Below, piece after piece: positions 1 through 64,000 of a stretch of 64,000 bases of DNA. A program made the translations under genes and the position numbers. Numbering within the stretch: position 1 is the first letter of the stretch; each line of letters starts with the position of its first letter. Source of the stretch: Enoplolaimus lenunculus (Eukaryota); NCBI GenBank assembly GCA_030248215.1, contig JASANG010001737.1, forward strand, positions 186,001 through 250,000. Direction: 5' to 3'. The notes under the pieces are model-generated. The model made no database searches. It was not told the origin of the DNA and saw nothing but the letters and a program-made list of their open reading frames with translations.

Positions 1-1184
1 AAGGGGTTCACGGGGCCGCAGCCCTTGTACCGAAATTTAATTTTAGTCAAACTTAGCTTTTATAGCTTTTTATATATAATGGGGGAAGTAAGGCTGTTCC
101 TACGCACGGCCGGACCGGCCACCTCCTCATACCCTCCGTTTTAGGAGCACCCCACCGCTAAAGGAACCCCTACCATAATGGGTTGAACAAAACCGCCCAA
201 GTTTTAAAATGCGTCTGGCTTCTCGCTCGTTTCGCTCGGGAGTTTGGTGGTTCCCCACACCTGTTTGCTCCGGCAGTGTTCCTAAGCTTAAATAGAAACC
301 GGACAAGAACCAATTTATTTGTTTGAGATATTTTTTAGTTGCATACATATATACAAATCATTGTTCTGAAATTAAATTTGATCTGTTATTTATAGCGCGC
401 CGATAACGATCACCTAGAGATTTAGGCACTCCTAATTGTGGAAAAAAGCTTCAGACGGTTTTCCATGAATGATTTTTCTTCAAACGCTAATTTCGATCAA
501 CCCATGCAATTAATATTTCAAAGTGTCATGGCCTCCGTATAAGGATTTGCAAGCATTACAGACGCTGGGTGTAAAACAAGAGTACCGTAATACTTCAATA
601 CTGTAGTGACCCGAAGAAGAGGGGGCTGATATATATTTGGCCTCTCCAGAGGGTGCCCATCATTGTTATTCGGTTACGGACTGTTATCTATTTTTAACCA
701 ACGCTCCGCCGCCCTTCGTTACTGATATATATCCGGTACTGCAATTATCCGTTGAATTAAACGTTTATTTGTCTTGTGTCAAGAGCTTGAGCCATACTAC
801 AAAGTTATACTTAGGAATGTACTTTCAAAATTTAAGTACGCTTTAAAGTTTCGGACTCAAATTATTTGGTCCTGGAGTCATTTATGCGCTAAAATTAGGA
901 TTAATTGACATTTATGGACTCTAATAATCGTGAAATTTTAAGATAATTAATTTTGCCTATAGACTGGCCGTAGCTTCGTTGGCCCAGAAACAATTTTAGA
1001 ATTGCATAATAAATCGAAAATGAATATACACAATAACCAATTTATTGAATTCTTGCTTAAGGATTTCTCCAAATCAGTTGCGTCGTTTCGCTTGTTTTAT
1101 ACTTTACTGCAATGTTTTTCCTGTATAGACTTTTGCATTTCCGTATCAGCTATGATGATGATGATGATGATTACTACTCACGCA

Positions 1185-1344
1185 CAGTGGCGGATCCAGG
1201 ATCTCAAAATGGGGGGGGGGGGGGCAAAATTTACCAGGTAATAAACTTATTTTTGACCCACACACAAACCACGAACTATTGTCACAAAATTGCTAAGTAT
1301 ATTTGGGGGGGCACGGCCGGGGTGGCCCCATGGATCCGCCATTG
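1185..1344. mobile_element. Short hAT-type MITE (CAGTGGCGGATCCA ends)
   Basis: cagtggcggatcca...tggatccgccattg; related copy at ~30200-30307. Confidence 0.65.
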
Positions 1345-3369
1345 CCGCAGTATAATTATTATACATCTGGAAACCGAGCTCTTTCTTTTTATATATAAAA
1401 TTTGTTCCTTCTTTGAGTTGCGTTTGCGAGACCAGGCGAAACCGATTCGAAAGGTAACAGTTTGAATATAATGATTATACAATCCAAGCTGCAAAGTTTC
1501 CCCTCAACCATTTGGAAAAATTAGTACAGGGGGGGGCAAGAATATGAAGGTATGGAATATTTTTGCAACATAAAACTCTTTCCAGGGTGAATTATAATTT
1601 TTACGCTCCACAAAGAAAATAATTTACGCAGTACAAGAGAACATCTTAGCCGGGTATATACACTGTTACGGTTTGCCTGATACAGTTTACGCTTATGCTT
1701 AGGTTTAGGATTGTTGATAGTCGTGTGTTGCTTACCATTTGTTGGTGGTAGGTAAAACTGTTTTTATTAATTTACTAATATAGGTATTTCAAAAGTTTTA
1801 AATGTCATCGCGACTGGGTTTAGGTTTAGACTGAAGCTCACGCGTTATCTAAGGCTTTGGTTTGCTCATCAGATTGCCTATAGTCTAATGTTAGTTAAGC
1901 CACGCTTAGAGATTATCCTACTCTCAAAAACCTTAAACCTAAATTACAGCTTAAGTAAATCCTGAACATGAGTAAAAGTAAAACTTTAAGTGGCTGGACA
2001 AACTAACTAAAATACAATTTTGAGTTGCATTTAAAATTACATATTTTTAAGTTTAGGGCGAGTTTAAGCTAAACTTATATTGGCTTGAGATATAAGCGCT
2101 TCTCAGAAACTATGTAGATTTTAGCATTCATTAAGTTTGCATTGAACTAAAAATATGCCAGATTTCAATATAGTTTTAGCATAACCTAACAGTTTAGTTC
2201 AGTTAATCTAGAATGCTAGTTTAATACTGCTTGAGCTTAAGCTTAAATCGAGTTAGTTAATTCTTTTCGTACTCTGTAGAAACCGTTTTAATGTTAAATT
2301 TGAAAACTCGCTCTGAAATCAAATCATCCAAGTTATGCATTTTTTCTTTATTTTTTCATCTTTTCTATTTTTGACCGTTCTTGTTTTAAGAAACAATTTT
2401 AAAAAATTAAAATAAATAGAAAAACGACACAAAACCGCTTTCAAACATAACATAAAGGGCAAAAATATTGATTTTTGACATGTTCTATAAAATGACTTTA
2501 TTTGAAAACATAAACCCTGAACCACCTGAATTTAAAGCTATTGTATATATTTAGTAGAACCGTTTACAGATGACCGGCTTACTGAATATAGATTGATCTG
2601 TGTGACAGTATCCAAGGTTACCAGAGTAGTAAAAAACCTTGACGCGAACGGCATCCTACGCATTTACGGTGCCTACAAAAGTTTCAACGGTGGAATGACA
2701 ATTTTTCAGTTGAACAATACGTACCACCTGAGTCGTTAATTCTTGTCGATATTGCGTAGGTTTGTAAATCTGACTCTATTTATTATATATAATATATAAA
2801 TATATAATTTATAAAAAACATATTACATTATATACCGTAAAATGCAGCTATGGATTCTGTAACACTTACGAAAAATAGAGCTAAAAATATTGCGTAGCTT
2901 TAAGCCTTTCTTGACTTGGAGATTGAAGGCCAAAACCGGCCCTACTCAGCTTCCTGGTTCAGTTAATGCCGCCTCATTCTGTGAACAAAAATTAATAACA
3001 ATATCTTTACGAGATGCCAAAGTAACCAGTCGGTAGTGTTTTGCTTATTCATAAACGCCGAAATATTTTGTTATACTTCTTTTAGCGTCCTACCGTGAAT
3101 ATTGAGAACTTTACGAAAAAAATGAATTAAAATACCGCATTGATTGCAAACAGCAAACCAAATTAGCAATATATTTGAGACTAACTGTTGCAATTGTAAT
3201 TATGTCCATATCCAAGTTCCGGGTTGAAGCAAGGTTGAATATCTAAATACACCTTGAAAAATTCGACAACTATGGCGGAGGTGTAGAGTAACCCTTTTGA
3301 AATAGTTTTGGGCAGTAGCCTTCTGAAATTTTACATAATATACTCTTGTACCAACATAGAAACCTTGTA

Positions 3370-3659
3370 CTGTAGCGACCCGAAAGATGGAAGTAATAAG
3401 AGGGGGGTTTCCATTTTGGGTCCCAATCAATAGGAGTCCGTATCCCTAATAAGAGTCTGTAAGCGGATAAAGTCCCTAAACCCCAATTACAGTCCATAAA
3501 TGTCAATTATCCTTAATTGTAAGTACCGGATATATAAAAGTAACGAAGGGTGCCGAAGCGTGGGTTGAAATAAATAACAGTCCGTAACCAAATAACGGGG
3601 GGGTACTCTCTGGAAAGGCCAAATAAATATCAGTCCCCCTCTTATTCGGGTCACTACAG
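3370..3659. mobile_element. MITE family A (TIR CTGTAGTGACCCGAATAAG, TA flanks; Tc1/mariner-type)
   Basis: ta|ctgtagcgacccgaa...ttattcgggtcactacag. Other copies at ~601-930, 10242-10896, ~12500-12698, 18910-19293 and 22262-22695 share internal sequence (aataggagtcc, aaataaatatcagtc). Confidence 0.8.
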
Positions 3660-4201
3660 TTTTCGGCAATACCGAGGGTTCTTATACACTTCCGCCCGCA
3701 TTCTTAGTCGTAGGCTCAAGCAAGGCTAAACGACTAGCCTACGCCAAGCCTAAACGTTTGTTTACGCCTATACCTTAGCCTAACCCTTAAATCTCGAAGA
3801 GGAAGGGTATATAAGCGATACTGATCCGGACAAGCGTTTCGCTACTACAGACGAACATTTCTAAAACGAGAGGGTCAGCGTTGTTAGCGTGATCACTAAT
3901 AAGACTAACTGACAGATTTATCTTTGGCGACAATAGTTTTCCAAAGTCACAATTTTTTGCGTTATTTAACACAACACGACACACTCGGTTGGTACCAGTG
4001 TCGGACGTAACCAGGATTTCATTCTGTAAGGGTCCGACTTAAATATAGCGCATTTTGCGAGCGAACGTAGCGTAGCAAACGAGAAACAACTTTTGATATC
4101 ATAGCTAAGTAATTATAAAGCTTGCAAAAGTGATTTTAGTTTCATCGTTTGCTTGCAGGAATTTCAGGTTTACATATCCGCTATTTTGCGAACTTGTTTG
4201 T

Positions 4202-4227
4202 AAAAAAACAAAACAACAAAAACAACC

Positions 4228-4303
<76 letters not shown>

Positions 4304-4330
4304 AAAAAAAAAAAAAAAAACCAACACAAA
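4202..4330. other. Poly-A/low-complexity tract
   Basis: More than 100 nt of A with sparse C. Confidence 0.85.
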
Positions 4331-4628
4331 ACTGCAGATTTTGCACTTATTTTGTCACTTGTATTGATTAGTGTGCCGCTGCCCAAGACTTAAAAATTAC
4401 TTACGGTTCGGATATAAAAAGACACCCAGCACGAAAATGTGGCAGGCAGTGCCGGATAAACTTGTCACGTTGACAGATTTTGGCATTTTCTAACATTTTT
4501 TATGCAAATTAGTTCCGTTTGCGTGCACATTGGTATAATACTGAAATACAGAACGAAGTACGGAAAAAACATACATCCCCTCATGAAATTTGTGGATACC
4601 CAAGAAAATGGTTTTAACGTGCTTTTAC

Positions 4629-5031
4629 CAGGCTGTAAACGAATAGCAAGTACGGAAACGCAAACGGATAGTTATCAAAATAACAGAAGCGGAAAACGGA
4701 TATTGAAGTATAGAAGTGTCAAAGATGACTTATTTTTGCCAGCACATCTGAATCAATAGGTCTGGCGTGCAAATGTAACACTGGCTTAGCTAATATTTTG
4801 AAGAAAAAATAGCGCGAATGCATTGAAATTTTGAAGATTTTGAATGAATTTCGTAAATTGTATTTGATTTGGTACAATTCCAGCACATCTGTAATGAAAA
4901 GTTGCGAGATATACACCTCTAACTAATTTTGAGCGTAGAAATAACAGATTTTTCGCTATTTGTATATAACCGAAACGGAAACGGACACCGATTTTTACCG
5001 GAAACAAACATTAATATCCGGTTACACCCTG
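4629..5031. mobile_element. hAT-like MITE
   Basis: caggctgtaaacgaata / tatccggttacaccctg TIRs; 8-bp flanks gcttttac/gtgtttac. Confidence 0.65.
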
Positions 5032-6906
5032 GTGTTTACCAACTGGTCTCTGAAAGGAAAGTAAAAAATCTTTTCACATAAAGCTGTTCCCTCGCGAACT
5101 AATTAATTCCTTGGTCCATTGGTTTGAATGAGTTTAGTGACATTTAATGAGTATGGGCGTATGACAGCGCATGGGAAAATATCGATTTCCGTAAAGTTTG
5201 TAACGACAAAAAAGTCACTAAAGTTTGAAACGACAAAAAGTCACTTTTACAGGTTTTGGAATAAAACCTGCTGGATTACAAATCCCAAACCATTTGCTCG
5301 CTGCCGAATCTTTGAAACCAAAGTATACACTTCCGACATGAAATCGTGCATAGTAGCTTGACTAATAAATGCTGTTGGCTAAAGCTATATAAAACGTCTT
5401 TTAAGTTCAGGCCAGCAAACTCATGAAAATTAACCATTTCCTGTTGAGTCTTTATCGAACATGCGTTGAAATCAAACAAACAGCGACAGTTTGGCACGGG
5501 TGCTACCAGAGTTTCATTTCGGAAGATGATAACATGGTCTGTACAAGTTTTTGTGAGCGAACGTAGCGAACGCAGAAATTACTTGATCTCTATAGGTTAT
5601 TTTACAACCTGCCAAACTGTCTTTTACGCGTCTCCGAAATTGATTAGACTTAAACCTGCACACAAAATAAATTGTCTTATATTTAAGAAATATTGTCTGA
5701 AATTTATCTTAATACGGACCCCGGACATTTATGACTTGAATTCCAGACTTTGATTTCTTAAATTTTCAAGAAACACGGATCTGATTGTTTCATGAACGAT
5801 TAACACAAATATTTCTGACATATATGTCAACTATGTCTGAAATACGAGACAAAGACTTTCTAGGAAAACGACTTCAAAATTGGGGGCTACAGCTTATCCA
5901 AATACCACAAATTTTACAACCTTATACGTCCAAAATGTAAAGTTAGGTTTTAGAGGAGCCTGAGCTCAACCCGAAATAACCTTGAAATTTGGTTATTTAT
6001 ATACACTAAAACGAACATAACCGGAGCAACTTGTTTGCATACATTATAATCAGGAAATTATTTCTTGAAAGGAAGAAATTTGTGTTTTTAGAAAATGCAA
6101 TTTCTTGAATATAACATATTTATGGTTTACCCATTTCAGAAACAAATTTATGAGCTCTTTAAGGCTATTAATGTCTGAAATACTGTACATTTATGTCTTG
6201 AAATTTTAAGAATGTAAGAGTCTTGAAATTTTAAGACATTTTTTGCGTGTACCGCAGGGTAACTTAATCTCTTCTCATAGAGTTGACTACGAGCAATTCA
6301 GCGCAGTATGTGTTAAATTATAAATAGTGCACGTCTCAGCTGAAAATATTCATGTGACAAAAGGGTTAACTAAACATCGAAAACCGCTAAATCAAACCAA
6401 AAATTAATTTGAAAAAAATTGAAAATAATTGATTTCAAAGGAAATTTTTTTGAAAAATTTATCCAAACTAACATTCATTATTTTAGCGGTTTCGTATCGT
6501 ACGGCAGCAAAAAAATAAATCATGTCTGTATATCAGACAGCGGTTTAAACCGGTACAAACAGAGAGTGTTTAAGAACCATAGACACTACAGACAACGTGC
6601 GATAAAAGAAATTATTTCAAAACAGGTTTTCAACCTCAGCCTGTACTCTTCAAAATTGCCGTCCGTCTTTCCTCACGGGTTGTGATGTTAAATGAGTTGT
6701 AACCAGACCGTGAACACAGAAAAATATATAGTCATAATATTAGTTTAGTTATTATTGTTTTGAAAAATTTTAGTCTGCATGAAGAGTGTTCGAAAAATAC
6801 ACTAATTAATAGCAAAGACATTAAAGATGCTTATCTGACACTAAAGCACAAACTAAATATTACACTTTGAGTTTCGTTTTCTAAGCTAAAAATCGTGTAT
6901 ATGCGT

Positions 6907-7103
6907 TGCAAAAAAACGGTGAGCCAAATTGACTTTCTCCGAAATAGGCATTTCCGAACTACACAAACTGTCAAACTCGACTCCGCCAGAGTCAAATTCG
7001 ACTCACCCGAGTCGCTAAGTGAGTCGAATTTGACTCAGATTGCGTAGTCCGGAAAAGCCTATTTTGCAGAGAGAGTTAATTTAACTCATCATTTTTGCAG
7101 TGT
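6907..7103. mobile_element. Palindromic (foldback) MITE
   Basis: Arms tgcaaaaaa..gagccaaattgactttctcc..aataggc and gcctattt..gagagagttaatttaactc..tttttgca; a half copy at 11976-12076 is truncated where the 12083 element begins. Confidence 0.7.
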
Positions 7104-9058
7104 GTTTACGTTTTTCTGGTTTGGACAAAATTTGGTTTTTCGGCGTTTGAGGTGCTGTTTCTACAAGCACGTATTTTGAAATAAAACATTCACACGACAG
7201 CCTTAATATTTACATAGCTATCGATGCTGGTAGCGTGAAAGTAAACGCTAATATAGCAGCGGTTTGCTGTGACAGATACAAGAACCCGTTTTTCAATCAA
7301 ACGTCCATATTTGCTGGAAGGCACACTGCCTTCACCACGTCCCAGACGAATATATTCACTTTCATGTAATGATGTGCTGATACCAAAATTTTTTGCGCAT
7401 GCCGAGACCGATGCTAATGCTTATATTTAAATTTTGCCGATGCACAATCGATACTGAAGCTGATACTGATGGTGACACCATTGCAGATTCCACCCCCCTA
7501 TCAAGGTGAGCTGACTACGGGCCTGCAATATGATCAATGCCGATAACGATGCGGATTGGCACATTGCTAATTTCACCTAAAATCCTTTTTCAACCTTGCA
7601 TTAGCATAAAACGCGTTTTATCACCAACCTTAGCTCTGTAAAAAATCGTACGGGAAAGTCTACTGATGCAAGTTTTATATATAATCGACACGTAAAGCCA
7701 AATTAACATATAAATGAAATAGAAATAGATAAAATATCAATTTGAAGACACCAATAAAATACAAGTAGTCTAAGGACGTATACAGGGGCAGGGATAAATT
7801 GCACATGACACTGCTGAAATATCTCGAAAAACAACAAAAAGCGCTTTGAACAGACTTTAGAATTACCTTATGGCAACAGCGATCAAAAATTATGCTTGAG
7901 ATTATAGATTTCATAACTGAAATTCTGGTTACGCCTTTGGTCCGAGAAACCGGATTCATTTTATGCTAACGATTTGTAACGTTAATTATTTCATTTCAGA
8001 GTAATTGTCAACTTGAATGTGCCGACGTTGCGACTTATAAATTGTCAAATTATAATTTAAGCTCAGTTGTAAATATGCTTTGACTTAGGGCTATTTCTTA
8101 GCTTGGTTTTAATGCGTCAAACGAAAGCGAGCAACTTTAGTATGCTACCCGTAGGCGTTAATGAGATGCTGAACAAATGTTGCAATATTAATCAGTTTTT
8201 GTTCAAGTTGCCAAAATAATAATAATTGTAAGGTTAATGTATACAACATGAAAGCCGAAGCCGGTATAGGCCCGTAGCAAGCTTACCTTGCTAGATGGGG
8301 CGAAAAAAATTTCAGGAAAGGCATTCAAGGGTTTGCAATGAGTTACAAGCAAGTTGAAAACTTTTTAGCGGGGACAAATATTTTTCAGGGGGGTGAGCTC
8401 CGCCTGGCCGCCTCTTGGCTACGAGCAGGAGCCGTTAGCCAAAGATGTTTGATCATAAACTGCATTTTAACCGTACGGTTCAATGTTTTCCAGACGGGGT
8501 TGTATTTGCTCAAAAAACATCTGGTGGGTAATATCAGAATGTTGGTTCTGTTTCTGATAAACATTACATACATGTACTAGCAAATGCATTAAAGAGGCAT
8601 ACGCCTTAGCACCGTCAGAAAATTTGTTCTGATAAAATGGTAATGTCGCTACAGCACAAATATTTGCCTGGCAGATACGCCAAGCTTTGTATACATAGGC
8701 GTATCTAAGATAGCAGCGGAAGGGTTACGTTCTATAAAAATTATGAAGAGGTTACTTGTGATGCGAACTGATTACCGAAGTTTGTAAAACCTCTGGACAA
8801 TAATAACGAGAAGAGGCGGTTTGACCTATCACCACCCTACGTCCTTACTCGCACAAAAACGACTTTAGGCTGTTTAATCAAAAAACTTACATCCAGTAGC
8901 GCAATGCAGTTGATTAATAATTTAGACTCGGATTTTTGTGCCGTTAATTACTTGCGATGAAAAGGTTTCATATTTCCGGTACCAAGCCAAGAGTGTAGCC
9001 AGGATTTTAGTTCTGGAGGACATTAATTTCGGGTACAAGAACATTTTATAACCTTTTA

Positions 9059-9321
9059 CCCTTTCTCACATGAATATTTTCTATTTCCCCTGAGACCTAC
9101 TTTTATGCTAGGATTCGAATTCCAGTGACTGGAGTGGGAGGCGTATACCATCACCACTCAGCTATAGGAGCTTGACGCTCGAGCCCGAGGGGGCTCTCAC
9201 GTCTTGTGGTGATTTAGTACTAAGTATACGTGTTGCTATTGTTAAACACGGTGCGATATATATTATTTAACGTATATACACTGCGCTGAGTTGCTTACAG
9301 GCAACTCAATGTGAGAAGGGG
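9059..9321. mobile_element. piggyBac-like MITE (CCC..GGG ends, TTAA-like flanks)
   Basis: ttta|ccctttctcacat...atgtgagaagggg|ttaa; homologous copy at 10393-10660. Confidence 0.7.
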
Positions 9322-10137
9322 TTAATATCCAGCAAGAATATTATTCTAAAGTCGGTTCAAAATGTTTTTGTTGTCTGTCAAAAAAATTCAAAATAGAGTG
9401 TATCCAAACTGTGTCTCTCCTTATATACGTTGCTAACACAAGCATTAGGCAAATTGTACAAAGCAAATGCTGATACACTACCGTACAGTGTACATGAAGA
9501 CACTAAACGATTTGAACCCCTGAAAACACCAGTGTCAGAGATTAGAAAATTTTGGACTTAGTATACAGCTTTAAGTCAGGGCGTCATTCACGGATACAAT
9601 CAGCGAGAATCACAATATATATTGAGGATTTACGAAAATTGTTTTATTGAATTTTGCACACGCTGGTCAGGTACGGTTTGTTCAAACCTAATCATAATTC
9701 AATGTTGTAAAACCAATCCAACTCAGTATTCGAAAAATCATTCGGTCCTTGCCGGTCCCGTTCTGTAAAACCAAAAAAATCAGGTTGGTATATAAATGGG
9801 TTTATCCGCCCCCGGGCCCAAGTCAAGATCAGGGGCGAAGTGTTTTTGTGCGAGACTACCACAAAGCAAGCTTAAGCTTTAGACTAATTTTTCGCTTAGG
9901 CTAAGGCTAAGGTATAAACTCATTCTTACGCCTTGGCTTTGGCTTCGGCTTAGACTTAGATTTAGGAATATGCTTATACTAATGTTACGGCCCTGCTCTA
10001 TACGTTAGAGCTGGATAGAGTGGGAAATTCAAAGACGCTGTCCAGTTCATAACGGTTTGTCAGTATTTTTCATACGCGAATCCCGTAGCGCTAAACTTAC
10101 TATTCCCAGACATTGTAGAAAAAATTTTGGACCAAAG

Positions 10138-10221
10138 TCTGCGTGGCTGTGTAGCCACGATAGTTTAGAGCAGCGCTCCAAAAATCCGTAAGTCGTAGGT
10201 TCGAGCCACACTGCATCCACA
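10138..10221 (+). repeat. tRNA-derived SINE-like head or degenerate tRNA pseudogene
   Basis: gtggctgtgtagcc..tagtttagagcagc..gtcgtaggttcgagcc with a B-box-like GGTTCGAGCC; I could not fold a full cloverleaf. Confidence 0.4.
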
Positions 10222-10241
10222 TGACAGCAACATTTTCGTAC

Positions 10242-10896
10242 TGTAGTCACCCGAATAAGAGGGGTTCCCATTTTGAGTTCCAATCAATAGGAGTCCATAT
10301 TCCTAATAAGAGTCGTCAATTATTTCTAATTGTAGTTCACAAATGACTTCAGGACCAAATAAAGTTGAGTCCAACACTTTAAAGCATACTTACCCTTTCT
10401 CACATAAATATTTTTAATTTCATCAGAGATGTAATTTCAAGCTATGATTCGGCGCAGAGTCTTACTACTGAGCTATCTTTGCGATGACCACTGCGCTGCA
10501 GGAACTTGACGTTCTAGCCCACTTGGGCTCTCACGCCTTGTTGAGATTTTGCACTGCGCATATATGTTAGAATTGTTAAACACTGTCCCCACTGTTTCCA
10601 TTGCTCGTATATTATTTGTATTTAGTTGCGTTGCTCATGTATACTCGATGAGTGAAAGGGTTACGTTTTGAAAGTGCATTTCTGAAGTATAACCTTGCAT
10701 TATCGCTCAAGCGTTTGATACAAGAGAAATAAACGTTTAATTCAATGGATAGTTTCAATATCCGATATATCAGCAACGAAGGGCGGCGTAGTTCAGCTTG
10801 AAAATAAATAACACTCCATATCCGAATAACGGAGGTACCTTCTACAGAAACCCAATAAATATCAGTCACTCCCCTCCCTTATTCGGGTCACTACTG
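10242..10896. mobile_element. MITE family A copy with a nested piggyBac-like MITE
   Basis: Both family A TIRs are present; an extra ~270 bp is inserted at the internal TTAA. Confidence 0.8.
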
Positions 10897-12082
10897 TAAA
10901 GGACTCTAGTTGGCACTGATTAACTAAGAATTGCATACCAAATACAGCTAAATATCCAAATGGTTTCATATTGCAATTTTAAACCCAAATTTAAAAGCAA
11001 ACCAGCTAATGAAGAATGATAAACAGAAGCCAAGCTTAGTATGTCACAATGAGTTTAAATTTAAGCATCAGCATAAACCCGGAACTACCGATTTTGTAAT
11101 CCGGATATAGAAGAGTAGTGTTTTGTGAAAATTAGCTATAAAACAGGGAAGTTGATGACATTTCAAAACACGTCCCATTCCACTACAGAAACGAAATTTA
11201 AAAAAAAGATTCAAATTTTAAGGTGAATTGGAGTGACAAAAATTTATCGGTAAAAGAAGCCGGTTTAAAATTCCGCAGACGGAACAGAGCCGCAACAACG
11301 GGCAGAGTCCACTCAGGCATTTGGTTTAGCTACTAAAATCATTGCTTTCCTGGCCCGAAAACTTAGCAGCATCAAAAGAATTATTTTATGAAAATATTTT
11401 TTCACCCTTGTATCAAATCACAATGCCAAATAATGTCGACAGAACAGGTTGCGCCGCTAAGCGGAAGTTTTTAAATTTCTCAAAAGCATATGGCGAGATC
11501 TGTTGGTATTCAATGGACAGAATCCAATTTCAAACAAATTTCACAAGTGAAACATTCCGATAATCATCCGGTTCATTTTATAATAAAAACAACCCGTTTT
11601 GACCAGTGAAAAAACCTCGACCTGTACGTGGAAATTTGACACATACGCTGCAACAACTATGAGATAAATATGTAAATTTTAAGCATTCATGTGATATTTT
11701 ATCAATCAACCGCTTGTAATTAAATTTCGTTTTATTACATAGGGTACATACATGCCGTTGATTCTGAAACCCTTAGTTACCCATTATAAATTACCATATT
11801 CATGTTTTAAGGTACTAACCATAGGAATGGTCGCCGCAGTTAATACAAAATCAGATTCATTACTGTCAGATAAAGACACTGTCTTATTGAAACATCGTTA
11901 TCGGTTTGCCAGTTGTATATCTTTAAGAAGCAATATTTTGCAAATTGCAATTTAAATTCTTTAATACACAACTGTACACTGCAAAGAAAGGGGAGTCAAA
12001 TTGACTCTCTGGGAAATAGGCTTTTCCTGGCTACACAAACTGAGTCAAAATGCGACTCCGCCAGAGTCAAATTCGATTAGCA

Positions 12083-12486
12083 CAGGGGCTTCCAGTTTTC
12101 CACGGTGGAAAACTTATAACCAGGAGTGCAGCGCAGCCACTCCTGTATGACGGCCAAATTTAGGCCCAGGAATAATCTAAGCTTTTAAAATTTCCACTTT
12201 TCCAGTTTTCCAAACAAACTTTACACTACAGATTTTCCCTACCAACCAGGGAAAATCTGGACGTTTAAATTTTCCACTTTTACTGTTTTCTAAACAAAAT
12301 TTACACTACAGATTTTTCCTACCGAACCAGGGAATATCCAGGCTTATAATTTTCCACTTTTCCACATGCAAAACCTATTCCTGTGATTTTTCCTACCAAC
12401 CAGTGGAAAATCAGGCGGTCATACAGGAGTGGCTGCGCTGCACTCCTGGCCATAAGTTTTCCACCCTGAAAAACTGTAAGCCCCTG
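12083..12486. mobile_element. MITE with ~70-bp TIRs and internal ~70-bp tandem repeats
   Basis: caggggcttccagtttt...ccactcctgtatga vs tcatacaggagtgg...aaactgtaagcccctg. Confidence 0.8.
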
Positions 12487-13396
12487 TTCTATACATGGGC
12501 CAAAGTTTCGAACTCAACTTTATTTGGATCTGGAGTCGTTTATTCACAGCAATTAGGATAAAAAAGTTTTATGGACTCTAATTAGGGTTTAGTGACTATC
12601 CGTTTACGGACCCTTATCAGGAATACCGACTCCTATTGATTGAAACTTAAAATGGTGACCCCTCTTATAACCCCCTATGTTATTAGGGTCACTACAGTAC
12701 AGGCCACAGTATATATCAAGTTCCTAACCCTAAGCCTAAGCGTAAACCTAAACCGAACCATTAGCTAATGCTAACCATAAGCCTATGTTATCATAAAATT
12801 TATGAGGGGAGACTTTGTATGTACAGGGAGAAAGCAAACAATTGTCGAAAAAAACAATAAAGAATATAAACAAACAACAACAGCTAATAAGACATAGGTA
12901 ATGAAATATATGCAGTAAACCAATGTGTATATACTTATAAGATTACAAAATTTCTGGGTCATACGCCACAAATCACAAAAAAGCCGGAACAATCACAAGA
13001 ATATCACAATTCGCAACTCAAATGCACCCCACAACACCTCTAAAAACCGGAAATACCAAAAAATCAATAAACCATACATTTACAATTTCAGTCTAAAACG
13101 GTCCAAACCAAAAACAATGCCATAATGACCTAAAATTAAAACGACGAAGTCTAAATACCGTTCCAAATCGTCAGCCAGCTCGGCATTCTAGGGGGGGCTA
13201 AAAAATTTTAGGAGGGGAATGAAGATTTCACAGGACAAACAAGCGAGTTAGAAACTTAATAAAAGGACAAAATTTTTCAAAGGGAAGGGGCTGAGCCCCA
13301 AACTCAGGTATAAGTTTAAAGTTGCGATAAAATCTGGTCTAGGCTTAAACTTTATACTAGCGGTTATCGCCTTTAGACAAATAAATTCAAAAGAGC

Positions 13397-14024
13397 TCAT
13401 GAGAGGTTCACGTTATAACCGAAGTCGCTTGGGACATGTGTTGTCCCTATTAGACTATTGGGTAACATTTTGTTCGCTTGTAAACCCCATATCGTATTCA
13501 AAAAGTCGTATTTGTCTTTAATCACCATATGTGTAGGTCACGTTTTGTTCTTCAATATCACATGATATTCGCCGTATTGTCTGCAAATATATGATATATT
13601 TTCAAATGTCTGCATACTTCAGGAAACGTACCCAAATTGTCCTGTTGAATATGCCGGAAATGAATTTTCCAGCTCGTTTTTGGTACTTTAATTAAAGCCC
13701 ATCTGTGCGTCTGTCGTCCGACTTTTTATTCATTTTTAAGCGCGCGAAGATTGCTCTGTCCCGCTAAATATTATATGCCATTCGTTGTGATTTTAGAATA
13801 TCATATGATATTCGCATAAATGTCCCACAGTATCCTGTAACGTAACATATCGACTCTTGTACCCATTGAATAAATGAGAGCGGTGGTTTGGAAATTAGTG
13901 TCATAAGACACCCGACTTATGTCTGTCTACCCGATAGGATAGCCCGAATTTTAACGCTGACGTCAAATTAACAAGGAACAAACCGTTACTCTCTTTCCCC
14001 GGTTATAACGTGAATCCCGCATGA
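13397..14024. mobile_element. MITE-like element with ~25-bp imperfect TIRs
   Basis: tcatgagaggttcacgttataaccg / cggttataacgtgaatcccgcatga. Confidence 0.6.
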
Positions 14025-15721
14025 CAAACTCGACAAGAAGGGGCAGCCAGGTGGGTTTAGTATAGTGAAGCGATCGCTTTATGATTTTTATAAAGTGGTG
14101 TTGGATATTCATAGGTTTTAAGCCACGTCAACGAAGTTCGCTCGCGAAAAATGACAAATCTGCGAAACGCCAAACTCTCTAAGCCAAACGATAAATCTCA
14201 TCGTTAATTTTGCTCAAAAATAAAATCCGACAAGTATACAGCAACTATGCGACAGTTTGCCTTATTTTTAGAAGCAAACGGATGTTCTGCTCCAGTTCCG
14301 GTATATGCAAAGAATGATATTAGCGTCCGGGATCCGTAGTGTCATGCGGCAATAGCATCTGTCACCAGTGATCGGTTTTCAAACACGCAAACGGCATCAA
14401 TATTTGATCTGAAATAAAAACGTCTTGTAAAAGTAAAATGAAAAATAACCTAAAATGGTCAATGTCAATGTCCACTAATCTGTGACCTTTTTGCTAAGCT
14501 GGCTCGAGACCAATGCTCCATTTCATTTTGTTGAAATAGACCGTTTTCACAGTTATTCACAAATGATTGCACATCTACTCACAAATAGAACATGTGTCGT
14601 AAGCGTCTGGTGCTTATAGGCGTAAATAAGTGGGACTCCACTCTGGTACTCACGAAAACTTACACCGAAGGAAGCCAGTATGAATCCGTGAGAAAATGAA
14701 TAATTTGTTGCGTCATAGCCCAGTGATTCGATATAATTATTACAAACTATTGTTAGAATCAAGGGGTTGAAACTCCGCCCCCTTCGACCATTATTAGTCT
14801 TCGCATCATTTGGCTGGAACGATGCCAATACCTGGCAAAACCTGACAAGATAGGCTCTGATATGTACTCGCTTGTTGTTTATGCATCTTCCACCTTAATT
14901 TAGGTACACGGTGTGGAAAATTGCATCGCCCAATGACAATTGCCGTCTGCTAGATTTCATTTTATTTTTGAATAACGCTTGCTCTTTGATGAAGTTTGTA
15001 GAAGCTGTACGAACGTCGGTATTTTTAACAAATGTCTTTTTAAATGTTTGTTTTTGACAAAATAAAATTTGAACTCGTAAGCAGTCGAACTATTTGTTTT
15101 CTCTCCAACGCATACCTCCATTATTTATATTGCATGCTGACAACTACCTTTTTCAAATTCAACCAAGCAACAACACTTGCTATAATTCAGAATGACAGTA
15201 CCTGTCCTTACTAATGTAAACGTGTTTACGGCTGTACGACTGCTATAGAGATATAAACGCGGGCAGCTGTATACGTGTTGAACAACATACGCTGCGCACA
15301 CACGGGATTTTTTATACGTTTGCATTCCATTTTTTGAAAATCCGAAAATATTGTCAGGGGATACGGTACGTTTTAAAAAAGCAAAAAAGGTTAAAAAGCT
15401 CACTGATTGTATACAGCCCAACAAGAGAACGGCAAGATCTGTTCTATACACGGGGTGCCATATGTGACGTCGAAAAATCAATTTTTTTGCGTATTCAAAT
15501 TGTATTTTTTGTTGCGCTGCTTGTTTCGTCTATTGGCCAAATTTTTAGCGTGGCTTGGCCAGTGGACAAACACTCACGATAGGCTTAGCTTGAGCCTACA
15601 CTTTTGTAAGGTTTAGTTGTAGGCTTTTTAAGGTTCGCGCATAGGCTACGATAGGCTTAGCTTGAGCCTACACTTTTTAGGCTAAGGTTTAGTTGTAGGC
15701 GTTTTAAGGTTCGCGCATAGG

Positions 15722-16932
15722 CTAGAGGGTCCATACACAGATGAAGCCAATGTATAGAACAGGGCCGGAACAGTAGCATAGCATATTCCTAAGCCTAAGC
15801 CTAAGTCTAAAAAGCAAAAAACTTAGTCTTTAGCTTATCTTTTAGTCACGTCGGAAAACATTCCGGCCCTGTTCTCGTATACATGGGCCGGAGGAGTGCA
15901 GCACCTCTGTATAAACCAAAATAAACTATTTCCTCCAAACTTGAGAAACTCGGTCAAAGCGCCGGAGCAGACAGGGGCGGGGACCCCCCCAAACTCGCGA
16001 GGGAAGCGAGCGACTAGAGAGTCCATACGCAGATGAAGCCAATGTATAGAACAGGGCCGGAACAGTAGCATAGCATATTCCTAAGCCTAAGCCTAAGTCT
16101 AAAAAGCAAAAAACTTAGTCTTTTTAAAGCTTATCTTTTTTAAAGTACAGTCACGTCGGAAAACATTCCGGCCCTGTTCTCGTATACATGAGCCGGAGGA
16201 GTGCAGCACCTCTGTATTAAAAACCAAAATAAACTATTTCCTCCAAACTTGAGAAACTCGGTCAAAGCGCCGGAGCAGACAGGGGCGGGGACCCCCCAAA
16301 CTCGCGAGGGAAGCGAGCGACTAGAGGGTCCATACGCAGATGAAGCCAATGTATAGAACAGGGCCGGAACAGTAGCATAGCATATTCCTAAGCCTAAGCC
16401 TAAGTCTAAAAAGCAAAAAACTTAGTCTTTTTAAAGCTTATCTTTTTTAAAGTACAGTCACGTCGGAAAACATTCCGGCCCTGTTCTCGTATACATGAGC
16501 CGGAGGAGTGCAGCACCTCTGTATAAAAACCAAAATAAACTATTTCCTCCAAACTTGAGAAACTCGGTCAAAGCACCGGAGCAGACAGGGGCGGGGACCC
16601 CCCCAAACTCGCGAGGGAAGCGAGCGACTAGAGGGTCCATACGCAGATGAAGCCAATGTATAGAACAGGGCCGGAACAGTAGCATAGCATATTCCTAAGC
16701 CTAAGCCTAAGTCTAAAAAGCAAAAAACTTAGTCTTTTTAAAGCTTATCTTTTTTAAAGTACAGTCACGTCGGAAAACATTCGGGCCCGGTTCTCGTATA
16801 CATGGGCCGGAGGAGTGCAGCACCTCTGTATCAAACCAAAATAAAGTATTTCCTCCAAACTTGAGAAACTCGGTCAAAGCTCCGGAGCAGACAGGGGCGG
16901 GGACCCCCCCAAACTCGCGAGGGAAGCGAGCG
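15722..16932. repeat. ~300-bp tandem repeat x 4, each unit containing a ~145-160-bp MITE
   Basis: Units begin ctagag(g/a)gtccata at ~15722, 16015, 16321 and 16628; preceded by a ~71-bp dimer at 15578-15722. Confidence 0.95.
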
Positions 16933-18909
16933 AGAAGCTTGATGTTTAAATTCCGCCATTTGTATCCGTGATTCTGAGGTTGGAGGATATACTGGTAGCA
17001 AGTACTTTTTCATTTTTTATTTTTATTGCAAAACGGAAAATTTAAAGAAAGAAACAAAACTGAAAAAAATGAAACAAACCGCGTGTATATAGCCAGAACA
17101 ATACACCAAGAACAGTACAGCGGACAATTTCAGCCCTGTGAAAGACAGACCGCTCTTCAGCTATGTGAAAAATTTGAGTAGACAATTTTTAGTGAGAAAC
17201 ACTCTATTCTGATGCTGGTCAGGACACTTTAAACGTTTTAATATTTAAAAAACCCCATTGAGATTTAAAAAACCCACCAAAACGCCAACGCGACTTTTGA
17301 AAAAATACTATTGGCGAACAGTTTGAAGCGTGGCACCAAAAATAAAAAGCCCCCACTTTTTAGCGGAGCCTGTACAAAAAAGTTCTAGTCATCAACAACG
17401 AATACGGAATCTGTATATAAAAAAGTAAAAGGGAAATGCTTCGGTATAGCATATCCATTGCAAGCGTTTCCAAACCTATTTTAAGGACTATATACCGGGA
17501 GAAATATTGACGCAGTCGAACTATAAAAAATCAAACATATAAGGTACATTGATCAATTCTACAAAAGAAAATGAGACAATAGGAATTAGAAACACGCTAA
17601 GAAAAATGTGCTGTGTGCCATGACACTATACTATTCACGAGAATATATATATTCGTGTTGATTGTACGCAACCGATAAATTTTTTAGGAGAGGCACCAAA
17701 AATATTTTATATTTTTTATAGAGGCCCTATATATTTCAAAAAGTTCTACTCATCAACAATAAATTTTACTGAATCTGTAGAAAACGTGAAACGCTTCAGT
17801 ATAGCATATATCCAAAATTTTAGGCATGTGTTTCCAAATATTAAAATTCGGATCGTGTACCGGTAGAAATACGTAACGCAGGCAAATTACAAAAATCAAA
17901 CATAAAAAATCAGTTACATGGAATAAAATTCGACAAAAGATGCTGTGACAAACTTAAAATGCGAAAAAACTGAAATAGCGTGCTGATTGTTCACGCAATC
18001 TTGTCCTCAACAAAAAATGTGGGATCTATAGAAAAGTAGGTGACGCTTCAAATACGGCCAATGTACTTTAAGGGGTGCAACAGTTAAGCTTACCTAAGCG
18101 TAAGCCTAAGGCTAAGCGCTGCAAAAATCTGTTCCTAAGTTTATAAGCCTAAACCTAAGCCTAACCTAAGTAAAAAAATGTAATCTAGAATCTAAACCTA
18201 CTCTTTATGGACCCACCAGAAACCTGGAGGCCCCTAAGTATTAATAAACATAGGCAAAAATACTATTGCAATCGTTTCCACATCTATATCCTATGTACCG
18301 AAAGAAAGACGCAATGCAGGCAAAATTTATCAACATTTTTAAAGCACTCAAGTCGAAATACAATTGCACCTGCGAATCAATACACATTTTCTTCCTTCAA
18401 CGTTCCGCAGATTAAACGGAAGCACAACGCTTCAACTGTGGCAATAGTCGTGTACCCTGCACGCTTTGGCTTCGTTGTCTAAAAATCTTAAAATATTTTA
18501 AGATTTCGCATGTCTACAGTCTAGTTTTATATGTTGAAACTTTGCTCGGGAAGCAGGTTGTCTGGCTACAGTTCCTGGTGAAACATCAGGATTTTTAAAA
18601 TATGGGAAGCGCAAGGCTGTAGCTCGAAAACAGTAGACTGTGGTAAACTATATTGTTTTTATGCTTATATGTTTAGATTCGTGTTTAAAAAACGTTAACA
18701 ACAGCCTAGTTTGAGTCTACCCCTAGTTTTCAGAACCAGGGGGGAAAACATGTATATACAAGAGCCATGTACATACGAATATACATACAAGATTTTTAAT
18801 TGTTTCAAAAAGGAACAGGACAGAAGTATAAAAAATGTAGAAACCGAAAAACGTCGGCCGTGAACTATTTCAAGCAGAGGAGCTGTCTATATGTATTTTT
18901 CACGTGGCA

Positions 18910-19293
18910 CTGTATTGACCCGAATAAGAGGGGGGTAAGAGGAGGGTCCCCATTTTGTGTCCGAATCAATAGGAGTCCGTATCCCTAATATAGTCCGCAA
19001 GCGGGTAGAGTCCCTAAAGACCATAAATGTGAATTAACCCTAATTGTTGCGCATAAGACCAAATATTTGATTTCAAAACCTTAAAAAGCGTAACTTAAAT
19101 TTTGAAAGTACTTTCCTATACCTTGCATTATCGCTCAAGCTATTGACACAAGAAATAAACGTTTTATTCAACGGATAATTGCAGTACCGGATATATATCA
19201 GTAAGGGCGGCGGAGGGACCGAATAACAAGGGGGTGTACCCTCTGAAGAGGCCAAATAAATATCAGTCCCCCCATTTATTCGGGTCACTACAG
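18910..19293. mobile_element. MITE family A copy
   Basis: ctgtattgacccgaataagag...ttattcgggtcactacag|ta. Confidence 0.8.
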
Positions 19294-19458
19294 TACTGTG
19301 GTATTGAGCAAGGTTTAGAATATTAAAAAATTCTGGCGTTCAAAGAAGCAAAAGCGTTGGAAAAATATAGTTTTCAAGGGTCCAAAGGCGAACTTTCTAC
19401 TCAATTTTATTTCTTGAGCAGTAGGTATTCCTACATTGTAGCTTTCGAAATAGCGCAC

Positions 19459-22400
19459 CTGTCATTTAAGTTAGAGGCAGCAGAGAGCAAAAGATCTTCT
19501 AACACTTGAGCGGCTGAAGAATCGTCCGATGATTCCGATGGAATTTCCATATTAATATTAACAGTGGAGTATTCTGACGCATCATCAACCTCCATCATGT
19601 TGTCTTCACTACAAAAAGTACGAAATTTTTCTTGTTTTACACTTTTCCTGAAGGCTAAAACATAGGACCAGGAAGAGGATTTGCTTAGGGGTGGTTTCAG
19701 AAAAGGGCTTAAAATCTAAGGCTTCGTCTAAACCTACATAAATCCATACCCTAACACTAAACCTAAGCGTATTCTAAGCCTTAATCATATACATATGAAT
19801 GGGAGAAGGTGTACAGCCCAGAGAGTTTGCGTACTTTCAAAATTTGAAAACATTTTTAAAAAGTTTTGAATACTTGCGTTTTTCTGAACGCAATCCATTG
19901 GTCAAACAACAAACTTTAGGGTTAAACATTGTGTCTGATAACTTTCTATATTTTTTATACGAAAAGAATATTGAGACTGTTCAGACGTTTTTTACCTTCC
20001 GGAATTAGAATTGTTCGATTCATCCGATTCAGGAACAAATAACTGATGCTGATTGTCATTTTTCGGTAAATTTTGTAAAACACCATCAATGCCGTCGCAA
20101 CCACTAAAATATGCATATTCAAAATTTTAGGTTTCTTGTTCCGAATTTGATATCGCACAGTCTCGGATTCTGGAGTCAAAAGCGTAGTGCTTTACATTGT
20201 AGACCACATTTTTTGCTTTAGGCTTAGGCTTAGGCTTTGCAATATAAGGTAATATGCAAATTAGTTATTAGCTAACTATTCATTTACCGATTTTGGAGGT
20301 TTTAAGCAATTTCCTAAGATTCCTCGCACCGAAAAACTCTTCAACCATCATAATAATTTATTGGAATAGTTTAAAAAGTCCTAATTTTAGCTAACTATTC
20401 GATAAATCGCTTTTAAAGGTTTGTAGACAATTTATTCAGATTCCTCGCACCTGAAAACCCATTTTATTGTTGAAATTAATATTGCTTGTAACCTTAATAT
20501 TAGTGAAAAATTGTAAAAGCGCCTTAATTTAGGCTTTTCAATTATGCTTTACATGCAAGCTGATTGCCAATTGCCGGGGAATTTTGTAAATCATCAGAAA
20601 ATACGTCGAAACAACTGGAATATAAAAAATGTACGCATTTTCGAAATGTTTTTTTCGAAAAAAACGGAATCAAACAATTGAAATTCTAAACCCAAAAATG
20701 GTAGAGACATTTTAAAAACTTTTGAACCATAAAAAAGATAAAGGGGCGAAACGCTATTCTGTGCGACTAGAAAAGTAAAGCTTTTAATAGACTAATTTTT
20801 TGTTTGGCATAGGCTCACGCTTAGGCTTAGGCTTAGGAATATGCTTGTACTGTTCCGCCCCTGTTCTTTATATTGGCCAAAAGTTTTTTTACCTTCCGGA
20901 GTTAGAATTTGGCGATTCAGGCACCAATAGCTGGTGCTGACTGTCATTGTCCGGTGAATTTTGTAAACCATCATCATTTCTGTCCCAACCACTGAAATAT
21001 ATGTATGTATATATATTCAAAATATTTAAAAACTATTTTCGAAAACAAAAACAGAATCAAACAGTATTTTGAATTTAAAAATTCTAAACCTAAAAATAAA
21101 ATGGTAGTTTTTAGACGTTTAACATTTGAACCATAAATAAGATAGGGACGGAACGTTTTTCTGAGGGGCCAGAAAAGTAAGGCTTAGGCTTAGGCATAGG
21201 AATATGCTTGTACTGTTCCGCCCCTGTCCTCTATTGACTATAAGTTTTTTACCTTCCCGAGTTAGAATTTGCCGATTCCGGCACCAATTGTTGGTGCTGA
21301 TTGTCATTTTCCGGTAAATTTTGTAAATCATCATCATTGCCGTCGCAAGAACTGAAAAATACACATGCATTATGTTTTTTTTCGATTTTTTAATCGGAAA
21401 CATATGAATCAGAAATATTTTGAATTTAGAATTCTACCCAAAATCAAAAAACATTTGTACCCAGACTGTATTGAACGCAAAAACGGATAAAAAGTTCTGG
21501 AACAACACTGCTGTATATATAGGAGTTGATGAAAGTGTATGATATTTTAAATTCTTGCAAAAAGCAAACTGCGTACTGGAATTGGGTAAATCTTGTATCA
21601 ATGCGGAAATAAAGTTCTGCAAGAGTACAATTTCAATATACCAAAGCCAAATAGCACATTGGCATAAAAGTAAGTTTTCCTGGACAGCAGATGGGCCTAT
21701 GAAAAAACAAATATACCTCTCGATCAACAGTTTTGATTTCTCAGGCGCGGCCAGCTCAGCTACTGAATCGACATCCATGGATTCATCAGAGCTGAAAAAT
21801 TATCTGACGGAACGTTTATCAATTTTTTACTTTCAAAACAAACTTGAATAATAAATTCAAAGCTTGAAAGCCATGTGTGGAATATGCACTTTCTGCTATA
21901 GGTGTTTCAACGCAGCCAAAATATACTGTAGCTGGTGTGTGAAAAATATGTACCTCTTGGTTTTGAGATCTAGGCATTGAACTCCATATTTGCTAAAGCA
22001 GAGCTGCGTCACAGGAGTACCCGGAAGACTGCAATCATCTGATACGGGTGATTCCAACGTAATAGATACGTCGTCGTTACTTGATTGCAATTCGGAAAAT
22101 TTTTCAACACTAAAATTTGTGCCCTCGTACAAGAAACAGGCTTTTAAAGATTTCTATTTCGTTAGCCCATAGAGGCGTCGCGTTTGCCCGTGTAAAAACG
22201 ACAATGCAACAGGTTCAGCATTTTAAAACGTCAAACGGAACGTATCTTTTTACAGCGCATACTGTAGTGACCTGAATAAGAGGAGGAGAGTAGGGTGTCT
22301 CCATTTTGAATCCAAACCCATAGGAGTCCGTATCCCTTAATATATTAAACAGTCCGTAAGCACATAGACTCCCTAAACCGGAATAGTCTATAAAACATCA

Positions 22401-23105
22401 ATGTATATATTCCTATTGTACAGCATGACTCCAGGATTCAAACGTTGAGTTTGAAAATAGCCGCATAAAAATTTAAAAACGGACATGACAACCAACAAAA
22501 ATGGTGCGGAAGGTCAGTCCTGCCCAAAAGAGACAATGGCATTTATTAAAAGAAAAGCGTGTTTAGGTCCAACTATTTATTAAAAACGCAGCGGAGGGCG
22601 GGTTAAAAAACTACAGTCCGTCGAAACAGGGGATACACTCAGGAGATGCCAAATAAATATCAGTCACCTCTCTTTTATATTCGGGAAAACAACGGTAATC
22701 TTTTGTTTTGGACTTCATTTTAGATTTTAATGCTGTAGATGCTTATATTTTTCGCAAAATCTACTTGCGGAGGAAAAATTGCGTTTGCGAACGATTTCAA
22801 TCAAAAACGAGTTTTTTATTTTTATACGATCTCAGAGTTGTAGAGTTGTGCTTTGTGAAACGCGATCACTACCGCAATTCACGAATATTCTGCAAATACA
22901 GCTGAAGTTGTTGTCTGGTTGAGTTCTTCTTTCTAGCTTTGTGACAAACCTGATATATTTTACTCACTCTGGTCCTAAAGCATTATTTCCATCATCTTCG
23001 GATTCAGATGACCAATTCGAACACTTATTGACTGAAGACAGCTTTCTACCACGTTGAGCAAACTGTTTTGCATGTGTATTTTTCGAAGTTTTGAAAATTG
23101 TTGTT
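19459..23105 (-). CDS. Multi-exon gene fragment, Ser/acidic-rich protein of unknown function
   Basis: Four consecutive GT-AG, phase-2 symmetric exons 23105-22968, 22109-21954, 21791-21717 and 19647-19459 (138/156/75/189 nt) splice into one open frame (TTIFKTSKN...SDESMDVDS...KSVKQEKFRTF...NLNDR). Start and stop are not resolved. Confidence 0.6.
19985..21450. repeat. Degenerate ~360-bp local repeats (3-4 copies)
   Basis: tttttaccttcc(g/c)ga..ttagaatt...tgctga(t/c)tgtcatt..cggt..attttgtaaa at ~19988, 20885 and 21245, partial at ~20560. Confidence 0.75.
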
Positions 23106-23610
23106 CTGAAGTATACAGTCCTATATAAAATTCAGGATATTTTTGGCAGCCACAACATAGCAGCTGAAAACAGCGACTGATCTATTGCGCTCCTAGCTCT
23201 GCATCCTGTTCGGCGGCCTGTAAAAGTGAAATTTTTTGTACTGTGGACCTAATGTGTCTGGATATATACCTTTTTGCTTGCGTCGCTGTCGATATTTCTT
23301 TCAACTCTGGAATATACTGAACACAATACAAACCTTTTTTTGAAAGAATCTTTTAAAAGTTTAAATCGTGTTGTTGAAACAACTAGTTGGGAGCAATCGC
23401 CGACATTTTTATTTTGTTTCCCGCATTGCATTGATTCTTTTGAAACTTCGTTTTCGACATTTTCGGTTGACGTGATCCTGAAATTCGATTTTCAATATAC
23501 ATACGCGGTGTACGCAGTATGAGACGAAGTTCCCTCAAGATGCAAGTTTTTTGTTTCAAGCAAATTGAGTGGGAACAGTGGAGACAAATCTTTTTGTAAA
23601 TCATATTCAA

Positions 23611-26600
23611 CATTTAAAATTCCGAGGCTAAGGCATTTTGGTATGGTTTGGCTCCGATAGATCTTTTATGCGTAGATTGCAGTGTAAAAACACGGAGGTG
23701 AAAGAAGAGCAGAAGCCAGATGTCAACAAATGTTTCCAGAGCCGGAGGTGAAACAGAATTTGATATGGCTTGCAACTTGCTAAAACCACTAAGTGTTGAC
23801 AAAAATTTCAGATTTCACTGTAAGTTTTTGCAAAATCTCGACAATATTAAGCTTTTTTGCCCTAAGGTTTTACAAACAATTGATCAAGGATCATATTTTT
23901 TCGAAAAATACAAAAAAGTTCAATATAGAAATTGTCAAAACCTCCGGTTAAGTTTTTGCCGGAACCGGAGCCTTAAACCAATTCTGCCGGAGCCGGATCA
24001 GGAGGCAGACCTCTGGTTGTATTCTCAAAAATTCTCAGGGCCATAGATTCGACTCATTTGACCCTGACTTTCAGATTTAAAACTGGTATATTTGTACCAG
24101 TAGCAGTTTTTAATGCCATATTGAGAAAATGTCGAGAAAGAGCGACACACATTATCTTTTTACATTCAGGAACCTCATTGCCCGGTCGCTACCCGTAATC
24201 CGCTGTATACAGCTTTCTCCAGGTTGTCCCTTGCGAGCGTGGAGAAATACCTACATTTTCCCCTATGAGAATACGTTTTTTAAAAATATTTAAAGTATTT
24301 AAAGTATAAGTCTAAAAAGTTAATATTTTTCACAGCTGCAAATTTGCATACGCGTTTTTTGTTCAGCTCTGCGCTATTGCTGTGCGTTTTTTATATTTAA
24401 AGGCGGTTTGCTATATATATTTTAAAATGACGCACAATCAACGTTTCTTTAAAAATAGGAAGGGCAAAAAAATTTGACGGACCCGGTAAAACGCCAGGGC
24501 CGGACTAAGGTGCTATGGGATTGTTTTTCGCAGCCGGTGCAAAGTGCATTGTTGCCTCGAAGTCCCCATTTTTAAGATACTAGGATATTGGCTGTCGCTC
24601 CAAACTCTAAAGCACGTCTTGACCTAGTTCTTTTACAGACTAAGTTTCATCTTTTAGGTTTTTGGAAAACCTATGTAATCCCAAAAGCCTATGCCTCTGT
24701 GACGAAAGTGCACAAAAGCCCTGTGGGAGATCAAGTGCAAACTCTCAAAAATTTCACGAAGATATAAAGGTGAGAATGGTAGTTTAATACAATCTTGAGA
24801 GATTAGTGACCGGACCGAAAAAAAATTTCACCGCTTTCTCGAATTGCAGCTCTTTCGTACCTCACTTCTCAACTTTATGCAGAGCAAGTATATACAAATT
24901 AGCAACTGCAACAACTCGAACAAGATATGTGTCCCCAGTTTAGTGCTTTGGTCAAATTTACTTTTAAATTTCATAAAGAAACCAAGCAAAACAGTGGCCG
25001 AGACTGCTCAAAAATGTTACTGACACTTTGGCTACGCGGAAGGAGCAAGTCAGTTCTGTCCAAAAGCAATTAAAAACGCGCACAGTAATGTTCAAGAGGG
25101 TTGAACTGAACCTTAATGGACCGTAACCGAAAACAGGGGTACCTTCAGGAGACCGTGAATAGAATTTCTATTTTATATATATATACAACGGAAACTGAAA
25201 CGGACGCAGATTATCACTTTGAATGGAAATTTTATATGGAAACTGATACTCTGATACACGATGCTGTACACATTTTTTGTTAAAGATTAATTTTTGCGGG
25301 GTGGTTGGCTTCGCAAAATCGGAAGTCCTTTGAACTTCCAAAGAAATATAAACCTCTAAGTTTTTTGATCGTATACAGCGGATGATGATCACCATTCAAG
25401 TATATACTGATGTTACATGTACGAAAGTGTTGAAGCTTTGAGCAACTGGTGCATTCTCATCTTTACCTTTTTTGCAAAGAAGAAATTTTGTGAGCTTTAA
25501 CAAAAAACCTTTTGAATCGCAAGATTTGATATCTGGCAACACTGGTAGTTGGCTGATCCGCTTCCCATTTTTTACAGTAGAAAGTCTTGGAAAACATGAA
25601 AATGCTTGTAGCATAGTACATTTATACGCTTCTAAACATTGGCTATACCCATTCTTCTGTCAGCCCTAATCCGCTAAAACCCAAACGTACGTGCTTTTTA
25701 AAACCTATTTGCAAACAAACAGCATACCCGTATACTGCTCGTGCAAACCGCTGCCATGCGCGACCCCTTCTACCAGCACAAACAAGTAATTTACAAGTCA
25801 GTGCAGTGGCCCTTATGCTGTTTGTACATTTCCGAATTTCCGCAAAAGTTCAACAGGTCGGCAGCCTGTTTAACGTTGACGCAGGTTGGCGGAGAAGAAT
25901 GAGAACCAAAGACTTTTGAAAGAAAATATCTTTATAGGACATAGGATTAATTTCCAGAAAAATTAGGTGATACAAGAGAAGCAGCACCCAGCGCAAGAAT
26001 TCTTACATATTGTTTCTCAGTAGTGTTTTCCAAACGTTGCTCGCTTCCAGAATTGTTTTCGAATCGCGTTTGATCCAATGCACTGTTGTCGTGCCAATAC
26101 TGTACGTCTAAAACTGTAGTATACGCAGAAGCTCACAGTTTGCAGTGCGAAACCGATCATTTAAAATTCCGAGGCTAAGGCATTTTGGTATGGTTTGGCT
26201 CCGATAGGTGTTTTATGCGTTGATTGCAGTGTAAAAACACGGTGGTGAAAGAAGAGCAGAAGCCAGATGTCAACAAATGTTTCCAGAGCCGGAGGTGAAA
26301 CAGAATTTGATATGGCTTGCAACTTGCTAAAACCACTAAGTGTTGACAAAAATTTCAGATTTCACTGTAAGTTTTTGCAAAATCTCGACAATATTAAGCT
26401 TTTTTGCCCTAAGGTTTTACAAACAATTGATCAAGGATCATATTTTTTCGAAAAATACAAAAAAGTTCAATATAGAAATTGTCAAAACCTCCGGTTAAGT
26501 TTTTGCCGGAACCGGAGCCTTAAACCAATTCTGCCGGAGCCGGATCAGGAGGCAGACCTCTGGTTGTATTCTCAAAAATTCTCAGGGCCATAGATTCGAC

Positions 26601-26942
26601 TCATTTGACCCTGACTTTCAGATTTAAAACTGGTATATTTGTACCAGTAGCAGTTTTTAATGCCATATTGAGAAAATGTCGAGAAAGAGCGACACACATT
26701 ATCTTTTTACATTCAGGAACCTCATTGCCCGGTCGCTACCCGTAATCCGCTGTATACAGCTTTCTCCAGGTTGTCCCTTGCGAGCGTGGAGAAATACCTA
26801 CATTTTCCCCTATGAGAATACGTTTTTTAAAAATATTTAAAGTATTTAAAGTATAAGTCTAAAAAGTTAATATTTTTCACAGCTGCAAATTTGCATACGC
26901 GTTTTTTGTTCAGCTCTGCGCTATTGCTGTGCGTTTTTTATA
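23611..26942. repeat. Direct duplication of ~785 bp (23611-24395 = 26158-26942)
   Basis: Near-identical sequence at offset 2547; identical 108-aa ORFs at 23720 and 26267. Confidence 0.95.
25168..25614 (-). pseudogene. Protein-like reading frame split by a single TGA, possibly an upstream exon of the - strand gene
   Basis: ORFs 25396-25614 and 25168-25395 abut in the same frame. Confidence 0.3.
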
Positions 26943-27200
26943 AAGCTCCATTTTTTTACAAGGCGGTTAGCTAGTTTTTATGACGCACAACCAACATCTC
27001 CTAGGAAGACCCCGAGCCGGGACAAAATTTGACAGGCCCGATATGTATATTTAAACGTTAGGGCCGGATTATTAAGGTGGAGGGAGGCCCGGGGCCCATA
27101 TGGCCAGGATGTCTGAGCCCATATGACTAGCAGGTCCTTACTATATTAATTATTTTATCCGCCAGATAGGTGGTATAGACTTAGCTGCCCAGTCCCAAAG

Positions 27201-29959
27201 ACCTGCAATTTTTCGAAGCGAAAATCTGGACTCAGAATTTTCAGCGAAAAAACCCGCACTATTAACCGGAATACCTGAACCAGGTCCCAGATGCAACTCT
27301 AATTTCTTGAAAGGCGGTTCTTTTGTAGCTCACTTCTGAACTGTGCAACGCAAGTACAAATTCTAGCGAAATACTGCAGCGACTCCAATAAGACATGGAT
27401 CCACATTTTGAGACCTGTACTTATAATAAGATAACCCTCATAAGAGATATTTAAGGGACGGTTACACAATGCAGCTCATGCATAACCAATTTAGGAACCT
27501 AAAACGTAGAATGATGCAGATTTACAAACAGCCTTTGTCCGAGGAATGTTCCTAGCGTGTTGCTTATTTGCTTGTAGTAGCTCCAGCTGGCTCTACTGTT
27601 GCTGTAGCTAAAAAGTTCGAAGGTTATGCTTACTTTTTAACCTTTTTTAACAAATTCGGATCCACGTTGTAGCACTCGCTTTGATGATCTATGGTGGTCA
27701 GCTTTAAGTTAAAAATTTATTTGACTTCCTAAATCAATAACTAAATAGTTTAGAAAATGGTCCTTGCAGTGACGTAGCCTGTAGCCTTCGTCCTGCATTG
27801 AGACATTTGTTCATCACAACAAATCTCCACAGTACAAATCTTATGCAGTGGAAAGCGCTTCTACAAAATCCTGGCGACACTCGTGGTTGCCTTTGCATTT
27901 TTGTTTCCTTTCCAAAAATCTTTGCATACTAACGGATTCTAAAATTTAAATTTTAGTATAAAGGGCGGAGAGAAGCGGAGAAACACTCGCGAGCGAAGCA
28001 AGCGATAACCGGAACAACAATTTAGCACTAAAGCAAATATAAATTCTTGGTTTGATTTTTGCTGGCAGGCCTCAGATCGGAGTGCCGTTGCTTGAATCCA
28101 TAAGTGCCCTTGGATTTAAAGTTAGGTATATCTTTATACTTTTTTCCGTTCCTTGCTGGTAAAAAATGAGCGAAGCTGAATGAATCGGACCAAATTCGGA
28201 ACCTCGACACCAAGCAATGTTTAACTCGGAACAGAGACAATATCGAATTGATAACTTAAAATGAGACATTTGGTAATCTGATTTCATGTACATCTACGTA
28301 AATTATTCATAAAAATGAAACCTGTTGATCTTAATTTTCCCTTCTTCAATTTGCTTTTTACGTACGACATGTGATAGTTGCCTTAAGGGACATGTAAGGA
28401 GTGTTTTGTCTCAAATAATTTAATACACGGGTAGCGTTTTGGAACTATGTTATGATTTAATTACCTAGTATATTTAAAATTTTGGTACGGTACAGATACT
28501 ATTGAGAATGTAGGCGCGAGATGCTAAAATCACTCGGCAATTTTTGCTGTAATAATTTATTCCGGGTATTTTGGACCGGGTATTTTTGTATATTAATACC
28601 AAGAGCGGATTATGCATACTTCAACAAGAGTATGCAACTGGGTACATTCTGTGTTGAAAAGAATGTACCCGGCACGCGTTGGGTTTTTGCCCAACCCCCC
28701 TTTGTTTCTTTGTTTAGAGGGGTGTACAACCGGCGCAAACCATGACACTATATTTATGCGGCATCAAACACGCTGCCCATATAGTTCATTTTATGGTATT
28801 CATGTGATAGCGACCCCCTCTGAACAAGGGGGTAAGCCAAAACGCAACGCCCGGTGGTACATTTTGTATCATGTGGAACCCCAAAAGTTTTGCATACTCT
28901 TGTTTACCCAGACCCGGAATGGTTTGTTGAGAAAACCTGGATCCGGTTTATACCTACAATTTTTCGAAGCGAAAATCTGGACTGAGAATTTTCAGCGAAA
29001 AAACCCGCACTATTAACCGGAATACCTGAACCAGGTCCCAGATGCAACTCTAATTTCTTGAAAGGCGGTTCTTTTGTAGCTCACTTCTGAACTGTGCAAC
29101 GCAAGTACAAATTCTAGCGAAATACTGCAGCGACTCCAATAAGACATGGATCCACATTTTGAGACCTGTACTTATAATAAGATAACCCTCATAAGAGATA
29201 TTTAAGGGACGGTTACACAATGCAGCTCATGCATAACCAATTTAGGAACCTAAAACGTAGAATGATGCAGATTTACAAACAGCCTTTGTCCGAGGAATGT
29301 TCCTAGCGTGTTGCTTATTTGCTTGTAGTAGCTCCAGCTGGCTCTACTGTTGCTGTAGCTAAAAAGTTCGAAGGTTATGCTTACTTTTTAACCTTTTTTA
29401 ACAAATTCGGATCCACGTTGTAGCACTCGCTTTGATGATCTATGGTGGTCAGCTTTAAGTTAAAAATTTATTTGACTTCCTAAATCAATAACTAAATAGT
29501 TTAGAAAATGGTCCTTGCAGTGACGTAGCCTGTAGCCTTCGTCCTGCATTGAGACATTTGTTCATCACAACAAATCTCCACAGTACAAATCTTATGCAGT
29601 GGAAAGCGCTTCTACAAAATCCTGGCGACACTCGTGGTTGCCTTTGCATTTTTGTTTCCTTTCCAAAAATCTTTGCATACTAACGGATTCTAAAATTTAA
29701 ATTTTAGTATAAAGGGCGGAGAGAAGCGGAGAAACACTCGCGAGCGAAGCAAGCGATAACCGGAACAACAATTTAGCACTAAAGCAAATATAAATTCTTG
29801 GTTTGATTTTTGCTGGCAGGCCTCAGATCGGAGTGCCGTTGCTTGAATCCATAAGTGCCCTTGGATTTAAAGTTAGGTATATCTTTATACTTTTTTCCGT
29901 TCCTTGCTGGTAAAAAATGAGCGAAGCTGAATGAATCGGACCAAATTCGGAACCTCGAC
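27201..29959. repeat. Direct duplication of ~1.0 kb (27201-28208 = 28952-29959)
   Basis: Near-identical sequence at offset 1751. Confidence 0.95.
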
Positions 29960-31600
29960 CTAAAGTTTTCTACAGTTCCGATGATCCGATTCTTTCAAAC
30001 TCGATACACTTTAAACGCAAAAATATTTACATACTACACCTAACATATAAAAATGAGTCATTATAAATCAATAAAATCAATGTAAAAACTGTATACTAAA
30101 AATCAACGCTGAGAGCTGTGTTGGGAAAATCGTCGCGAAAACTAGTTTTTTATAGGGCCAGATATGTTATGTTTTAAAGGTGGCAAACGGTAGAAATCCA
30201 CTAGCGGATCTAGAGTGGGGCGAGAGGACACACGACCCCCCGCCGTCAAAAAATTTTGTGATAAATGGTGATGTCCCCTACGTCAAAAATTTTTGGATCC
30301 ACCTCTGTTTGTTACAAGTATATATCAGAATAGACTAGGAAGTTAAGCTCCGGAAAATATCAGAACAGAGGCTTCTGACGCCTCTAAGAGGTTAGATAAA
30401 ATTTAATCCGAACGAAACATTCTACAAAACTGCATGTTTAGCTTTTAGAAGGTCTAGGTTCAGATACAAACAAACGGCACAAAGCATTGTTCGGTACCTA
30501 TTTGAAGGTAACTTTATCTTTTTTGACCCATGTTGCGCAATTTATCAGTTTCAGTGTATTAAACTTCAAACACAAGCTCAGCATCTGTCACGTGTTATAT
30601 TTTTCAGCAATATGATTTTTATTAAAAGAAATCGCAATTTCCAGTGGCGTGCATAGGATTTTCCTGTCAGAGTGGATATTTCAGTGTTCGGCCTCATCAT
30701 CGATCATGAAAGTGCATAAAGGACATGCCCTGGTTCTGTCTGGTGTTGCCATTGGCTGTAAATGTCCCATACAGCTTCAGGGTACTGCCCTAGTGTCTAG
30801 ATGTGAAACCCTCTGTTACCAATACAAATGTTTTTTACGAAACAACAAATAGAAACTAGTAAAACTCCGAAATCTCGACATTGCATTTTGTTTGGTACCT
30901 TTTTTGTATATGGCAGGTTCCTGGTAGAATATGCAGGTATTCTATGTTAACAACTTAGAGTATAGCCTTGGGGCTCTGCCTCAAATCTTAAAATAGGACC
31001 CGGGTTTAAAGCACCTGAAACCGTAAACTCAGGTTTTAAATTGCCTAGCAAGTAGTTGTGAATTAGGAAATAGCATATTCAGGAATGTACAGCGAAAAAG
31101 GTTCGTAGAATTTAGACATCTGAGTATCGAAATAATTTTAAGAAACCTGCCTGTGTTCGATCCACGTCCCGAACAAAAGTCATATCTTATACGGCGATTG
31201 AGTGATACAAATATGCTCTTAATCCACCTCCCCCTGGATGGGATTGGCTGCTCTCCGATTCATTTTTGCCATGCAAGGCCATGTTTCATCCTAAACCACC
31301 AAAAATCGATGGGCGCGCGCGGTTTTTAAATGCTGTGCTGAAAAACAAATACTAAATTCACTAAATATAAGTAGTTGTAAGCCAGTTCGAAACGCGGGAA
31401 TACTAAAAAATCAATAAAAAATCAATAATTCGATATTGCAACAATGCCGAGTGAACATTCGAACATTTAATGTGCGGAAAAAAGTAATTTTGTGAAGGGT
31501 AGGTATTTGTACGAAAACATTAATATTAAAGTTGCCGGTTGGGTATATTCCGGATTAAAATTTTTTAAATTTTTGACGGGAATGGGCTGGCAAAAATTAA

Positions 31601-31774
31601 GGGCCCATCTATAGAAGAGAGCCAGATTGTTTTCCGGCGGGGCTGTAAAATAGAGTCAGTTTAAGCTTTGGTCTAACTTTTTTTGCTTTGACTTAGGCTT
31701 AGGCTTAGGAGTAGGCTGAACTTAGGCTTAGGAATATGCTTATACTACTGTTCCGGCTCTGTTCTATACTTGGG
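31601..31774. mobile_element. MITE family B carrying internal TTAGGC repeats
   Basis: gggcccatctatagaagagagcc / ggctctgttctatacttgggc TIRs. Relatives at 47802-48006, 20800-20878, 21180-21240, 58640-58780 and within the 15.7-16.9 kb array. Confidence 0.7.
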
Positions 31775-32571
31775 CAAAATTATGAAACCCAATTTTTTAC
31801 TGTGTTGTATATGTGTGAGTTTTCTGAGGGGAAAATAGTGAGGAAGGGACCTTACTATTTCTCACAAAAAATTTTCTGACAGGTTCGAATGTGTTGACAA
31901 TTACTGTCTGGATACTACTGGAAGACTTTCAGGTTTACAACTCGGTCCATTTTTTGTCGCTTCTTCTCTTGTTGCGTGCGACGTTCCAGCTAGAAATTCT
32001 CCCCGCCAAAAATTCGCCACTATGGCACGTAAAAAGTACTTTTGGTTGATCGTTTATATTCGCTCAGTACCGTGCTTTGTAAAGCTCCCCACTGACGCCA
32101 GTGTTTTAGGAGCCCCAAAAAACAATTTCGTACGCCTTTAGTTTAATTGTGAGGCAACCGGCCTGAGAATTTTTTGACGGTCAAATTTTTATTGACTCGT
32201 AAACAACAGTCTTGGTGCAGAGTTTAGTACAAGGATAAAATTTAATTTAAATTAAGTTTTTAAATTTAGTGTATTTTGTGAACGGATCGCAGGGTGTTAA
32301 GGAATCCCATTTTGGGAATATACCGGACGCAATGAATGCCACTGGACTTGGACCGCTTAAATTCTTTAGACTTCTAGCTTGTTTATTTTTAAAATGTAAA
32401 TTTGGTTTGAGCATACATCGATTTTTATTTTGTGTTCGTGCAAAATATCGTGTGGAAACATTCACAAACTGCATTTTGCACACTATAGATTTCAAATGTA
32501 AAAAACATCCGCTCAAATTGTGATTTTAAATTTTGGCGCTGGCGCTTCGTTTTATTTCTAAAGTTTTCAGA

Positions 32572-35500
32572 ATGGCGTAAGCGGTTGAGTTGAAGGTTTT
32601 TCATCACGGTGCAACAGGAGATAAAATACTATGAAAGCTCTAGTCAATACACAGCTGCAAGTCGAGTTAAATCCATCTTATCGCAAATTTACGGCTTGAA
32701 GCGCATACACGAGGTATGTTCCGCCACTGATTATTTTGGTAAAACAAAAATCACTACAATGAATTGACTTTAACCAAAGGTACAATACTCACGCTCAAGT
32801 AAAAATCAGCACCTCATCAACTCATAAAAGATTAAACGGCATAACTCACAATTTTTCATGACAAATATGCTGCAGTTGTTTGTGATACGAAGTAAAAATT
32901 ATGAAATTCATCTAAAATATTGAAAAATTTCCGTGCATCCGCCGTCGTTTTCTCGAATTTAAATAATGCCCGGTGAATATTAGCATCATTGAATTGAGTT
33001 GCCAGAAAAATATGACCTCTATCCGTTTCCGTTATATTTTGTTCGCTATCCGTTTCCGTTATTTTTACTATTCGCTTACATCCTGGTTGCTATGGGTTTC
33101 ATTTTTTCTATATTTTTTCAAAGCAGTCATTTTTAATGCTGCCAAAACTCGCTAGGAACTGGATAAACGAGGAGGTGAATTTTGATGAGGTATGCTTTGC
33201 AATTTCTTTTAGATATCGGCATATTTACAGGCAAATATATACATAAATATTGCTTGTGTGTTTGAGATGTCTCAACAGTCTCTTTGTGAAGCTGAAGACG
33301 CAGTTTCAGGTACCGTATACCTTTTATCTAGTTCTGCACTGTACGACAAGGCCCCTAAATTTGTTAAATGACATACCGCGGTGCTTATTTGCTTATTGTG
33401 CAGCGCTGTTCGTTACCGCGACGCACATAGTAAACCATAATCATACAACACTACGAAAACTCCTCCAATGAAATTTTTTGTTTGCTGATCTGGTAGGAGA
33501 TAGAAGTTGTATATATATTTTGTTCTTTCAAATAGCAACTTACTCGTTCAACCTAAAGCGAGCTTTCCCCTTAGTCCGATGGAAACAATCTCAAGTTAAG
33601 TTTACAACAACTCGTAGCCAGTTCAAAATGCTCAGAGGTTCTAAAATTTCAAGTTGAAACTTAACCCCACCCTGGCCTTGCTATTCATACGAGCCTGGAT
33701 TACAAATTTAAGCGTATGTGCTTTAACACAATCCCAAAAAATAAATATATAAGCGCCACACAGAATGGTCTAACTTTTTCAGAATCAAAGTCAAGCGAAA
33801 CTTCAATTCTTTCCAGTCAGTCAACTTCAGAAACTGAACCTAGTCAGTCAACGTCTAACCCGACCGATTCCGATACTTCGTCATTTTTGCAGCACTGCCA
33901 AGTCGACAGGAAAATGCATACGATCGTTAAAAGCAGAGAGAATCGCGCCAAATTAAATACCAAACGATATGTGAGATTTAATACGTTTTATGTGTTATAC
34001 CGAAACAGTGGCAGCTTGGATATTGACTGAAAGGACCCATTGTAAAAATATACGTAGCGGAGGAAATTTAATGAGCGGAGCGAGCGCAGAGCCAAAACTT
34101 AACCGGAATAGCGCCGTAGAAAAAACATTTTATTAACAAGGCTTGGGTTAGTCTTAGTGTTATGTATATACGCCTTTTCCAAAACGTAAGGCTAATTCTT
34201 AACCTATACGTAACCCTGAGCCAAGGTAGAACCGGATATAAACTTACCGAGTACCTGAACCAGAATCTGATATTTAACACAAATATTGCACGTAAATATA
34301 AAAATGTTGGAAGTAATTGATTCACGCAAAAGTGTATATGTCTGCAGAATTAAAATTAATTGTTAGCTTAGTCTTTTTGTTTTATTTGGTGAATAAATAA
34401 CACAATAGCTTTATTGCCCAAAAAAGTACTCGCAATTGTTCGCTTGCCAAAAACAGCTTTATTGTATACGGGACAACAACCGTAAAAATCCAGTATCCGG
34501 TAGGTTAATTAATACGAGATAATGGAATCGGATACAGAAATTGTTTTTGGCGAATGTTAAACAGGAGCCGGATATCCGGTCGAACACTGGTTTTGCTTAT
34601 CACTTTCTTTTCAGATTGACGTTGGCCACAGTAGCTTCTGGTCTGGTGATTTCTTTAACGAGGACATGCTTGATAGTTTAATTGGATCGCTTAACTTCGG
34701 TCCATACAACGAACATACCGGTGTCTACCAGGCTCAGGCGTACATGCTGGGAGAAGAATACACGCTTTCAAGACGTTTTTTTGATTTATTTCCTGACAAA
34801 AAAGCGAGATACGCCATCATCAATGTTCTGTGCAAACAGGAAGGCGATGAAGGAAGTCAGTTAAGAAACAGAGAAAAACTGGAGATTCTTACGTCAAATC
34901 CGACCCGTCTGGCGTTCTATCTGGCGACTTCAATGAGAAATGCTATTGAATCAATCATTACCTGCCGATGCAGGAAGTAAATATGTATTTAACATTACAT
35001 ACTATTTACCAACTTTCATAAAACAAATTTTGGCCCTTGTACTCTTCCCCCACATTTAATTCTGAACTTTAGGCTTGGCTTCGATATATCATAAACCTGT
35101 GCAAGAGCCGACAATAAATCGTTTAATCATTGTGTTTATTAGCGCTCCGTCGTGATACGCCACTAGTTTTTGTACAACTCAAGGCTCTTGCACATTCACC
35201 GTTCGCCCAATATTTAAAGGGAAACGACTAAGCTTAGACTCAGACTTAAAGGCTGCTGTACATGCTAAACACATGTCTAGGGTATAAAGGCAAGCTTATG
35301 CTTAGGCTTAGCTTTACGAAATGGCTCGCATATGCTAAACTGGGTCAAAACCTTGACCCAAGTCTATGATTTAATCTGAAATTAAAGGGAAAGTGTACCT
35401 CATGCTGCCTAAGGCAACGCTTAAGATGAGGCATTAAACGATGCGTGCCCGTTAAAAGGCTCTTTATTTTAGCAGAAGTGGCAGTTGTTTCATGGTTTGT

Positions 35501-38500
35501 TTTTGCTGCAATGTTTATTGCTTGTCTATTATGGACTATAAGGGCTTTCTTAATGTTGTTAAAGTTCTGTATTTTTTGTCCCTGCATTTTTCCTTGCAGG
35601 CACAAGAAAACTAAAAAACTTGCAAATCTCAGCAAAGCTGTAAATCAGCATATAGAACTCTGTATGACCGCTGATTTAGCAACCTTGATTAATGAAGATC
35701 CCAATTCTCCTGCAACAATTGCGCTCAGAAATGACTTGCACGATGCAACGCGATGTATATTGAAACATGCCAGAAAGCCTGTAAGTTTATATATTTTGTT
35801 TCGACTGTTGTAGCTCATTATAAAGTTATTGCTATTCTGTCTGCAAGGAAACAAGGATTTTCCCTTCCCTTGGTGTACATATGTAATATCTTGAATTTTA
35901 CCGGCTGTGTTGCAAAGATACAGATACATGGGTATAGTGACAACTCATCTCTAGACAACTGGTCAACCGACAGCTCATAACCAGAATTGTCGTCGATCCC
36001 GGCAACTCGGCTTTAGCAGAAGCTTATGTTTACGTTGTGAGGCAAAGTAGTCGGGCGACGAATTGTTGTAGATTCAGAGATAAATACGTGGAACTTATGT
36101 GTATATTTTAGAGAGTTCCGTCGCAAAACAAAAAACGTTGTTTGAAATGCAAGTGTAAGGTAAACCTCATCTTCGGGTGCTTTATAGTTTTATCAGCTAT
36201 ATGATAACCCTTTACAAGCGCATGCACTGGACACAACATGCCGTTGAGAATACTGTGGGTACTTTGTGTTTTGGTTAGTAGTCTAAATTTTTATTCTTGA
36301 GGTTTGTTGAGTTTTACCAGTGTTTCTTTTATACATACTTTTCGGAGTAAAACGTACAATTTGTTTAGTTTTCTGTGTTTTAAAAGCAGCATGATACTTA
36401 TAGTGTCGTAGATTTAGATCAACCATATTTCTAAGCGTAGTCGTAAGCCTTAGTGCAAAATATGGTGATGTTTAGTCCTACTTTTTTGCAGTTCATCAAA
36501 ACGCGGGATTTTGTAGTCTCAAAAATGACATGTGACAAATTACTTCCTATCCAACTTTGATTAAAATCAGTTGTTTTATTTTATAGGAATTTTTGTTTAC
36601 CAACATAATCAGTGGTGGCAAATACCTCGTGTAATTTTGCGCTTCAAGCCGTAAATTTGCGATAAGATGGATTTAACTCGACTTGCAGCTGTGTATTGAC
36701 TAGAGCTTTCATCAACTATATACAGTTGGTATTAATAAACTAAATTTATTTAAAACAGAGATTAAATTGGGTAATCTACTAATCTCACTTGTCTTAATGT
36801 GACTCCCCAGATAAAATTTGACCTGAAAATCATTTTTTACAGATGGAAATGACAGAGATTCACTTTGGAGTTTATTTTTAGGGAAGTCATTTTTTCACGC
36901 GGCATCGGCTCTACAAGTATTAAACAGGGGCCAAAGCATGCAAGCTATTTTAGGCGCAGAATGAAAACAAAGAAAACGTCAAATCAAATCGTGTGGAAAC
37001 AAATGTTAGTAAAAAAGTTGGTAATAATAGTGTAGGTATATTTAAATAGGCAATCATTCTAAACCTAGTTAAAGCACAGAACATCGATGCCGAGAGTTTC
37101 GGTGCGACTCTTATTTATTCCGTACGTAATCAGAAATATACACTGCTTGTGGAAAGCTTTACCTCTGTACTGGTATTTCTTGCGAGTAAAAATTTCAGTT
37201 GGGAACTGTAGAAGTGTTTACAATTTCTAGTCTTAATATTTTGTTTGCAATAATTGTTCTATCTTCTAGATGACGGACGAAAACCAAAAAGCCCAAAATG
37301 GAAAGCGCAAGGCAGCTGCCATGAGTACCAATATTACAGGCCAGTCGACAGAAGAACCAGATAATTTCCCTGGACATCCGCTTGGCGTATCGAACAAAAT
37401 AAATTGTGTAGGCATTAAATTTTATTTGTCCCGCCTTGATTTTGCAAGAAAACGGTGGGGTTAGCACACTCTTACTTTAACGAGCAGGATTTGAAATCGT
37501 TTTTTTCTTGAGCTTTTCTTTGCATTTGGGATAAAACTTGAAGCCAGACACTTAGAGTTCGTTTCATTGGTTGACATTGCCCAGCTGGTATAGGCGAGCA
37601 ACGGCTTTTGGAATATTTGATGTGAAAATTGTCCGGATATGTATATAAAAAGATATACACCCGTTTATCGATATATCCGGATATCTAGAGCAAAAAACTG
37701 TTCAGTCAATCTAACAAAGGTACATACATAAAATCTAAAGATATAAAAATTTCTAGTTATTTTACGGTATATAAAGGTTCGTTTTACGTTTTAGGAAGCT
37801 TCATTTGGAGCGAGTAGAAAACTAAAACAAGCGCTTTCAGTAATGCATCTTCCACAATAAAAAATTTATACAGGGCGTTGAAAACAAAAAAATCAATTCC
37901 ACATCACTATGCAAAACGATGTTTGACTTTATGAGTATTGTATATTTATTTTTTACGCAATTCGATAAATATAAGCATGTTTGTTAAATTTCAAATTTTC
38001 TGTGTTGTTAAAATTTTACTAAAAATATAAAGACAATTCCTTAAACCAAACTGAATTCGAAAATACAATTTTACCCGTCTGAATTTTTTAGTTTTGTAAA
38101 GCTTGAGCTACCTGGAGGTAAAATTGTGAGCCGTATTTCTTTGTAGACGACTTCATTGAATGCCACAAACACGCGCTGTGTAGTACGACATCCACGTTTC
38201 TATCGGTGTTTCAAAGAGGAATTTCATGTTTAAATTTGATACTCATTTACACCAAACTCAAAAATGTGCAAAAACAGTTAATATTTTGAATCCATACGTC
38301 GTGTGTTACGGAAAAATTTGTTACCCCGGAAATATTGTCGCCCGGACAAAATTCTTTGAAACAACCGAAAAATTTCCACCCACGGTAAACGTTGGCCTAT
38401 TAATAGTCATTTTATGATCGCCTAAAAGTACCATTTGTTTTTGTGCATACGTATTTGAACAGACATGTTTAATTACATGTTTAGTAAAAACATTTATGAA

Positions 38501-41500
38501 TTGATATAAGCAGAACTAAGATTATAAGCCAAAAGTGAAACGATATGTAAACTCTTTCAGTTAAAAATTTGATGATAGAAATTGCTAAAAATAAAAAATC
38601 GGATAGTTTCGTAATTAATTTCTCGTTTTCAACGCTCTGTACACATGTTGTGGAGGATATAAATCATTGTGCCAGGCATTGCAACAGCTTATCGCCAGAT
38701 AATTTGTCGATAAACAACTCTTATTGTAGATTGCAACAAGTCGTTAACCTGACGATAACTCGTCGGTTCCACAATTATAGGCTCATCTTAGGCGGGTCGT
38801 ACAGCTCGAAGTAACGTCGGGCTACGACTTGATGGTCGACGAGTTGTAGATTCGAATCATCCATCTTAAGCATGATAAAAATTTGATAAAAGTAGTCTAT
38901 CAATGTATCATCGTACTTTATCTCCAACTAGTCTAGTTTCCAACTTAAGTTTACACGTTTGTAAACTCTTGAGGCACCGGAAAATAACAAGGAAAATATT
39001 CAACCGCTTCGAAAAAAACGGACTATGGAAACGAATCATGTGGTTAAAGGCAAGACGACCGAATCGTTGAGTACAAACATTCCATTTTGCGCATCCAACA
39101 AGCAAAACTCTGTGAGCGTCGTTTTTAGTTCCGATTTTTCGTTCGCAACACGTGATGTTTATGTTTTATATATGTGTTGTTTGAAATGTATGCGTATGCT
39201 ATACTGGCAAATAAAGCATTTCCTACATATAAAAAGAATAAAATACATGTAATGTACGCATTTGTTATGTACTCTTATTGTTTATTAATAGCAAATTATT
39301 GACGATGCTGCGTTTGAGATCCAGATGGACCGAATTGTGAAGTGCCAACAATCAACGGACGATTTTGGTATGTATAGTTAAAAATTGTAATTTGCATGAA
39401 TGCCCTTTTGATTTTGTCCTCTGTCCAGACTAAATAGTTAGCCATCCATCTGAATATTTGGCCCCCGCCCCGCACCAGATCCGGCATTACTATAACCGGG
39501 CCCCCAAACAAGTGCCAAGGGCACCAATAAAATGTTTTAAACTGTATAACTTCATGATAAGGAAAAAATATTTTTGTTTGCCAAAGTGGCGCCCATAAGA
39601 GTCGAGGTCCACCCAAATGGTGGGTTTGGGGGGGCATCTGCCGGCACTGCCCCTTAAGATATGATTGTACCTGGACATTGTGGCATGTAGATATTCGGCG
39701 ACACCATTCAAAGTTTCCGCCCTAAATATGATTGAATAGCAACCGCGTCAAGTTCTTTCAACAAAAATCTCAACAGAGCATGCCCGCTAAACTTTAATGT
39801 TGCATCTGGAATTTTTAGTGGATTTAAACAGAGCATATTAATAACAAACTTTTTTATGTTTGAATAATTTTTATACGCTTATACAAGGATGGGCGGTCGT
39901 GATCTTGGTTTTGGTGGAATGGAGAGGGGCGAAATCTAGGGACTTGCCATTTTACACCAAATTAAGAATTAGGGTGGGACCCTTTCCTCCTCTAGGTACG
40001 CTCAACAGCAACGTACCTCCATCCATGTTACCTGTGTAAGAAGAAGGTATATAAATTCAATACTGTTTTATGGCCAATTCTACTGAATTCTGTTTTGACA
40101 ACAAGTGTTGCTAAGCTATAGTTTCATAAGTAATGTGTGAAAAGTGTGTGTGAACATTTTTATACGGCCTCCGTTTAACCCTGGAAAATTTAATTTAGCT
40201 ATCACCTTAAACCCTTAAGGTAACACTTGACAATGAAATCTACGAATATTCGCTAATAAAGTGACCGTATTACACATTTTAACTATGGATAAGAGTTTTA
40301 CTGTTTGTTAAATAAAAACCACGCACAGTATATATACGAACTGCGAATCAAGCCGCCGTTAAATTATAGGTCTTCCAAAAGTTACTGTGAACCACAAAAA
40401 AGCAATGAAATCTGTTCCAGGATGGTCAAATTACCTTCAAAACAAAAGGCGCTTAAAAAAACAGGTATTTGTATATCTTTCAACAGTTAATGAATAAGTT
40501 TGCGCTGGCATCACCGCAATTCGACGCCTGTCATCTCGTCGACCTACAATTTATAACCCAAAGGATCGCCGACCCCATATTTCTCCAAATCTACATCCCA
40601 AAACCAATCAGTAGGTGTTAACACCCGTCACCAGACCAGGCAAGTGGTGTCCACTAGATATCGGAGACAAAAGTGTTGGGGTCGGCAACATATCGGGTTA
40701 ATACGAGTTATTGGTTGATGAACTGCTGATGAAGAGTTCTTGTAGATTCATGTGCAGTATAGAACTACACGAACGTTGCAGTACATGATTAAGACTGGTT
40801 TTATGTGTCTCTACGGCAATCGGTTTGAAGAATGTGTTTAATTTGTTTTTTGTTTCGATGGCAAGGCCTTTCTACACACGGCTCTATCATCAAAATTTTG
40901 TACATCCCCGCCGGTATTCGTAGAAATTTTTTGTACACACTTCAGAAAACTGACAGCTTGGATAAAGTGATAGGAACACAAGCAGATAAATCGTCCAAGC
41001 CATCGCCGTATTCTCAGCAGTATGGTCTTGGAGAACATGCTGAACAAAACGATCCTGGAGCGCAAACTGAACGAAATGGTCCTGGAGAGCAAACCGAACA
41101 GAATGGTCCTGGAAAGCAAGCCGAACATAATGGTCCTGGAGAGCAAGCCGAACCTAATGGTCCTGGAGAGCAAGCCGAACATAATGGTCCTGGAGAGCAA
41201 GCCGAACCTAATGGTCCTGGAGAGCAAGCCGAACATAATGGTCCTGGAGAGCAAGCCGAACCTAATGGTCCTGGAGAGCAAGCCGAACATAATGGTCCTG
41301 GAGAGCAAGCCGAACCTAATGGTCCTGGAGAGCAAGCCGAACCTAATGGTCCTGGAGAGCAAGCCGAACCTAATGGTCCTGGAGAGCAAGCCGAACATAA
41401 TGGTCCTGGAGAGCACGCTGAAAAAAACAACCCTGCAGATAAAACTGAGCAGAATGGTTTTGAATGGCAGGCTGAACAGAATGGCTTTTTAGAGCAAGCT

Positions 41501-44500
41501 GAAAACTATGATCCTGGAAAGGAAATTGAACAACATGGTGCTGGATGGCAAACTGAACAGAATTACACTGCGGGTCTCGCTGAACAAAACGATGATGCAG
41601 AGCAAGGAATAGGTAAGGCATTTGGAAACATCTGCTGGTGTAAACTGTAACGTTTTCGGCGAATTACATTTAAACCGATGTCTAATCAATTTCTTGGGAC
41701 TGTAACGTTTTCGGCGAATTACATTTAAACCGATGTCTAATCAATTTCTTGGGACTGTAACGTTTTCGGCGAATTACATTTAAACCGATGTCTAATCAAT
41801 TTCTTGGGACTGTAACGTTTTCGGCGAATAACATTTAAACCGATGTCTAATCAATTTCTTGGGACTGTAACGTTTTCGGCGAATTACATTTAAACCGATG
41901 TCTAATCAATTTCTTGGGACTGTAACGTTTTCGGCGAATTACATTTAAACCGATGTCTAATCAATTTCTTGGGACTGTAACGTTTTCGGCGAATTACATT
42001 TAAACCGATGTCTAATCAATTTCTTGGGACTGTAACGTTTTCGGCGAATTACATTTAAACCGATGTCTAATCAATTTCTTGGGCATTTCTTTGCAACTTT
42101 CACTCACTTTACGTTTGTTATTTTTATCATCTTTTACAAATCCTAGGACGGAATCCCCTCTTTGGATCCGCGACTGCACTCAGCGCTGGTGCCAGGGTGG
42201 AACCGAATCCACGGTTTGACCTAATCCGAATTCATTGCTAATTTGCCGAATCTGGATCCGAACCTGGCATTTTGCAAATTTCCGATATATTGTTAATTTG
42301 TTTCAGAATACCAGCGGAACACCAGCCGAAATAAACTTTAAACATTGATATATTTCGTTCCCGCCCCTAGCTCTGAGATTTGTGACATGAAACAAAAAAT
42401 ATAGATTTAAAGCAAGCTATTAAAATTTGTTTAAAAATCTAAAAAATACTGCCGAACATTGTTGGACTCGGCTTTTGCATTCGGCTTTTTCACAATCGAA
42501 TCCGAGTCCGAACCTCAAATTTTTACCGAATTCGAATCCGAACTTTCATTACCGCCCTGGCTGGTTCCACTTGTCTCGTCGCCAAAAAGAAGGGAATAAA
42601 CGTGCTTGCTATAGATTTGCGAATAACCCTTGTGTGGCTAATATTTAGTCGTAAACTTTTATGATCTAAAGCGCAACATTCTGAAAATAATACGTACAAT
42701 ATATATACGTATACATTAATATGTATTAAACTGAAGCTGGACATTCAGGACCCCGCTGTAGCTCCAATTTTTGAAGGACACACAGCTGTCCGCTGCGGTT
42801 TTGTCATTGAGCAATGATAAGGACATAATAGTGCAAAGCATATTCTCAAGCAAAAGCCTAATCGTGAATATGAAACTATAATTAAACCTTGGCCAGCAGG
42901 ACTACGCCAAAGTAAAAAATCTTAGTTTTAGGCCTATGCCCTCTTGTAATACCGCGGAAAACGACACACCTTGCAATATAGGCCGTAACTAGGAAGACTG
43001 TTGGTAAATGAATATGAAGTTAAATTTTCGAGTTTCATCCAAAGTTTTTTTCTAGATTCCCACAGTGAATTATGCAACGAGCAAAGTGATAGCAACAACA
43101 GCCTTGATAGTATTGACTCTGATAATAAATACGTGCCAAATGTTGACTGTTTGCAAGGTTAGAACCAAAACATATATACTTCTTGAGGTCATAAAATAAT
43201 TTCGATTTGTTTTAAATGTCAAATCGCCCCTGAACCGTCGGGAAGAGCATTTGCCCACACAACTCCAAAAATCAAAAGTTCTAGTTTTTATTGTACACAC
43301 TTTGATTCCTCATGTTAAAATTTAGGTTCAGACTGAGGGTTGGCTTAAGAACCCACCCGTAAGCAGCTCAACATGCTAGACGCGCATGTTATTATTTTGC
43401 AAGCCAGCCCCCATCAGAAATTTTTGGATCTGCCTCTGCATGAACGGATTTTTATACAAATTTTAGATTCAGGCAACAAACACTTGGAAGCGAGAAGCGA
43501 AACAAACGGTGACATCTTCCGCATTGGATGTTGTAACGATAGCCCAGAAAGAGCAATACTTAATTCAACACAAACAACTGGTTTTTTGCTTCATTCAAGT
43601 CCAGTAAACGATTCAGACAGCTTTCAGACTGGTACGTACATATATTTTATTAAAAACCTACATTTTTTGGTTCTGGTTTTGTGTTGCATATAAATTCTAA
43701 GATAATCCGGCAGAGTCTACAACTCATTAAACAGTATGCATAGAAGCAACAGATAAAGACAGTTTCTTCAAGAGTTTTCAACGACTATGAAGTTAAACCT
43801 TTCGTAAGAATGGGTAAATTCAGGGTGTGGAACGAAAAATTGAAAGCATTTACTCGGAAAAATATTTGAAGGTAGCACGTGGTCGCAAAGGTGTAAAGTG
43901 CGCATTCAATTTATGACATTGCATTGAAAAGCGGTCAATATTCTTTTCTACACAGCTAGATCGTCGAAGTTCAGCTTTTTGACAGAATTTCTACGGGACA
44001 AATTAAAATATACCAGAACTTGTTAATTCATTTTTTAATTGGGATAGAAAATATGAACAGAATAGATTATATAGCGATAGCAATTTCTTATATAAAATCT
44101 AGCGTATAGGTAACTTATGTATTATTCTTTTAAGTGCGCAATGGAACTGCTGTACGAGCGGATCCCATCCACAGTGCAACCCAATCGACGAATCTTTCTG
44201 ATGACAATCGGGTAAGCAGACGGAGCATTCGAATTTTCGTCCAAAACTGCAAAGATTTAAGGCAACCACATTTTGATTATTCTTTGTTGAAAACAGATCC
44301 TGAAAATTTGTTTGTGTTTCAACACGCTGATATTCGGGTCGGAAGAGGTGTAAAGACAAAAACCAATATACCATCAGGTTCCGTTGTATTACAGTACGCA
44401 GGACAGCTTTTGTCAATGAAGAAAGGCAGGGAGAAAGAACTCGAATACGCTAGTCAACAAAAAGGAAATTATATATTTTATTTCAAAAATCCCATCACAC

Positions 44501-44727
44501 AGTCAACTTGGTGCGTCGATGCAACTTATGATGATGGAAGGCTTGGAAGGCTTGTTAACCATTCCAAGTCTTCTCGAAACATTGAACCGATTATTATAGT
44601 GTACAAAAACATTCCGAGGATAGTTTTTCGGGCAATAAGGGACATTTCGCCAAACGAGGAGTTATTATATGCATATGGAGAACAACGTCCCCATGTTCTA
44701 AAAGATTTTCCTTGGTTGAAAAACTAA
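32572..44727 (+). CDS. 14-exon gene (~910 aa) with a C-terminal SETD8/KMT5A/PR-Set7-like SET domain
   Basis: Hand-built exons 32572-32576 (ATG GC), 33156-33189, 33267-33309, 33783-33970, 34615-34976, 35600-35780, 36112-36159, 37270-37407, 38974-39111, 39292-39367, 40370-40464, 40946-41612, 43467-43631, 44135-44727. All introns are GT-AG, all phases are compatible, total 2733 nt = 910 aa + TAA. The 5' exons are less certain than the last three. Confidence 0.75.
32631..36712. repeat. Inverted repeat pair 32631-32750 / 36588-36712 with a 75-bp perfect core
   Basis: atgaaagctc...ttgaagcgca (32631-32705) is the exact reverse complement of 36638-36712; about 45 bp more matches imperfectly. Confidence 0.93.
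41075..41417 (+). repeat. Coding 27-bp minisatellite (GPGEQAE[H/P]N) x ~12
   Basis: aatggtcctggagagcaagccgaac(a/c)t repeated within exon 12 of the SET gene, with degenerate copies on both sides. Confidence 0.95.
41644..42083. repeat. 55-bp tandem repeat x 8 (intronic)
   Basis: actgtaacgttttcggcgaattacatttaaaccgatgtctaatcaatttcttggg, near-perfect copies (one substitution seen). Confidence 0.97.
42193..42559. mobile_element. hAT-like MITE
   Basis: cagggtgg...ccgccctg ends with an 8-bp TSD-like pair gctggtgc/gctggttc and internal ccgaa/ttcgg subterminal repeats. Confidence 0.8.
44135..44727 (+). CDS. Terminal exon encoding a SETD8-like histone-lysine N-methyltransferase SET domain
   Basis: Motifs GRGV, YAGQL, YIFYF, WCVDAT, GRLGRLVNHS, EELLYAYG and terminal FPWLKN parallel SETD8 (GRGV, YCVDAT, RLGRLINHS, EELLYDYG, HPWLKH). 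Divergent paralog-like, so no symbol is given. Confidence 0.93.
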
Positions 44728-45064
44728 AATTTTCTAGTAATCATACAGGTGCGTGGGAGACATCTAAGCCTTATTTGCATTTTAATAATCTATTGCGACA
44801 GAGTAATGGGGTCGCTATACTTGTCGTGCGACGCTGTTCGATGACAAATAGCTCCGTAAATTAATGTTTGTTTTGAATAGATATGCTGTGCCTTGCAAAA
44901 ATACACGTGCATTGCGGTACGGTTTCGGATTGCACCGGACGGCGCCGTAAAACAGTAAAGTAATCGAAAAGTATAGCGCCACCTTTAATTACGTGCAGGT
45001 AAAATACCGCTCAATTTTGTATTTTGTAACTATAATCAACACAACGTTTTGTCAATAAATTTAG

Positions 45065-45673
45065 GATGGTTGTTCAAAACAACTTGACATCTTAAAAACG
45101 AATCTATCGCAAACATTGTCAGTGGAACCACCTACCTCACATGAATATAAAACGATCGAACAGGAGGTTTTAGCCGGCGCAGCCCTTAGTGATGTGCCAG
45201 TTGACATGGTTCAATACTTAATTTCTACGCATCTTGGGCTGAAGTTACAATCATCATTATATTGCCAGCGTTACTTTAAACCGGTGGAAGGTGACCATAT
45301 CCAAATTTTGCACACTGGCCAATATCACTGGGTAACTTCAGCTCGAATAGATGGCCATATATACATAACAGACAGCTTGTACATGGACCAACTTACAGAC
45401 AAACTGATTTGCCAGCTATGCGAACTGTACAGAACCAATCCTTACAAGCCGTGTTCATTGGAAGTCGAACGACTGTGCGTTCAGAGGCAAACAAATTTCG
45501 TTGACTGTGGCGTTTTCGCTCTTGCGAACGGGGTCTCTCTTGCGCTAGGGCATGATCCTTGTCGAGTAAAATACCATATGCCTAGTATGCGAAAACATCT
45601 GTGCAAAATAATTAGACATTGGAAGTTGGAGATGTTTCCATGTACTGTTGTCGAAGAGCATAGCAGTCCTTGA
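45065..45673 (+). CDS. Ulp1/SENP-like (peptidase C48, clan CE) cysteine protease domain
   Basis: QILHTGQYHWVT (His ~45326), YITDSL (Asp ~45371) and VQRQTNFVDCGVFALA (oxyanion Gln, Cys ~45506) give the His-Asp-Cys order of clan CE. Frame is open from the acceptor tttag|GAT at 45065; first in-frame ATG at 45206; TGA at 45671-45673. Confidence 0.85.
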   Translation, partial: DGCSKQLDILKTNLSQTLSVEPPTSHEYKTIEQEVLAGAALSDVPVDMVQYLISTHLGLKLQSSLYCQRYFKPVEGDHIQILHTGQYHWVTSARIDGHIYITDSLYMDQLTDKLICQLCELYRTNPYKPCSLEVERLCVQRQTNFVDCGVFALANGVSLALGHDPCRVKYHMPSMRKHLCKIIRHWKLEMFPCTVVEEHSSP

Positions 45674-48214
45674 TATAACAGAAAACGAATCATAGGAACA
45701 ATTGAACATCTTTTTGATCCTGTGGGCAGTTTAGTTCTCCTATGCATATATGTTGTGTGGGGATGTAACGAAACGCGCAAAATTATTCTGAAGAGATAAA
45801 CAGCTTTTGCACACTTTATTTCCACATTTAAGACTAAATTCAGCCTTCGAGAACTTTTTCTCCGCCTAAGCCTAAGTCTAAGTGTGCGCATGAGACTGAA
45901 CCTAATCCTAGGCGTAAGCCTGGATGTGAGAGTGTACAAAAGCCAACACAAGTTTTGAATTGGTGCTAAATAATCCGGTACTCGAGACATAAATTTTTTC
46001 TCTTACAACATTCACATGTATGTAAATATCTGTATCTGTGCCGAAACCAAGGAAATAGATTCGATTTTATCTTTTACTGCATTTTTATTAATTGTTTTAT
46101 TAAATATATCTTTATTTTGTCTTGCCATATACCTGCTGTCGCAGAAATTTCACTATGGGTTTGCAAAATTTTGCAAAATGCATATTGCCATTTTTGTAGC
46201 CATATTAACGATAGACGCAACAATCTATTGAGCAGTATTTTAAGCGACCAGTTTTAAATATTATCTGCTCTAGATGCCTTATATACACTTTGTATTGCGG
46301 CCGAAGTTTGTTTTCTTGATTCTTTTTGTAGTTTTGATTTTACGAATTTTTCACTCGCTTTCTTTGTTACATTGTGTGTGCATAAAAATAAAAGCCCACC
46401 ACGCGTCTCACCTCTTTGTGCGTTTCAAATTGCACGGGGCCACATGCAATTGAATAAAGTCTATAAACGGCTTAAGGACAAATTTTATTACAATCGCTCG
46501 TGAACTAAAAGCTATCGGTAGGATTAGCCAGTCCCTATCGGCATATTTTATGGTTGCGCGTATGTGCATTTTTATAGCGCATTGAATGTGAATGCTATCA
46601 ACGTTAAAATTGTACGTGTTCAGGTTTATGTATTTCTATTTCGGTTAGTGTATGTCGAATATAATTTGAAATTTATAAAAAGAGTGTGTGTTGTTGTCTA
46701 CACATAAAAAATACTGATTGATGTATGAAAACACTGAGCGATTATTAATACGTGCGCATAAAAAAAATTGAAAAAAGTAGCGCTAAAAAATTTGTGCGTA
46801 TAAAAAATGACTGCAAAACCAAACGAAATTTTTTAACAACTGTGTTGTGTTCTAGTCAACGACGCTCGCAGCCAGCTCAACAGGAGGTGAATTTTAAAGA
46901 TTACACATATAGAAACAGTGCAAGTGTTTGGGAACTTTCTATATGACTTTGCTTAAGTGTGGTTTGGTTCCCCGACTACGTACAAATCGCTTAAAAAACA
47001 AGATTGTTCGTAGTGATGTTTTGTTCCTTATTTACAGTGCTGGGTGACTAAAATTATGACCCATGCACTTAGTGGGCAAACAATTTTAGGCCAAACTCAG
47101 AGTTAAAGTTTAAGCGTTCTAGAAGAGGTATGCTGTTGAATTCAAGACAAACCGGAAGCGGGTATACAAAACGTCTGGGGGCAGGAGGATACCAAATTTT
47201 TATGCGGATTGTCTGAAGATTTCTGCAGTATTTGAACCAAAGCGTAGATTTTTACGCTCATTTTCAATATATAGGTCGTTTTTATGCTTAAAATTGCACC
47301 TTTTATAGTTGGGCGCTGTGTTGTTTGCTAGGCTTTAGGACTAAGTGAGCAACATGGTTTACAGGTTTTGCTAGACAGCTTGACACGAATGTTGGCCCAT
47401 GTTACTATATAGGGGCGTTTAAGTTTCTGGAGGGTCTACAAAAGAGTAGGTTTAGATTCTAGATATATATTTTTTGCTTAGGCTTACGAATACGCTAATT
47501 CTTACGCCACTTTAAAGTAACATTGGCCCAAATGTTCCAAAGCCGAAGTGCCCTTCGACCTGCCAGTGGTTTGGACTAGTTCATTGTTTTCAGGCGTAGA
47601 TCTGAATTTTAAATTTGTGTCACAAGCTGCTGACGTGTTTGTAAATGCAGTGACGAGGTTGAAAATGTAGCAGTTTTGCATTTCATGGGCACTATTTCTG
47701 TAGCAGTTTGGAGATACGCAAATTTAGAAATTGTCAGTTTGAAAACCTATTGTTTTTTGTTTGGTATATTTATAAAAATAGGTGCTATACACAATTGAGA
47801 AGGCCCATACTTCCATGTGTAGAACAAGGCCGGATCGGTTTCCAGCGGGGCTGTAATAGAGTCAGTTTAAGGTTTAGGCTAGCTTTTTTGCTCAAGCTGA
47901 GACTTAGGTTTAGAAATAGGCTCATTCTTACGCTTAGGCCTAGTCGTAGCCTTAGGCTTAGAAATATGCTTTTACTACTCTCCCCACCGTGTTCTATACA
48001 TAGGCCACTTGTGCCATTGAGAACATATAAGGTCCCTAAATTCGTTTGACTCAAGGTTCACGTTTTCTGGGCCTACTTCAGATATATTTGAACTTGTTCT
48101 GTGCAATACTTTTTCAGTTTCATTTTGGAACTAAAATACACCATTTGGAGCCGTTTTCGCTGCTGCTGCGCAAAACACACGCGCTGCCGCAGGTTTTTTT
48201 TCGTCAACGCTGCA

Positions 48215-51200
48215 ATGTACAGTGCTTCTGCGCAAGATTCATATGCACCGACGGCCAACCATGATTCCAATACGAACTTTTTTTGCTCGAAAGACGGCGA
48301 TTCAGTAATTGCTGCTGTATGCGTACGAGATATTCAAACAAATCCAGGGCCAGTTTGTGGTCGTTTGTCACACGCTGAAGAACAACAAAACCCTGTAACT
48401 AATTGCGATTGCTTGTCGAAACCTGAAGAAAGCCAACTTCTTTTAAATGAGTCAATATGCGATTGCGAAAAAAAAATTCAGAATTTGCTGCTTCTCTGTT
48501 CGAAACTGCGAAAGTATGTTCATTCGTTTTTTATATTTTTGGCCTCTGTATACTTTCTTTTTCCACAGAAGACGAGGCTTACGCTTAAGCCAGCTTAGAC
48601 TTCATAGGTACGACTTAACCAGATGTTGACGAGAAAGAGGACGTAAGCCTTTTGTGAAACCTAAACATAAACGTGAGCCTGAGAATAAATCTACGGGGGA
48701 GCGTATATAGTTATAGAACCGAATTTTGAATATTGTGGTATTTTGAATAGTGCGTATACTCGATAAAAATGTTGTAACAGCTAAGATGTGAATAAAGATT
48801 TAGATCTTTTATCAGTATTCTTTGAAATGTTAAAGGATTCAGGCTCAGTATCAGCAGCCTGCCGTGATTTGGAAGTGAAAAAAGTGTCTGTACTAATCTC
48901 TATAATTTTGGGTAAACTTTTGCACTGTCGAATATCGCTGTTTTGGAGGAAGAAACTACGATTGTCCAAAACTATTTATACGTTGTATTTAGAAAGCGGT
49001 GATGACTTGCCAGCAACACGGTGGGAACACTAGACCAAAATTAGCATTCCTGAACGGCTCATTTTCGATACATCAAAATTAGGCAGCGACTTAAAGTATA
49101 TTAGTTCTCTCACTCAAATATGAACAGGAATAGCAGCATAGAGCTGTGTATCGATATAAAAAGTTACTGAACAAAGCGTCTAAAACACAGCGCGGAATGT
49201 TTTCGAAATATATTGGTCATAGTCGTCATATCCGGATTCTTCTTCGGTATTCAACTTTATGGACCCAAACTGACAAATAATTTTTAGAAGCAATAGCTTG
49301 AAACATAAAAATATATGACGTGTTCGGAAAATATTGCAAGCTCACTTAACGACATCTTAATTGAAAGAACTTGCGATAACTCTTATCTGTATTTTAGCTA
49401 GACATTGATTTTTGATCGCAGCGGCAGCCAAAGACAGAGCTCATACTGCATTCAGTTTATTGTTTTAGTTTGGAAATACTAGTACGTACGCCTCTAATGT
49501 AATGTTTGGCTCCAATGTTTAAGGTATGGCACTCAACAATTACAGACACATGTACCTGCACCTGTTGACGATTTCACAGAATTACCGGGATGGCACGTTT
49601 CGAAAATCACACAGCGCATGGAGTACTTTCTGTTCAATGGAATCCGTCGGTTTTTCAAATCACCTTCAAACATCTTGTACGATTCAATTAATTGTGGTTT
49701 TTTCATTTGGCAAAACCCCGGCGAGACTATCAAATCAGTATGGAATACTTGTCGCCCGGAAGTTTATTTTCGTAATAGAGATGCTTTCCAGTTTTTCACA
49801 AACAATTTACCAATTGCAATTTTTCATGAGAAGAATTTGAACAGTTACTTCGTCACATCATTGAACGATCCATACTTAGCTGTAGCTGCAGTGAAGGCCA
49901 AGGTTCAACTTGCAGAAGAGTTGGCCATCACAAAGAGGTTTTCGCATCTTACAGCTGAAAAGGTTGGAAGTTTGTGCGCTCTTTTCTCTCAACGACAACG
50001 ACGAGCGGTTAAGTATGCCGTTATGGAGACTCAGGGAAATTGCATGTCTGTGCGAATGTTGAAACAAATTGGCATATACCATCCAAAAGAAATTAGAGCA
50101 ACTGTTTTAGCAGATATGCAGAAGATTGAAAAACTTAAAGAGCAGTTCAATAAAGTTATGCTGAAATATTCTGAAGAATCCAAATCTAACACAAACGCTT
50201 TAACCAGATTTATAGATGACGAAATTGAATACCTTGGTAACGGAGGGATAGCGTCTTGTCTTGACAAACACCAAAACGAATTTACCAATAAAAATGCTGC
50301 AGGAGTGGAACTGTTGATATCAATACTTAAACCTCTCGCGAATATACGGAACCGAATAAACAAACTAATCGGTAATGATATTTTGTCGCTTCAAATCATT
50401 TTTTTCAAAATCGCATGCTACGCAACGCAAAACAATGTCACATTATCGAACCGAATGATAGAGTACATTAAAGAATTACAATATCCACAGAAGTTGCTGC
50501 GTCAAATTTTGAATAAGACTGTCACTGATAACGACTTGCAAGTGATCGTTAGCTCTATGATGACAGATGCCATTCAAACGGCAGAAGACAAAATTCAGTT
50601 ACTTATACGTGAGCTTGATCCATATGCAGCGAGACACATTCAGGTAATTGCTAAGATTACGAATGCGTTGAAAAGCATGCAGAATTCAAGTAACAGTCAG
50701 ATTGCAGATGCACTGGGACAAAACGATAGATTGGGATTACGAGTTCTATTGTTTCAAATTTTTAAATATGCGTCGCGCAACTGCATCAAGATACCACGGC
50801 AAATCAAAGAGTTTGCCGTTTGCCTTGGGTATCCAGAGCCCGTCTTGCGATGCATGTTAGATGGTTCGAAGCTACCAACCGCTCATATCAGCTCAATAAG
50901 CTCAGATTCTGAAATATCAAAAGCTGCGGAATCTTTGAAACAGGTAACCATTAGATATATAAAGCGCCAGAAAATATTATTGTATAATATGCTACGCGAA
51001 CAAAAATATGTGCGTCCCAATAGAGAGCCCGCCTACTTGAAAAAGTTTCCGAACGTGGGTCTTGCTATTGAAAGTTTTGTGCGGCGAAATAATGTAGGTG
51101 CAGACCGTTGGCGGCAATGTGGTTCTCTAGTTGCCTACTATAGAAGGGGAACGAAGTTAAGGCGCACGCATAAAGTTACTTTCAAAACTATTCAAAAACA

Positions 51201-54200
51201 TCTTAATAAAATATATTATCCACACAAAATATCTACGTCCACAATTTTTTACCTTTGTTGCCAACGCCATAAGTTAAAAAAACTGGTCCATCGCCATTAT
51301 AATGAAATCGATCTGCGATTCAAACGAAGTCGTCGTGGATTTACTGTTAAACACTCTGTTGACAAGTACCTTAGCGACGCATTTTATCGACTTAAAGATT
51401 TTATTGAATTGAAATGTAGTGTTGCAATAACATGTAACTCTGACGATGCCGCAGCGATCAGGACTGATACAGTGATTACACACTGTCAATTTCCGGTTCT
51501 CTCCCTGGAAGGTGAAGAAAAATTACGTACTCGCGTTGACTATCAAAATGCGTATCCATCTGGCATTCAGGTTTCTTCTTACTTCTTTCCTGAAACAAGT
51601 AAACATCCTATGAAAGTCGCTGGCGTGGTTAAACCAAAAGGTCTTTTTGGAAAGAGTGCAGCCCAGCACTACACTGATTATCTGAACGTCGAGGCTTGGG
51701 CAATTACAAAGCCGGACAAATTTTTTGTTTGGTTGTATCGCCGCGACGGCGGTCCTAATGAGGGCCCTGACAAAAAAGAGGTGAAATTGTTTGCGGCGCT
51801 ACTTCATCTTAACAAATCACAACTAATGACTGTTGTTACATCACGGTATGCAGGCGGTTCATACAAAAATGATGTGGAACGTGTTAATGGTTGTTTAAAA
51901 CAAGCAGAGACTTTGTTTCACTGCCCATCAACATCTGTTGGTAAAAACGACCTCTGGCAAAGCAAACCAGGCGCTCAGCTGCTAAAAGAAAATTGCGAGA
52001 TGGCTGGTAAAATCTATATGAGCCACGTCGATGGCGTGAAGTACAAAAACACGCCAATTAAATTGATGTTGGGTACAAATACCGAGTTCACGCGCGACAT
52101 TGTTTCGGCTTTTCTTGGCAAAAATCAGCATCAACGAAAGCTTCAACAAAAGAAACACCCTAGTTTATGGAAGCAGTTAGTACTCGCGCAGAACATTCAA
52201 AGAGCGCATGAAATGCCTTCCAGCGATGCGAAGTATTTTTATGGTTTACAACTGTGCCTTGGCAAGTTCGATTGCGGGCATCCGCTTTGTTACAAATATT
52301 CTACATCAAATACTTACAAGAACATGATGTAAGATTTTGTTGTTTTTACGGTAGCAAACAAAACACCACAAGGTAGAAGTGGGATATGAATTTCGCCAGT
52401 GATGATACAATCACACATTTAATTTCGTGCCTGCTTGAAACAGCTCTTTCAAACTGTATCTTAAATTAGGACCTTGGATAAGCTCTTCGTCGATGTTTCA
52501 AGCATTTTCATATATATGCTAATTTTCAACTGGATTTTATGATAAAGGTTTAGTTTCCTTCACTGAAAACTTTGTAAACTAGTTTAAACCAGTGACACGT
52601 CATGTCAACTCTGGATTCGCCGCTAATTGCCAGCTCAGCTGATATATAGGATATATTTCGTTTAGAAACACTTATAAATGTGTTTTCCATTTTTTTAGAG
52701 ATAACTTGCTCTGGTATCCGGGTGGTCCGCATATTTTCAAGATAACATATCCAGTTCGAGATCCATCACGAGAATGGGGTATCCATTGCGAAGACTGTGA
52801 CGGTCCGTGTCGCGGACACTATTTGGCAGGTATATTTTGCGTTTAATAAGAGATGGGATGAAGTGCGGGTAAACGCGAAAATATTCAGAGCGCGCATGAA
52901 AAATTGTGATTTTCAGCTCACCGAGATTTCGGGCAGCGATCGATAGACAAAGTACTTATAACTATAGCACAGAGTACATTGTTTTACTTGTAGAATAATG
53001 GTTTGTTTTTACCATTGCTATTACGGTTATCCTAACGCTAATTGGTTTCGGTTTTGTGTATGCGCAAATAATCAAATCTGATCAGTATAGTTATTAGCGG
53101 TTTAGCCTGGCATAAAATTCTTGTTCATAAAACTAGCATGTTAGCCTACACACAAATGTCTTTTATTTCAAACATTAATATTATCCTTAAACAGTTCAGA
53201 AATTCGTTTCTTAAACGGTTAAAACATAAATGTCTTATATTCAAGAAATTGCTATTGACAATTGAAAAAACACATGTTTCTTATTTGGAAATAGTTGCCT
53301 TTTGCTCAAGAATTAATTTTTTGATTTTTATGTATTTAAAAAGGTTACTCCATCATTCTTCAATTTATTATACTTCGGGTTGATCAGCCCGCCCCCAACC
53401 TAAGTTTACGTATTAGGCGTATCTTAGGTTGTAAAATTAAGTTGGTTTAGCTTTAGCCCCCATTGTTTCATATTACAGAAATATTTGTCTTATATTACAG
53501 AAATGTTTGTCTCAATCGTTCGTGAAACAAAGTCTTAAATCTCAGACTTTTAAGTCTAAAAATTTCAGACCCATATTTCTGAAAGTTTAAGAAAAATAAG
53601 TCTGGAATTCATGACATGTATGTCTGGAGGCTAGTGCCTAGACCAATGAGTAATTTGCCTGAATACCAGATTGGCCAATTTACTTTTGTTTTCAACAATT
53701 TCTGTTTAATTCAAATATAATAGTAATTTGTTTCATTTGAAAATATGTTTAGAAGAACAAGCAATTGAAGCTGTTATGAAAGATTCGTCGCTTCAAATCA
53801 GTATTTATCCGTCTAAACGAATAGCTCAACACGTTAAGCTTGCCGTTGTTGATCGCATGGACCCTTATGTTGGAGCTGAAGCTCTGGCTCGGTCATGTAT
53901 GCTTACACTGGCGGAAACGAAAAATGAAATAGAAAGACTGCTCAATTTAAAAATTAGTTGTGAGTTTATGTTACGCAAAGCGTTTTGGGTCGGAATGTAT
54001 TAAAATTTAAACGTTTAGATAATTAAATATGTTTCCACATGCTCAGCCCATCGTAAACTAATAAATTTTCGACAAGGGTCACAAAAGTAAAACAGAACCA
54101 CGCGAGCTTTCGAGCGAGAACTAACGGCATATGGTCCTAAAGCATATTGAAAACTTTTTTGTTTTGTAACAGTTCGGCGAAGCATCTGATCTCTGGTTCC

Positions 54201-55543
54201 TTTTAGATCTGTTCTACTTTAGCGTGCTGCAGCCCGTCCGGACATATATGCAAATCATAGTATGTATATATTAGATCTTTTTTGCATTTATACGTATTCG
54301 ATCTCGCCGCAAAACATAAAAATCAAAAAGTGCGTTTTAAAAAATAGATGCATAGGTATTAGTATTTTTGGTATTGCACTAAAATTCTAGTTTTGATTCA
54401 GCATCCAAATAGTGGAAACCAGATTTTTATTTTGATTCTAAAAAGTAAAACTTAAACTTTTAAGCTGAAAACCGGCAAAAACTTCGCAAAATGCAAATAC
54501 CAAGCCGATATTGCAAGTCTCACAGGCGACGCCAAAATAAAGAGTACGACGGCGATTCAGTATTCTCAGACACAGAATGCACTGATAGCAATACGGAAGA
54601 AAGCGATAGCAACTCTGACTCTTCGTTGTCAACAACAAAAAAGATGTACCAGCAACCGTTGCCCGATGGTAACGGCAATAGCAAAACACCTTCGAGCAAG
54701 GTTGTAACCACAGTTCGAAGTCGACAAATCAAAAGGAGAGGTAGGAAACGTTTAGCAGATGACAATAATGAATTAAGTTCCCATTGTGGTGTCTCTAAAA
54801 ATCCAGCGATTGCGTCAATTTCTGAAACTCATGGTGATATGCGTAATCATGAGTGTTCTATAAACAATACTTCCCAAAGTGAAATAGAGCTGTTTTGTCA
54901 GCCTTGTCAGCAAGTGTTGTCTACAACTGGCAGTGTTGATCACAGCCTTTACAGCAGCAACGCGAATTATAACGCCGTTATTGCATCGATTTCGAAAACA
55001 CTTGCTGATTTGCGCAATTATCAGTATTCCGTTAAAAACACCAACGCTTCTGAGAGCGAAACTGAACTTTTCTGTCAACACAACCAGGAAGGATTGCCTA
55101 TTGGTAGCGCAGAAAACTCTAAGATTAGCAGCACTAACGTTACCCATAACGCCGCTATTGCATCTATTTCAAAAACACTTGCTGATTTGCGTAATTATCA
55201 ATGTTTTGTTAACAACACCAACGCTTCAGAGAGTGAAACTGAACTTTTTTGTCAACAAAGCCAGGAAGAATTGCCCATTAGTAGCATAGATAATTCTAGC
55301 AGCACTAACGTTACCTATAACGCCGCTATTGCATCTATTTCAAAAACGCTTGCGGATTTGCGTAATTATCATTATTCCGCTAAAAACACCAACGCTTCGG
55401 AGAGTGAAACTGAACTTTTTTGTCAACAAAGCCAGGAAGAATTGCCCATTAGTAGCGTAGATAATTCTAGCAGCACTAACGTTACCTATAACGCCGCTAT
55501 TGCATCTATTTCAAAAACGCTTGCGGATTTGCGTAATTATTAA
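48215..55543 (+). CDS. Intron-containing Zator/ISAzo13-like DDE transposase (~1500 aa)
   Basis: Exons 48215-48513 (tentative), 49524-52328, 52699-52829, 53753-53959, 54465-55543, all GT-AG and in phase. Catalytic-like motifs SDDAA (D ~51442-51447), RRDGGPNEGP (D 51745) and GGSYKNDVER (E 51877), with 43 residues between the second D and E. C-terminal WYPGGP...CEDCDGPCRGHY Cys/His motif. Confidence 0.78.
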
Positions 55544-55940
55544 TATTCTGCTAACAACACCAACGCTTCGGAGAGTGAAACTGAATTTATCTTTCAACAA
55601 AGCCAGGAAGAATTGCCTATTGGATGCGCTGATAACTCTAAGATTGGCGATACCAACGTTAATTATAACGCCGCTATTGCAACTATTTCAAAAACACTTG
55701 CTGATTCGTGTAATTATCAATATTCTGTTAACAACGCTTCGGAGAGTGAAACTGAACTTTTCTGTCAACACAGTCAGGAAGAATTGCCCATTGCAAGCGT
55801 TGATAACTCTAATATTGGCAAGGTCAACGTTAACAAAGTCACTTTTGCATCTATTTCAGAAAGACTTGCTGATCTGCGTAATTATCATTCCCTTATTAAT
55901 AACAACAGCAACGCTTCGGAAGGCGAAACAGAACTTTTCT
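54950..55940 (+). repeat. Coding tandem repeat, ~177-183 bp (~59-61 aa) x ~5, plus degenerate flanking copies
   Basis: Repeated NAAIASISKTLADLRNY...NASESETELFCQQSQEELPI units. Confidence 0.92.
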
Positions 55941-56065
55941 TGCCTAATGGAAGCGTTAACCAGCTTAATAGCGACAATAACGCTAACTCCGCTACCGGAT
56001 CTGTTTCAAAAACATTGGGGGACTTGCGTAAACTCGAGTATTCTGAAAGTGAAACAGAATTATAA
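55544..56065 (+). pseudogene. In-frame continuation of the transposase repeat exon beyond a premature TAA
   Basis: Same frame as ORF 54491. The TAA at 55541 sits where sibling repeat units have CAG/CAA/CAT after ..LRNY, and the repeats continue to TAA at 56063-56065. Confidence 0.7.
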
Positions 56066-56467
56066 ATAGTATTGGCCTGTATAAACCAATTAATTCTTAA
56101 TTTTCAGCTTCTGTTAGCTCTAGCAGCGCATCCATAAATCTCTGCTGGGATGGCCTGTGCTCTGAGTAAAGTACATACACGCAGTATTGATAAACGTAAA
56201 CGTGAATGCTAAACGCAAATTTTTAGCGAAAAACACAAAATTTGTTGTAGATGTAGAGAACTCTGATTCCTGGGTCTTCTGTATAGGTACGACTTTACTT
56301 CAACCTATTTATAATTTCTTTAAAAAATAAATTTTTTAGAAAAATTTTAGAAAAATATTTAAGACCTGGGGCAATGATTTTGTGCGGTAATTTGTAAAAT
56401 CTTCAGGTGTATACGCGAAACTCGGGAGCGAGCTGTTTTGTTGGGAATCGAATGATTTTTTCAAACA

Positions 56468-57087
56468 TTCCTGGGATTTTCTATACTTTACGGTCTGGTT
56501 TCTCCGTGGGTAGATTAATTGTTGTACAACATTGCAATATTGTTTTTTTCACAGTTTATATTTATACTTTGACAGTTTGTATTTTCCACTTCAGTGCTGT
56601 TATCTTTTTAAACTGTGTGTGTACGGACCCGGATCCACTGAAAATAGTCAGAAATCTCTCTACCAAAAGCGTTATTTTATTAATATTTGGTTTTTCACAT
56701 ATAAACTTTGGTAAAGTTTGTTTTTTTTCGCTACTGCTGAATAAAAATCGGTATCTTTTTTGCTGAGAAACAAATGATTTTGTGCATACATTTCTGGAAT
56801 TTTCTATACTTTACGGTCTGATTTCTCCGTGGGCAGATAATTGTCGTACAACATCGCAATATTGTTTTTCACAGTTTATATTTTATACTTTGGCAGTTTG
56901 TAATTTCCACTTCAGTGCTGGTATCTTTTTTTAAACTGAGTGTGTACGGACCCGGATCCACTGAAAATGGTCAGAAATATGTCTACCAAAAGCGTTAAAT
57001 TTAAAATTTGGTTTTTCACAGTTAAAATATATAAACTTTGAAAGTTTATGTTTTTCGCTACTGCTGAATAAAACTCGGTATCTTTTA
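56468..57087. repeat. ~310-bp diverged direct repeat x 2 downstream of the transposase
   Basis: ttttctatactttacggtctg...ctactgctgaataaaa..cggtatctttt occurs twice. Confidence 0.85.
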
Positions 57088-57159
57088 TGAGTGAGTAGAC
57101 AGATTAGTATTTACACAGGGATTCTTAGATCTACAAAGTTTCGCATAGCTAAAAAATAA

Positions 57160-57697
57160 AACTCGATTTGCAGCGACCAAAGAAAACAGAGCTATATCTC
57201 AGCGGGATTATAGGAATAAAAAAACAGATAAAGAATCGCAGCCTCGAAAAACGGCAGGCCACCGCATCAAGAAGAAACCCAAACCGAAAAAAAAGAGGCC
57301 CGACAAGGCCCCAAAAAAAAACGCAGACCACCCCAAGCAAACCGCAAACGAAGACGAACAACCACAACAAAAAGCCGGCGCAAGCCAAAGCCAAAAAAGC
57401 GCAACGAAACACCCGAACCGCAACAGGCCCACGCAAACAACAAAAACAACACGGCCAGGCCCACCAAAAAACAACGCACACGCCCACCCCAAAAAGCCAA
57501 CCCAACAACCACAACAGCACACAGCGAGCGCAAAAAAAACAAAACACCACAAAAGAAGCCAACACAACAAAAACAAAAAAAAAATAAAAAACAACCAAAC
57601 AAACAAAACAAAAAACAAAAAACAAAACAACAAAACAAAAAAAAAAACAAAAAAAAAAAACACACCACAAACACAAAAAACACAACCCACCCCAAAC
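57160..57697. other. A/C-rich low-complexity tract, probable sequencing/assembly artefact
   Basis: Aperiodic A/C runs with almost no T; produces spurious ORFs in several frames. Confidence 0.6.
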
Positions 57698-57899
57698 GTC
57701 TTTACAAAAAGTTTGGTATAACTACGAAACGAGGTGTGTTTAGGGTTTTGTTTTCAAGTTGTTTTTTCACTACCAAAGCGTTCGACAGTAAAATTTGTAA
57801 TGTGGGCTTCTGAAATGGACTGACTGTGTGCTTAGGGTTGCGTAAATTGTTTTCGGCGCACTGCAATTTCTTTTGGCCTGCTTTCGACTTGTAGTAAAA

Positions 57900-58630
57900 G
57901 TGGATCATGTAAAAAAGTTCCGGGGCAGAACATTTTACATTTTTCTGTGGGACTGGAATAGACTGGTATGCATTCGGCTGTTATATGTAGCGGAACATTT
58001 TTTGTGGGACTGGAATAAAGTTGTATGCTTTCGACATATAAAAAGTGGACCAAAAAAGATCACGGGCGGAACATTGTTCTGTGGGACAGGAATAAAGTGG
58101 TATGCTTTCGACATATAAAAAGTGGACCAAAAAAGATCAGGGGCTGAACATTTTTCTGTGGGACAGGAATAAAGTTGTATGCTTTCGACATATAAAAAGT
58201 GGACCAAAAAAGATCACGGGCGGAACATTGTTCTGTGGGACAGGAATAAAGTGGTATGCTTTCGACATATAAAAAGTGTACCAAAAAAGATCATGGGCGG
58301 AACATTTTTCTGTGGGACAGGAATAAAGTTGTATGCTTTCGACATATAAAAAGTGGACCAAAAAAGATCACGGGCGGAACATTGTTCTGTGGGACAGGAA
58401 TAAAGTGGTATGCATTCGACTTATAAAAAGTGTACCAAAAAAGATCATGGGCGGAACATTTTTCTGTCGGACAGGAATAAAGTGGTATGCATTCGACTTA
58501 TAAAAAGTGTACCAAAAAAGATCACGGGCGGAACATTGTTCTGTGGGACAGGAATAAAGTGGTATGCTTTCGACATATAAAAAGTGGACCAAAAAAGATC
58601 AGGGGCTGAACATTTTTATGTGAGACTGCA
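57900..58630. repeat. 77-bp tandem repeat x ~9 with alternating variants
   Basis: tgtgggacaggaataaagt..cgacatataaaaagtggaccaaaaaagatc..gggcggaacatt units, with ttgttct and tttttct variants alternating. Confidence 0.93.
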
Positions 58631-61600
58631 ATACATTAAGCTTAAGCTTTAGACAAATTGTTTGCTTTGGCTTAGGCTTAGGCCTAGGTATGAGCTCATT
58701 TTTAGGTTTAGGCTTAGGCTTAGAAGTAAGCTTAAGAATATGCTTATGCTACTTTTCCGCCCATCTTCCATACATTGACCGTAAAGGTTACTATTTATAG
58801 CTGTGCCCTAAGCAAGGGTATTCTTGTCACGTTTTTATCTTGACAATATTTACGCCCCTCAACTCTATTCAACATCAGACCATTAGCCAGCCCGTAACCA
58901 GCTCACTTTGCTTTTGGGGCTAAGCAATATTTCAGGAGGTGCATATATACAAGTGTTTTCGTTGACTTACTTACAAGAAAGGTTGAAAATTTTCTAGCGA
59001 GGCCAAAATTTTTTCAGAGGGGCATAAGTCACCCTTGCTACCCCCCTTGCCTACGGTCCGAGTCTAACCATTTAACGTGGCTCATTGACGTACGGAATTT
59101 GCGTAAGTTAGAAATGGGGGCCATAACTGTTCGAGAAGGTACACAAAATTTTTCTAAGGCGCTAGCTCACTACTATTTCTTCCTTCGTATTAAAATTTTG
59201 AACTGACGGCAGCCCAGCATGCTCAGCAACGAGGGGTTCCGAAAATTTTATAAGGAACGTTTTCCATAGGCTACTAAAACGTTTCTGAGAGATGCGACAA
59301 GCTCCCGTTGTTTTCCATGGCGTACGGGCACAATATTTACATCGTGACCACTGATAGGCAAAAATGTTTTACAACCAGGCCCTATTCTAGGTGTATGCTC
59401 TCATTTTTGGACACACACTAGCGTTAAAGTCTTTAATACTAATGCACACGACACAGGGCAATCGATCACGCACGCTGAATAAATACGCTCTTTTAATATT
59501 TACGCTTGTTATATTTATTAAGCCAACGCGTTAGCTTGGCCCTACAACACCAACGCCGCAAATATGGGTGAACGGGGCGGTGGAAGGCGTCGCCTACGCT
59601 GGCGGATATGTTTGCCGTCGCTGGCTAAAAAATTTATCGACAACATTAAACCAATAATAAGTTGTATAGGGTTTATCGCCCCCTCCGTAAATTTTTCTAC
59701 CCTTATTACTGACAATCTTTGGTTGCCGGCCTGCATAGCAAGATCAAATGCTGTTTTAGCTGAGCACATTCCTATAGTCAATATCTAGCGCACAAGAATT
59801 GGCCACATAAAAGTTGTCAGGGGGGGGGTTGCTGTGCGTAAAGTAACTTGGAAAATAGGCAAACCCAGCTGCTGTATAGGATAATTTTCGAAAACCGACA
59901 TCAAGCGAAACAACCTAATCTTTAATCTGGTATCATCTTTAGTAAAAATCCCATCCCAACCGTGTCGCCCCGTTGGTCCAACCATGCTGTTGGCCTGAGT
60001 TAGGCGAACAGTTGCTTTTCGCTGCACCGCTAGCGAGCAGCTTTAGAATTGCACAAGACGGAGAGAAAAATATATAGTGGAAATGCTAGAAACATTTTTT
60101 CAGTTTTGGTGTAGAATAAAAGCGTTTGCGTCTACGTTTATTGCGCTTTTTCAGGTTTAGTTCGTTTTTAGGCTTGATTTGATCTGTAGTAGGTAACTGG
60201 TCTATTTTGATTGGAATTGAGCAGTTTGGATTTTGACACTAAACGGTGTGATTGATAGCAAGCTTATAACTTTGGATATCTCTATGGTTCCCGGACGCAT
60301 TTGAGGTGGAGTGGGGACGTAACACAATTAGAGGTATATTATGTTTATCAAAACCAGCTTTGTTTATAGTTAAGTAAAGTTTCTACCCAAGTAGTCATGG
60401 GTTGGGGGGGTCAGATGTCAGCGCGCTCTTTGGGGTTACTGTTCAAGGCTTTACAGACACGGGTATCAGTTTTCAATGGAAGAAGCCCACCGCTCGATAA
60501 TTTTATAGAACATAATCCCCTTTTTTCAAAATGCTGGCTACGCCAATGTTTCTGACTTGTCATTTTTATCAAAAACTTCACATTGAAGCATTAATAACAG
60601 CCATACGTTTCCCCAACGTGTAGTTTCTGCCTGTCTCTTGAACCTGAGACAAATTATGAGCGAACCCCAGTTTTCGCGGGTCTATAACAACGCAGGCTTA
60701 AGCTTTAGACAATTATTGCTTAAATTTAAGCGTATGCTTAGACGTAGTTATTTGCTTACTTATACACTGATGCTTTAGACTTTGTGCTTACGTTTAGGAG
60801 TATTCTCATATAACACTGTTACGCCCCTCAAAGTAACATTGGCCAAACACGCGATGCCGAGCGGCAGTGGGTGAGTATAGCGCAACTCTTGGAATTAAAT
60901 TTAACTGGACCTTATATGCTTCAAAAAATCTTTTCATCGCATCCCTAGTGTCGATATCATATCCCCTTGTACCGTCCGCCGCTGGCTATGCTCCAGCAGA
61001 AAATATTGAAAATACGTATATTTAATCACGGCATGGCAGTCAGTAACATTTTTTAGCAACAATTTCAAATTTCAAATTCGTTGCTCTTCTATACACTGAT
61101 TCGCTTTGTTGACACACGTCTGACAGACCGGCAGTAAAGTTTAAGGATGATAATTGCAATTAACTGCAAACTTGGAGTCAAGCCATATTTGCGTTTTGTT
61201 TTGTTTTGACGGTGTAAATTAGTGATTGTGTGTTGCGTGTTTGTTTGGATTTTGCTTTGGTGCGAACAATAACGCAATTTAATAAATAAACCAAAAACTT
61301 GAGCTTTTGTTACGACCACTGGCGGATTCAAAGGAGACCACCCGCACCCACATATTACCTTAGCCCTCCAATAGGAATCAAAGCTAAAAATTAGTGCGAA
61401 TATGTAGTATTAAAATTGCGCTTGGGTTATAAGCTCGCTTCGCTCGCGGTTCAACTGAAGTAGATTCCCGATAAATATAAGTCGTTTTATGACCGCTGGC
61501 GGATTCAACGGGGGCCGCCCGCGCCGTAGCTCTCCATCAAAGCTCAATATTTGTGCTAACATTTAGTATTAAAATTGTGTTTGACTTTTCGCTCGCGAAC

Positions 61601-62054
61601 ATTTTTACTGATATGTGTCGCGCATCCGGCATTGGTTGCCACGGTATACCGCTGGGAAACTTTAACCTTTGCCACACGATAATTTTTTATTACATTTGAG
61701 GTTTTCCTATTATTATGTTAAAATTTGTGCCCCAGATCCTTGGATGGCAGTTTCAGTGCTCGACTACAAAAGCTTGACGAACAAGCCCGATAAATGGGGC
61801 TCTCTCGTCATGTGAGCGGAGATTTTGTCCTGCACATACGTGTAACTGTTAAAGTTGTTCGTATACTGTATGCTGGAAAACATGCGCCACGTCCCAAACA
61901 GTAATGGTATTCCTAACAGTGATGTGCTCATCATAACTATAACCAACAATTCGAATTGATTTTTATGTTTGATTTGTTCCATTGACGGATCCAAGATTTT
62001 AAATTCATGATGTAAAACCTCGCCGTATATTTCATTATATTTTGCTAGAAAACA

Positions 62055-62467
62055 CAGGGTGCAAACGGAATTCCGGTTCCCGTTGCGGCATGTTTTCCCC
62101 TTCCGGTTCCGGTAAATTTTTACCGGAATAAAAAATTTAGGTATTAAAGTTTGGTCGGTGGAATTTAAGATATTTTACTTAAAAATGACGATAAAAATTA
62201 AATAGATTTCATTAGTATAGTATGCAAACCTTGACAATCGCCAAAAATAAACGATCAAAGGTAGATTTTGTTTCTGTGGATTATGAAAGTCTAAAATACA
62301 GGAGATATATCTCGAACTATTGTTATTTCACATTGCAAAAAAAGAGAAAATTAAAATGAATATATCGGTGGCATGTATTTTTCATTTTACGGTTCCGGTT
62401 TCGTTTCCGGTAATTTTTTCAAATTCCGGTACCAGCTCCGGTAAATTGTAATTCCGGTTGCACCCTG
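62055..62467. mobile_element. hAT-like MITE related to 4629-5031
   Basis: cagggtgcaaacggaatt / aattccggttgcaccctg TIRs with ccggttcc subterminal repeats; no clean TSD. Confidence 0.7.
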
Positions 62468-63307
62468 ATAAACAACACATTGTGAGCTTCAGATTAACTA
62501 TGTCCATCGCAAAATTTTCAGAACGACATGGCCGAGGGGATATATTCCTACCGCTTCTTCCCCGGATCTGCCGCTCATTTTTCTTGCCCCGGTTAAATAT
62601 ATGCACAATTGCGAACTGGTTCTCGCAACCAACAATGTGTTAAAGATAACAACCCAGGTCCGTACCCAACTCACGTACGTAGTGGGGCTAAAAAATTTTC
62701 AGGAGAGGCATACAAAGGTTTTCGATAACTTACCGGAAAGGTAGAAAAATTTTTTAAGGGTAAAACCAAAATCTTAACAGTGGAAAGGGCTTGAGCACCC
62801 TTTGGCCCACCCTCTGGCTGCAGGCGCGCGAACAATCAGTCGCGCATATTGCTTTTGTTTTAAAATTGCATTTTGAAAAACTGCAGGCGTGCACAAAAAC
62901 AACGTTTTTTTTCAATATTTTCGTTTAAAGCCCAGTGTATGTTGTTAATGTTTTTTGAAATTTGACAATTTTACGTTTGTGTAATATTCAGCATTAAATG
63001 TTTGTCGTCAAAGTCACCGAGAATTGTATTTTCTGCTTGAGTTGCGATTATTTATTGTTTCCGAGCTAAATTCATATTAAAGCATATAGGATGCGGCAGC
63101 GTGCAGACGGACGTTTCCTTTTGGCGATACCCAAACTGGACATCGAGGTTTGGGAAATATGGGTAGTGAAATTTTTAATAATTTCATTTTTTGAAAATGT
63201 GGTACGGCTTAACAGTCTTGGCCAATGTTAATACGCTAATGGCTCGTTTCATTGTACCGGAACAGCCGTGTACCAGGAGTACGTACAGCAAATACAATTG
63301 TAAAAGT

Positions 63308-63520
63308 TGGGACAGCAGGAAGTTGGGACAGTGGAGAAATCTTGGCCAATGGAGATGTTCAGACACCGGGACAGTGGGAACGGTTTGGTTTGTTGGGTCG
63401 GCGGCACTGTGGGGACAACTGTTAAAATTGTGACATTTGGGACAGTGGGAACAGTTGAAATAGTAGGGTCAGCTGGGACAGTTGAGACGGTGAGGAATGT
63501 CAGAGCAATCGGGACAATTG
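63308..63520. repeat. Degenerate GGGACAG(T) short-repeat cluster
   Basis: About 7 copies of gggaca(g/a) in 210 bp. Confidence 0.6.
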
Positions 63521-64000
63521 ATATATAGTATAAGCAGGCAGTCTTTATCGTAGCGCGGGTCAAATTTTCGTAGTCTGAATTTAATAGACTGGCACGTAAG
63601 GCATCGAACCTCATCAAAGTTCAGGGGACCTCAAGATAGATGGAGCTATCTCCGGGCAAACCTTCTATACTAAGCAATTCATTGTTGGAACACTTTAGAT
63701 TTCTAGCGAAATACTTTTAGACTGTGTTTTGGCGTTCTAGCATGAGAACCACCTTAGTACAGAAAGCTGGATGGCGGTAGCCCCTTGTCCGACTTAGCGC
63801 CCCTAGAAACTGGATCCACGGGATCATGTGTAAAGCACCCCTTGAGTGGAAAGCAAACAAGCGACCCTAAGCATTACATACTCGGACGTTTTGTTGTAGA
63901 ACTTTCTTTATACTATATATTAGGCTGTACATATGTAAACAGGGGCGCATATATGTGCACGCTGAGTTTATTGCTGTCTCGGCACAATAGGTCGGTCTTT

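What the first reader, a model, noticed from the sequence alone, without database searches (positions are those of the whole stretch)
32572..56065. Candidate giant Zator-like transposon carrying chromatin cargo: SETD8-like methyltransferase + Ulp1-like protease + DDE transposase
Seen: three co-oriented, mostly intact coding units within 24 kb of an otherwise gene-poor repeat landscape. Known: SETD8 is the H4K20 monomethyltransferase; Ulp1-like proteases are carried by several DNA transposons (Zisupton, some Mutator elements); described Zator elements are typically a few kb with a single transposase. Inference: this is one mobile or domesticated unit that may counter silencing by removing SUMO-dependent repression and writing its own histone mark. 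I do not know of a described Zator element with this cargo, but I could not search, and element ends were not found.
Basis: partly seen in the sequence, partly recalled or inferred. Interest (0 to 1): 0.9.

Follow-up and report, generated by a model that had tools for sequence, protein, structure and literature searches.

The report
Probable giant transposon with chromatin enzymes
An intron-containing cut-and-paste transposase gene lies beside coding sequence for a histone-methyltransferase-like and a SUMO-protease-like enzyme, apparently on only one of the two chromosome copies, and these likely form one large jumping element that would tamper with its own silencing, although its ends and other copies were not found.

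Summary
The transposase is a 5-exon gene (48215-56068) with a DD43E triad and a mariner-like fold. The SET domain ends a 14-exon, 948-aa model and is a divergent SETD8 paralog, not the canonical enzyme. The Ulp1-like exon keeps His-Asp-Cys, and a strong in-phase splice donor 21 nt after the SET stop suggests that SET and Ulp1 are two ends of one gene. Contigs of the source sample cover 19.3-57.0 kb at about half the depth of the right flank, which hints at a one-haplotype block of 38 kb or more, with a probable fourth gene. Not shown: that this block is one mobile unit. No TIR, TSD or second full copy was found. None of 64 loci of related transposases carries SET or Ulp1; three complete relatives are 5.6-7.2 kb elements with TWA duplications and a different accessory gene, but they lie in another sub-clade and most contigs are too short. 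Zator membership is inconclusive. SET and Ulp1 cargo are each known in other transposon groups. Verdict: probable new variant of a cargo-carrying DNA transposon, about 45%.

The parts
   Evidence: table 8; X1 15.4-28.4 (12 pieces) vs 34.2-40.1 (3 pieces), X2 5.8-12.0 vs 14.9-18.9; one sample, probably the source
19459..26858 (-). Probable fourth multi-exon gene, acidic and low-complexity, with four tandemly duplicated exons at 19996-21351; no family hit; intactness not established
   Evidence: exon-chain score 80 vs 23 on the other strand; repeated AG..GT exons; no Pfam hit for 4 exon ORFs
32631..36712 (.). Inverted repeat pair (32631-32759 / 36581-36712, outer 75-82 nt perfect), no target duplication seen; encloses exons 1-5 of the SET model
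33136..44727 (+). 14-exon gene model, 948 aa, no internal stop: long mostly low-complexity N-terminus (27-bp repeat exon 40946-41612) and terminal SETD8-like exon 44135-44727
   Evidence: exons picked by eye, all 13 introns GT-AG and in phase; one search recovers 12 of the 12 internal exons (score 230 vs 52 opposite strand; splice matrices trained on these introns, so partly circular)
44341..44724 (+). SET catalytic domain: GRGV, QYAG, RLVNHS, ELLYAY, FPWL motifs, intronless
44738..44748 (+). Candidate 11-nt micro-exon / in-phase donor after the SET stop that joins exon 13 (or SET by readthrough) to the Ulp1 exon
   Evidence: donor score 8.1, 16 such sites on the + strand of 64 kb; acceptor 4.3 (weak); joined frame open, 957 aa
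45065..45673 (+). Ulp1/C48-like cysteine protease exon, His88-Asp103-Cys148 with Gln142
48215..56068 (+). Five-exon DDE transposase gene (48215-48513, 49524-52328, 52699-52829, 53753-53959, 54465-56068); open for 1506 codons; catalytic D at 51445 and 51745, E at 51877 (DD43E); TAA at 55541 in a 171-bp repeat tail
   Evidence: (homology runs across introns 2-3 and into exon 5, E 3e-17); repeat copies differ 52/63/122 at codon positions 1/2/3
57149..57721 (.). Error-like A-rich stretch near the presumed right junction; probably assembly noise that may hide the terminus
   Evidence: notes reads seem cut at 57532-57694

Best explanation
The block is likely one large (38 kb or more), intron-rich cut-and-paste DNA transposon, probably present on one haplotype, whose Zator-like DD43E transposase would excise it and insert it at TWA sites, and whose accessory gene is predicted to give a SETD8-derived lysine methyltransferase and a Ulp1-like protease as two C-terminal forms that would alter chromatin marks on or near the element. 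Shown: gene structures by sequence and homology, catalytic residues, fold, TWA duplications and TIRs in relatives. Inferred: hemizygosity (from contig depth), the SET/Ulp1 splice link, origin of the intronless SET exon from a host SETD8 copy, and that all genes move together. Untested: H4K20 methylation, SUMO cleavage, expression, anti-silencing. This copy may be ageing: it has host repeats in its introns and a stop in the transposase tail.
For: All three enzymes keep their catalytic residues in open, spliceable frames. Spacing is tight: 338 nt SET stop to Ulp1, 2.5 kb Ulp1 to transposase. A strong in-phase donor links SET and Ulp1. Listed contigs over 19.3-57.0 kb have about half the flank depth in both runs with no overlap of ranges (ratios 1.65 and 2.0); the 12 X1 pieces inside show 0 other letters, the 3 flank pieces 26, 2 and 3; two internal duplications show about double depth. 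An essential single-copy SETD8 is unlikely to be hemizygous or this divergent. The transposase family is mobile: L020, L021, L029 have TIRs and TWA flanks, and L045 shares the 5' end of L029 at a different site. SET and Ulp1 cargo have precedent in other DNA transposons (PMC12730594, PMC3212892, bioRxiv 2025.02.11.637652).
Against: No TIR or TSD in five searches; the relatives' TIR motif is absent from the window. 0 of 64 related loci carry SET or Ulp1, and the three complete ones are 5.6-7.2 kb with a CIDE-N/SAM/NCD2-like accessory gene that the window lacks. No second near-identical copy in the same sample; only a depth excess over the DDE core bin (136 vs 23; 44 vs 7) that cannot be resolved into copies. 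Depth comes from one sample, probably the source, and the tool warns it is no copy number. No contig bridges the repeat at 47.4-47.9 kb between Ulp1 and transposase by 31 nt on both sides. TTAGGC-type host repeats are nearly as dense inside the block as outside (0.77 vs 1.09 and 0.99 per kb), which argues against a very young insertion.
Confidence: 0.45

Rival explanations
1. A hemizygous repeat-rich island in which a Zator-like transposase gene (own element, ends eroded) happens to lie next to a SET/Ulp1 gene left by a different element or by host gene duplication.
For: No ends found; compact relatives carry other cargo; the island holds local duplications and many host repeats. Ulp1 and SET are carried by several unrelated transposon groups (PMC3212892, PMC6446971, PMC12730594).
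Against: All genes are co-oriented, close, and open with intact triads, unlike a pile of wrecks; no second transposase or recombinase was seen among 22 window ORFs scanned; the window's transposase belongs to a sub-clade (with P0009, P0033, P0054; 100/98 support, long branches) whose DNA context could not be fetched.
Confidence: 0.3
2. A domesticated, immobile gene cluster on a presence/absence haplotype or a sex-linked segment: the host keeps transposase, SET and protease as chromatin proteins.
For: Four introns in a transposase whose relatives are single ORFs; host repeats in introns; coding constraint on the repeat tail; no TIR. Half depth fits a sex-limited or haplotype-limited segment equally well.
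Against: The DDE triad is intact; a premature stop lies in the tail; no flanking host genes were seen in the window to anchor synteny.
Confidence: 0.17
3. The SET gene is the host's own SETD8 ortholog and the neighbours are incidental.
For: Best PDB matches are SETD8; long disordered N-terminus with many introns.
Against: 78-83 bits against SETD8 chains vs 177-231 for canonical-type P0167; 43% identity to P0167 over 123 columns; no TD[FY][FY] degron motif; apparent hemizygosity.
Confidence: 0.04
4. The block is misjoined to the right flank by a noisy read and lies elsewhere, so its size and context here are partly artefact.
For: Error-like stretch 57149-57721 at the depth change.
Against: Internal gene order is backed by zero-difference contigs 44001-47461 and 47848-53235; the same host repeat families occur inside and outside.
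Confidence: 0.04

Closest known systems
Zator superfamily (Bao et al. 2009, not readable here; as described in passages of PMC7386202, PMC10045372, PMC12905397)
   Same: IS630-Tc1-mariner-type DDE fold; 3-bp TAA/TTA duplications in the relatives of this transposase; weak collinear match of the N-terminal core to bacterial ISAzo13. A composite Zator-1 unit that carries a captured host gene (tesD) is described in amphioxus (PMC12905397, passages).
   Different: Relatives' TIRs start TGC (GG is the recalled Zator terminus); no clear PF07592 match; this copy has a 5-exon transposase of 1500+ aa, no detectable ends, and SET/Ulp1 neighbours, which I did not find described for Zator.
Compact two-gene relatives found here (L020, L021, L029; same layout as earlier scan note e1-6512188)
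   Same: Same transposase family, 33-39% identity over the core, DD43E, same C-terminal Cys/His region.
   Different: 5.6-7.2 kb, TGCRCY TIRs, upstream CIDE-N/SAM/NCD2-like ORF in 26 of 64 loci, often a C-terminal PHD; no SET or Ulp1; transposase in one ORF.
SET-carrying DNA transposons: HarbingerS and Phytophthora MuDR (PMC12730594, PMC6446971, passages), red-algal Plavaka PAG2 and some Helitrons (bioRxiv 2025.02.11.637652, passages)
   Same: A DNA transposon with an accessory SET-domain gene, proposed to counter silencing.
   Different: Other superfamilies and, for those named, oomycete or algal hosts; none is stated in the passages read to be SETD8-derived or paired with a Ulp1 exon.
Ulp1/C48-carrying transposons: oomycete CryptonF/CryptonS (PMC3212892, passages); Zisupton and Mutator (recalled)
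   Same: C48-type protease with His-Asp-Cys triad in a transposon context.
   Different: Here it appears to be an alternative last exon of the SET gene rather than fused to the transposase.
SETD8/KMT5A/PR-Set7
   Same: SET motifs, the tyrosines of the QYAG and ELLYAY motifs, and the C-terminal PWL.
   Different: Much lower score than a canonical ortholog, no PIP degron, intronless SET exon, novel N-terminus.

Membership tests
Zator | DDE transposase of the IS630-Tc1-mariner group | tested here: met
   AlphaFold model pLDDT 81; best structural matches Mos1 Z 11.5, Metnase 11.2, tied within 1 with IstA 10.6; Foldseek best rows Mos1 but none at E<=0.001; DD43E
Zator | Similarity to bacterial ISAzo13/TP36 transposases (PMC10045372) | tested here: inconclusive
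   HHalign family vs 37 ISAzo13 proteins: E 0.0088, 82 columns, score 28.0 above 12 of 12 shuffles; IS630 control scores as well (E 0.0013, 44 columns, 33.4); PF07592 is not among the families hit by 2 or more of 113 members
Zator | 3-bp TWA target-site duplication | tested here: inconclusive
   Relatives: TTA/TTA (L020), TAA/TAA (L029), TAA/TTA (L021). Window: no ends found, so no TSD
Zator | Short TIRs (33 bp in PMC12905397) starting GG (recalled) | tested here: not met
   No TIR pair in the window (a noisy stretch may hide one end); relatives' TIRs start TGC
Zator | Clusters with Repbase Zator transposases in a tree or PSI-BLAST | not testable with these tools
Single cargo-carrying mobile element | Two or more copies sharing gene set and ends | tested here: inconclusive
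   No genome held; no second near-identical copy in source contigs; 0 of 64 distant loci have SET/Ulp1, but only 6 reach 5.3 kb and 4 reach 6.3 kb upstream
Single cargo-carrying mobile element | Insertion polymorphism with an empty site | tested here: inconclusive
   Half depth over the block; no empty-site contig seen in the cut tables
SETD8/KMT5A ortholog | SET domain closest to SETD8 with catalytic motifs | tested here: met
SETD8/KMT5A ortholog | Ortholog-level conservation and PIP-degron segment before the SET domain | tested here: not met
   vs 125
SETD8/KMT5A ortholog | H4K20 monomethylation | not testable with these tools
   needs an assay
Ulp1/SENP (C48) | His-Asp-Cys triad with oxyanion Gln in clan CE order | tested here: met
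   H88, D103, Q142, C148
Ulp1/SENP (C48) | Pfam PF02902 above cut-off; SUMO specificity | tested here: inconclusive
   18.2 bits vs cut-off 20.7; also weakly like bacterial CE deubiquitinases; single-sequence fold unusable, pLDDT 42

The most novel reading that the evidence does not exclude
A giant (38 kb or more) intron-rich Zator-like transposon of an animal that captured the catalytic exon of SETD8 and splices one disordered scaffold to either an H4K20 methyltransferase or a SUMO protease, giving the element both a writer of a replication- and compaction-linked histone mark and an eraser of SUMO repression.
Probability: 0.3. Interest if true: 0.82.

Novelty: new variant of a known kind. Interest (0 to 1): 0.58.

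Why it matters
Transposon-encoded chromatin enzymes are the element's side of the silencing arms race, and few are documented in animals. A SETD8-derived writer and a SUMO-type protease on one element would give a directly testable case (two small catalytic domains, known substrates). It would also extend Zator-like elements from single-gene, few-kb units to giant spliced ones. Independently of the cargo question, the transposase family (348 clusters at 50% identity, no Pfam model, TGC-TIR, TWA duplication) is poorly catalogued.

Tried and rejected
Word-index homolog searches found nothing for the transposase core or for longer SET relatives; 4 SET relatives at near length. Viral contigs: no transposase relative in 3 scans; 4 weak SET loci. 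Prokaryotic genomes: no transposase relative; 64 SET loci, none of these 68 loci with Ulp1 or transposase. No RNA holder listed, so expression and splicing are untested. Run X3 (another organism) holds only repeat pieces. Protein atlas gave no result. TIR searches; the best left-right inverted alignment (16934-18000 vs 56070-57200) scored 170.5 against shuffles of 148 +/- 10, max 167.5 of 30, and is treated as compositional. The idea that the SET gene's N-terminal exons derive from the relatives' NCD2-like accessory gene was tested and rejected. No Rfam or tRNA hit. The original Zator paper was not held. Not found in print: ten full-text searches of an open-access library; Repbase Reports and subscription journals are not covered, and no supplements were read. 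Papers were seen as search listings and keyword passages only.
Full report
Setting. No genome is held for this window. The DNA is 38% GC, dense in small repeats and has spliceosomal introns; an animal host is inferred, not identified.

Observation. The three units exist. The SET ORF (44134-44727) hits PF00856 (E 5.9e-18) and SETD8 structures best. The ORF at 45065-45673 is C48-like, below the Pfam cut-off, with His88-Asp103-Cys148 and Gln142. The 944-aa ORF has no Pfam hit but 348 relatives at E<=0.001 among 1.84 billion representatives, the best at 33-39% identity.

Transposase. An alignment of 113 sequences gives conserved D, D and E with 43 residues between the last two. The predicted core (pLDDT 81) matches Mos1, Metnase and other DDE enzymes; Foldseek ranks Mos1 first but with no row at E<=0.001. 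The gene has five exons, 48215-56068, with GT-AG introns; similarity to single-ORF relatives continues across the introns (E 3e-17 to P0009). The frame is open for 1506 codons; a TAA at 55541 falls in a 171-bp repeat tail whose copies differ mostly at third codon positions (52/63/122 over 566 codon pairs, not independent). In a tree of 52 rows covering the core (61 of 113 dropped for coverage), the window's protein groups with P0009, P0033 and P0054 on long branches.

What the relatives look like. One metagenome scan gave 64 loci. None has a SET or Ulp1 match. The test is weak: median length 4.0 kb, 6 of 64 reach far enough upstream to show a Ulp1 at the window's spacing and 4 to show a SET; the scan pattern came from the main clade, and I could not tell whether any locus is of the window's sub-clade. 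Three loci are complete elements of 7189, 6937 and 5624 bp with TIRs starting TGCRCY and TWA flanks. An upstream ORF with SAM and NCD2-like matches, and CIDE-N in one locus tested, occurs in 26 loci and has no match in the window. So the family transposes and duplicates TWA like Zator (PMC12905397, PMC10045372, passages), but its usual form is compact and carries other cargo. A profile test against 37 ISAzo13 and 22 IS630 proteins was weak for both: Zator-like, membership open.

SET and Ulp1. Fourteen exons from 33136 to 44727 join in phase to 948 aa without a stop; a simple exon-chain program recovers the internal exons and scores the region 230 against 52 on the other strand and 34-46 in 11 kb of flank (partly circular). 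The SET domain is one exon, scores 78-83 bits against SETD8 chains where a canonical-type protein scores 177-231, and lacks the degron motif: a derived paralog. A donor among the 16 strongest on the strand lies 21 nt after the SET stop, in phase with the Ulp1 acceptor; an 11-nt micro-exon there would join exon 13 to Ulp1 in an open 957-aa frame. This was noticed after the fact and has no RNA support, but it suggests one gene with two catalytic ends, or a fusion with readthrough.

One block? Two DNA runs of one sample, probably the source, hold the stretch. Of the 8 longest pieces listed per run and call, the 12 inside 19258-56956 have depth 15.4-28.4 (X1) and 5.8-12.0 (X2); the 3 in the right flank have 34.2-40.1 and 14.9-18.9. 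One piece per run over an internal two-copy duplication (30 and 13.2) was left out of these ranges. Flank pieces carry allelic differences, inside pieces of X1 none. The block also holds a probable fourth gene on the - strand. Extra summed depth over the DDE core bin hints at diverged paralogs; the bin has no match to repeats elsewhere in the window. No ends were found; the right junction falls near a noisy stretch.

Mechanism. Most likely the block is or was a single large cut-and-paste element. The transposase would cut at terminal repeats and insert at TWA (inferred from fold and relatives). The accessory gene would deliver a methyltransferase, by descent probably for H4K20, and a SUMO- or ubiquitin-like protease, to keep the element's chromatin permissive (inference from known roles of SETD8 and SUMO, recalled; direction of the effect is uncertain because H4K20me1 also seeds repressive H4K20me3). 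Confidence 0.45; chance neighbourhood in a hemizygous island 0.30; domesticated or sex-linked cluster 0.17; host ortholog or misjoin 0.04 each.

Prior art. SET cargo is known in HarbingerS and Phytophthora MuDR (PMC12730594, PMC6446971), Plavaka and Helitrons (bioRxiv 2025.02.11.637652); Ulp1 cargo in Cryptons (PMC3212892); gene capture between two Zator-1 elements in amphioxus (PMC12905397). A review of giant transposons has no Zator or Ulp1 mention (PMC6431247, keyword search). All papers were seen as keyword passages only. Ten searches found no Zator-like element with SET or Ulp1. The finding is a new variant of a known kind if the linkage holds; the linkage is the open point.

Noticed in passing
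window 19459-26858 (-): Probable fourth multi-exon gene with four tandemly duplicated acidic exons (about 360-500 bp period); no family hit.
   Followed up: partly
window 23611-24395 / 26158-26942 and 27201-28208 / 28952-29959: Two near-identical direct duplications (785 bp, 99.5%; 1008 bp, 99.8%), no TG..CA ends, depth about two haploid copies; the first contains a possible first exon of the - strand gene.
   Followed up: partly
window 32631-32759 / 36581-36712: Low-copy inverted repeat, perfect over the outer 75-82 nt, without a target duplication, around exons 1-5 of the SET model.
   Followed up: partly
window 57149-57721 and 4202-4320: Error-like A-rich stretches, probably long-read noise.
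   Followed up: no
window 9825-10006, 15722-16933, 20796-20882, 31605-31779, 47813-48005, 58595-58780: Very high-copy family of about 190 bp with TTAGGC repeats, also in a 307-bp tandem array; class not determined.
   Followed up: no
window 53150-53630 vs 5721-6196: A host repeat lies in intron 3 of the transposase gene, about 70-84% like an inverted copy in the left flank.
   Followed up: no
L020:6015-13203, L021:123-7059, L029:3923-9546: Complete two-gene elements of an uncatalogued DD43E family with TGCRCY TIRs, TWA duplication, CIDE-N/SAM/NCD2-like accessory ORF and often a C-terminal PHD; no Pfam model covers the transposase.
   Followed up: partly
L069:1072-2119: An intron-containing eukaryotic SETD8-like gene in a bacterial metagenome-assembled genome: likely a contaminant contig.
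   Followed up: no
window 41022-41503, 41644-42083, 57990-58633: 27-bp coding repeat in SET exon 11; 55-bp and 77-bp non-coding minisatellites.
   Followed up: no

Follow-up and report, generated by a model that had tools for sequence, protein, structure and literature searches.

Gene structure and homology across the splice junctions

The 64,000-nucleotide stretch of Enoplolaimus lenunculus DNA analysed here (the window) carries a 904-codon frame with transposase-like motifs, and the questions raised by this locus are what kind of transposase it encodes, how the frame is expressed and whether it still belongs to a mobile element. The initial annotation regarded the frame as the main exon of a gene continuing in frame into three further exons, and the exon coordinates that it gave all proved right. 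When joined, the exons form a single frame of 1375 aa with one stop at its end, and the three introns are all of the GT..AG type. The gene model comprises the following features:

48215..48513, plus strand: candidate 5' exon, with ATG at 48215 and donor GTATGT
49618..52328, plus strand: main exon, aa 1-904; frame open from 49498, ATG at 49618
52329..52698, plus strand: intron 1, 370 nt, GT..AG
52699..52829, plus strand: exon 2, encoding the WxxGGP..P.P.DP..CxxC..C.GH portion of a Cys/His-rich domain
52830..53752, plus strand: intron 2, 923 nt, GT..AG, containing high-copy repeats
53753..53959, plus strand: exon 3, encoding a three-helix, weakly homeodomain-like region that adds 26 bits on the C-terminal profile
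53960..54464, plus strand: intron 3, 505 nt, GT..AG
54465..55543, plus strand: exon 4, encoding a basic helix end, an acidic linker and 57-aa repeats; stop TAA at 55541
54800..56065, plus strand: repeat array, 8 units of about 171 bp; the frame runs beyond the stop to 56065

We infer the splicing of the window gene via homology, using relatives found with a degenerate pattern (two catalytic motifs at fixed spacing) that is unique within the window and retrieved 46 metagenome loci. The joined product matched 45 of these 46 loci at E<=1e-3, the best relative showing about 30% identity over aa ~413-1050. Single alignments ran across junction 1 in 39 loci, across junction 2 in 33 and across junction 3 in 19, and in many relatives the whole stretch lies in one open frame, uninterrupted by introns. 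Successive addition of exons 2, 3 and 4 raised the score on the family C-terminal profile from 28 to 76, 102 and 104 bits, and when all six-frame segments of the window were scored with that profile, exon 2 ranked first (E 1.2e-13). On the strength of the alignment spans and score gains, junctions 1 and 2 can be considered firm and junction 3 likely, the last having the weakest support since exon 4 lifts the score only from 102 to 104 bits. Contigs from the source sample were identical to the gene stretch, with no differences, and contig depth reached thousands across 52847-53860, corresponding to the intron 2 repeats. For the candidate 5' exon, an in-frame splice to 49524 is possible (one of five AG sites tried) and would extend the product to 1506 aa; in a profile comparison, this exon had no match to the upstream frames of the relatives.

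The window core and exon 2 had no matches in word-based protein searches, searches of Pfam, NCBIfam and PDB sequences with the core gave no hits, and the family was not found in the viral contigs searched. Membership of prokaryotic genomes was considered and rejected: the six hits on genome contigs consisted of two family members on animal-looking DNA, one Zator-like protein and three chance matches. The two family members are L047 and L052, which are in MAG bins and whose DNA has microsatellites and sparse frames; the Zator-like hit is L049.

Catalytic core and domain organization

The main exon and the domains around the catalytic core were delineated as follows:

49726..50157, plus strand: N-terminal region, aa 37-180, homologous to the start of the relatives' ORF2 (family profile E 7.6e-8)
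50296..50862, plus strand: two tandem copies of a ~90-aa unit, aa ~227-415 (self-match 28% identity, E 5e-10)
51028..51291, plus strand: predicted helical (HTH-like) DNA-binding region preceding the catalytic core
51331..52059, plus strand: predicted RNase H-like DDE domain (predicted fold, invariant acids)
51442-51447, plus strand: D609/D610, invariant in 16/16 relatives with a residue there
51745-51747, plus strand: D710, invariant in 21/21 relatives with a residue there
51877-51879, plus strand: E754, invariant in 21/21 relatives with a residue there

The motifs SDD (residues 608-610), DGGPNEGP (710-717) and GGSYKNDVER (746-755) are present as the initial annotation described them, as is the intact D-D(43)-E triad, which is invariant in the relatives. 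D710 and E754 are spaced by 43 aa, and D609 and D610 sit 100 and 99 residues ahead of D710, respectively. An RNase H-like fold had been proposed as a check on the core, and the AlphaFold2 model of aa 413-904 (25 alignment rows, mean pLDDT 67.5, with values of about 50 around D609/D610) agreed with it: the elements follow the RNase H-like order, with the first and second acidic positions where beta1 and beta4 finish and the third where the following helix begins. The same arrangement is given for DDE enzymes in a section of PMC5718144, where the core runs beta1-3, alpha, beta4, alpha, beta5, alpha, with the aspartates on beta1 and beta4 and the glutamate on the next helix. In a comparison with 48,161 chains, Mos1 was the top fold match (Z 9.7, rmsd 3.6, 167 aligned residues), and further matches included Metnase (Z 9.3), IstA (9.2), RSV integrase (8.9) and Sleeping Beauty (8.8); the Z values are moderate, and the first 21 rows were all transposases or integrases. 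The helical region corresponds to model residues 59-146, which fall within the ranges aligned to the Mos1 paired-end complex and to IstA. Based on the model, the window product is predicted to be a DDE transposase with an RNase H-like fold. Its catalytic activity is only predicted, because conserved sites beside the triad have changed (R608S, D714N, H719K and W726A).

A Cys/His-rich domain follows the core, spanning the end of exon 1 and exon 2. The exon 3 region was helical in a confident model of one relative; it matched the Pfam Homeodomain in 5/21 relatives with a best E of 0.015, below the cut-off, and homeodomain-type entries made up 8 of the 14 weak PDB hits for the three-helix region. 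The ~90-aa unit was without a match in the relatives, and aa 215-420 gave no usable ESM Atlas hit. A likeness of this N-terminal repeat to frames at 34.5-35.8 kb was tested and found unsupported.

The length of the protein had been described as well beyond that of a typical transposase, a view that did not hold within the lineage. The two frames of the relatives sum to 1234-1333 aa before any further exon (7 loci summed), so that a length of about 1400-1500 aa is normal here, and the extra length of the window protein consists of the duplicated ~90-aa unit and the 57-aa repeat array.

Relationship to Zator, ISAzo13 and Tc1/mariner

Zator transposases have a D(43)E spacing and motifs of the DDK / DGGPDENP / SAFNRVER type, and the elements have 5'-GG termini and terminal inverted repeats (TIRs) of about 25-34 bp. 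The motif of locus L010 is one that we take to be Zator's, and the reference set seeded from it (P0001-P0120) was labelled Zator-like on this assumption; its 120 listed proteins were reduced to 78 long and then 17 non-redundant sequences. The superfamily is said to go back to Bao et al. 2009.

Comparison of the family and Zator-like profiles by hhalign gave a probability of 98.2% (E 4e-14, 427 columns, 17% identity), and each of the 17 Zator-like representatives scored 16-50 bits on the family profile. The window protein itself scored 412 bits on the family profile compared to 9 on the Zator-like profile, while the D(43)E spacing was shared by the window protein and 67 of the 78 Zator-like proteins. 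In a quick unrooted tree, 17 family rows split from 17 Zator-like rows with an SH-aLRT of 100; the tree has no outgroup, its Zator-like set derives from one seed, 5 of the 22 family rows were omitted as too short, and the place of the window protein within it is unsure. These comparisons place the window gene in a sister clade of the Zator-like proteins, outside the clade that the latter form. The suggestion of a separate subfamily is thus borne out, and so is the kinship with Zator.

The two groups share the D..D(43)E core, a collinear profile match and, in the relatives of the window gene, 3-bp TWA-type flanks. According to a passage in PMC5751038, Zator is, like the window lineage, without a Pfam family. 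They differ in the D1-D2 spacing (110-118 residues in Zator-like proteins vs 100 in the family), in the second motif (DGGPDENP vs DGx(A/G)xDEGP) and in their ends, which are 5'-TGC in the relatives and 5'-GG in Zator, as seen once here in the Zator-like locus L049 (GGGG ends, ATA flanks). The relatives moreover add an ORF1 with a frameshift-type junction and a PHD finger. For Zator-1 of Branchiostoma (amphioxus), TAA or TTA duplications and a TIR of 33 bp are mentioned in part of PMC12905397.

The ISAzo13 half of the proposed assignment received no direct support from the searches. ISAzo13/TP36 is named as the prokaryotic counterpart of Zator in a section of PMC5718144, and it is linked to the window protein by way of Zator only. 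Neither PF07592 nor NCBIfam gave a hit to the window protein, PF07592 gave none in 25 aligned members, a Zator-like fragment was likewise blank, and a plasmid tblastn search for the ISAzo13 link returned nothing useful. The best structural matches came from Tc1/mariner (Mos1 4mdb/3hos, Metnase 3k9j and Sleeping Beauty 5cr4; Z 8.8-9.7), which like the window protein have a helical domain ahead of the RNase H-like core. However, identity to these enzymes is only 6-13%, their triad is D34D/E rather than D43E, and the window protein is much longer. Tc1/mariner elements also duplicate a TA target, in contrast to the 3-bp flanks of the relatives.

The relatives as mobile elements

Complete, TIR-bounded elements of 5.4-6.9 kb were found in four loci (L002, L011, L015 and L052). 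Their ends read 5'-TGC(A/G)C and form imperfect repeats of 50-70 bp. TWA lay outside 10/10 ends listed, no empty site being seen, and the 3-bp flanks were identical in three of the four complete elements and differed in L015. L011 and L023 carry elements that are 96-98% identical; at the intact end, their flanks differ. From this sequence organization, the relatives are mobile transposons. They possess an upstream NCD2-like ORF1, and a C-terminal PHD finger was detected in 5/25 members; in L005, it occupies a separate downstream frame. The core motifs of this TGC-ended lineage (GADxWR, DD, DGxxxEGP, NxVExxNG, CxHxxC, WxxGGP and GHY) are all present in the window protein.

The ORF1/ORF2 junction

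Programmed ribosome slippage is known from bacterial elements and viruses, and frameshift-limited synthesis of transposase is a well-studied control in bacterial insertion sequences (IS). Among the 19 loci with both ORF1 and an ORF2 start, ORF2 lies in the -1 frame relative to the overlapping ORF1 in 17, the other two being broken copies. After near-copies had been dropped (L009, L014, L023, L026 and L046), 14 distinct junctions were kept, which are related by descent and not independent. All 14 contain NNU UUU in the ORF1 frame near the stop, 13 of them within 0-5 codons, compared to a chance of 2.8% per six codons (18 occurrences in 3802 ORF1 codons). The heptamers are G GAU UUU (6), U UUU UUA (4), A AAU UUU (2), G GGU UUU (1) and A CAU UUU (1). 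The following 60 nt fold at z<=-2 in 8/14 junctions vs 3/98 flanking control windows, with stems that mostly begin 6-9 nt downstream; a strong hairpin is absent in the remaining 6/14, and RNAalifold found no consensus hairpin in an automatic alignment of the 14 junctions. The components of a -1 frameshift cassette are hence found together in the relatives: an in-register heptamer, a -1 overlap and a 3' structure 5-9 nt away (strong in 8/14). In L052, which was added later, the sequence is UUU UAA and a hairpin of -26.4 kcal/mol lies at +7; its heptamer is non-canonical and its frame is broken.

Alternatively, the junction could be a splice acceptor inside the tail of ORF1, or ORF1 and ORF2 could be translated separately, with no frameshift at all. 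The U-run followed by AG (TTTT..AG) is indeed acceptor-like, an AG of one common phase occurs near 9/14 junctions, and the lack of a consensus structure also speaks against a frameshift. The common-phase AG is, however, missing in 5/14 junctions, one of which has none within 30 nt, and a donor column is common to at most 5/14 ORF1s. Separate translation is at odds with the first ATG of ORF2, which is scattered from codon 2 to codon 96, with none conserved. The U-run that is always in the register NNU UUU and the excess of hairpins over the control windows also speak against these possibilities, and both are taken together as rather improbable. The sequence signals thus favour a programmed -1 frameshift as the quite likely route by which the relatives make their transposase.

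In pea enation mosaic virus, G_GAU_UUU beside a stop is a slip site that has been tested, and fusion of orfA and orfB by frameshifting is the IS3 pattern, found also in IS1, IS5 and IS630 (sections of PMC5009743). As in these bacterial elements, the upstream ORF of the relatives overlaps the catalytic ORF in the -1 frame; the orfA/orfB fusion is the transposase in the bacterial IS, and the same may apply to the relatives. They differ from the bacterial IS in their eukaryotic host, a product of ~1300+ aa, virus-type heptamers and a PHD finger. The window copy is set apart from both groups in being without a frameshift signal: 13 candidate slip sites were assessed and rejected, no z being below -0.5.

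State of the window copy

The window contains no match to the profiles built from ORF1 or from the first exon of the relatives, nor did Pfam detect a PHD finger there. No TIR pair was found between 36-49.6 kb and 54.5-64 kb, and the interval 36-64 kb showed neither bounding nor end repeats; in a branch this divergent, short or decayed termini could have escaped notice. The branch of the window protein in the quick tree measures 2.47 compared to a median of 0.34, and the protein keeps 78 of 116 near-invariant columns vs 89-100% in 20/21 relatives.

Contigs identical to the window copy had a flank-like depth of 23-25 (flanks 15-19), and both catalytic motifs are also covered by further contigs of greater depth that are about 80% alike; contig depth does not equal copy number. 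A comparison of dN/dS among copies had been proposed initially; among the 40 of 180 differences listed, all 8 that fall inside the ORF were synonymous third positions. The ~80%-alike contigs also keep the derived residues of the window copy, with synonymous differences at N607 and S608. The depth and the synonymous differences suggest that the derived residues are common to a subfamily that is specific to this host and under selection.

Origin of the window gene

The most probable reading, to which we assign roughly 60%, is that the window copy is a stranded, fast-evolved member of a Zator-sister lineage of DDE cut-and-paste transposons. The same weight is given to the wider reading that an unnamed, widespread Zator-sister lineage, characterized by TGC ends, TWA flanks and a PHD finger, uses an IS3-like -1 frameshift, and that the window branch shed both ORF1 and frameshifting, acquired three introns and is maybe being domesticated.

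Several other origins of the gene have to be weighed against a stranded transposon. It might already be a domesticated host gene, derived from the transposon lineage and now serving as a DNA-binding protein or nuclease; the missing ends, the three introns (one with high-copy repeats) around a frame that is still open, the flank-like depth, the long branch and the failure to find ORF1 and PHD would all suit such a gene. Yet the higher-depth paralogous contigs keep the derived residues, as a transposon subfamily would, exon 4 contains a premature stop, and domesticated genes usually evolve slowly in their core, all of which makes established domestication unlikely. The premature stop, the substitutions adjoining the triad and the missing ends might instead indicate a recently dead, functionless pseudogene, but with the 904-codon frame and three in-frame exons still open, and with the stop sitting in the repeat tail beyond all conserved domains, this is the least probable of the origins considered here.

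Two frames encoded 4-5 kb upstream, on the same strand, bring in a further possibility, namely that the gene encodes the transposase for a giant, still bounded element that includes them:

44134-44727, same strand as the transposase: SET frame (E 5.9e-18)
45065-45673, same strand as the transposase: Ulp1-like frame (E 0.0023)

Both neighbours are, however, at flank-like depth, no bounding repeats occur within 36-64 kb, and the complete relatives measure only 5.4-6.9 kb; a giant element is accordingly very unlikely, though less so than a dead pseudogene. Returning to the stranded transposon, the transposase of the lineage would bind the 5'-TGC terminal repeats via its helical domain, cleave at a two-metal D..D(43)E site and insert at TWA, giving a 3-bp duplication. 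In the relatives, as in bacterial IS3, the full enzyme would arise only upon a -1 slip of the ribosome where ORF1 ends; transposase would thereby stay scarce, ORF1 would be left to act as a regulator, and the PHD finger would read chromatin. The window branch would have dropped the frameshift control, the catalytic frame being expressed from a spliced mRNA.

These results are notable for the probable programmed frameshift in the lineage, together with the absence of its signal from the window branch. If true, a conserved -1 signal on animal-looking contigs would bring frameshift control to animal cut-and-paste elements, provide natural frameshift cassettes open to simple assays, and explain why gene callers split the proteins of this lineage. 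Repeat libraries may miss or misfile the lineage because it has no Pfam model and its ends are unlike those of Zator. The window copy, as a very divergent spliced member, would show how an element can lose a control module. In the relevant sections of a large review, elements of the ciliate Oxytricha are the only eukaryotic transposase-linked case to appear (PMC5009743). No account of the TGC-ended lineage or of Zator frameshifting appeared in the portions of the literature searched, including parts of PMC7386202, bioRxiv 2021.09.26.461848, PMC11071193, PMC4455052 and PMC8533490 as sources of prior knowledge; the lineage may be filed in Bao 2009, Yuan and Wessler 2011 or Repbase.

A minor observation concerns the stop at 55541, which is one base away from the Gln/His codon of other units of the array: at this position, Gln or His is encoded in six of the other units, and the remaining unit differs.

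Junctions and 5' ends in related elements

At 14 of the metagenome loci carrying relatives of the window transposase (L002, L003, L007, L008, L011, L012, L015, L020, L024, L039, L041, L042, L045 and L052), the upstream frame, ORF1, meets the transposase frame, ORF2, in a -1 overlap, with an in-register slippery-type heptamer ahead of the ORF1 stop and, at a number of them, a strong 3' hairpin. Judged by sequence, these junctions are candidates for programmed frameshifting in eukaryotic DNA transposons. Three elements carry a small frame at their 5' end that probably serves as a first exon upstream of ORF1. Two of these frames were compared with Pfam, and neither gave a match.

Small frames at element 5' ends
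L011, 13456-13848
L024, 5754-6176
L052, 7335-7697

The transposon-bearing contigs of L047, L052 and the Zator-like L049 look animal and lie within bins that are labelled as genomes of bacteria or archaea, and are likely mis-binned host DNA. The divergent members L038 and L040, which have short tandem repeats on either side and a low-complexity tail, possibly represent a non-animal branch.

Neighbourhood of the window gene

Two frames lie just upstream of the transposase gene, possibly with further exons nearby at 43000-43640. Another exon may be the 82-aa frame, in which one stretch resembles a helix-turn-helix and the splice sites (48816-48911) look plausible; it has no Pfam match.

Frames in the window
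44134-44727, same strand as the transposase gene, SET domain (Pfam E 5.9e-18)
45065-45673, same strand, Ulp1-like protease (E 0.0023)
48785-49033, 82-aa frame
34561-34980 and 35430-35813, exon-like frames

The last two, without Pfam matches at E<=0.01, lie inside a 4.1-kb segment (32631-36712). This segment has an inverted repeat at its borders, 75 nt of it perfect and another 47 nt at 85%. Close to the ends of the segment is CTAGTCAAT, similar to the end of the complete L015 element; no clear target duplication surrounds the segment.

Repeats and duplications in the window
40829-41650, tandem array, 27-bp unit in a GPGEQAEPN-like open frame
41644-42083, tandem array, 55-bp unit
57990-58633, tandem array, 77-bp unit
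15844-16933, tandem array, 307-bp unit
56433-57086, local duplication, about 330 bp at 86%
23611 with 26158, and 27201 with 28952, local duplications, at least 300 bp each at 99%

A dispersed, very high-copy repeat rich in GCTTAG units occurs at 47400-47960 and about ten other places, with a depth of matching source-sample contigs, which is not a copy number, of up to about 100,000. The stretch at 57250-57700 is A/C-rich, T-poor and open in most frames, and has the appearance of an artefact from sequencing or assembly; an A-run at 4202-4320 is similar to it.
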